Numbered from the stretch's first letter, positions 1 through 48,403 are shown. The stretch: 48,403 nt of DNA from Nemertoderma westbladi (GCA_032718475.1 JAUCBJ010001446.1:1-48403); one strand, 5' to 3'. The notes: a model not told the origin generated them from the letters alone. Translations and numbers: made by a program.

Positions 1-369
1 ACCTGTTTCACTTTGGATGTCGCCTGTTTCACTTTGAATGTCGCCTGTTTCACTTTGGATGTCGCCTGTTTCACTTTGAATGTCGCCTGTTTCACATTGG
101 ATGTCACCTGTTTCACTTCGAATGTCTCCTGCTTCACTTTGAATGTCGCCTGTTTCATTTTGAATGTCGCCTGCTTCACTTTGAATGTCGCCTGCTTCAC
201 ATTGGAAATCACCTGTTTCACTTTGGATGTCGCCTGTTTCACTTTGAATGTCACCTGTTTCAGTTTGGATGTCGCCTGGATCACTTTGAATGTCGCCTGT
301 TTCACATTGGATGTCACCTGTTTCACATTGGATGTCTCCTGCTTCACTTTGAATGTCGCCTGTTTCACT
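1..369. repeat. 21-bp coding minisatellite (TTGRATGTCGCCTGTTTCACT), ~17 copies, encoding acidic SETGDIQ-type heptads in the minus-strand ZnF gene
   Basis: Direct tandem periodicity of 21 bp, in frame with the minus-strand ORF. Confidence 0.95.
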
Positions 370-2937
370 TGCTTTACGGTCTCTAGGCTTTGGTTCTCTA
401 TTACCCAGGTTATCGATTATATCTACCGCATCAGACGGAGGAGTCATGTGAATATTCCGCGATCGCGTTGCAGATCTTACAATGACAGTAACTGAAGATA
501 AATTATGAATCTCATTCATATGTTTTTTAACAGCATTAACGCTTCTGGTAGAATAACCACATGTGGCATAATGTGGACATGAATACTGCATCTGTACCAC
601 ATGGGAAAGCAAATGTAGACTTAACCACGCTGTCTTTAAAAAGGTAATATTACAAATTCTACAAAATCTATCTTTTTTCACCATATGGTGTTCACGCAGG
701 TGAATTTTTAGTGCCTCTTTGCTCTGTAGTGGAGAATTACATGTCTTACACCAGACATTGTCAAACGCTTGAATTATTACGGGCGGTTTAGCAGTATTCT
801 TAGTACCTGCTACTTCACTACTCTTCTTGGAGTTGGGAGGTGCATCATGTGTAGATCTCTTAGTAATAACTGGTTCCTCAAAAAACCCCACAAACTGCTC
901 ATCATTTGATCCCGGGCTGGAGATAGAATAACTATCATCAGTAATTCCTCCAAATTCTGGTTTAGCATCTAAAACCCCCGGAGTAGGGATACAACATCTG
1001 CTTTTAATAATATTAACTTTTTTAACGTTATGAACTTTAGCTAAATGATGTCTAATAGAAATAGCGGATCTGCAAGCATAATCACTGTACCCTTGGTTAC
1101 ATAGTGGACAAACATACTGCTGGGTATATATATGACGCGTCTCTACATGACCACTTAATTTGGTGGTAGCAGAAGCCTTTTTACAATAGTTGCAGAATCC
1201 CGTCGTCATGTTTGTATGAAATGTCATAAAGTGTTTCTTTAGTAATGATATGTTCGGCTGTTTTATCTTGCACGCCACACAACATATTCTATCAAATGCT
1301 TTAATAGTGAGATAGGAATCAATACTTTCCGGCAATCGATCTGTACGTATTTCTACATTATGGAAATTTCTTTCAACATTATCAGCAGGTGAAGAATTCT
1401 GATCAGACCTCATCGGTTTTAAATCACATGTCCATGTACCGAGATCACCCGCCGAATGTTCTATATTCTCCATGACACTGTTTGAAGTTGAAACGTTTAT
1501 ATCTTCAATGTGACTGTCACTGATAATTTCCATAAATTTGGCTTTATAACTTCTACTCTCCCTTGTAATACCATGTTTATAATTCTTTACATTAATAACA
1601 TGACCAACATTATGAACTCTAGACATATGGGAATTAATCGATTGTGGTGTCCGGCAAGGGTAGTTGCACAATCGGCAAACAAACCGTTGAGCATAAACGT
1701 GATTCCATGCATGATTTACAAATGAGCTAGTAAAATTTTGTTTATTGCAATAATGACAATATGTTGTTTTTTTATTGATATGGTAGTCTACGATATGATC
1801 TCTAAATGAAGGTGGATTTTTCTGCTTTTTCTTGCATACACGACAGCACAATTTCCCCAAATCTTCCGCAGTGGGGCATGGAACAGTAGCTTCAGCTTTG
1901 GTGGACTTTGTAAGCACAGATTTTGGTGTTCGCTTGTCAACTTCTTTGCAAGATTTCATATGTCTGGCAACATTACACTGGTAAGCAAATTCTCTGAGGC
2001 AAAACCTGCACTTGAACGGTTTAGAATTACGGTCCGAGATGAAGGGCTGGTTTTTACTTAATTTGCAAGTAGAAAGACGAGTTTTCCCAAAACTATCCAT
2101 TACTTTAGCCCTAGGGATTTCTCTACGACCCACAAAAACCCAGCCCTTTGGTAGTCTACGAGATATTTTTTTACTAGGTTGAGCTGGGACCGCCCTGGTT
2201 TTCATATTCCTCTTATTACGTAGTTTCTGCCCTTGCACTTTCGATTTTTTTAGATCATGACCACCAACAGTAATTGAACTCGATACTGGGCTCCGATCAG
2301 TCATTTCACCTTCAGTTTTAGGACTTGAGGGAAGTGGTTCCGCCTGATTGTGATCCGTGCAGCCACTGCCAACTGTATGATTGAGAAAACTAATAAAAGT
2401 ATTAAATATTTCCTTACAAACGCCACATTTAAATGGTTGCAGAGACATGTTATTATCCATATCTAAATGTGGTTCTCTGGGAATTCTAGAACATATATCT
2501 CCTGAATCCAGCGTCGCCATATTATGGACCTGCATCTGTACCCTTTCATCACCAGGCATAGCGCCGCACCGAATGCTATTTTCACCTTGAATAGTATCGA
2601 CATCTGATGGGGTTTCATATTTTCCACCATGCATTATATCTATATGATCGGAAAGATTAGAAGGACAGGGAAATGATGTGCCACACATGTGGCAGCTGTT
2701 GAACACAATGTTAACATGATGAAGGATGTGTCCTTCACTCTTTAATGGATCATTCAATAACAACTTACAGGGTAAACACATGTTGTTAATTACGTGTTGT
2801 TTATTAAAGTGGTGGTAGAGAACACCTGGGGTTGTGTAGGTTTTTGAGTTACATCCCGGCGCCGGGCATCGTTTCTGCCATGAAAGTGTACCATCATTCG
2901 GTTTCTTCGCAGAGATACGTAATCCCTGAGAATTCAT
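1..2937 (-). CDS. Multi-C2H2 zinc-finger protein (>=979 aa, 3' end beyond window edge); paralog of 11140-14100
   Basis: Manual translation: ATG at 2937, in-frame TAA upstream at 2947-2949, and no stop codon down to base 1. It begins MNSQGLRISAKK...CPAPGCNSKTYTTPGVLYHHFNKQH...HHVNIVFNSCHMCGTSFPCPSNLSDHIDIMH, with about 14 C2H2/C2HC fingers including three 3-finger modules, and ends in (SETGDIQ)n repeats. Confidence 0.88.
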   Translation of the reverse strand, partial: MNSQGLRISAKKPNDGTLSWQKRCPAPGCNSKTYTTPGVLYHHFNKQHVINNMCLPCKLLLNDPLKSEGHILHHVNIVFNSCHMCGTSFPCPSNLSDHIDIMHGGKYETPSDVDTIQGENSIRCGAMPGDERVQMQVHNMATLDSGDICSRIPREPHLDMDNNMSLQPFKCGVCKEIFNTFISFLNHTVGSGCTDHNQAEPLPSSPKTEGEMTDRSPVSSSITVGGHDLKKSKVQGQKLRNKRNMKTRAVPAQPSKKISRRLPKGWVFVGRREIPRAKVMDSFGKTRLSTCKLSKNQPFISDRNSKPFKCRFCLREFAYQCNVARHMKSCKEVDKRTPKSVLTKSTKAEATVPCPTAEDLGKLCCRVCKKKQKNPPSFRDHIVDYHINKKTTYCHYCNKQNFTSSFVNHAWNHVYAQRFVCRLCNYPCRTPQSINSHMSRVHNVGHVINVKNYKHGITRESRSYKAKFMEIISDSHIEDINVSTSNSVMENIEHSAGDLGTWTCDLKPMRSDQNSSPADNVERNFHNVEIRTDRLPESIDSYLTIKAFDRICCVACKIKQPNISLLKKHFMTFHTNMTTGFCNYCKKASATTKLSGHVETRHIYTQQYVCPLCNQGYSDYACRSAISIRHHLAKVHNVKKVNIIKSRCCIPTPGVLDAKPEFGGITDDSYSISSPGSNDEQFVGFFEEPVITKRSTHDAPPNSKKSSEVAGTKNTAKPPVIIQAFDNVWCKTCNSPLQSKEALKIHLREHHMVKKDRFCRICNITFLKTAWLSLHLLSHVVQMQYSCPHYATCGYSTRSVNAVKKHMNEIHNLSSVTVIVRSATRSRNIHMTPPSDAVDIIDNLGNREPKPRDRKASETGDIQSEAGDIQCETGDIQCETGDIQSDPGDIQTETGDIQSETGDIQSETGDFQCEAGDIQSEAGDIQNETGDIQSEAGDIRSETGDIQCETGDIQSETGDIQSETGDIQSETGDIQSETG

Positions 2938-3427
2938 GTTACTCCATTAACCTCTGTATATGGATATTGAAGAATTTCAGATACTTCACTGCTGCATCAT
3001 CAAATTGACTTTCAGTTTGATAGTTCAATGTTTAATAGTTATCTAGCAGTATAATTTAATGAGTTTTCATCATCGGCAATATAACATACTAACTGAATGA
3101 ACTGACACGTTATATTATAATTATATACGCATTCAATAGGCCTAATAAAAAATATCAAAATAAAGCGAGTAGGCTATTTATAAATTATAAATAACTTATG
3201 CATTGCTAGCATCTAACATGTATAATTGTATAATATGAAATAATTAATTAAGTTAATAATATAAATAGCAGATAACATATTTATTTCAATACATGGGGGT
3301 GGGAGTTGTACATAGAAAACGATCATAGAAGGCTTTACCCCCTGACTTCTGAATGTATAAGTTGCAGAGCGCGCTGTTAATTATTCATCAAAGGCTGTAA
3401 GCTGGTAAGGGCTTCCTGGAAAATATA

Positions 3428-3731
3428 CACATTGGGGCCCATGTGAATAATACCAGACTTTCTGCCGTTATATTTCACTTTGCAGTTACCCCCATGTGAA
3501 GAATACCAGGTTTTCACCAAAACCACAGGTTACAGAAGGGCTGAATCTAACCAAACAGCCAAAACAATAAACGAATTAGTATATGTAAAGGTTATAAGAC
3601 AGAAATAAACGCTATAAAACACTTAATAAAGATAAATTAAAAAAAATAAAAAATCTTCATATATAAAATTCCAATAAAAAGTCGACCGAAAAGTGAAATC
3701 CCGGTATTCTTCACATGGGCGCACATTGGCG
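3428..3731. mobile_element. MITE-like element with imperfect TIRs, TA-flanked (Tc1/mariner-type)
   Basis: GCCCATGTGAATAATACC at the left end vs GGTATTCTTCACATGGGC at the right end; TA on both sides. Confidence 0.5.
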
Positions 3732-3748
3732 TATCGTCAGCTTATAAC

Positions 3749-3993
3749 TAGTGTTGAGAACTGTAACTAAAATTATACCGGTACTGTAACTGTATGACTG
3801 TATGATTTTGTAATTCTTTGATACTGTAGCGGCAACAACTGTCTGACTGTAAATACAGAAATACGAATTTTGAATACTGTAACTGAAACTGTAATTACGA
3901 ATATTGAATACTGTAACTGAAACTGTAATTACGAATTTTGAAAACTGTAACAGAAACTACCGGTACTAAAAATCGATCCAGTTCTCAACCACA
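3749..3993. mobile_element. MITE-like element with short TIRs and internal ~33-bp tandem repeats
   Basis: GTTGAGAACTG ... CAGTTCTCAAC; internal repeats of GAATACTGTAACTGAAACTGTAATTACGAAT. Confidence 0.45.
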
Positions 3994-5197
3994 CAACAGC
4001 ATGCTGACATGAATGAGCATTTGAAACAATAATGTACCGGTTATAGTATAAAGTAGGTCCTATAAAGTAGGCCTACCGCCTAGGCCCTATAGTTTAATAC
4101 ACTAATAAGTAATAAAATAACACTGGTCGACATGACATGTGTATAAATTTTAAAACATTGTATTTTTATTTATTATTACAGTTTTAGATCTCAATAGTAG
4201 TCAATGTCAAGCTGTCAAGTGGACCAACACAAAAGACCCATTCAGGAGTTATACCTTAACAATACAGTAGGCCTACAGACCATCAGACCATTATCAGATT
4301 ATTGCTGTATTGATCTACACCCCTATTTACAATTTAAATTGCTGTTGCGCTGGAAGCCCATACTTTAAGGGTCATACTCATAAGCGACAGAGCTAGGCGT
4401 AATTCAGTACCGTAATTGTTTTAACAGTTTAATGTAGGTACCGGCAGGGGCCTAATAGATGAATAGGCTTACATGATTTAATTCCACAAAATAGGCTCCA
4501 CTTGCTCCAGACTGCCAGACTGGAATCCATGCACTTTGCAATAAAAGCGCGCCAATGTGGCGCGCTCGAAAATCGTAAAGCGCGCCGGCTTTGGCGCTCC
4601 CAAAAATAAAAACCGGCGCCGATTTGTTAGTTTAACAATTACGGAAGTGCCTTAAAAATTACATTAGCTCTTTAAAAATTTTAGGTATTTAGTTAGGGCC
4701 TACTGATATAAAAAGTACGCTATCCGGCGCACTTTTTGGATGGATTCCATCAGTCCATACAGCAAGACCTTGCTGCCTTGTTCAACATTGTTTAAATGGC
4801 TGAATGGGTTGCGGTAAACAGGTAAACCGCGCGGTTTAGCGCACAACTACCTGTTGGGTCGTTCAGTCGTTCACAGTCAGCGATTGGCGGTGTACCGCTG
4901 GGCTGGCCCTGCGGCAGTCTGGCAGTGCAGTACACCGCGCGGTGTACAGTTCCGTTGGATGTGAACGGGCCTTAAATTCAGAACGTAATGTATACATACC
5001 GTTACACTAACACTACACTATAGGCCTACACTATCAGACTATGACTATACCAGTATACAGCACTATACCAGTATACCTGTATACAGCTATAGCCGTATAG
5101 ACTATCTGATTGTCTGAAATCTGACTATCAGTGACTATAGGCCTACTGTCTGAGTGTCCGACTGTGCGTGCAGACGAGACAGGCTGACAGCGTGACA

Positions 5198-5311
5198 GGG
5201 GGGGGGGGGGGGGGTACTGGGGTAACTGTGGACACAAATCGCGCCTTGGCGAATTAATATCCCGCCTCAATGATAAATTCTCAATTTAGGGAAGGCTGGA
5301 AGGGAGCAGGT
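5198..5311 (+). repeat. Dispersed repeat (poly-G plus ~90 bp), second copy at ~14142-14250
   Basis: Shared CTTGGCGAATTAATATCCC(G/A)CCTCAATG(A/T)TAAATTCTCAATTTAGGGAA after a G run. Confidence 0.8.
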
Positions 5312-5364
5312 TACATTGCTGCATTGGCAGATTGGTACATTGCTACATCTGTACATTGCTGCAT

Positions 5365-5440
5365 GGGTCCGTCTAAAAGCCACATCGGACCCAATCGGTA
5401 CCACATCGGACCAAATCGGATGTGGCTTTTAGACGGACCC
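5365..5440. mobile_element. 76-bp foldback mini-element with perfect 22-bp TIRs
   Basis: GGGTCCGTCTAAAAGCCACATC ... GATGTGGCTTTTAGACGGACCC. Confidence 0.7.
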
Positions 5441-6152
5441 TCCACCAAATATAATTTGTAATTAAATATTTGTTGGAGCATAATCTAATCTAGTCCTAAA
5501 GACATTATAAAGTCCTGGGTACATAAGGCAAGGCTGTAAGGTTAGACATAACATGAATGTAAATTGTAAACTAAACAATATGCTAAAAGTAAAGTACAAA
5601 GTACCTAGAATGTACCATTATATTCTAAGTACAGTACAGTCAGTACACTGAAGATACATACAGAGCTGCAAAGGTAACTTTCCAGTTTCCATAACTTAAC
5701 TGTCTGTCATGCATCTCACCTTTAAGTTCGATTCTCAATGTCACGTCCAAAATTGGACTTAAAGTCCAATACTTGACTTTCGTAAAAATTCAAAGCCTTA
5801 TAAAAAAAGTTCCCCCTGGTGAATTTCAGGTCCCCCTGTTCAAAACTCTTATTTTTTGATATACAGTATTTTCGATTAAAGAAAAAAAATCCCGCCCGAT
5901 CCAATTACCCAAGGCCCTGGAACAATTGGCTGATTTGAAGTCCAATATTGGACTCACAGAAGTCCTATTTTGGACTTGAACTGGAGTCGAAGTCCAATTT
6001 TGGACTCAAGTCCAATTTTTGACTTCTCACCGACTGCCTAGTGAATACAGATACTGAGATATGGAATAAAGGTAACCTGAACTTTTTCATGTTAGCACTG
6101 TAGCAATATTCCATTCTCATTGACTCTTGCTGTCTTGTGTTAAACAGGATTA

Positions 6153-7561
6153 CAGTTAGGTACAATGGCCAAATCTGGCAACCTCAAAAGTTGCCACATA
6201 TGGCAATGTTTATTGCCAAATCTGGCAACTTTTGGTTTTTCTAATTTTCGCACGCCCAGAAGCAAAATCGCATTTTGGTAAATAGTTAAGTGAAAAGAGC
6301 GCGAAATTTAAATATAATTGACCGTATAAGAAAAAAAATCATCGTCTGAATTTCTCTTAGCAATAGGCCGAAATGTGCCTAAAATAATTATTGCCATTTT
6401 TGGCAACCATTAGAATTAGAGAAAAATAATGGTTGCCATTTTTGGCAACAATTATTATTGTGCAGCCCTGTCAGTAACCCTGTCATTGTAAATTACTTCA
6501 AAATTGCTTACTGCTTGCTAACCCTTGTCGAGTTGTGATGATTTATAAACATTATTAGTTGATGAAATGTCAGAATGTAGGCCTATTTGATATGTTGTTA
6601 ATATGTTAATGGACAGATGGATGAGTCTGTAACAGATACAGTACTGGTAGACTGGTATAGGGATAGGCCCTATGGTATAGGCATAAACAAATCTAAAGAA
6701 TCACATGCTTCAAAGGCTGAAATGGAAATAAACGTAATAATATTTGACAACGTCAGAACGTTAACATCACCAAAAGGCAGCAAGAAGGCAAGGGGGCATT
6801 AAAGTTTGATAAACAGCGTGACGGAAGAAAAAATAGTGTCAAAATTTAGAAAGACTGAGAAAACCAAAACGCGTGTTAACAGGTTAAGGGATTCAACAAA
6901 TTGTTTCTAGTAGGCCCTAATCAGCTAATGAAAAACGGGATGAAATTATTTTCATTATATGTTTGTATGTACTGATGTAGGAATGGAAAGATAGATATAC
7001 TGAACTGATATCAGGATATAGAGTGAAGGATGATTTAGATTGCTGGGCAATCAGGCAATTGTATCACCATTACACAGTTACAATCATTAACTACTAAACT
7101 ATTATTGGTACAAACAACAATCAACCACCTCCCAAAGCAGCGCCAGAGATTACTAGCAAAAATGTCAAAAAATCAAAAAAACTATCACCAGTCAGTCTGT
7201 GTTTGTGTTATTGACTCTCATTCTCACCTCATTTATTAGGATATATTGTTGTATTGGTTAAAACTTAGAATATGCCACTACTGGTATAAGTATAACATGT
7301 AACCTGGCCCTACCCCTTTGCCTTTTTTCTAGGCCTAACATTAACATTTCAGGATCTAAGGAATGACCATACTGCCATAGAAGGACTTAATGACGCAGAA
7401 CCATATAATCCATATGCAATGAGTTAGTTAAGTTGCCAAATATGGCAACAACGGCTTTATATAGTTGCCAAATCAGGCAATCAGAAATGTTGCCAGATTT
7501 TGCTTGGTTGCCAAATATGGCAATCACAATCATTGCCAGATTTGGCCATTGTACCTAACTG
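6153..7561. mobile_element. Non-autonomous DNA transposon, ~29-bp perfect TIRs, 5-bp TSD GATTA
   Basis: CAGTTAGGTACAATGGCCAAATCTGGCAA ... TTGCCAGATTTGGCCATTGTACCTAACTG, flanked by GATTA on both sides; multiple subterminal TTGCCAnnnnTGGCAA palindromes. Confidence 0.8.
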
Positions 7562-8071
7562 GATTAACGTGATTGGTTGCTGCTTAGTCAGTTAGTAGCA
7601 GCTTTCACCAACCACATTACTTGTTTTATACAAAAGGGACTAATGTTAACTGGAAAAGCCACGATCTAAGCACCAGTACAGTATGTTATCGTGTACAAGT
7701 ACTGAAGTACTGAAGTACCGGCACCGCCACCATACAGAGGGAAGATTGTGTGCGCTAGCTGTACAGTACGCTAAAATTACTTTAAAAATACTTTTTTTAA
7801 CTAATTTTCCACAAAATTTGTTTAAAAAAAGACCTTTTTAACTACCGGCAACCGCTACCGGTTATTTTCTAGAAATTAGTGAAAAAAAGTTAGATTAATT
7901 ACTGAATTACTGAATTACCGGTAACTCAATTTTAAAAATATTAGTGAGAAAAAGGGCCTTTTTCAAATAAGCGTTTTAATTAATCTTTATTATTATTATT
8001 ATGATTTATTCAAGGCAGCAAGGTTAACTGGTTAAGGTACAGTACAGTAGGCCTGTATCTGTATATATATA

Positions 8072-9412
8072 TAGGGGAAAGTGGGGGAAGTAGAATAATG
8101 GGGTAAGTGGAAACAACTGAAGCTGTGCGCTCACAATTATAGATACAAACTAAAAATTCTGAATTCCTAACATAGAATTAAATGGGGAACAAATTTTATA
8201 TAGATTTCTTATAGCTTTATTGAGAACTAAATGGTCAAATTTCAACTTGTTCAATCTTTGAATAAAAAATCCATTTTTTGATTATCTTTGTAAGATTTCA
8301 TGTATGCAATTATGATAGTTTTTATGATCCCATTGTTGTATTAACTGGCTTATTTAAAAGGAAATTTTGTAATCTGTTCAGTTCTAATCTCATTTACATG
8401 ATTTTATATTACCAAAATTGTCTTATATGAGTGATTAAAAAATGGGCCCTATTTTTATGCTGTGGGGTAAGTAGAAACATGTACTACAGTACTAATGTCT
8501 CATTCATTACACCAAGCACAATGTCTAGCGTATTGTACTTTTTTGATTTTTACTACCAGCAATATGTAAATAACACAAAACCATTAGTTACCGGTAGCGT
8601 AATAGATGAAATCGGTTGGTTTAGATGTCCAAGTTTCGACTATGATCCCAGCTGGCAGCTGGGTCAACTGGAAGTGGCCCGAAAAAACTGATCTATGCTA
8701 TTATGCAAGAGACAAAGTTAAACAAAAGATAAGCCATGTTTCCCCCTGCAACAATAGAGGTGTATACTGTGTACCCGGAATGTTAAAATACGTAGCTGCT
8801 GGACATTTTCCTGAATCATAAACTAATATATACCCCTGCTGAACATGTTCCTGAATGTTAAACTACTATAAACTGCACAGCTGATAGACTTATAAGCTTC
8901 TAGGTGAATTACTTAAACCTACTTAAAAGGCCCTACTTAAACAATAACAATATGTAGAATTTGAATATTTAGTAGATTTGAATAAATAGTCACGTATTTT
9001 TATTTACTACTACATTTGGTCGTTGCTTACAGGGTTTACATTGAACAACTATAAAATAATGTTATAACAGTTTCAGTGTGAAATTTTATGTAGTTTCTAT
9101 CTATGGGGTTACTGGAAACATTCTACTTAGCCTAGATTCTGTTTATATGTATTTATATAACCGTCCTTAACCTGTTTCTATTTACCCCAAAATGGGGTAA
9201 GTAGAAACATGTCGAACTTTAAAAAAAGCTCGCCTGCCCAACACTATTGGATAGTGAGGGTCAGGCGAACTTAGTGGTTTAATTGAGAGCTAAAAGGTTT
9301 AAAATAATGTGAAACAAAACAATTTTGATGTACCTATTGTTAAATTCTGTGTAGGGATATTTTCATTTTTTTAAAAACCCAAAAGTGTTTCTACTTCCCC
9401 CACTTTCCCCTA
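8072..9412. mobile_element. Non-autonomous TA-targeting DNA transposon (pogo/Tc1-mariner-like deletion derivative)
   Basis: TIR TAGGGGAAAGTGGGGGAAGTAGAA / TTCTACTTCCCCCACTTTCCCCTA within (TA)n; internal GGGGTAAGTAGAAACA repeats; remnant 8606-8821 (VSTMIPAG..NWKWPEKTDLCYY..RGVY) resembles a transposase-associated C-terminal segment. Confidence 0.75.
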
Positions 9413-11139
9413 TATATATATAATTATATACATATAATTACAAATTAACTGATACTGTCATACTGTACAGCTGTAATACTACGGTACTCTTCCTTCTGTC
9501 CTTCTTAATACTGTAATACAGTAATACATACACGGCTGGCAAAAACCAGAACGAAGAAAGACGAACGAGAAAGAAGAGGTTTTTCAGAACAAAAATTAGG
9601 TTTTAGGTTTTTGGAAGGTTTTTGCAGGTTTTTGAATGTTTATTGTTAGGTTTTTGTAGAATTTATGTCAGACTGTATTTGTATTTGTATACCGGCTGAC
9701 CGGTATTGATTGATTAGATTGGCCTGACTGCCTGTCAGCCTGTGGCATGAGCTTCATTAGTTCATCTGTTCATTCGTTATAGTCAGATAGTTAGATAAAT
9801 TATATGGGGCCAATTTGTTCAAGATTATATTTTATACACCGCAATGGTAGATCAGTAGATCAGTAGATACGTGTAGCTGTAAGAAGCCTACAATATATTA
9901 AAATAATCGATTTGAATTTTGTTTTAAAAAGGGATAGGGTAATATTATTAGTCAGTCCAGCTGCCAGCAGTGAAGTTTTATTGTCGGCTGTTGTTATTGT
10001 TAGTTAAAGCTGTAAAGACAGAAACTCGAAAGTCTTTAGTGTGTGGGTCTGGGTATCATGTATGGAACCAAAATATTTTTGTCATCAGAAATTTCAAAAA
10101 ACAAGCAATTTAGCTCTTTTTTGTGATCAAAAACCTAAAAACCCAGTTTTAGGCTTTTTTCAAATTTTAGGTTTATGACAAAAATCTACAAAAACCTAGG
10201 TTTACAAAAACCTACTTAAACGATAAAAAATATTTAATAGGCCTACCGTCAATATAAAACGCGAGCAAAGAGAGCGAATTATTTTTAGTGAAATTTCACC
10301 TTTTTGCAGTTTTGTATTGTTTTTTTTTTTGCTTTTATGTTTATCGATACCGTATGCCGTAGACTGGTAGATGAAAGGCAGATATTTTTACATTTTTTTT
10401 ACCAAATCCGCACACTTTTGGAGTTTGTCACACATTTCCTTGCACTTTTACCGAAAACTATGAAGTATTTCAAATCCAAGTCATTCTAGACTCTACAGCT
10501 CTAGCCTACCGAGATGCCTTGGCTGATTACAGTATAGGATTAATACTGTAATATAACCACCTCAGAACATTCTTATATTTGTATAATCACAATTTCAGTT
10601 GCGTTTTTCACTTGTCCAATGTCTGAATGTCCACTCTACTGTCTGTCTCTGTGCTATGTGTCCGTCTTCTTCTATGCGCCGAGATCATGGGGGATATCTG
10701 GAATATGGATATCACATTAGGCCCCTAACTGGCTAACTAAACCTATACCTAATGTGATACTGATAATGTATAACTACTGAAATAAGCCTATAAGCATTAA
10801 ATGTATTGTCTATTCTATTGTGTGTGTATGTGACATGTGTCGTGTCCTCATTTTGAGTGAAGCTGAAGAAAATAGTTAATTCAGTAATTGGCCGCTTGTT
10901 CAGTTGTTGTAGACCAGTGGGTTTCTTTCTAAGCTATTTGTTAATATATACCGGTATGTCTTTGACTAGTATTATATTGTAAATGAAGTTAATATATTTA
11001 AGTAAATAGGCTATAATAATATATATATATTGTATGAATTTAGTCGTTACTGGATTGGCATTAGCTCAGGTCAGGAGCTAGTGATATATAAATAGACTTT
11101 TATGGTCTGTAATAAGGTGAATATTATGAAATTGTAATA

Positions 11140-14100
11140 ATGAAGATTTTTCGTTCTGTAAAACCTTACTTCGTCTGCCCTAGTTCAAACTGTTCGCGAA
11201 AATTCTCCAATTGTAACATGTTACTTCGTCACTTGAACGATTATCAAGGTAGTCATGGAAGTGTTTATATTCAAGATAAGAATATCGTCTCCATTAATGG
11301 AACCGGCACACCAGAACGACCACCACAGCTCTTTGGGACAAGTATTGCAGTTAAAAACGAGCCTCATGTAACCTCTAGCAACAGTAATGAAACACAACAG
11401 GGTAGGCCTACCGGTATAGGTGGGAGTCCAACTCTTGAAAATATAAATCGGCATCGTCATCGAAACAAGGTTTGCTCATTTTGCCAAGTTGAAATCTACA
11501 ACAACCCTGGAATATTATTCCACCATTTCAAGGCTGAACATATAAAAGATTGGCGTTGTTTATTGTGTAAATTGACTATGAGCGACGCATCTCAACTCTC
11601 GAGTCATATAACTCATCATGTCAACATTATATTTAATACTTGCGAAGTTTGTGAGATATCCTTTGATTGTCCTACAAGACTGGCTGATCACATAGAGATC
11701 ATGCATGAAGGTAATTGTGATGTGGATACAAGCGAAGACGATATTAATTTATTAACACCTTTAACGGATCGTGGTCTGGAAATATGGAAGAACTTGCTTC
11801 CTGCAGCCCCTAATGTCAATGTAAACGTACCCGTGGTTGATGCAAGTGCTACCACTAGCTCCATTGGTAACAATGTATCTGACAACTCAGTGGATTTGGA
11901 ATCGGAAACTTCTGATACAACAGTTAAGTTTAAATGCGATGCGTGTGAAACTATTTTTATGGATTTCACAACATTAGTGAACCATAAGATTGAATGCCAA
12001 GGCGATGTTAGTAACAGTCGTTCCAAAGGGGACCTTTATAGAGTAGACGAAGCTCTTCCTAAAGCATCTGGTATTGACAAGCTCTCAGTTGCAGATAAAG
12101 TCAGTCAAAGTGGACAGAAAACTTCTAAATTAACTAAACCTAGTTGTCTCACAATACAGTCTTACGGGTTATTGTGGTGCTATTCATGTAAAAAGAAGCT
12201 GTTGAGTTACAATTGTTTTAAGCCACATTTTGTGAAGCATCACATGACTCAGTCAAAGAATACAGTGTATTGTAAACATTGCAAGTCAACGATTACTTTA
12301 TCATCTCTGTCTCGTCATTTGTATAATCATTGGCGAAATTTGGCCTATGCATGTCCACTATGTGATTTTGGGCAATACAGCACACAATCTTCTAAGTGTC
12401 TTCAAATGCACTTGAAGAACTTGCATAATGTCCACAGGGTGGTATTCCGTAGGGGGAAACATAAAATGATTAATCCTAAACAATTTATCTCACCTTCGAA
12501 TGAAGGTGGTAGAAATATAACCGTTATAAATTTAGCTGAATCTGATGAGAATTGCTCTGATCAAATCACAATCCCTCCTAAATCACATTCTTCCACATTA
12601 ATACCCGCTGAAACAAGCGACTGTATTCTCTCTCACCATATTGTCAGTGATACGCGATGTAGTATTACTGTCAAAGCTTTCGAGAGAATCTTCTGTGTCG
12701 CTTGCAAAGTTTTTCAAGATAGTATGTCATCTCTTAAGTTGCATTTTGTCAACTCTCATATTAATGCCGATGAACGATTTTGCAAACATTGCAACTCTAG
12801 TTTTATGAGCGAAACTAAATTTAACGATCACATTTGGGCCCATATTTATGAATCAAGATTTGCATGCCCACGGCCAAATTGTGGTTTCGCTACCCAAGCC
12901 CCTCCTGCTTTAAAAGCTCATATGTTAAAACACCACAATGTGAGTCATATAACAGTTATAGAAGATGGAACTATTCGCAACCCAGTAAATAACCAACAGC
13001 CAATAAATAACACAACTATCAGTGCTCATATTCAGCCAAACCCCGTTGTTACACACTTATCAGTTCCTCAGGTGACACGGCGCGACCATGACATGAGCAA
13101 ACAAGGATGCATTAGACGTTATAGCTTGATCTGGTGTATTTCTTGTAAAGAGAAGCAGTTGAACTATTCTTCTTATAGGCAACATTTTCAAAAGCATCAC
13201 ATTACTAAGTCAAAGACTAAAGCATATTGTAAACATTGCAAATCAAATATTTCTTTAAATTACCTACAGCAGCATTTGGATAATCATTTGCGGAATTCGG
13301 CTTTCGCATGCCGAATATGTGATTTTGGTCAATACTGCTGCCAAAAACAAAGTATTCTTCAAAAGCACTTGGAGAAAGTCCACAATGTTCGCGGTGAAAT
13401 ATTGTCGAATAAATCACAACCACGCGCTCTACAGTCTATACGAGTTGCGAAAAGATCTTCCAAATTAGTTAAAGATAAACCTAGTGCAGTGGATGCAGTC
13501 ACTTCTAGTGGAAATCAAACAACAACTAAACTTCCTGTTGTTAACACTGATGCTTCAACTTCAAAAGCCTCCTGCGTTATAAAGTCATTTGAGAAAAATA
13601 TATGTATCGCTTGTAAATCTACTCAATTAAGTAAAACTTCTCTCAAAGCACATTTCTCAAACTGTCACACAAAGCCACAAACTAACTATTGCTCGCATTG
13701 CAAGGTTCACTTCTCAACCCAAATTAAATTTGCTGGCCATATCTGGGGACACATCTATAGCTCGAGATATGCCTGCACAACTTGTGATTACAGCACTTCT
13801 TCTAAGAATGCGATAGCGTCTCACATGTTACGGGTCCATAGTGTTCGTAATGTCTCTGTGCTTGAAACTGGTGGTCGAATTGTTTCATCAACACCGAAGA
13901 TGTTGACTCTTGATAATATACCATCTGACGATATTTCCAAATATATTGCCACTTCGGTGGGAAATGGAGTGGGTAATGCCATAGTATCTGATACCAGCAC
14001 TATCGGCATTAACCATGAGACTAGGGGATTACAGTTAGCTCCTAAGCATACGGATGAGGCTGTGTGTATCACGAATCAATCGTGGCCGAAATGGCATTAA
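11140..14100 (+). CDS. Multi-C2H2 zinc-finger protein, 986 aa, single ORF
   Basis: About 17 C2H2/C2HC motifs: an N-terminal cluster plus four 3-finger modules arranged ABAB; no TGEKP linkers. Confidence 0.9.
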   Translation: MKIFRSVKPYFVCPSSNCSRKFSNCNMLLRHLNDYQGSHGSVYIQDKNIVSINGTGTPERPPQLFGTSIAVKNEPHVTSSNSNETQQGRPTGIGGSPTLENINRHRHRNKVCSFCQVEIYNNPGILFHHFKAEHIKDWRCLLCKLTMSDASQLSSHITHHVNIIFNTCEVCEISFDCPTRLADHIEIMHEGNCDVDTSEDDINLLTPLTDRGLEIWKNLLPAAPNVNVNVPVVDASATTSSIGNNVSDNSVDLESETSDTTVKFKCDACETIFMDFTTLVNHKIECQGDVSNSRSKGDLYRVDEALPKASGIDKLSVADKVSQSGQKTSKLTKPSCLTIQSYGLLWCYSCKKKLLSYNCFKPHFVKHHMTQSKNTVYCKHCKSTITLSSLSRHLYNHWRNLAYACPLCDFGQYSTQSSKCLQMHLKNLHNVHRVVFRRGKHKMINPKQFISPSNEGGRNITVINLAESDENCSDQITIPPKSHSSTLIPAETSDCILSHHIVSDTRCSITVKAFERIFCVACKVFQDSMSSLKLHFVNSHINADERFCKHCNSSFMSETKFNDHIWAHIYESRFACPRPNCGFATQAPPALKAHMLKHHNVSHITVIEDGTIRNPVNNQQPINNTTISAHIQPNPVVTHLSVPQVTRRDHDMSKQGCIRRYSLIWCISCKEKQLNYSSYRQHFQKHHITKSKTKAYCKHCKSNISLNYLQQHLDNHLRNSAFACRICDFGQYCCQKQSILQKHLEKVHNVRGEILSNKSQPRALQSIRVAKRSSKLVKDKPSAVDAVTSSGNQTTTKLPVVNTDASTSKASCVIKSFEKNICIACKSTQLSKTSLKAHFSNCHTKPQTNYCSHCKVHFSTQIKFAGHIWGHIYSSRYACTTCDYSTSSKNAIASHMLRVHSVRNVSVLETGGRIVSSTPKMLTLDNIPSDDISKYIATSVGNGVGNAIVSDTSTIGINHETRGLQLAPKHTDEAVCITNQSWPKWH

Positions 14101-14141
14101 GATATTATTGTTTAAAACATTAGGTTTAATTAATAGAGACT

Positions 14142-14172
<31 letters not shown>

Positions 14173-14352
14173 GGACCCAAATCCCATCTTGGCGAATTAA
14201 TATCCCACCTCAATGTTAAATTCTCAATTTAGGGAAAGGAACAGGTTACACTAGTGACACGTTATTTTAACCAAAACAATAAACTGAAACTCAATAGAAC
14301 AGCGTTACAGTTTCCAATTTCCCCTGGAGAGCGATGAATTTTTATTGCTTCC

Positions 14353-14383
<31 letters not shown>

Positions 14384-15679
14384 GCCTATATGAATTAATA
14401 ATATGATGTATTAACTTTGAAGAACAAAAATGGATGGATATCAGTCCTTCAGGCTCATTCAATCTCGGTACTCCAATCGAGAAATTGTTTATTAATAACA
14501 GGTAGCGTATTTGAAGGTGTGACAGTGGCTAGTACCCAGAATATGTACACACCCCTCCCTAGTTTCCGGCCTTCTGATAAGAATCACTGTTATCAAAACC
14601 GATGTTACTATCTGTTTCTATCTATCTGTGTTACTATCTCTATGTATTTAGATCGAAATTATGTGTTATTTTAACTCAATAATTACTTTTTGGTATTAAT
14701 CTTAGACCCCTCATCTTTAGTTTGGTTAATTATTTAACGTTTTATATATAAATATTACAATTTATATTTTAGCTTGTGTTATTTTACTCGGTGATTGAAC
14801 TATGTTGTTAGTAGATTTATGTCAACGTTTTGGTTAAATTAACTTAGTAAAGGACTGTTTAGTTTGATAACTTTGATTTGCTTACAATTACTAAAATTAA
14901 AGTTGCCATTGGTGATTTAATACGAGTTAAACTCATTTAATGTGATTTTATTATTTTTTTGAGTCAAATTATTTTATTAAGCAGTGCTCTTTATATCACG
15001 TTGTTTCCTAATTTTAATTATATTGTATGTGAATCACTAGTGAATAAATTAGTTCAAAGCACATCATATAATTGAAATATAATTGGTCAGAGACCGGTTG
15101 CATAAACATAGAGCAATCAAATAGATAAGCTAATAACGTATAAGTGAGCAACCAGTATATAATATATGCTTCCCATATAACTTATTAACTTCAACTCATA
15201 TAAGTGTCCATTAATTAAACTTTTTATTTATATATGAAAAAAAACCTAAATATATATATATTCCTACACTCTTAATTTATAAGTTGTGTTGCTTTGCTAT
15301 GGATAAGTTTGGTGAAATTGTGTGAGATATCCGGATATCCGATCGGATATTAAACCGTACTGAACGAGATAAAACTCGCTCTTTAGTTGTTTGTTATCTT
15401 CCTAATTATTTATATCACAAGTCTGGAGTTGTTTATTATTATTTTTAAGGAATATAAATATTTTTAGTTATTACAATAATGAAACATTTTTGCAGTAATT
15501 AATTTTTTACTAAAAAGATAACCTAAAAAATGGAATAATGTCATATTTAGTCTTCCATCTCTTTATATATTTTAAATAATAACACTGAATATCCGGATGG
15601 ATATAGGAATATCCGATGCAACATAGTCTCATATATCCTCCTAACTAATGCTGCATGACTTATTTTTTGCATTTATATC

Positions 15680-16435
15680 CTGAGGTTGATAAAAGTCATG
15701 ATATTTTTTAAAAAAATCAAAAGAATCAGATTTTTTTATTTAAATCAGATTTTTTTTATTTAAATCAGATTTTTTTTATTTAAATCGGGTGACTACAAAG
15801 CAAAGACCCAAATAACAAAGACCTGTACGAAACACATGTGTTAACTTTCGTTTATTGTTTTGGTTCCCCCAACACGCCTCTGTAACCTGCTCCTTTACTT
15901 TACTAACCTGCTCCTGTAAATGGCAATGGGACCTCACGCCCTTTATGACTTAACGCGACTTTACATCTTTGTTTTGTTCAGGTCCCAAAGAGCGTTAAGT
16001 TACATTGACATTTAAAGGAACAAGTTCGTAAAGGAGCATGTTACAGAGCAGAGGCTTGTTGGGGGAACCAAAACAATAAACGAAAGTTAACATATGTTTC
16101 AAGATCATGCAGGTCTTTATTATTTGGGTCTTTGGTCTTTGTTTTGTAGTCACCCATTTAAATCACTTATTTCATTTAAATCAGTTTTTTTTATTTAAAT
16201 CAGTTTTTTTTATTTAAATCAGATTTTATATGAAAACATTGTGAAGACTTCTGGCTTCATCAATGCACTCTTGTTTAAACGGGATCCTGATCCTTATACC
16301 GAAAAACCGGAATCCCAGCGAAATATCCAATCCCGATTCCGACTTTTTTGGAACTTGATAAAATTCATGATTTTAAAAAAATCAAAAAAATCTGATTTTT
16401 TTATATTTATATGTGATTTAAATCAAACAACCCTG
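15680..16435. mobile_element. hAT-like MITE with ATTTAAATCAGATTTTTTT repeats
   Basis: Right end CAACCCTG, degenerate left end CTGAGGTTG, and tandem ~20-bp units on both sides of a nested insertion. Confidence 0.5.
15787..16155. mobile_element. Foldback MITE with long (~90-bp) TIRs and 9-bp TSD (Mutator-like)
   Basis: GGGTGACTACAAA...GTTAACTTTCGTTTATTGTTTTGGTTCCCCC and its inverse ending TTTGTAGTCACCC; ATTTAAATC on both sides (the TSD coincides with the host repeat unit). Confidence 0.7.
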
Positions 16436-17993
16436 ATTTATATTTAAATTAAACTTATAATATTTATATTTGTTGTGGAGTGGTGCAACTGACTAAGTTA
16501 AATGTACTTAGCTTAAAGTTAACTTTTCTTAGAGCGACTCTATTGTCTGCAACCGGGCCTGTTAATTCATAAACAAACATATTATGCATCTCTAAATATA
16601 TAAAAGGCTCTACTGCCTTCGCCCTTAGTATCGATTCCTAACTTCAGTAGTATTCATGATCACGGCTATATGCTGTACTTATATTTATTTACTAGAGTGG
16701 CGCTAAAAGTGTCAACGTAAATGTGCAAGCTGGGAATTCCATTACAGTTTATTAAAAGGCTATTTTGCTACAAATAGGTCTACTCCAAACTTGTTTTAAC
16801 TTAGTTTTATTTTCTTCCAGTCATGTATTCCGTGCAGTGTAATGTAATTGCTTGAAATTCACTAAGATAATATGAGCAGAAAGAAACGTCATGTTGCTTT
16901 TAAATCTTTTAAATTTATTTTATTTCTGCAATCACGTTATGGCATTCGCATTAACGCCATACTAAGTATTTTGATAGAGAATTATAGTTTACTATATTAT
17001 ATTGTTGTATGATTTGCAGTATCCTTTTCCGATTTACTATAGTCACCACACCACCATGTGTCGGTCGCGTTGTATTTTATATCTTTAATTTCTCTGTGTA
17101 AAATGTGTAAAAATAAATATAGGCCTATATTATTTATAATTAATGTGGTTGGTGATTGTTTCTTGTCTATTGTACCTACGGACACCATTATATCGTTGAA
17201 TATTTATTTACTTTCACTTTTATTGATTTATCATTGAGGAGAAATGCGGTGAGGTGGGTGGTATATTATTGGCCTCGATTATAATATAATGACTTGGACT
17301 TCTAATAATATATATTTACACCCAAACAATCCAATTTAAATAATGGGTGTAAACAGATGGTAAGGTCGAAGTATCCACTCCGTAAAGCTGCCTTGTCCAC
17401 TCAAGCTTCACCTTTGTGAGACACGTGTGTCAAAGCAAAGCAGGGAAAAGGAAATTCACAGAGCATGAATATATCGACGTAATAAATGGCCGGCTTTTCG
17501 CTTTATTCATTTTAGTTATGTAGGCCTAGAAGAGCTAAAACTAACTGAGTAGGGGAATTTTAGCGCCATTTTCATGTCGCTAAAATTATGCTAACAATAG
17601 AAGAGATAGCGGGGTTTTAGCGACTAAGTGGTGGATGATATACTGTATTCCTCCACAAGGTACCCCAGGAAACAAATGACATTCCTTGAAGAAATTGAAT
17701 GTTAGTATGGTGGTAATTTTTCCCCCACGAATTGACGACATTACCAGTGTCTATCATGAAAGGTAAGGATTCGAGCCCTCGTTAATTTTGCATATTATTA
17801 AGACATTAATCGTAAACAAACCGATGTTGAAAATTGAAAAACCGATATGTATACTTGTGGGATTATTTCACTGTTAAGTAGATATCTACAGTACCACATA
17901 AAAAATCTTTCTAAATCCGACGTTTTTTGCCTTGATTTGTAGTAGTTGTACTATGCCTATTTCCTATAATAGTTATAATTTCACTGGAGTTTC

Positions 17994-18066
17994 CATTGGC
18001 GCAGTGGTCAGATAGGGTAAGGCGTTGGTTACATTCTAGGTAGGTCAGGGGTTGGAATCTGGATCG
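17994..18066 (+). mobile_element. tRNA-derived SINE-like head (degenerate)
   Basis: A-box-like TGGCGCAGTGG and B-box-like GGTTGGAATCT; no intact cloverleaf. Confidence 0.35.
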
Positions 18067-18772
18067 GAAAATTTGTATTTTGGGCTATTAAATTTTCGGT
18101 TTCATTAAACTAGATAAACCAATGGGGTGCGTACAACACCTGGAACGATGGGTTGGGCCAATCATAGGGCACTTAATAATTTATTGCTCCAATGTGCGGC
18201 CATAGAATGTTGTCGAATGTTCTAGTTGATTCCTTGCCTAGGATTTGCTATATAAGGGGCAGTTTGTCCTTCGGTTATCACTAATAATTAGTTATTATCA
18301 CGCGCTTAGTTTTCACTTATCTCTCTTACTTTAGTTTAGTTCCCTTTGTTATTTTGTAAAGTCAAAGTTTGATAAGTCTTTGTAATTACGTTAAATATAC
18401 TGCAAACTCTCAGCCATGTAGTTTTAACGTATCTATCTTGGGACAGCCAAACGCTTCGGAGAATGGCTGCCTAGACCGTTAGGCTTCAGCAACGCAAGGG
18501 AAAGATGTCCACGACGCATTAGAAAGCCCACATTATTTTCGCCCATCCATTTGAGAGTATGTCTCATTGCCAGAAAGCGCCCACATCAGAGGAAGGTAAG
18601 ACTTTGTTTGACGCCCTTGCCCGCCGTAAGACCTTAGATCAGGGTAAAGCGTGACGCCGTCCTGGGACGCCGTAAAAATTTAGGATTAAATATCTCAGAT
18701 TCAGACAGGAAAAAACCGGGTCAACCTGTATCTCCTACAGGTGCGAGCTGTTGCTGTTCGTCAGTACGCGCA

Positions 18773-20650
18773 TCAGTAGGCTGCATCTAGGTCCCTGAAC
18801 AGGCAGTACTCTGTTAATCTACAGGAGCTAATAAACCAACAGGTTGATGCCATCAATGATGCTGATGACAGCAGGCAATCATCCCAGGCATGGAAATCGA
18901 TCAATCTGCTTACTGGGCGGAAAAGCCAACCAACCACCAAGGTTAAGGCTGAATCACCAGCCGATCGCCTCAATGGTTGGAAAGCCCACTTTGAAAAGCT
19001 CCTCAATAATGACAGGGTATTGCCTGATAACTTTATAGAAGTAAAGGTGTCTGAGTCTGTACTCCCAGATATTCCCATTGGCGATATCTCCTTTGCAGAA
19101 GTGAAGGCTGCTGCAAAGAGCATTAAGACCAATCGTGCCAGTGGAGTAGATGGTGTTCCCCCTGAGGTCTTTAAAATACCTGAGTGTTTAAAGCTCATCT
19201 ATCCCATCATAGTAGACATGTACCGTACAACAAGAGTCCCACAAGAAATGAAAACAAATAAGTTGGTGCCAGTTCCCAAGAAGGGCAACCTAACACTCTA
19301 TGGTTCTTTTCGGGGAATCTCATTGATCTCGATTGCTGCAAAGCTATACAATAGGATTCTATTAAATCGCATCAGGGATCCCATTGAGAGACTGCTCCGT
19401 GGAAATCAGAATGGGTTCCGTAAAGGTCGTGGGACCATGGAGCCCATTTTGGCACTTAGAAGGATAATTGAAGAATTATCAAAAAAGAAAGACAGGCATC
19501 TGGCTGTTATCTTTGTTGACTTCTTCAAGGCCTTTGATTCAGTCTCTCGCTCACGTATGTTCAGCATAGTTTCATTATATGGGATTCCTGGTGAAATTAT
19601 TGCAGCAATCAGATCAGTATACGATGGTTCGACAACATTTGTGTCTACTGTTGACGGTGACACAGAACCATTTGAAGTGTTATGGGGCGTCCTCCAAGGA
19701 GACACACTTGCACCATTCTTGTTCATTATTGTGGTTGACTATATCCTACGCATGTCCTTAGATCATTATAATGATGATGGGGTGATGATAACTCCACCTA
19801 CTGGCTCCAGAAGTCGAGGAAATCCTGCCAAGTACCTAACTGATCTAGACTTTGCTGATGACTTAGGAGTACTCTCAGAATCATTAGAGGGAGCCCAACG
19901 GCTCCTCAGCTCATTAGAACATGCTGCTTCTAGTGTTGGTCTTTTTATTAACTCCAGAAAGTCCAAAATTCTGACAGTTAACTTTGAAAGTCCTCAGCAA
20001 GTCTCTGATCGGATGGTATGCTTGAGCATGTGGACACGACTTCTGTTACCTGGGATCATGGATCCGGAAGTCAGGTGAGGACCTTCTAATACGTAAGGGA
20101 AAGGCATGGGCAGCCTTGAATAGGCTTTCCAGGATTTGGAAGTCACCGAGAATTAATCGGAAACTTAAGGTCCGATTATTTAGAGCAGCAGTAGTTCCAG
20201 TACTCCTCTACGGGAGTCCATGCTGGGCTCTAACTGCTGAGGACACCAAATCTCTGGATGGCACATTCACAAGAATGCTACGCCGGGTTCATTGTGTCAA
20301 GTACAATGCACACATCTCCAACCAGACACTATATAACATTGGAGGTGTCTCATTGGTTCCCCCAAGCTTGACACTAGAACAAAATCGCCTCCGCTTTGCA
20401 GGACATTGCTTTCGCCGTGAGGACCAGCCAGTGCATAATCTTGTACTTTGGCAGCCTCATGGAGTGAATAAGCATGGTGGACAGCCCCCCATGACTTTCT
20501 TGAGACGCATCTTAAAGGACACTGGCCTTAAAGATCCGGATGATCTAGCAAATGTCATGGGTGATAGGGAGTTGTGGTGGTGCAATTTTGTTGACAAGCC
20601 GGCACAGCATTCTTAAAAATGCAGCTGCAATGCAGCATGCCGATCCTAGT
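18773..20650 (+). mobile_element. 5'-truncated RTE-clade LINE with 10-bp TSD AGTACGCGCA and (TAG)n tail
   Basis: AGTACGCGCA at 18763-18772 and 20651-20660; RT coding region inside; endonuclease domain absent. Confidence 0.88.
18780..20616 (+). pseudogene. Non-LTR reverse transcriptase (RTE-like), frameshifted near 20000-20040
   Basis: Motifs QNGFRKGR, FVDFFKAFDSV, GVLQGDTLAPFLF and DFADD; after the shift DFCYLGSWI...KAWAALNRLSRIWKS...VLLYG continues into ORF 20116-20616. Confidence 0.9.
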
Positions 20651-21993
20651 AGTACGCGCAAGTACACATAGGTGCGAATAGCACGCTCTATAATTTGGTG
20701 ATTTGCAGTACTGACAGTATAGTACCGGTTAGCTTTTTAGGCCTTATAGATTGACTGACCTGTCTGATTCCAAAATATTTGATCAGGCAAGAGACATTTT
20801 TCTGCTACCGGCACATGTGTGGCCTTGGGAGGTTTACTAACATCCTACCGCGCCCTTGCCACGTACTGATAGGTATTTACAGCTAACCACCGCAGTAACA
20901 ACGTTCTAGAATAAATTTGTATACCAGATCAGCTAACATACGGTAGTAAATTAAAACCCATTCTCTTATCTCACAATCAGAATCTGGTATTAGTGCCGAT
21001 CACGGGTGTAGTTACTAACACCGTAATTGCCCGGTTGAGTTTTTAATGAAAGAGGAGAGAGCCCTTTTGACGTCAGTTTGTAAGTATTGCGCCTACAGCG
21101 TGCGACTAGCTTATTCAAGTAGCTAGCGCCCGGTATTGTTATTTTGATTAAATCACTAAAACCTAGTATAACGCATAAAGGCGATACACCAAAATTGTTT
21201 TATTCGTAACACACACACACACACACGCGTCTTGAGATCCACTAGCTACCAACTATCAGTAGGAAGTATTGTATTATTTGAGGAGTTATTTAGTATTTGT
21301 TTTATTCAGGCATAGAGGCACCCTTTTGACTGCGATTTTCCTGTCGGCAGTATTGTTACGCTAGTTTGTTGACCCACTAGCTCGTTATACATAAATCACA
21401 CCGCGGCAAGTTTACAGTATTTAGGTCCATTAGTGATAGTTAGGATTCGCTGCGCGGGGATTGTTTTCCCGTGAGTTTGGTCTGTATCTGTAGACTGTAG
21501 GCCTACATCTGCCTCACCGGTTAGACGCCGGGTATCCTGTTTGTCTAGTTAGCCCCGGGCATTTGATTCGCCCACGTATTAGAATAGACATCAGGCTCCG
21601 TCCCCTCTCCAGTAGTAGTTTGTGTACTTAGTATCTGTTTATTTAGTTAGACACCCTGGACTGGGATTTCTTGTCAGATACTGTACGAGCCCGTATACAC
21701 TGCTGGTACACAGTAAGGTACTTCGTTACTAGGATCCGGTAGGCGGTATACTACTGCACTTATCAGTAGGAGATACTATATAAATTAGTTTAGTATCGTT
21801 TAGATCTGTACGCCCTGATAAGTGCGTGCGCACTTATCAATACTGTATTATAACAATGGAGTTTAGGTGAGGACGAAACAAAGATATTGAATGGGAGAAT
21901 CTTTTAGGCTCGTTAAGCCAAGGAATGCTGTTCACCACCATGGGTGATCTTCCATAGTAAACCCTTCAACTCTGTTTCCCCAAGTTGCCTTGG

Positions 21994-22040
21994 TTCCCAT
22001 TTATCGACCACTGAAGGATGAAAGCCGGGGTTGGGCTAGG
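21994..22040 (-). repeat. Fragment resembling a conserved SINE core (GGCTTTCATCCTTCAGTGGTCGATAAATGGG)
   Basis: Resembles, from memory, the CAGCCTTYCATCCTTCCGRGGTCG core of widespread animal SINEs; not verified. Confidence 0.3.
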
Positions 22041-22092
22041 CTGAAACGAAGATATTATATAATGTGATGTAGGTAGGCCGTAATACTGTATT

Positions 22093-22176
22093 ATACGCCC
22101 TCATAATAGTGTAACTGAATAAGTAATAAATTGATACGCCCTCATAATAGTGTAACTGAATAAGTAATAAATTGAT
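22093..22176. repeat. ~41-bp direct tandem duplication
   Basis: ATACGCCCTCATAATAGTGTAACTGAATAAGTAATAAATTG twice. Confidence 0.9.
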
Positions 22177-22944
22177 ATATTTTAATTAGAAACTCGGTAC
22201 GTCTTCTTACACGGGCTTGCACGGTCTTTTAGTTAATGTTTATTAAGTCCAAGTAACAAAATAGTAGGGCAGACATCCTGTAATACTAAACTAATTATTC
22301 TATCAACCCATTAAATTATTATCGGCCTACCCATTAATTAGCAGGTAGGCCCCTACAGTATATTACAGTAATTCAACTATATACCCATTAGTACTGTAGG
22401 ATGAGAGAGGGAGACTTGACTTTAGGGGAGACTTGATTTTTTTTAATAACTCAAAAACTATTGTAAATTATTTGACAATACCACACAAAAATGTGTAAAA
22501 TACATGTTGGCTACACCCGCGCAACAATGTTTTACCTTTTGGTTATTTTTTGTTTTATTGTCAATAAACGTTTTCTGGGTTCAACGGTAAATTTTTGCCC
22601 TTTACAACGAATGGAAACTCGCATCCTTATTTTACTGTATGTTAATTGTAATTCACAACATGTGTTGACTAATTATTGCACTATCCTGCCATATATTGTT
22701 TTCCAGTTTTGGTTCAGCCGTTTTGAAATTATATCAATTAATACAAAAAAAAGCCCATGTGGGGAGACATGACGCCCGAGTGTGAGGGAGACTTGAAGCC
22801 TTCAATGCTGACGTCTACCTAGAGATACACCCACGTAGATAACCATTACACCAGAGCACTCCAACTAGTTGATTGGCACTTACACAGACCAAGCTATGAA
22901 TGGAATGTGAATACAATGGAGTGTAGCCAGAGAGAGAGAGAGAG

Positions 22945-24097
22945 GGTGTTCGGACACTTCCCCCCCCCGGACACTTCCCCCCCGGACAGTTCCCCCCGCT
23001 CAAGTAGGACACTTCCCCCCCGGACACTTCCCCCCCAGACACTTCCCCCCCGCGGACACTTCCCCCCCGACTGACTCTTCTTAACTTCGCACATTCGTAT
23101 TTTTCATTTTGTAAGGTAAACGACCGCTTGTATCCAGACACGTTGTATCCAATTTTCCTTTCTTAGCTCAGAAAGTGATCTTTTGCATCCCGAATTTACA
23201 TTTTATATCCAAGTTTTATTTATGGGTTTTATCAATGCAATTACATCGTATTGTTTGCTAATCTTTAAACAATTAATTATATTAGATGACCTATAAATTC
23301 CATCCCCGGAATGATATACTGTTTTTATTAACTATAGAATTATAATAATTAATTGTTTTAATTATAGGTATTATTATGTAATAGGCTTCTTCAAATTGTA
23401 GCAGATGGGGATGAATATTATTGTTGCAATCAAAATTATACCTCTCCAGGGTAAAATCGACATGCGTCGACCTGTATTCTGTGTTCAGCATTACATATTG
23501 ATATACATATTACTACTATACATACTATATAGATATTATACACACTACATATTAAATTTCCTGGTTACTTGCAATATTTTTAATAGGATTTTGTTGAATT
23601 ATATAATATTGTAGTAATTTATATATTAAATTGGTTAACATTCAATACAGCTCCTACTTTAGGCTTAGTCAATTTATTAGCTGATGATACAAACATGAAT
23701 TAAATATTTCAAAGTGGTCTTAAGTCTTTCACCACGGACACTCAGGGAAATGCCGGGGTCTGGGGGCGATAACCCCCAAGAAAAGAAGCGGGGGTTTGGG
23801 GGCGGCAGCCCCCAATTAAAAGAAATTAAAAGAATTAAAGGAATTAAAAGAAAAACAAACAAAACGTTTCTTTTATAATTTTGAAAAAACTTGTCTAGAT
23901 ACAACTTGTCCTGTAACCATCTTTAACTTTTGTTTATTGCTTTGATACACCCAGATTAATTTTAACACTTTAACTGGGGGGGAAGTGTCCGGGGGGCAAG
24001 TGTCCGGGGGGGAAGTGTCCGGGGGGGGAAGTGTCCTACTTGGGCGGGGGAGAAGTGTCCGGGGGGGAAGTGTCCGGGGGGGAAGTGTCCTAGATCC
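22945..24097. mobile_element. MITE with inverted arrays of GGACACTTCCCCCCC
   Basis: C-rich repeat array 22945-23070 and the inverse G-rich array 23976-24097; no TSD visible. Confidence 0.75.
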
Positions 24098-25017
24098 GCG
24101 TCCAAAGGTTCATAAATAGGGTGAGAAAAACTGGTACAGCGATACTTGGGAATCGGAAAGGCAGAGGTCGCAAACCATTTGTTTGTGGAGATGCATTCAA
24201 ACTAGTAGATGGCGCCATAGAAACTTCCAATTGGGAAATTACAGCTTGTGCCTTGAGGCAACTTTTGAAAGACAAGTTAGATGTCACGTATTCCCTGGCT
24301 ACCATTAAAAGAATTAGAATCAAGTTAGGATGGGTGGCAGCGAATGCCAAATACTGCCAAATGGTCAGAGACGTTAACAAAAAGAAACGGCTCATCTTCG
24401 CTCAAAACTTATTGAACAAATGGAAAATTGTAGAAAACATAGTCTTCACAGATGAGTGTTGTGTCCAACTGGACAACTGTCGAAAGAGGTTTTACGTAAA
24501 GAGGGGTGATGCCTTTATGAGGTTACGTTCAAAGGCCAAATATCCTGTAAAGGTTCATATTTATGGTGGAATAAGTTGGAGAGGAAGGACACATCTGATT
24601 ATTTTAGACGGAAAGACCCGAATTGACAGTAATATTTATTGTCAAATGCTTGACCAGGTAATTGTGCCATTCACATCGAAAATGTATTCTGATGGGTACA
24701 TATTACAAGCAGATTCCGCATCGTGTCACACCAGCCAGTTATCCACGAAGTTCATTTCTCTGAGGGGGATAAGTTACAGTTCAGACTTTTGGCCACCAGA
24801 GTCACCCGATCTAAACCCCATTGAGTCGGTTTGGCACGAGTTGAAAGAGTATCTACGAAACGTGGTACAACCTCATGGCAAGGACGAACTCAAACTAGGT
24901 ATCATTACTTTTTGGAACTCTAGGTTATCAGTCGATAAGTGTAGGAAATATATTAATCATATTCGCAAAGTTATCCCTCAGGTGTTTGAAAATAATGGAG
25001 GGCCTACTTTGTACTAA
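24098..25017 (+). pseudogene. Tc1-like DDE transposase, N-terminally truncated, DD36E triad
   Basis: VFTDE (D1), LQADSASCH (D2), WPPESPDLNPIE (E); the frame is open right up to the MITE junction and has no ATG start there. Confidence 0.88.
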
Positions 25018-25413
25018 GTATAATTAATACACCAATAACATATTATCTTTCATATATTATCTATCTATTATGTAATATAATATCTATTATATATTGTCTA
25101 TTATTTATCATATATTGTTTTACATAAATTATCTATATATCAATGTTGGATTCCATTGCATTATAACTGGGGCCCGAAGCAGGCTTGGGGGGGGGGGGGG
25201 GGGGGGGGGGGTAGGGGTGGATCCAGAAATGTTGTTATTCTTCAGTACGGTTCTTCTATGTTGGGGGATGGGAGGGGGCATGGAATAGGAGACATACCAC
25301 AACCAGCTAAAATCAGTTTAACGTTTTCACCAGTTTACCTAGAATAGAACATGAATAACTAACTAGTAAGTCACAATAATTATTCAGTTATTAATTCTCA
25401 ATTGAACACTTGG

Positions 25414-25619
25414 TGGGCTAAGAATTCCCGCGTGCTAAGAATTCCACCGGACTAGGAATACTCGTGGGCTAAGAATGCCTGCGGGCTAAGAATTCCCGCG
25501 GGCTAATAAAACTTATTTTCGGGCTAAGGATGCCCTGCCCACTGTCTAAGAAAGCTTGCGGGTAAACGATTCCCATATTGCGGGCTAAGAATTCCCGCGG
25601 GCTAAGTCATCACCCAACC
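25414..25619. repeat. GGGCTAAGAATTCCCGC tandem array ending GTCATCACCCAACC (probable MITE end)
   Basis: About 9 degenerate 17-19-bp units. Confidence 0.7.
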
Positions 25620-25861
25620 GAACATACAGTTGACTGTAAATGCTTCACTCGCATCTCTGTAACCACAACCCAAATGCTGTGATTCACAGTATGCGATTTC
25701 ACCGTGCTGTCACCGCAAGTGTATCTGAGAACATCAATGAAAACGTTACTGAAAAACATCGAAAGGAGCAGGTTAAAGGGGTGGTGTTTTTTAACCAAAA
25801 CAATAAACGGTGTGTATGGGTTAGTTGGATGTCTAATTTCTTGGGAAGACTTTAGTAAAGT

Positions 25862-26101
25862 TTCGGCACCTATGTCGGCACCTGTGTCGGCACCTGTGTC
25901 TGCACCTATGTCGGTACCTGTGTCGGCACCTGTGTCGGCACCTCTGTCGGCACCTGTGTCGGCACCTATGTCGGCACCTGTGTCGGCACCTGTATCTGCA
26001 CCTGTGTCGGCACCTATGTCGGCACCTATGTCGGAACCTATGTCGGCACCTGTGTCGGCACCTCTGTCGGCACCTGTGTCGGCACCTCTGTCGGCACCTG
26101 T
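25862..26101. repeat. 12-bp minisatellite (TGTCGGCACCT[G/A/C]), ~20 copies
   Basis: Direct tandem periodicity. Confidence 0.95.
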
Positions 26102-26702
26102 ATATCCAGTGCCATAAAGCAATGTTGGCTGAAATTGAGCTTCGGCCATTTTATACCCAAGAATGCTCATAAAGCGCCGTTTTGTGTTTTCAGTCAGAAT
26201 TGTTTAAGAAATAAAAATAGATTCTGAGAAAAATGGTTTTAACGAAAAATACAGATAATACAGTAGGATCTTTCATGTTTCGACAATAACTTTTAGCAAT
26301 TTTATTCATATCTTTTTTACTTTGGGAGCCTGTCTGATGAAATGGCCTTAAACAATTGAAAAATGCTTGTAGATTTTAAATCTCCATTAAATTCGGCACA
26401 GGATATGATTATAAAAAATTTTAACATTATCAAAATACGGGGTCCGCTTAAAGAAACCCCCTTAAAGAAAATTTTAGCTCGGTGGTGTGTGCTTGCTTCA
26501 AATTACTACTCCTCCGCCATTTTTTAACAAATTTTCTAAATTTCTTTTGTTTGATTTCTTACGGGAATTGGGTAAAAATTATCGGTCAAAATCCCTCTTG
26601 GCCGCCGTACGACGTTGTCGTACGGCTGTCGTACGGCCGAGAATAAATGGGCCTTGACTCCTGTATCTCACCACTACACCCATAATGTCATTGCAACTAC
26701 GT

Positions 26703-27262
26703 TGTGACGGGATCCACGAAGGATCCCGATTTATCCGGTTTATCAAACTACGCGTCCCCGCCGTGTGTGAAAGGTGAAAAGAGTTTGAGTTGTTCGTCGT
26801 ATATAATCCTTGGGTATAATAGTATAGATGAATGATGATAATATAGAATTGGTAATATAGTAAACGGAAGGCGGGAAACGGTGATTAAAGTCCCGGTACT
26901 TCCCTAGCTAAACTAACCTAACTAACACCAAATGATACACTGACTAAATGATACACTGACTAAATGATAGCTGTACTGATAATATATTGCACGGTTGGCC
27001 AAGTTGCGCTACTCAGCCGGTGCCTTCCCCCCATTGGCTAATAACCCTGGTGTCGCCCTTTTACCTCCCCTGAAGTGTTTCCCCTTGCCCCTGCTATTCT
27101 CCCTCTTTCAGGGGTATAACCCCTAACCCCTATTGTGTGTGTTTCTCCTTCCCACTTTGTTGGGGTGACACGAGGTTGATATTGGTAATCAACCGCGTGC
27201 TCCCAATATTGCTTAACGGTTCACTCTATGGGGTTAGTGTGGCGGAATTGGATAAGCTAACA
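26703..27262 (-). repeat. 3' LTR of element A (560 bp)
   Basis: Direct repeat of 35207-35766 with 6 substitutions counted by eye. Confidence 0.95.
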
Positions 27263-27271
27263 CTCCCCCCC
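27263..27271 (-). other. Polypurine tract of element A (GGGGGGGAG)
   Basis: Purine run immediately preceding the 3' LTR on the minus strand. Confidence 0.8.
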
Positions 27272-27950
27272 ATGCTATCTTCCCGGTGAGAAGATAGCAT
27301 CCACCTCTAGTGCGCTACAATTCCGTTGGATCCCGATCTAGTATCGGGTGTGGGGTGGGATTATTTTCTCTCGGAGCCGGCTTTCCAGGCCGCTCCCTAT
27401 GGGTATGATAATGCTACCCCGTTTGTCTGGCGTCCCGTGTCGGGCCGATCGTGCGCTCCTCCCACACGACTTTTGTTTCCCCAACACCTTCGCCCTAACT
27501 CTCCTCCACTCTCACCCTAACTCTCGCATACTCCCGGACCTCCTCGTCCCACACTCCTCCTCTCACTTCTCCCCCCCCCCACACTTGAATTGCGCCCACG
27601 CTCTCTTCGCACTCCACACTATCACCCTTTTCTCGACCCCTCCTCTCACTCACTCACTCCTCCTGACGAATCTCACCCCCCTTCCTGTGCCGTCGCACTC
27701 AAGAAGTGTGAAATCGTCTATTGTCTCGTCCATAGTGCCATAGTCAGTTGGCCCCCAATCCCAGTAGCTAATTGAGAAAGGTTGTATGACTATAGTACTT
27801 ACTTCGAATATGTATATTTCATTACTAGATTACTGATTGCTACGTACGTACATACAAATTGCACTTATTTGATTATTTACATTATTTGAATTTGTATTTA
27901 AGAGTTCGCAAGTTTCGCGTGGTGCCTTCCAGGCATGTTACACCGAAGTC

Positions 27951-30453
27951 TTAGTTCGTTCCACCAGCCTTTGGGAACCACCTCAAGTCTTTCCCTTTGA
28001 CGTCCTCCTCCCTGGGTCGTTTCCTGGTCACTGCCGCTCCTCTGGGATCTGCTTTCTGTCTTCGGACTCTCGCCGCCACCTCCTTACTGATCCCGGTCGT
28101 TGACTCCTTGGGTGCCGGTGTTATCAGCTCCCAATATCGCATCGCGGGTGGCCCCTCCGAGTGGCCCTGTTGTCTCCCCCTGGTGGCGTCCCATAAGATC
28201 ATCTTCATTGCCCGCGGCACATGCTCCGCCAAGAAATCCCTAAACTCTCCTCTGGTCTGTGGCGTCCACCTATCCAAATACCTCTGCGTATTTATCACTC
28301 TGGCATATGATGCCGCCGTCGCCACTTCCTGGTAGGTAAACGGAAGTTTCCGTTTGATAATCTCCATGTGAGCCTCCTGATTGATGTTAAAGAAGCCCCA
28401 CCGGAACTCCTGGGCCTTCGTTGCCGAGTCATCGCCCCGACGTCGGCCCACTCCTCGAAGATCCAGTCGCACTGGCGTCCGTAATGTCCCCGAAAGTTAC
28501 ATTTCGAACATCGGTTATGCAACCGTGGACACGCTCCCATCCTGTGGCTCGACTAGCGGCAATAGAGACAGCTAGTCCCTTTCTGGAACCGGTACAAACA
28601 GCTCCTTTCCTGGTGGGTCTGTCTCCCACAGTAGTCGCAGCTGAGTACCAATGTCTCCCGCCCCACGTCGTCTTTCGTCCCAAGCGATCTCCGCGGTCTG
28701 TGGAGTCGCTGGTAAGCAAACTTCCGAACGTTAGTGTCCCTGTCTACGTCGATCTCCTCGCCCCTCTCGGGCATCGTCTCCCCGAATACTACCCATGGTG
28801 CCGTCCCCGGTTGCTCGCCCAACCTGATAGTGCTCCCCGCGAAATCCATCGCCGGCTCCTCGTGCACCTAGGCCCGCTTGCCGGGTCTATCCCAGAAGGC
28901 CCTCGCCCCACTGGCCGTCACCACTGGCCGGCACAGCATTCTTGAAAATGCAGCTGCAATGCAGCATGCCGATCCTAGTAGTAGGCCTATCCTCCCGATG
29001 GGCGGCATCTCTCCGAACTCGTCGTCGTCTTCGTCCTCCTCTGGCAGTGGCTCCAACCCCGGCATCCCGGTGTACCCACTATGTCCCTTCCCGCCTTGGC
29101 TCTCGCCCGTAGCTCTCCATCCCTCTAGCTCCCCTAGCTTCCTTAGCGGCTGATCGCCCTCGGCGCCCGCTGGTATGGGCATCGCTTGCAATCCCGACAT
29201 CGACTGTTTCGGTGATCCCACTGTCGACCCCAGTTCTCGCCCTAGAGACTCCCCCGAACTTCCTGACGAAGTCCAACGAAGTTCATCTAAGCCCGCCTGT
29301 TCCTCGAAGCCGTAGCTCTGCGCCCTAGCTTCCCCCTCCCTTTCCTCTCCCATCTAGCGACTTCTTCCAGTCGCTTCGCCTCTCGTCTATCCATCTCTAG
29401 CTGCTCCCATCTCTGATATGGCGTATCTATCTCCCCGTCTACTAGATGTCGGCTGTTGTAGTACACCGACTCGCCCTTCAGCCCCGGGTGGTCTACCAGA
29501 CCCGCGAAAGCCGTCTTAAAGGCTCTTCTGTAGTTTAGGGGTGATCCCGATAATAGGAATGCCGCTGGTTCCCTCACGATAACCACGGTCATGAATAGGT
29601 TAAGCAAACCTATCATTATCCAGTCCTCCTGCAGGATATATCGCTTCTGATATACCTTTATCGCTCCTCTTCAGAATTGATACACCTCTTGTTTTCCCGG
29701 CCTCGCTCCCCACTTCAGCGAGTTCGCTAATTCTACTCCGTGCTCTTCTCTGAACTTCCCCCAGTCCATTGGTTTGTGACATACGAGCCCCAATAGCTGG
29801 CCCATCGCCACCGCTCCGCAATGGCCTGTTTTCTCGACTAATCCCAACCCGCCTGGTGCTGTCATAGCCATATAGACCGTCTGCATGTCCAGGAGGTTGG
29901 GGGTGTCCGGACCGATGATTCTCTCCGTGTCATCGCGAATCGCCGATCCCACTTTCGTTGTCGACTTCTCTCTCACTAGGATTTGCACCGCCCTCGGCAG
30001 CCGGTTTAACTTCGGCCCCTCCTTCTTCCCATACGTTCCCAGGTCAAATAGGAAAATATCCCCATTTGGCGCGGCCAAATGTAGGAGTATGGTTCTGGCC
30101 GATCCCGCCGACCCTCTCCTCGAACCCTCCTCGTCTTCCACGGTCCCTTCGTCGTGTAGGATCATGTATCCTCCCCTGTTGACGGACTCTATGAACCTCT
30201 TCCAATCTTTCCTCGGCGACTCTCTCACGTACTTCGGAATCCCAAACTTTGCCTCGTCCCCTTTCACCACGTAGTGGAAATGCTGGAAGATCGCGTTGTC
30301 CAGCGACGGCGTCCCGTAGGTTCCGACCAGCCGCTGTTCGTGCACCACCCTGAAGTGGTCCTGCAGCGCTCGCGCTGCGTGACCCTTTTCCAACGTCGCG
30401 TGGCCTACACGATTTATCCAGCTGTACTCACATGCCCCCCTCTCGCTACTCAC
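27951..30453 (-). pseudogene. Accessory ORF of element A: DEDDy 3'-5' exonuclease-like domain, acidic linker and triple CCHC zinc knuckle; disrupted
   Basis: ORF fragments 29671-30453, 29287-29616 (same frame across one TGA), 28868-29353, 28553-28867, 28295-28540 and 27951-28472. Motifs ILHDEG, LLHLA..GDIFLFDL, LP..V..LV.....KVGSAI.DD, LLDMQ, QKRYILQED; knuckles CDYC..H..C, CLYC..H..CP, CSKC..GH..C. Confidence 0.65.
28927..28983 (+). mobile_element. 57-bp copy of the RTE LINE 3' end inserted in element A
   Basis: 56/57 identical to 20598-20654, including the TAGTAGTA tail. Confidence 0.9.
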
Positions 30454-30454
30454 T

Positions 30455-30827
30455 ACTGACTAATATCTATACTATATATACCCATTTACCTCTATCTCTT
30501 ACTAACTAGCACTACGTACTTTCTTACTAACTTCTAACTCTCTCTAACTAACTAACGGTACTACGTACCCTCTAACTCTTACTCTCTCTAACCAACGGTA
30601 CTACATACCCTCTTACTACTCTAACTCCACTAACTAACGGTACTGCGTACCCTCTTGCTAACCTCTAACTCTTCTAACTCCACTAACTCTCTCTACTAAC
30701 TAACGGTACTACGTACCCTCTTACTAACCTCTAACTCCACTAACTCCACTAATTCTCTCTACTAACTAACAGTACTACGTACCCTCTTACTAACCTCTAA
30801 CTCCACTAACTCCACTAACTCTCTCTA
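30455..30827. repeat. Degenerate tandem repeat (CTAACT/CTCT/GTACTACGTACCCTC units) between gag and the accessory ORF
   Basis: Recurrent ACTAACGGTACTACGTACCCTCT units about 40-70 bp apart. Confidence 0.85.
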
Positions 30828-33800
30828 CTAACAGCAGATCTCGTTTCTCGCCGCGTATTCTACCTGATCTTCCCTGGGTAGCGCTTGCCAGTACCTGCAG
30901 TTCATGGTTTGATGAAGCGCATTTGTATGTAGCTGGCATTTGCTCTTTGGGTCGTAGCCGTCCATGTACAGTGCATTGCGTATCGCAGTTGCATTTGCAC
31001 CAAAGTCCCTACTATTCTTATTGTTTGGGTTCGGCCTACTGGGCGTACTGGAGTTATATTTATTTGTGTTGTTATCTTTCCCCTGTCCGCTCCATGATGA
31101 GGTCTTACCCCCGGCTACCTGTGGACTTACAGTCCCCTGCGTCGCTGCGTATGGCAATGATTGCCTGAGCTTTGGTAATGCATTTGACGTGTTGTGTTCT
31201 GGTTTCGGCCTATGGTAATCGGTTCTTGGTCCCTTTCCCAGGCTGTCCTCACTATAGACTGGGTCGGTTATTAATTCGGTTTCGTAATTTAAGAAGCTCG
31301 ACATTTCTTCTAAACCCGGTTCCGCACCCTTCCTATCTCGAGTGGAGAAAGCGATTTTCCTCCACTTGTTACGCAGCCATATCGGTAGTGCCTGCGCTAT
31401 CGTGGTGATGTTGTTGGACGCATTGAGTTTGTATGGCGCGTCTAGCGTCTTTAGCACGATTAGCGCCTTCTCGACTTTATTAGCGAATGTCTTTATGCTA
31501 ACAGGGTTATCCTGTAGGCCACCCGATGTTATGCCCCTCAGGGTTTGCCGGATGATCTTGGCCGGGTGCCCGTATTCCCTGTCCAGTGCCCGCCATGCCG
31601 TCGTGAAGCCGCCCTCTATGCCCTGGTATTGCCTCACGATGTCGTATGCTGGGCCTCCTGTGTATACTTGCAGATATTTTAGGCACTCCGCCTGCGTCAA
31701 GTTCTTTGTTAGTATTTCGTTACTATACATGCGCCGAAACTGTAGATATTCTTCCGGCCTGCTCCCATCGAATTTGAATGGTTCCTCGGGTGGTAGCTCG
31801 ATCCTAGTTTTTAGCGCATCGATTAACGTGGCCATTCCCATCGCCTGCGCTTCCAATGGGTTCGATGGATGTTGCATAGTTTCTCCTGTTGGGTGCGGTC
31901 CGTCCGTCCTATTTTCTGCCCTCCTCTGGCTTGGGTATATCATTGGGGGTAGCGGCCCCCTCCATATTTCTGTGTCGCATGATCTATTTTTATCCAAGGG
32001 GTTCGTTGTTCTTACTCCTGTTGGGGTATATTGTTGATATTGTGATGGGGGAATGTCACCCTGCCCCCCCCCCCCCCCCCCCCACCGGTATGTTTGGTAC
32101 TGGGGTTGATGTTAATATATTGGGGCCCATGCATCTATCCGCAATAATTCCCCCCTCCCCTGGGTATATGTTATGTCCTTGCATGCTGTAGTCATACTGC
32201 TGTACTGGTACCGGTATAGGCCTATCAGCTTCTGGCCTACCTACCGGTATGTATCCGCGACCTCCGGGTTTAATCCCGTCGCCCGCGCTATCCTATCGCC
32301 TACATTATTTCTGCCAGCATGGCCTATAGTATGTGCAGTAAGGCCTACAGTATGTCCTACAGTCTGTATGTGTTGCTCGGGATCGAAGTTTATTCTTCTC
32401 GAGTAATCCTCCCCGCGGCTACCGTATTCTCGATCGGTAGGTAGATCCCGTCGGAAAGTTTCTCTTCGACCCCCTCTACTGCTCTCGTCCTCGTACCGGT
32501 ACATCGCGTACCCCTCTCTCGACGCGTAGTGCGCCTCGTCAGGTCGCGTTTCTCCGGGGTGACGGCAATCTCCCGAAGTTCGACCCCACCGACTCTCCCT
32601 TTCCATCTCGACTACCGACGGCTCGCTATCCGTCCTCGCTCTCCTATCATTCGCGGCAGTACTTCTCCCACTATCTTCTCTTCTCCTCTTTTCAGTGCAG
32701 TGTTCCCTTTCGTGAGGTCTCTCTTCGACCTCCTGGTTAAACTCCACTGTTCTTCTTCCCTCTTCTGATCGGGCTCGACGCTTCGTCCGCCCTCTCGCGA
32801 CGTCAACCTGCCCCTCTCTGCTCGATCGCATGCCGCTGGGGATACTCGCAATCCCCCTATTACTCTCCGTCGCCGGGTGTTGCGGTTTACCCAATTCGGC
32901 CCGCGCATTATCCGCCGACGCCTGTGGGACACTCTCTGCCCCCCCCCCCCCTCTCGCTGCTAACTTGTTGCTGTGGGGTTCCCGTAGTCCCCCCCCCCCA
33001 CTCGCCACTAACTTCCCGTTGTGGGGCTCCTGCAGCCCCCTCCCCCCACTCGCCACATATCACACCGCTACCTCTTACTCCACTTCTACACCGCTCTCCA
33101 GTCGACACAAAGTTTCTACTGCGGCTAGGTCTATTCACCCCCGCCTCTCTCTCTACTACTACCTGGCCTCTTTCGGGTTGGCTCAACCCCGCCACCTCCT
33201 GCCTACTAACTACGTGGCCTGCCAGGCCGCCGTCGGGTTGACTCAACCCCGCCACCTCCTGCCTACTAACTACGTGGCCTACCAGGCCGCCACCTGTCGT
33301 GTTATACACGTCCGACGCATCCACATTAATAGCACCACCGGTATTGCCATCAGTCAGATCAATTAAGTCTTCTAACTTAATTAAATTATTTTGTGCACCC
33401 AAATTAGAAATGGAATTATTTTGTTCGTTTGAAATAAGATTATTTGAATTATTTTGTAAATTCGAATTTGGGTCATTATTTAAATTATTTGGATTATTTT
33501 GCGTAACTACGTTATTTGAATTATTTCCTACATCAACATTAGAATCGTTCGGATTTAAATTTAAATTACTACCACTAGGTAAAATATTTCCTGCAATAAA
33601 AGTTTGGTTAGAATTATCCAATACGGTACTATTAATATTAACGTCGCCTACTCTAGTATTATTATTACCCCCCCCCCCCCCCTGCCCGTACGGTCACACC
33701 TGACTCGGGTTTGTCGTGCGGTCCCTGTAAGTGGGGTATTAATAAATGTTTCCACGACCCCTGGTTCCTCATAAACACTCGAGCCAGCCTCACTCTCCGA

Positions 33801-35138
33801 CAATCCCATCCGCGCCAACTCCAGTTTGCGCTTCTGTCTAGTTTGGTACTGTATAAGCCCGCTTAAACGCATATGTAAATCATCCCGCACACGCTGCCCC
33901 TGTTCCATTTTCTCCTTATTTTCCCGCGCGCTCTGCTCGGCCAGTTCCCTCTCTCTTACAACTCTCTCCATTCGTCTCGCCTCCCTCGCTACCTCATGCT
34001 CTTTACGTTCCGCCTCGCGCTCTTTACGTTCCGCCTCGCGCTCTTTACGTTCCGCCTCGCGCCTTTCACGTTCACTCTCCTCTCTCGCCTCACGCTCTTT
34101 ACGTTCACTCTCCTCTCTCGCCTCATGCTCTTTACGTTCACTCTCCTCTCTCGCCTCACGCTCTTCTTGTTCCTTCCTCCCTATTTCCTCACACTCCCTA
34201 AAGCTTCTCGCGGCCTTCTCGGCCCTCTCTCCGGTCTCTCTAACCAGTTTCATTTCCTTCTCTAATAGCGCTCTCCACTCCTCTAACTGTCTCTCTACTT
34301 CTCTCTGGCCTTGCGCTATCAGATCGAGATGGTACACCGCATTTATTTCCCTCACCCGTCTTTCTTTTGCGGAGGATGTAGCAGACTTATCGGTTGTGAC
34401 GGATTCCCTCCGCCTTCTCATTCTACTAACTTTCCCCCTCCTCCCGGAACTTCCTCCGACCGACGAGACCGAATCCTCAGGGTTAACCTCGGATTCGCCC
34501 TCCTCAGGTCTCCTCCAACCCACTAATTTTGCTCCCCGGGCATCGACTAAGTATGGCCCTATGTACACTACACTAGGCTGCATACCCCTACACTCCCATA
34601 GATCATACAGTTCGCTGGCAACCCCTCTCGCTCTGTCCTCGGCTAGTTCTCTCTGCCCAAAGCGCAGTAAATAGTTAAAGTGTTCGTTCGACTCACCTAG
34701 TCTTTTCTTTAACTTTACCTCGTCTACTTTCGCCCCTCCTTTGGCCTCTTTAAGTAGTTTCCGGGTCGCGTTGTAGGCCCGTCGAAGTCGATCGCTGACC
34801 CCGACGTCCTCGTCGCCGACCTCTCCTCCATCTCTCCGGGTCCGGCGTCGTACCGTCGGCCCCACCGTCGCCGTTCCGGTGGGCCGCCCGTCGCCCTCGG
34901 CCTGTGGCTGGCCGGCGACGTTAGTACGTCGACCCTCACTCCGTGCCGACTCGTCTTTCTCCTCTCCCGTCTCGCTTTCTCCTCATAGACGGTCCCCCAC
35001 ATCTTGGTTCGCCGGGTCGTTCGTCGTCGGTGTGGTGTTGACCGGCGTCGTGGGCCTATATCGTCTCGTCGCGGCCTCGCGGATCGTTAGGTCTCCGTCC
35101 GGGGTCCGCGGCGGTGTCGTCTCCCTCCCTTGGCTCAT
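30828..35138 (-). pseudogene. Long BEL/Pao gag (~1400 codons), disrupted and C-terminally truncated
   Basis: ATG at 35138, TGA at ~34983, frameshifts (two at poly-G runs). Contains a coiled-coil region, an Asn-rich segment and a DUF1759-like core (PFKFDGS.PEEY..F...LKYL..YTGG.A...L..EYG.P). The first knuckle is CQLH...HQTMNC; the frame stops at ICC, where the next knuckle should begin. Confidence 0.8.
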
Positions 35139-35206
35139 CTTTGTACTTTAGATTGGTGGCTGGTAGTCACTGTTTAACTAGGGGCGGCAGCTTGGGTTTT
35201 AATCAC

Positions 35207-35766
35207 TGTGACGGGATCCACGAAGGATCCCGATTTATCCGGTTTATCAAACTACGCGTCCCCGCCGTGTGTGAAAGGTGAAAAGAGTTTGTGTTGTTCG
35301 TCGTATATAATCCTTGGGTATAATAGTATAGATGAATGATGATAATATAGAATTGGTAATATAGTAAACGGAAGGCGGGAAACGGTGATTAAAGTCCCGG
35401 TACTTCCCTAGCTAAACTAACCTAACTAACATCAAATGATACACTGACTAAATGATACACTGACTAAATGATAGCTGTACTGATAATATATTGCACGGTT
35501 GGCCAAGTTACGCTACTCAGCCGGTGCCTTCCCCCCATTGGCTAATAACCCTGTTGTCGCCCTTTTACCTCCCCTGAAGTGTTTCCCCTTGCCCCTGCTA
35601 TTCTCCCTCTTTCAGGGGTATAACCCCTAACCCCTATTGTGTGTGTTTCTCCTTCCCACTTTGTTGGGGTGACACGAGGTTGATATTGGTAATCAACCTC
35701 GTACTCCCAATATTGCTTAACGGTTCACTCTATGGGGTTAGTGTGGCGGAATTGGATAAGCTAACA
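35207..35766 (-). repeat. 5' LTR of element A (560 bp)
   Basis: Direct repeat of 26703-27262. Confidence 0.95.
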
Positions 35767-37440
35767 TACGTTGCGGACAACGTAGAAATTAAAAACTCCT
35801 ACTACCAGACTACAGTAAGGCAAATACTACTGGTGATATTTTATATTGATACTACACTCAGATAAAGGTACGCATTTGATGTACCGTCACCGCCTTATAT
35901 TAGTTTTGATACAGTATTATCACTCACACTAAATGTGAAAAATGCAGGTTAATTACAAAATTGTAAATACTGTAGTATTATAAAATTTTGTCTAATTTTT
36001 TCAAAACTGTACTGTTGTACAGTACATGCTAAATGATACTGTACTGTATATACGAAATATCTAAATGCAAAATACTTTTTTGTAGGAGTTTATTGTTTAT
36101 AGTGGAAGCTGGAAGCTTATAATTTTGGGTGCTAAATATAACACTAAATTTTTTATAAATATATTAGAAAAATGTTGTTCAAAACAATACCTTTCTGATA
36201 TATGTTAACACACATATAGTACTAAAAATAATTCAAATTGGTCAATGCCTGACCTGCTATTACTATTTATTTTTAATGACGTTTTTCAAGTAGAACTACA
36301 CCACTTAACTAGAGATACACAAAAACCTTTAATTACAGTACTGTACTGTATGTGCTGAGCATATAGCGCAGTGGAATCCTTTTTAGGTCCGCGTAACGAG
36401 ACCTCTAGTATTCCCTCCGTTGTTGTTGTTAATTTCCAGTTAGGTTTTAGTTTTATAAGGCGGCTTCATATGGCGCAGTGGCGAAATTGGTAGAGCGTCT
36501 TCTAGGTACCGAGTTTAATCCCACTTTACAGTTAATTTTTTTCGGTAGTAAGGTTGCGGCAGTAATTCAATGAGACTATTCATGCGTTAGTAGACGGCGG
36601 ACCTTTGAGCGATTTCGCGCTTGTTTTCACTTACTGTTACTGCGCCTTATTTAAATTTCATATAAAGGAGTGATATACTGTAAATACACACCATGTCCTG
36701 GAATATTGTGTCGTTATTCTGGTTCATGGCCTCCCCCCTCCCAATTTTTTTTACAAATCGTAATGAGATTGCATAAAATTTGAAAGAGAGTTAGTTTCAT
36801 CTCCCTCCTCCTCCATGGGTACGAGACAGAATTGTTATTTTTTGCTTTCATTCTTTAGCTACAAGCGTTTAAAAAAAGTGTCTCCGTCGATATTGCAGCA
36901 GTTCCACCACAGTTATTCTTCAACCTACCTAATAGTGATTTGTAGATACTAGTGAAAATCTGGCCGTGCAAGGATTACAAATATGTAAAAATATTTGAAT
37001 TTGGTAGGGAAATAGCTGAGATGGGCATTCGAATGTTGCATGTATTTACTTGCAGGCCATTTTATTCTATTGAATAAATACATAACATTCTGGAACATTT
37101 TGTTTATCTCATACAGCATAAGTAGCTTGGCAACAATTCAATGCCTACATAATAATACTACTATATAGATATTCCTACATAAGCAAAATGTTCTATAATA
37201 TCAAGGTAATATAGAATCAAAAAATCCTCATTCTGGGAATTTGTTAAGGGTTTGACACCCTTTTTTGGCTAGATTGACTGGACTATAAGAACAATTTCTT
37301 TTCCAATAATTCTAATGAGGTTTGGTGTAGAAAAATTAATAAAAACTATTATTATTATTCTAGAACTTGATTGCAACCTATAAAACCAATCCGGTGCGTT
37401 GTTTACAAAAAATTTAATAAATTTTAGAACTGTCAGTGCC

Positions 37441-37448
37441 TATAAAAG
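37441..37448 (+). promoter_or_regulatory. Candidate TATA box (TATAAAAG) for the PNP-like gene
   Basis: About 50 bp upstream of the ATG at 37492; AATAAA at ~38524 downstream of the stop. Confidence 0.45.
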
Positions 37449-37491
37449 TCAATTTATTACGTCCAACCTCCTCTTCCACCCGAAGATCACG

Positions 37492-38456
37492 ATGGTTCCC
37501 GTCGAGCTCTACCTACGTCGCAACATAACCGCCGGATCACCGACCGACTTCATCAGGGTCGACGAGATTCCTGCCCTTCGCACCCGCTCGCAGAGGCAGA
37601 AGTTGACCGCGTTGAAGGAGGCCGTGGGGCAGCTGGGCATCCCCGTCACCTACAAGACCATCCCCGGCCACAAGGAGAGATCGCCGATGCTGAAGATCCA
37701 CGGCATCCGCGAGAAGACATCGGAGGAGAAGTTGAAGCAATCGGTGGTGGTCATCGTGGTCGGGATCCGGAGCGAGTTCCTCGCCATCGTCGACCATCTC
37801 CAGGATCCGAGGCACCTCGAGGTGGATCTCCCCTGGACGAAGAAGAGAGCCGTCGGATTCCTGCCAGGTTCGGACTCCGTCATCACCGTCGTCCTCCCCA
37901 AGAACATCAACGCCCCCAACGCTGCCGGAGCCATCGCCCAGGTTTTCACCGTCGCCAAAAACACCGTCGAGTATGCCCTCAAGGTAGGCACCGTCTTCGG
38001 CGGAGAGGACTCGGAGATGGGAGAGATCGGGGTCCTGAAATCGGTGGGACGGGCCAGTCCCTTGTACGATGGGTACATGCGTGAGTGGACGAAGCCGTGG
38101 GACGGATTTCCCAGTCGCCAGATATACGACATTGGTGAGGATCTGGACAGAAAGATCAAGGTGCGTGGTCGTTGGGTTCGGATCTTGGGGAGGGCAACGA
38201 CGAGCGGTCCCGCTCGTTTCCCCGGCGAGCAGCAGTTGGAGGAGAGGAGCCATGGCGAGTTCGAGATGTCCGGCGTAGTGTGGGCCGTCATAGCGACCAC
38301 GTTCGGACACCCCGTCGAAACATCCCACATCAGTGTCGTTACCGACAAGGCGACAAGGACGGCGAGGGCGCCTCCCCGACCGACAAGAAGAAATATCTAG
38401 AGAGACTTGGCATCGTCGCCTGCGAGATCCTGAGGAAATGCCTCGACGAGACCTGA
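37492..38456 (+). CDS. Nucleoside phosphorylase / MTA-SAH nucleosidase-like protein (PNP_UDP_1 fold), with one frameshift near 38350
   Basis: VVIVVGIRSEFLAI (strand1-A..E), NAAGAI, LKVGTVFGG....MGEIGV (vGiaGG..GDvvv), GEFEMSGV (EMEgag), ISVVTDKA (rgisD.A); the C-terminal helix continues in the other frame (DKKKYLERLGIVACEILRKCLDET*). Confidence 0.65.
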
Positions 38457-38877
38457 GAAGAATTCACCATCTGTCTTTATAATGTCTTGGATAAATTCAT
38501 GTGGGATCCTCTACTTTTCGGCAATAAAACATAATTATTTGCAAGATTATAAATTAAATCGACGGAAACGTTATATAAGTTATTATTTCTATTCTCATAT
38601 CTATTCTCGGATCTTTGAAGTAATAGGCCAATTTTTTGTCGGATTTCCAAATTAAAAGTGCAAATCAATTTCAACCATCACCAAACATGCGTTCAAAACT
38701 GGTAAAGTGGCAAAAAAATCAGCTAAAAGACACTGATTTGTACACAATTTTTCACCATTTTCTGCAATTTCACAAAAAAATATATGGTAGGGGGGGGGGG
38801 GGGGGGGGGGTGTGGGGTGAATTTTAGGCAAATGCGATTTTTCACCGATTTTATGCTATTTGATTTTTTTTGCATTT

Positions 38878-39605
38878 TGCCTATAATTTAGGGGCCAAAT
38901 TTTAAACATTTGTGTTTTTTCCCTGTTTTTTGCGCTATTTTTCGTCATTTTTTACGATTTGCCTAAAATTTAGGGGCCAAATTTTAGGCATTTGTGTTTT
39001 TTCCCTGTTTTTTGCGCTATTTTTCGTCATTTTTTACGATTTGCCTAAAATTTAGGGGCCAAATTTTAGGCATTTGTGTTTTTTCCCTGTTTTTTGCGCT
39101 ATTTTTCGTCATTTTTTACAATTTGCCTAAAATTTAGCGGCCAAATTTTAGGCATTTGTGTTTTTTCCCTGTTTTTTGCGCATTTTTTCGTCATTTTTTA
39201 CGATTTGCCTAAAATTTAGGGGCCAAATTTTAGGCATTTGTGTTTTTTCCCTGTTTTTTGCGCTATTTTTCGTCATTTTTTACAATTTGCCTAAAATTTA
39301 GGGGCCAAATTTTAGGCATTTGTGTTTTTTCCCTGTTTTTTGCGCATTTTTTCGTCATTTTTTACGATTTGCCTAAAATTTAGGGGCCAAATTTTAGGCA
39401 TTTGTGTTTTTTCCCTGTTTTTTGCGCTATTTTTCGTCATTTTTTACGATTTGCCTAAAATTTAGGGGCCAAATTTTAGGCATTTGTGTTTTTTCCCTGT
39501 TTTTTGCGCATTTTTTCGTCATTTTTTACGATTTGCCTAAAATTTAGGGGCCAAATTTTAGGCATTTGTGTTTTTTCCCTGTTTTTTGAGCTATTTTTCG
39601 TCATT
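38878..39605. repeat. 82-bp satellite, 9 near-identical copies, with an internal palindrome
   Basis: The GGGGCC landmark recurs every 82 bp (38891, 38973, 39055...39547); TGCCTAAAATTT..AAATTTTAGGCA hairpin in each unit. Confidence 0.95.
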
Positions 39606-39607
39606 TA

Positions 39608-39700
39608 TTTTTAGTTCATCAACACAGCCGTTTTTCGGCGGTGTACATAGATTTTAGTTCATCAACACAGCCGTTTTTCGGCGGGGTACATAGATTTTAG
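39608..39700. repeat. ~43-bp tandem duplication
   Basis: TTTTAGTTCATCAACACAGCCGTTTTTCGGCGG(T/G)GTACATAGA twice. Confidence 0.85.
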
Positions 39701-39895
39701 TAGTCTTTGCCGTTATTAGTAGTAAGGTTACTGACGCTTTTTGTGTGAAAAGTTCGTGTTGACCGGTTTTTTTTTCAAGTGAGAGTCCACGATGAAGCAG
39801 ATTTCGCTTTTTCTTTGAATGATCTCATTGGATCAATCATCAGTTTGTGGCACTTGATTGCATTTGATTGTACTAATGCATGATTGATTGATGAT

Positions 39896-41479
39896 TGTTA
39901 TGGTTTCCTAAGATTATACTATAATGAATAGAGTAGAAATCCTTGCTATCAAGCTACTCCAAGTGTTATTCTCCTTCAACTTGCTTGGCTGTTTTGCTTG
40001 ATTGTGGGCTACAGTCACAATTCTATCTTTGTTCTTTTGTGGTGTTGTCTTCGTTCTGCCTACTTTCACTAGCAATGGAGATAATACAGTGGACAATTCA
40101 CACTGCATCTGCAAAACCTCTCTCTGCAAGAAATAGCCATATACTGGTCTGGCAGATTCGCCAGCTGCATTCTGCAAATATAATATATGACGCACTTTTC
40201 CTCTATAGCTCTGGTTCCAGTATGCTATACATTGATATTCACCTTATTCCAATTCAAGCACTTTTCTCACACTGCTCTTCTCTTTTGCAGGATATTCAAC
40301 CAAACACATGGTGTTTGCGCTTTTAAGACCTTTGACAGTTTAACCTGCCAAATTAGGATGTCTTTTAGATGATATATATTCTTTAGCTTATGACGAGTAC
40401 TTGATACACTACATTAGCCGAAGCCAGTCTATGCGCAATCATTCACCCGTTGGATATACCCGGGAGACTGAGTTCGGAGCTTAATGATTGATGGTGTAAG
40501 CCTACTGTATTATTCGACTGATCGTAATATATAATCTCTGACAAATATTAGTCACTTTCGGGAAATATTAACAGTTCCTTTAGGATGTGGCGCTCTAAAT
40601 ATGTAAACAGAGTTATGACTTAAACTAGACACAACGAAAAGGCTATAGATTTACGTATATGGCGCATTCTTTAGGAGATGCTTTGTTATCAGTTACAATC
40701 ATACACAATGCCGCACAATACTGCACACTAATCTGCCGACCTTCACTAAATTTGGTCACGTATAAAGAGAGCAACAGACAATTTATGTTGGGCATATGAA
40801 ATAGCATTAGATTCACTTCAAACCACTCAACATAGGTCGCAATCGTTTATCTGTAACCGGTCTCTCTAACCTTTAGTATATCAAGAAGGTGGGGTGTCTG
40901 ACTATTGATCAGTATTCCGATATAATATTTCATCAACAAATATAATGAACAACAGACAGCAAAAGCAGTAATATTAATGTATGAATTGTTTAGTTATGGT
41001 TTGATATAGTTCGATAAGGTTTGATAACAGATATACGTTCTATAATTAAGCCTACTAATGTAAAGCTAAAGAATGCTGATATACGGAGGTGCCAAAAGCC
41101 GATGTTCTTAGGCTCTGGGCAAAAACATAACACTGAACTACTGAGTTCTGTATACACCTCCAACACAGAGACAAAAAACGCTCTGATTGGTCAACCGAAC
41201 AACGAGAGAACAAAGAAACAAAGAAATGTCGACGTGGCAATATCAGCTGTTAGCCGTCGTCATGGTAGCGACACTGTTTTCAAGAGTATCTAGCTTATCG
41301 CGTCACGAGATTGCGGATTATGTCCTCTAAAGTACAAATACAGTACAAATACAGAAGAAATGACTTTTATGTCCTCTAAAACACCAGTACAGCAAGGACA
41401 CGGCCTTTTTATGCCTGGCAAACCAACTACAGAGTACTTTAAGGGAAAATAACCGGTTAATGACGCAAAAGCTTTTACA
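39896..41479 (-). repeat. Putative 3' LTR of BEL/Pao element B (boundaries uncertain)
   Basis: Minus-strand GGGAGCGG followed by TGT at 41479, just downstream of the accessory ORF; a candidate AACA end at 39896. The partner LTR is outside the window. Confidence 0.3.
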
Positions 41480-41557
41480 CCGCTCCCAGAAAATGGGATT
41501 TAAGTCTATAAAATATAACAAATCACAGTTTCTAAAATATAAAAATACTCTAAACAG

Positions 41558-44524
41558 TTAGTCTTTCTTACGCGGACGGCGTTTACGCAGTTTTTTGAGG
41601 CTGGTAAGAGTCCTTTTCTCTTTGGGGCGAGCCACTTTACTAGGAGGGCTGTAACTCCTGGGTGAAGGGTGCAATACAATTGCATCAGAAGGTTTCGGAT
41701 TGCGATCGGTGTATCCGCCGGTCGAGGTACCTGGTTGATCGATATCAACTTCCGTGGAGCGAGGTCTAACAGCCTTTAGGGCGCGCCTCAGGACAGCAGC
41801 TCCTACGGGTCCTTGACGGGTTGTCTGGGCAATGGCGGTAGGCGGACCGTGGGTGGTAAGAAACTTCCTTGGTTTAATAGTTCTTTCCAGCTCGCGTTCT
41901 CGGGCTCGATATTCGTAGGGCCGTCGAGATACTTCCTGTAACTCAGGGTGTGAGTTGATAAATAAATCGCCATACTCAGGGTCTTGACGGATATAATTGA
42001 TCAAATGGTATGAAGTAATATCGTTAGGATTGACGTTCCTAAGGTATCTTCTAACAAATTTAGTGGAAATACACTCCCCAACACGCTTCATTAGCTCGTA
42101 ACTCGGTACGCGTGTTTTTTGTTCCACAGACGCTAATAAATAAGGATGGAACGCATAAACTCCCTCGTAAGAGCGTCCAGGGTAGTATCGATGATGGGAC
42201 TCGCAATGTAAATCCGCGTTCGCTTCCCAAGCTCGAATGTAGCGCAGGGTAATCATTTCATCTACGCTCTCTAAATCGTGATTAAAGGGGCAATTATAAC
42301 TGGCATGTCCTTTAAGTTGACAGTGGTGGCATTGAGTCATAAATTGGGGGCAGACTGCAAAAATATGAGAGTTATTAAGTCTGCAATACGCACAATATAT
42401 CTCCATCATTGGTTGTTCGTGGAAATAGGAACAGGGTACGTCTGAGTCCATAGGAGTGAAGTGGTCTCTCGATGCGCATAATCGACAACGTTTTCGAGAA
42501 ACATAGTTAGCGTGTCGATAATCGTATGCGGTGAGACATTGTGGACCTTGATACCACTCTAAGACGTAGTCGTTATCGCTGCTCCGGGGCGCTGTAGGCT
42601 GAATCGCTTCAGCTTCTAAGCATATTGGTTCGTCTTCCAATTGCATAGCTGAGGTAGGTGCGGCTGTCTCCGCAAGCGGACCCACTGTCTGAACTTCGAC
42701 GACAGAATAACCCGTGGGTATTCGGGGTCTTTGTATAACAGATGAGTGCAAGTTCTGTATACAAACGTCCTGAAAAAGGGCAAATCCCGCGCTGTTTAGC
42801 TTCTCCGCCGCTGAGTCTCTCAGGCTGAGTTTGGTCAGAGCGCGGTCCTTGAACTGACTATCAACGTTACGGAACGGAGTCAGAAAGCGCCTGAAACATT
42901 CAAAGCGGATGAATTTATTGTGTTCATCTAACTTGGCGAGTTTGGTTCCAAGTATTAAGGGATGGGCGCGTATGGTACGACTGCACACATCGGCTAGCCA
43001 ACCGGCAAGTGCTGCGTTTTCAAAGATCGTGTATATAGCTAAGGAGGGACGAAGTGGAGCACTCATAAAGCTATACACGGCGCCAGGTGCGGTCAACGGT
43101 CCATCAAAGTATAAACGAGAATAATGATCTCCGTATACTTGTTGGTAATTTATAGGATTTCCAACCTTGAAATTCCATCCGTATTCTTGAAAGGCAAGAT
43201 GTCCGATGGAGGTTCGTTGTACTTTGGTAATTCCGCTGGGTGTATTGGCATACATAGTGCGGAAGAAACCTCGGCCTTCTGCCCAAGGAGCAATCAGCTG
43301 AGTATCAACGAAGGGGTATGGAATGTTCTCCATATTCCGAAAGTCGTATGCCTAATATGTCTTCCATTGATGGTAGTGGTAGAGAGCAGGGGAAGACCTA
43401 TGTCGTATTCAGAAATATTCCGAAATACGATCTCAGTAGGAGGATTGCATCATTCGATGACTATCTCCAAATGAATTTATCCCCAGTGATTAGGGGGTGA
43501 ACAACCAGATTTATGACACATAATGGTACCAGTTGTTCACAAACTATCCGCGTGTCCTTTCAGTCCTTGTATCACGGTTGTGGACTTAAGGAAATCATTG
43601 GTGGTTGATTTTCTAATCAACAACGAGAGGGTGGAAGTTGATATCATAAATATCAACAGGGTGTGACATGAATAGGAGATGCGGACACCAATATGAGCAT
43701 CCAGATTAACAGTAAGGGATGGGAGGTTTATTAAGAGGTGGTATGATCCATACCACGATACAACTAGGATTGGTCGATCGTCTCCCAAAGTTCCGAGCGC
43801 ATTGGGAAGAGAAGGTGTGACGAAGTGGGTTGTATTTTCAATAGCGATGTATAGAGGGATAAAGGGAGTAAAGAGGAGGGAGGATATAGGGTAGTATCCA
43901 TAAGATACCACAATGGACCAGTTTTCCGTCACGTCATCATTCATTCCTGTCTTTTAATTGTGACACTGATCACAAGAATTACAAGAAAACGATGAGGGAA
44001 GAGAAATTTACAGCCTCCCGAAGGAGACCGCCCGCGAGCACCCGTGCCCCGGGGAAAACTATTCACATTATGGACCCAGGACATTAACACACGTCTCTTC
44101 TCCAGTGGTTCTCCTATATTTGTCTTTACAAGCCTTCATCCACGTTCTTTCTTTCGAGCTGATTTCGAATAGAGTTCTCATGTTCTATTCTCGGTTTATC
44201 GTTCCGACTCCGCTGGGTATGATATTTAAATAAAACCATTTCCCTTTCGGTATCCACATCGTCCGTGTCGTGTAAATCGATAGGATGGCCGGTAGTTAAG
44301 AAGTCCATATACGTACCATTACGATGCGTATAGCGAGCGGTGAACTTTCTATAGTCCAATTCACGCGTAAGTTGCTCCGGGGACATTGGCGGTTCGATAT
44401 AACGACCATCATCCTCCGTAGTAGTTGGACCAGCGTCGCAGCGTATCAAGCTATCGACAAACGCTTGTAAAGGTAGAGTATATAGCTCCCTGATGCCAAG
44501 ATCATCTTCTATCAACTCAGTCAT
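41558..44524 (-). CDS. Accessory ORF of element B, homologous to that of element A (exonuclease-like + triple CCHC); the 3' 591 codons are open, the 5' part is broken
   Basis: ORF 41558-43333 has CRLC..H..C, CAYC..H..CP and CHHC..GH..C. Upstream fragments (43537-43944, 44126-44524 and adjacent frames) give YIAIEN, LLINL, VP..V..LV.HP.I, GINSFGD. Confidence 0.65.
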
Positions 44525-45343
44525 ATCTGCTATGAGTTTATCAATATTATAATGAGTTTATATATATTAGGCTAGCGGGCGTCGCTGCCTACCCCTCTTT
44601 TGCCCCCGGACAGTGTAAGATCCTCAGCGCCGATGTACCGTCGTCGCTGTGCTTTCGCCAACGATGTAGCTACACAACGACAACGATAACCGGCACAAGT
44701 CACTTAACTGTCCGTCCCAAAGGCTTAGATGTACTGCAGGTTCTTCTTGGAGAGTTAGGGTTACTTTCACAATTGCGACTCGCTACTGTAAACACACCTT
44801 AGTAGTAACATTCACCTACAAACGCACAAATTCAACACAACTGCAACAAACTGCACACATTCGGGCCATTTGTCCATTAGTCAGTACCTTCCAGAATGTC
44901 ACTGTATTTATTATGTATCCTTGGATACTAGCAGTGCGCTATTTATTCCCTATGCTATTCAATGGGGCATGCTTTCTATTGTTCTTTTAACTCACTTCTA
45001 ATTCTAGCGTGGTTGTTGCCATGGTGACATTATGGAAAGCTAGCGGTAGAATTAGGGTAATTCTCATGCATACAGATCTGGGATGCTATTTAATAGTAAT
45101 TCTTTAATGGTCAATATCCCCTTTATACATGATTTTATGAATTTTATCGGCTATTGACTATACATTGGAGATTCTCGCACACAAATACACTTAATAGAGT
45201 GAATCTCCGCTCCCATGATCTATTACTTAATGGAAATTTGGGAATGTTATAAATTGTATAAAATGACAATTTATTAAATTCATTGAAATATATGAATTTA
45301 AATTTATTCCCGTAAATTTTATTATTTAATATTAAAATGGACA

Positions 45344-45613
45344 CAATTTTATTCCAGAACGTGTCTGGGGACTGGGATCCTTGATTCTAGGAATTTTGAC
45401 CTTTTAAGAGTATCGGTAAGTGCTACGATATCTTAATCGACTAGAATTTTAAAGGATCTGATATTTGACAGATTTTTGTAAATATTAATACTTAATATTT
45501 AGGATGGGCACCAGTTTATTCCAGAACTTGTCTGGGGACGTTAACCATTGATTCTAGAAATTTGTCTTTCAAGTATATCGGTGGGTGCCGCGATATCTTA
45601 ATCGACTAGAATT
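45344..45613. repeat. Diverged ~105-bp direct repeat pair in the spacer between pol and the accessory ORF
   Basis: TTTATTCCAGAAC.TGTCTGGGGAC...TTGATTCTAG...CGATATCTTAATCGACTAGAATT at ~45344-45448 and ~45512-45613. Confidence 0.85.
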
Positions 45614-46164
45614 ACATATGGTCAAAGGGTTTAACAGATTTATTTCGCGTTATACGCTACTGTTAAAGGGACATCACGCTACTATATGTATTATTTAATA
45701 TACGGTATGAGAGCAATATCGCACGAAGCAATGTCAGTGTGAAGAGGCAAGTCGTTTCCAAGGTCTACCCAGAGCTTGGTTTAGCCGAGACACGAGGATC
45801 TGAACTTTGCATTCCTAATACTCTGCCTACCAATAATACTTGAATATAGTAGTGGCTTTATTGTACTTTAATAAGTACGGATATTTCATCTTACTGTAGT
45901 CACGTATTGATAATGTAATACGGGCAGTAAGGAAAGAGAAAAAGAATTATTTCTCGCCGTCGCACTAAATATATAATATACGTAATTAAATAATAAACGC
46001 GAATATATTGCACTAATCTACTAAATAATCTCTAAAATACATACTACTAAATAAAATTAAATAAAACGATTAAAATAAAATTACATAATAATACATACAT
46101 AATTATAAAAATAAAACAAATACAAATATAAAATAATATGGTCACACACCCACTCCAGCCGTTG

Positions 46165-48402
46165 TTAAGTTGGGGAGTCCCTAGATGTTTGTTGGATTAG
46201 GGAGGTGGTCGTGGGAAGAGTATCTTGTCTCCCATAGTTTCCGGAGAGTTCTCTGTCTCTCTCCAGTAAACATAAACGTCCCACCGGGCGATTGAGCTGC
46301 TGCGTCTCGAAGACAATTCCCGGTTTCTTGAAGTTACGTCGCATGACGACGAGTTCTACCGATCGCACCAAACCGTCATCCGAGATATGCGTCTCGATTA
46401 TACGACCTGTCTGCCACCGCTTACGTGGAAGATCCACATCCACAATAAGCACCATGTCTCCAGCGCTGACGTTTTCTTGCTGCGCAAACCACTTAGTTCG
46501 AAGTTGTAGTGTGGGCAGATAATGTTTTTCGAAATGGTCAGCGAAGCGACGGGATAACAACTGCATGAGTTGCCAAGTTTGTCGGCAGTATTCGTCTCCG
46601 TCTGTGATTTCCGATTGTGGGAGCATGGCTACAGGTTTCTTCAGTAGGAAGTGCGCGGGTGTTAGCGCTTCCAGGGAATCGGGACTCGATGAGACTGGCA
46701 TAAGCGGTCTCTCGTTGAGATAGGCGGCGATTTCTTCCATTAACGTCCGCAAAAGTTCGTCGGTGAGATAAGCGCGACAAGGCACTATAAAATGAAATGC
46801 TGTCTTCACGCTTCTTATTAATCTCTCCCAACTTCCTCCCCACCAAGGGGCGTCGGCGGCGTTGAAGGTCCAACTAGACGCTGTTACTCGTAGTTGGTCG
46901 TCCACCTGTCTTTGGTTCCAATCTTTGACGTAAGCTTTGATTTCATTGTTGGCACCAATGAAGTTTGTTCCCTTATCAGATCTCATCGTGTTACTAGTGC
47001 CAAAGCGAGCGATCTGTCGTCGTAAGCTTAATAGAAAGCTGTTGGTAGATAAATCGTTCACCATATCGAGATGGATGGCTCTACAAGTCATACAAACAAA
47101 GATTACACACCATCTCTTGACTATAGTCCTAGCACGATATACTTCAATAGGGCCAAATAAATCCACACCGGTATTAGTAAAGGGTGGTTCATAAAAGCTT
47201 ACTCGTTCCCTAGGTAATTCTGCCTCTCTCTGTGTTAAAGGCCTACTGAATGCTTTCCTACAGGGTATACAGTTCCTAAGAACTTGGTTCAGAGCTCTAC
47301 GGGGTTTATAAAAATAATAGCGAGTTCGAATTTCGCTAAGAACTCGTTCTCTACCAGCATGATAAAGTTTGCTGTGAACATCTACAATCATCTTGACTTG
47401 TATTTCAAGATTTCTAATGAGTATGGGGAACTTAGTATCAAAGGATAATGGGGCATTCGTTAACCTTCCTCCAACACGTATCAACCCATCTATCATTGTG
47501 CTAGAGAAACGATCCCTTAAGCGCATCTGTGGATTTCTCAACAACAGGAAATACTTATCGGAATCTTCATAGCATTGTAAGAGTCTCAGCATCTGTTTGT
47601 TGGTTTCTTCATGCTCCTGATAACTGATCTTCTCCTTCAGAAACTTGTCGGGTACCTTATATTTGGGAATGTCTTTAATAACATGGACCTGCACTGATGT
47701 GATTGGAGCGGTATCACCCTTTGTTTTCATCCCAGAGTAGTGATGGTGAAAACATCTCTTTAAATATGTAACGGCCTTACAAAGCCGATTCCAAGAACTG
47801 TAGTGATGTATCGCTCTCTGCAGAAGAGGTGAGAGTCCTTGCGAGATGTCAGGTATGCCAGATTTCCAATCCTTATCACGGATTTCCACAACGAGTTTAT
47901 TTGTGGCTGTGGGTTTCTGATCCAAAGCTTCGTCTCCGGAAGTATGTAGTACAGACAGATCTACTGTGGGTTTGAATAACTTCGATTTACTCGCCTGAGT
48001 TTTAGGTTTGACTTTCTCCGCTCCCTTGGCCTGTCTAATTTCTGCTGTAGTAAGATGAGGAGGCCATTCTTCTTCTTCTTTGTAGAGGAAGTCGGGTCCA
48101 CCTAACCAGTCTGGAGTATCTACCAGTTCTTGTGGGGTTGCTCCCCTGGAAGCGATGTCCGCTGGATTAATCGTTCCGGGGCAATGTCTCCATTGATCCA
48201 TCGTCGTGCGACTGAGTATAATAGCTACTCTGTTGGTAACGAAGACGCTGAACTGACAGACTTCATTGGTTATATACTCCAACACGAGTAAAGCGTCGGT
48301 CCAATAGACAGTTTTCTCCAGAGGATAGTCGATCTGTTCTGTTACATTCCGGCCGATGGCTGTAGCGTATAGAGCCGCTTTTAACTCCGCTCGAGGAACT
48401 TT
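46165..48402 (-). CDS. BEL/Pao pol polyprotein C-terminal part (RNase H, integrase, DUF5641-like tail); starts beyond window edge
   Basis: VPRAELKAA...YWTD, WRHCPG..NPADIASRG, HHCC finger, GVDLFGP (D), SDKGTNF (D), GGSWERLIRSVK (E), LTPAHFL, YLPTLQLRTKW, DGLVRSV. Confidence 0.95.
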   Translation of the reverse strand, partial: KVPRAELKAALYATAIGRNVTEQIDYPLEKTVYWTDALLVLEYITNEVCQFSVFVTNRVAIILSRTTMDQWRHCPGTINPADIASRGATPQELVDTPDWLGGPDFLYKEEEEWPPHLTTAEIRQAKGAEKVKPKTQASKSKLFKPTVDLSVLHTSGDEALDQKPTATNKLVVEIRDKDWKSGIPDISQGLSPLLQRAIHHYSSWNRLCKAVTYLKRCFHHHYSGMKTKGDTAPITSVQVHVIKDIPKYKVPDKFLKEKISYQEHEETNKQMLRLLQCYEDSDKYFLLLRNPQMRLRDRFSSTMIDGLIRVGGRLTNAPLSFDTKFPILIRNLEIQVKMIVDVHSKLYHAGRERVLSEIRTRYYFYKPRRALNQVLRNCIPCRKAFSRPLTQREAELPRERVSFYEPPFTNTGVDLFGPIEVYRARTIVKRWCVIFVCMTCRAIHLDMVNDLSTNSFLLSLRRQIARFGTSNTMRSDKGTNFIGANNEIKAYVKDWNQRQVDDQLRVTASSWTFNAADAPWWGGSWERLIRSVKTAFHFIVPCRAYLTDELLRTLMEEIAAYLNERPLMPVSSSPDSLEALTPAHFLLKKPVAMLPQSEITDGDEYCRQTWQLMQLLSRRFADHFEKHYLPTLQLRTKWFAQQENVSAGDMVLIVDVDLPRKRWQTGRIIETHISDDGLVRSVELVVMRRNFKKPGIVFETQQLNRPVGRLCLLERDRELSGNYGRQDTLPTTTSLIQQTSRDSPT

Positions 48403-48403
48403 C

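What the first reader, a model, noticed from the sequence alone, without database searches (positions are those of the whole stretch)
27951..44524. Two divergent BEL/Pao retrotransposons carry the same non-env cargo gene: exonuclease-like domain plus triple CCHC knuckle
Seen: both elements have an extra sense-strand ORF just before the 3' end (A 27951-30453; B 41558-44524). Colinear blocks align by eye (A vs B): SWINRV/SWVHNV, IFQHFHYVV/LFPHRFLVI, YMILHDEG/LYIAIEN, IFLFDL/HLLINL, LPRAVQILV/VPLCVINLV, GSAIRDDTERI/GINSFGDSHRM, LLDMQ/FVDTQ, LLGLVCHK/EYGWNFK, VYQFxRGAIKVYQKRYILQE/VYSFMSAPLRPSLAIYTIFE. Each then has three CCHC knuckles with a C.YC..H....CP....C..C...GH....C core. Established: this motif order matches DnaQ/DEDDy exonucleases of the WRN-exo/Mut-7-Nibbler/EXD1/Egalitarian type, several of which act in small-RNA or RNA-transport pathways. 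Tandem CCHC knuckles bind RNA (Air1/2-like). DEDDy cargo ORFs have been reported in bdelloid rotifer retroelements. Inference: this is an old, conserved accessory gene of a BEL/Pao lineage. It may be an RNA-binding pseudo-nuclease that protects or traffics element RNA or antagonises piRNA/siRNA silencing. I do not recall this domain combination being described for BEL/Pao.
Basis: partly seen in the sequence, partly recalled or inferred. Interest (0 to 1): 0.88.

Follow-up and report, generated by a model that had tools for sequence, protein, structure and literature searches.

The report
Retrotransposon extra gene: nuclease-like RNA binder
Two retrovirus-like jumping elements in this genome each carry a broken extra gene with zinc knuckles where an envelope gene usually sits; in one it also has a likely exonuclease-shaped domain, and the protein probably once bound the element's own RNA rather than cutting it.

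Summary
Partly confirmed. B is the pol end of a very high-copy BEL/Pao family followed by an extra ORF. Both ORFs have three CCHC-type knuckles. A's N-half resembles WRN/EXD-type DEDDy exonucleases by language-model features (0.94) and by my own profile tests (0-7 of 300 shuffles), without a full catalytic set. B's exonuclease assignment and A-B homology outside the knuckles failed almost every statistical test (best p 0.02); they rest on motif order. Variants among B copies show past purifying selection on the N-terminal and knuckle-bearing parts (19 of 30 synonymous; pol 19 of 19) but not on the broken core (1 of 15), so the gene was probably functional and is decaying. No homologue among 1.84 billion proteins. 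DEDDy third ORFs are known from rotifer Gypsy-like elements, and exonuclease plus CCHC array from trypanosome RNase D; I found neither reported for BEL/Pao. Likely an RNA-binding accessory factor; silencing antagonism is untested. The scan had not noted this gene elsewhere.

The parts
26703..35766 (-). Element A: young, internally deleted (pol-less) BEL/Pao-type LTR element, 9064 nt
   Evidence: LTR pair, TG..CA ends, TACGT on both flanks; no protease or RT motif or Pfam hit inside
35207..35766 (-). A 5' LTR, 560 nt
   Evidence: 6 differences from the 3' LTR
30828..34982 (-). A gag, broken into several frames, cut off in its zinc-knuckle region
   Evidence: DUF1759 E 8.8e-11 in 30828-32111; six-frame reading
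30492..30832 (.). Tandem repeat standing where pol and the start of the extra ORF would be
27951..30459 (-). A extra ORF, broken (stops near 29671, 28868, 28553, frame changes, LINE piece)
29600..30170 (-). A likely DEDDy (WRN/EXD-like) exonuclease-fold domain, catalytic set incomplete
   Evidence: ESM features 0.94 to PF01612 clusters; profile tests; alignment
28927..28986 (+). 60-nt piece 97% identical to the 3' end of the LINE at 18780-20657, likely a truncated insertion
28469..28639 (-). A triple CCHC knuckle
27263..27271 (-). A polypurine tract
   Evidence: GGGGGGGAG directly before the 3' LTR
26703..27262 (-). A 3' LTR
46165..48403 (-). B pol 3' part (Pao RNase H tail, integrase, DUF5641), open to the window edge
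   Evidence: 19 of 19 listed variants synonymous
44525..46164 (-). B AT-rich spacer between pol and the extra ORF
   Evidence: GC 0.35; high-copy like its neighbours
44126..44524 (-). B extra ORF, N-terminal piece from the first ATG
   Evidence: 5 of 8 variants synonymous
43352..44125 (-). B extra ORF, broken core in several frames; holds the by-eye ExoI/ExoII-like blocks
   Evidence: 1 of 15 variants synonymous, about 12-fold lower contig depth than the knuckle half
41558..43351 (-). B extra ORF, open 597-codon C-terminal part: ExoIII-like block, knuckles, basic tail
   Evidence: 14 of 22 variants synonymous
42290..42487 (-). B knuckle cluster (one canonical, two variant)
   Evidence: zf-CCHC_3 E 8.6e-4
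40312..41479 (-). B inferred 3' LTR, about 1170 nt
   Evidence: purine-rich tract then TGT at 41479, ACA at 40312; high-copy depth ends within 40140-40553; the 5' LTR is outside the window, so not shown
3309..3434 (-). Short relic resembling B's ExoIII-like block, a likely third, older relative
   Evidence: score 64 vs 47+-4.5, 0 of 100 shuffles over 40 kb; tblastx E 0.009

Best explanation
Two BEL/Pao LTR retrotransposons here carry, just before their 3' end, a broken extra gene with tandem CCHC knuckles that likely encoded an accessory RNA-binding protein, built in A (and probably in B) on a catalytically impaired WRN/EXD-type exonuclease fold. Inferred mechanism: the protein, made from a subgenomic or spliced message, holds the element's RNA with the exonuclease-like pocket and the knuckles (as the knuckle array of trypanosome RNase D does) and helps to protect, export or localise it; basic C-terminal tails suggest a nuclear step. 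Acting in trans, it can be lost by single lineages, which fits its decay beside a constrained pol in B. Shown: anatomy, knuckles, breaks, variant pattern. Statistically supported: A's fold. Inferred: B's fold, common origin, impaired catalysis, function.
For: A between twin LTRs with gag. A fold: ESM features 0.94, 177 of 256 shared, 10 of 10 best family hits in the PF01612 family or clan; hhalign to 120 bacterial WRN-like exonucleases over 128 columns, E 0.011, 3 of 168 shuffles; frameshift-aware profile 0-7 of 300 shuffles across 6 settings and 2 nulls; above all 79 other window tiles in 2 of 3 settings, 78 of 79 in the third; block chain 0 of 300. ExoII Asp, ExoIII Tyr and the following Trp fall in invariant columns; the last Asp is Glu; no GFDxE. 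B: 19 of 30 listed variants synonymous in the open parts (p 0.002 against 0.36), 15 of 19 among those still polymorphic (p 2e-4). Near-fixed differences: pol 7 of 7 synonymous, extra ORF 4 of 18 (p 7e-4). Precedents: TbRND knuckles raise RNA binding (PMC7797062); Egalitarian's exonuclease-like domain helps bind RNA stem-loops (PMC6056234); CERV, an env-position ORF, exports Cer1 RNA (PMC10309623).
Against: B is not significant against the WRN-like profile in any test (75-290 of 300 shuffles reach its score) and A-B similarity outside the knuckles is weak. Pfam, PHROGs, NCBIfam and PDB sequence searches give A no exonuclease hit; plain hmmsearch ranks A first of 486 tiles but at E 2.3. The only model with a DnaQ fold was steered by a WRN-like alignment, so it is circular. 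Missing catalytic residues are read from decayed copies and may post-date decay; the ExoI register is ambiguous. The variant lists are the 40 best-supported rows of 559 and of 1555. No function was tested.
Confidence: 0.45

Rival explanations
1. The gene encoded an active 3'-5' exonuclease with RNA-gripping knuckles, like TbRND, trimming element RNA or cDNA ends; the odd catalytic motifs reflect divergence or decay.
For: A keeps acidic residues near ExoI, the ExoII Asp and ExoIII YxxxE; rotifer DEDDy ORF3s keep their invariant residues, as DEED (PMC5408684); TbRND has this architecture and is active.
Against: Neither copy shows D-x-E at the predicted first strand, and both show Glu at the last Asp position, which a random decay would be unlikely to produce twice (if the by-eye alignment holds).
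Confidence: 0.15
2. The protein is a counter-silencing factor: a decoy mimic of host EXD1/Mut-7/Nibbler that binds or mis-trims piRNA/siRNA.
For: Closest fold class includes small-RNA pathway proteins (circular model); B's family reached very high copy number.
Against: No direct evidence; high-depth variants lack part of the gene (join 42638-44166 in DNA runs) and the core is the least represented part, so copy success does not track the intact gene; in trans action could hide this.
Confidence: 0.15
3. A and B carry unrelated or independently captured knuckle genes; only A's has an exonuclease-like domain, and the block matches are by-eye coincidences.
For: All tests of B's fold and of A-B homology in that half are non-significant; CCHC arrays are common in retroelements.
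Against: Same position, strand, domain order and basic tail; equal 45-residue spacing from a Lys to the ExoIII-like Tyr and shared VYxF and YxxxE (read); tail similarity p 0.02-0.06. B's five or so breaks and long insertions lower the power of the tests.
Confidence: 0.2
4. B's extra ORF is not part of the BEL element but a separate high-copy element lying after it, or its breaks are introns or assembly errors.
For: B's 5' LTR is outside the window; a purine run plus TGT also follows the pol stop; no single listed contig spans pol to ORF.
Against: The spacer has no match to the downstream LTR-like region; high copy depth is continuous from pol to about 40300; a contig joins the ORF start to the spacer (44390-44801); A shows the arrangement inside one LTR pair. 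The core has coding-like GC and one weak acceptor-like site, and most breaks have no common indel variant in four runs.
Confidence: 0.07

Closest known systems
DEDDy ORF3 of bdelloid Vesta and Juno LTR retrotransposons and Athena/Terminon elements (Rodriguez, Kenefick, Arkhipova 2017, PMC5408684; main text read)
   Same: DEDDy-type exonuclease-like ORF in the env position of an LTR element; no env features; role unknown; the authors already raise 3'-end processing, silencing and the EXD1/Maelstrom pseudo-nuclease analogy.
   Different: Those lineages are Juno/Vesta (Gypsy-like by my recall), not BEL/Pao; their catalytic residues are intact (DEED); no CCHC knuckle array is described (0 occurrences of CCHC in the listing). 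No sequence link to them could be tested.
Trypanosoma brucei RNase D, TbRND (PMC7797062; passages read; PDB 7c42)
   Same: DEDDy exonuclease domain followed by tandem CCHC fingers that increase RNA binding.
   Different: Cellular mitochondrial enzyme, active, four fingers; no sign of direct relationship.
WRN exonuclease / EXD2 / Nibbler (Mut-7) / EXD1 / Egalitarian
   Same: Fold class that A's domain resembles; EXD1 and Maelstrom are inactive RNA-binding derivatives (PMC5408684).
   Different: Host genes, about 15-22% identity to the bacterial WRN-like set, long insertions, no knuckle array.
CERV of Cer1 (C. elegans Ty3/gypsy; PMC10309623; passages read)
   Same: [quoted passage not shown]
   Different: Different domains, no exonuclease fold or CCHC array reported; spliced to gag.
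BEL/Pao (Belpaoviridae) elements with an env-like third ORF (PMC8742986, whole text; PMC3118150, passages)
   Same: gag/pol domains, LTR size, polypurine tract, third-ORF position.
   Different: Third ORF here is not env-like; neither paper mentions an exonuclease.
Dada DNA transposons (PMC3706591; passages read)
   Same: Transposon-borne DEDDy domain and a CCHC finger.
   Different: Inside a DDE transposase of a DNA transposon, all four catalytic residues kept.

Membership tests
BEL/Pao LTR retrotransposon (element A) | Paired LTRs with TG..CA ends, target duplication, polypurine tract | tested here: met
   560-nt LTRs, 6 differences, TACGT, GGGGGGGAG
BEL/Pao LTR retrotransposon (element A) | BEL/Pao-type gag (DUF1759) | tested here: met
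   E 8.8e-11; that DUF1759 marks BEL/Pao is recalled
BEL/Pao LTR retrotransposon (element A) | pol with PR-RT-RH-IN | tested here: not met
   No Pfam hit or motif between gag and the extra ORF: a non-autonomous derivative, not a complete member
BEL/Pao LTR retrotransposon (element A) | tRNA-Arg/Gly primer binding site | tested here: inconclusive
   No TGG start right after the 5' LTR; no tRNA set to compare
BEL/Pao LTR retrotransposon (element B) | Pao RNase H tail, integrase and DUF5641 at the end of pol | tested here: met
   DUF5641 E 9e-20, Integrase_H2C2 E 1.5e-7, Peptidase_A17 tail E 0.066
BEL/Pao LTR retrotransposon (element B) | LTR pair and RT phylogeny | not testable with these tools
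   5' part lies outside the window; no genome held
DEDDy / DnaQ exonuclease, WRN-EXD type (A) | Sequence or fold similarity to PF01612 | tested here: met
   Moderate; below Pfam's threshold; model evidence circular
DEDDy / DnaQ exonuclease, WRN-EXD type (A) | Four catalytic acids D-x-E, D, Y-x3-D | tested here: not met
   ExoII D and ExoIII Y present, last D is E, no D-x-E on the first strand; read from a decayed copy
DEDDy / DnaQ exonuclease, WRN-EXD type (B) | Sequence or fold similarity to PF01612 | tested here: inconclusive
   Not significant; domain is split over frames; no language-model or fold result obtained for B
Bdelloid-type DEDDy ORF3 | Descent from the Vesta/Juno/Athena DEDDy pool | not testable with these tools
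   Those sequences were not retrievable; phmmer of A found no true relative
Env-like ORF | Signal or transmembrane segment, fusion-protein homology | tested here: inconclusive
   No env Pfam hit; no transmembrane predictor run; A's one hydrophobic stretch is the LINE piece read backwards
CCHC zinc knuckle array | Tandem CX2CX4HX4C | tested here: met
   A three (one interrupted by a stop); B one canonical and two variant

The most novel reading that the evidence does not exclude
A deep-rooted BEL/Pao lineage carries its own RNA-pathway protein, a pseudo-exonuclease fused to a knuckle array, shared by at least three highly diverged families in this genome (A, B, the relic at 3309-3434), which mimics host EXD1/Nibbler/Egalitarian to shield or route element RNA: a transposon-encoded RNA chaperone or silencing antagonist of a type not described for Belpaoviridae.
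Probability: 0.3. Interest if true: 0.8.

Novelty: new variant of a known kind. Interest (0 to 1): 0.52.

Why it matters
Third ORFs of BEL/Pao elements are described only as env-like. An exonuclease-fold, knuckle-bearing ORF would extend the unexplained DEDDy cargo of rotifer retroelements to a second LTR superfamily and another host, add an RNA-binding module, and come with the first hint of past purifying selection (the rotifer study found no clear departure from neutrality for the env and GDSL ORF3s it resequenced). A family with very many copies makes the role testable by comparative genomics. The value is capped because both window copies are broken, the shared origin is not proven and no function is shown.

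Tried and rejected
No whole genome held. Homologue searches gave nothing: word search of B's 597-aa part (0 of 5994 candidates) and of A residues 90-300 (0 of 923); phmmer of A over 1.84 billion representatives gave 2 repeat-driven, unrelated hits; metagenome scans with B's ORF and integrase (0 of 54 and 0 of 61 stretches); IMG/VR with pol; plasmids by tblastn (6 weak unrelated records); PDB by sequence; NCBIfam and PHROGs. Single-sequence AlphaFold of A failed (pLDDT 35) and its fold searches were uninformative. The alignment-steered model (pLDDT 61) matches EXD2, RNase D and WRN but is circular and was not counted as independent. The Atlas gave no result for B. No RNA holder listed; the one run guessed to be RNA shows only a join that DNA runs also have, so expression is untested. 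Introns as the cause of B's breaks: no convincing splice signals. Third-position excess in B's core: none in any fixed frame (4, 5, 6 of 15). Literature: searches used the phrase 'BEL Pao', which does not match 'BEL/Pao' and so tested little; searches used separate words (3 unrelated papers; 0 papers); searches found no BEL/Pao exonuclease ORF. Repbase reports and subscription journals are not searched, and supplements (element sequences of PMC3118150, alignments of PMC5408684) were not examined; they may bear on novelty.
Full report
Anatomy of A. Two 560-nt repeats at 26703-27262 and 35207-35766 differ at 6 places, end in TG..CA and are flanked by TACGT on both sides: one young LTR element on the minus strand. 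It holds a broken gag with a DUF1759 match (E 8.8e-11), a tandem repeat (30492-30832), the extra ORF (30459-27951), a polypurine tract and the 3' LTR. There is no pol: no Pfam hit and no protease or RT motif. Its extra ORF has stops, frame changes and a 60-nt LINE piece.

Anatomy of B. The window ends inside an open pol frame with integrase and DUF5641 matches. After a 1.6-kb AT-rich spacer comes the extra ORF: an N-terminal piece, a core broken over several frames, and 597 open codons. Contigs of four public runs cover pol, spacer, ORF and the downstream 1.2 kb without a gap; summed depth in the two deepest runs is about 1e4-1e6, against tens for single contigs in the flank (not a copy number, but the contrast is large). 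I infer a 3' LTR at 41479-40312; its partner is outside the window and no genome is held.

Knuckles. A has three CX2CX4HX4C motifs, B one canonical and two variant ones; the clusters align above 3000 of 3000 shuffles, as any CCHC arrays might.

Is A exonuclease-like? Standard libraries miss it. The ESM Atlas put WRN-like PF01612 clusters first (0.94, 177 shared features; PF01612 on 38% of the first cluster's members). I then gathered 120 bacterial WRN-like exonucleases (a profile of 60 of them plus A hits WRN at E 6e-27). Plain hmmsearch ranked A first of 486 tiles but at E 2.3; hhalign aligned 128 columns at E 0.011, 3 of 168 shuffles; a frameshift-aware profile was reached by 0-7 of 300 shuffles over six settings and two nulls and by 0, 0 and 1 of 79 other window tiles; an ordered-block test gave 0 of 300, though only narrowly above the next real tile (101.5 vs 97.2). 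Together this is moderate support. ExoII Asp and ExoIII Tyr are kept, the last Asp is Glu and the first strand reads ILHDE, not GFDxE. The alignment-steered model matches EXD2, RNase D and WRN but is circular; the unsteered one failed.

Is B the same gene? Not shown. B scored at chance level against the same profile in every test, and A against B outside the knuckles gave 101 of 300, 553 of 2000 and at best 11 and 43 of 300, and 60 or 186 of 3000 for the tail. By eye the case is fair: same order of blocks, equal spacing to the ExoIII-like YxxxE, same position and a basic tail; many breaks and long insertions weaken the tests. I give common origin about 0.6. A relic at 3309-3434 resembles B's block (0 of 100 shuffles) but did not link B to A (751-955 of 1000).

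Selection. From the listed variants (40 best-supported rows of 559, two dropped as absent in X1 and beside an indel; 7 further ORF rows and 19 pol rows from the 40 of 1555): pol 19 of 19 synonymous, N-terminal piece 5 of 8, 597-codon part 14 of 22, core 1 of 15. The open parts exceed a neutral 0.36 (p 0.002; 15 of 19 for variants still polymorphic, p 2e-4); differences nearly fixed against this copy are synonymous in pol (7 of 7) but mostly not in the extra ORF (4 of 18). The core's frames are uncertain, but no fixed frame shows a third-position excess. The core is also about 12-fold less covered than the knuckle half, and deleted variants exist; divergence beyond the 80% cut-off could explain part of that. 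Reading: the gene was constrained in the family's past and is decaying in this lineage while pol stays constrained. This is a rough tally, not a dN/dS.

Mechanism. Most likely (0.45) an accessory RNA-binding protein, pseudo-nuclease plus knuckles, acting in trans on element RNA. This rests on precedent: TbRND's knuckles raise RNA binding (PMC7797062, passages), Egalitarian's exonuclease-like domain helps bind localisation stem-loops and Egalitarian carries I-factor RNA (PMC6056234, passages), and CERV exports Cer1 RNA (PMC10309623, passages; this paper and the intron idea came from scan note e1-9841748). Rivals: unrelated genes (0.2), active nuclease (0.15), silencing decoy (0.15), separate element or introns (0.07).

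Novelty. DEDDy third ORFs are published for rotifer Vesta/Juno elements, with the same functional guesses (PMC5408684, parts 1-3 of 5 read; also PMC6431247, passages), and Dada transposases carry DEDDy and CCHC (PMC3706591, passages). The ICTV profile of Belpaoviridae (whole text) and the BEL/Pao survey (PMC3118150, passages, 0 occurrences of 'exonuclease') mention only env-like third genes; PMC7998251 (passages) had nothing relevant. Searches found no BEL/Pao case, within the limits stated under Tried and rejected. The scan's own notes hold no match. Verdict: a real feature, a new variant of a known kind, interest 0.52.

Noticed in passing
window 28927-28986 and 20598-20657: A 60-nt piece inside A's extra ORF is 97% identical to the 3' end of the LINE at 18780-20657 (RVT_1 E 6e-28; RTE type by my recall), likely a truncated antisense insertion.
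   Followed up: partly
window 3309-3434 (-), possibly also 3647-3709: Relic resembling B's extra ORF lies about 350 nt upstream of the C2H2 ORF 1-2946; a second short match to B's N-terminal piece (score 41) was not tested against shuffles.
   Followed up: partly
window 1-2946 (-) and 11116-14100 (+): Two long uninterrupted multi-C2H2 zinc-finger ORFs in divergent orientation; the first ends in a 7-residue repeat.
   Followed up: no
window 22951-25017: DDE_3 transposase ORF 24094-25017 (E 6e-17) lies beside, not between, inverted GGACACTTCCCCCC arrays at 22951-23082 and 23961-24105.
   Followed up: no
window 42638-44166 and 46294-48011: Contigs of DNA runs join across these stretches at high depth: internally deleted B variants lacking the core of the extra ORF or most of the integrase region.
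   Followed up: partly
window 37384-38400 (+) and 38784-39739: A 338-codon ORF without a family hit, and an 82-nt tandem array next to it.
   Followed up: no
window 30492-30832: A tandem repeat sits exactly at the junction where A lost pol.
   Followed up: no
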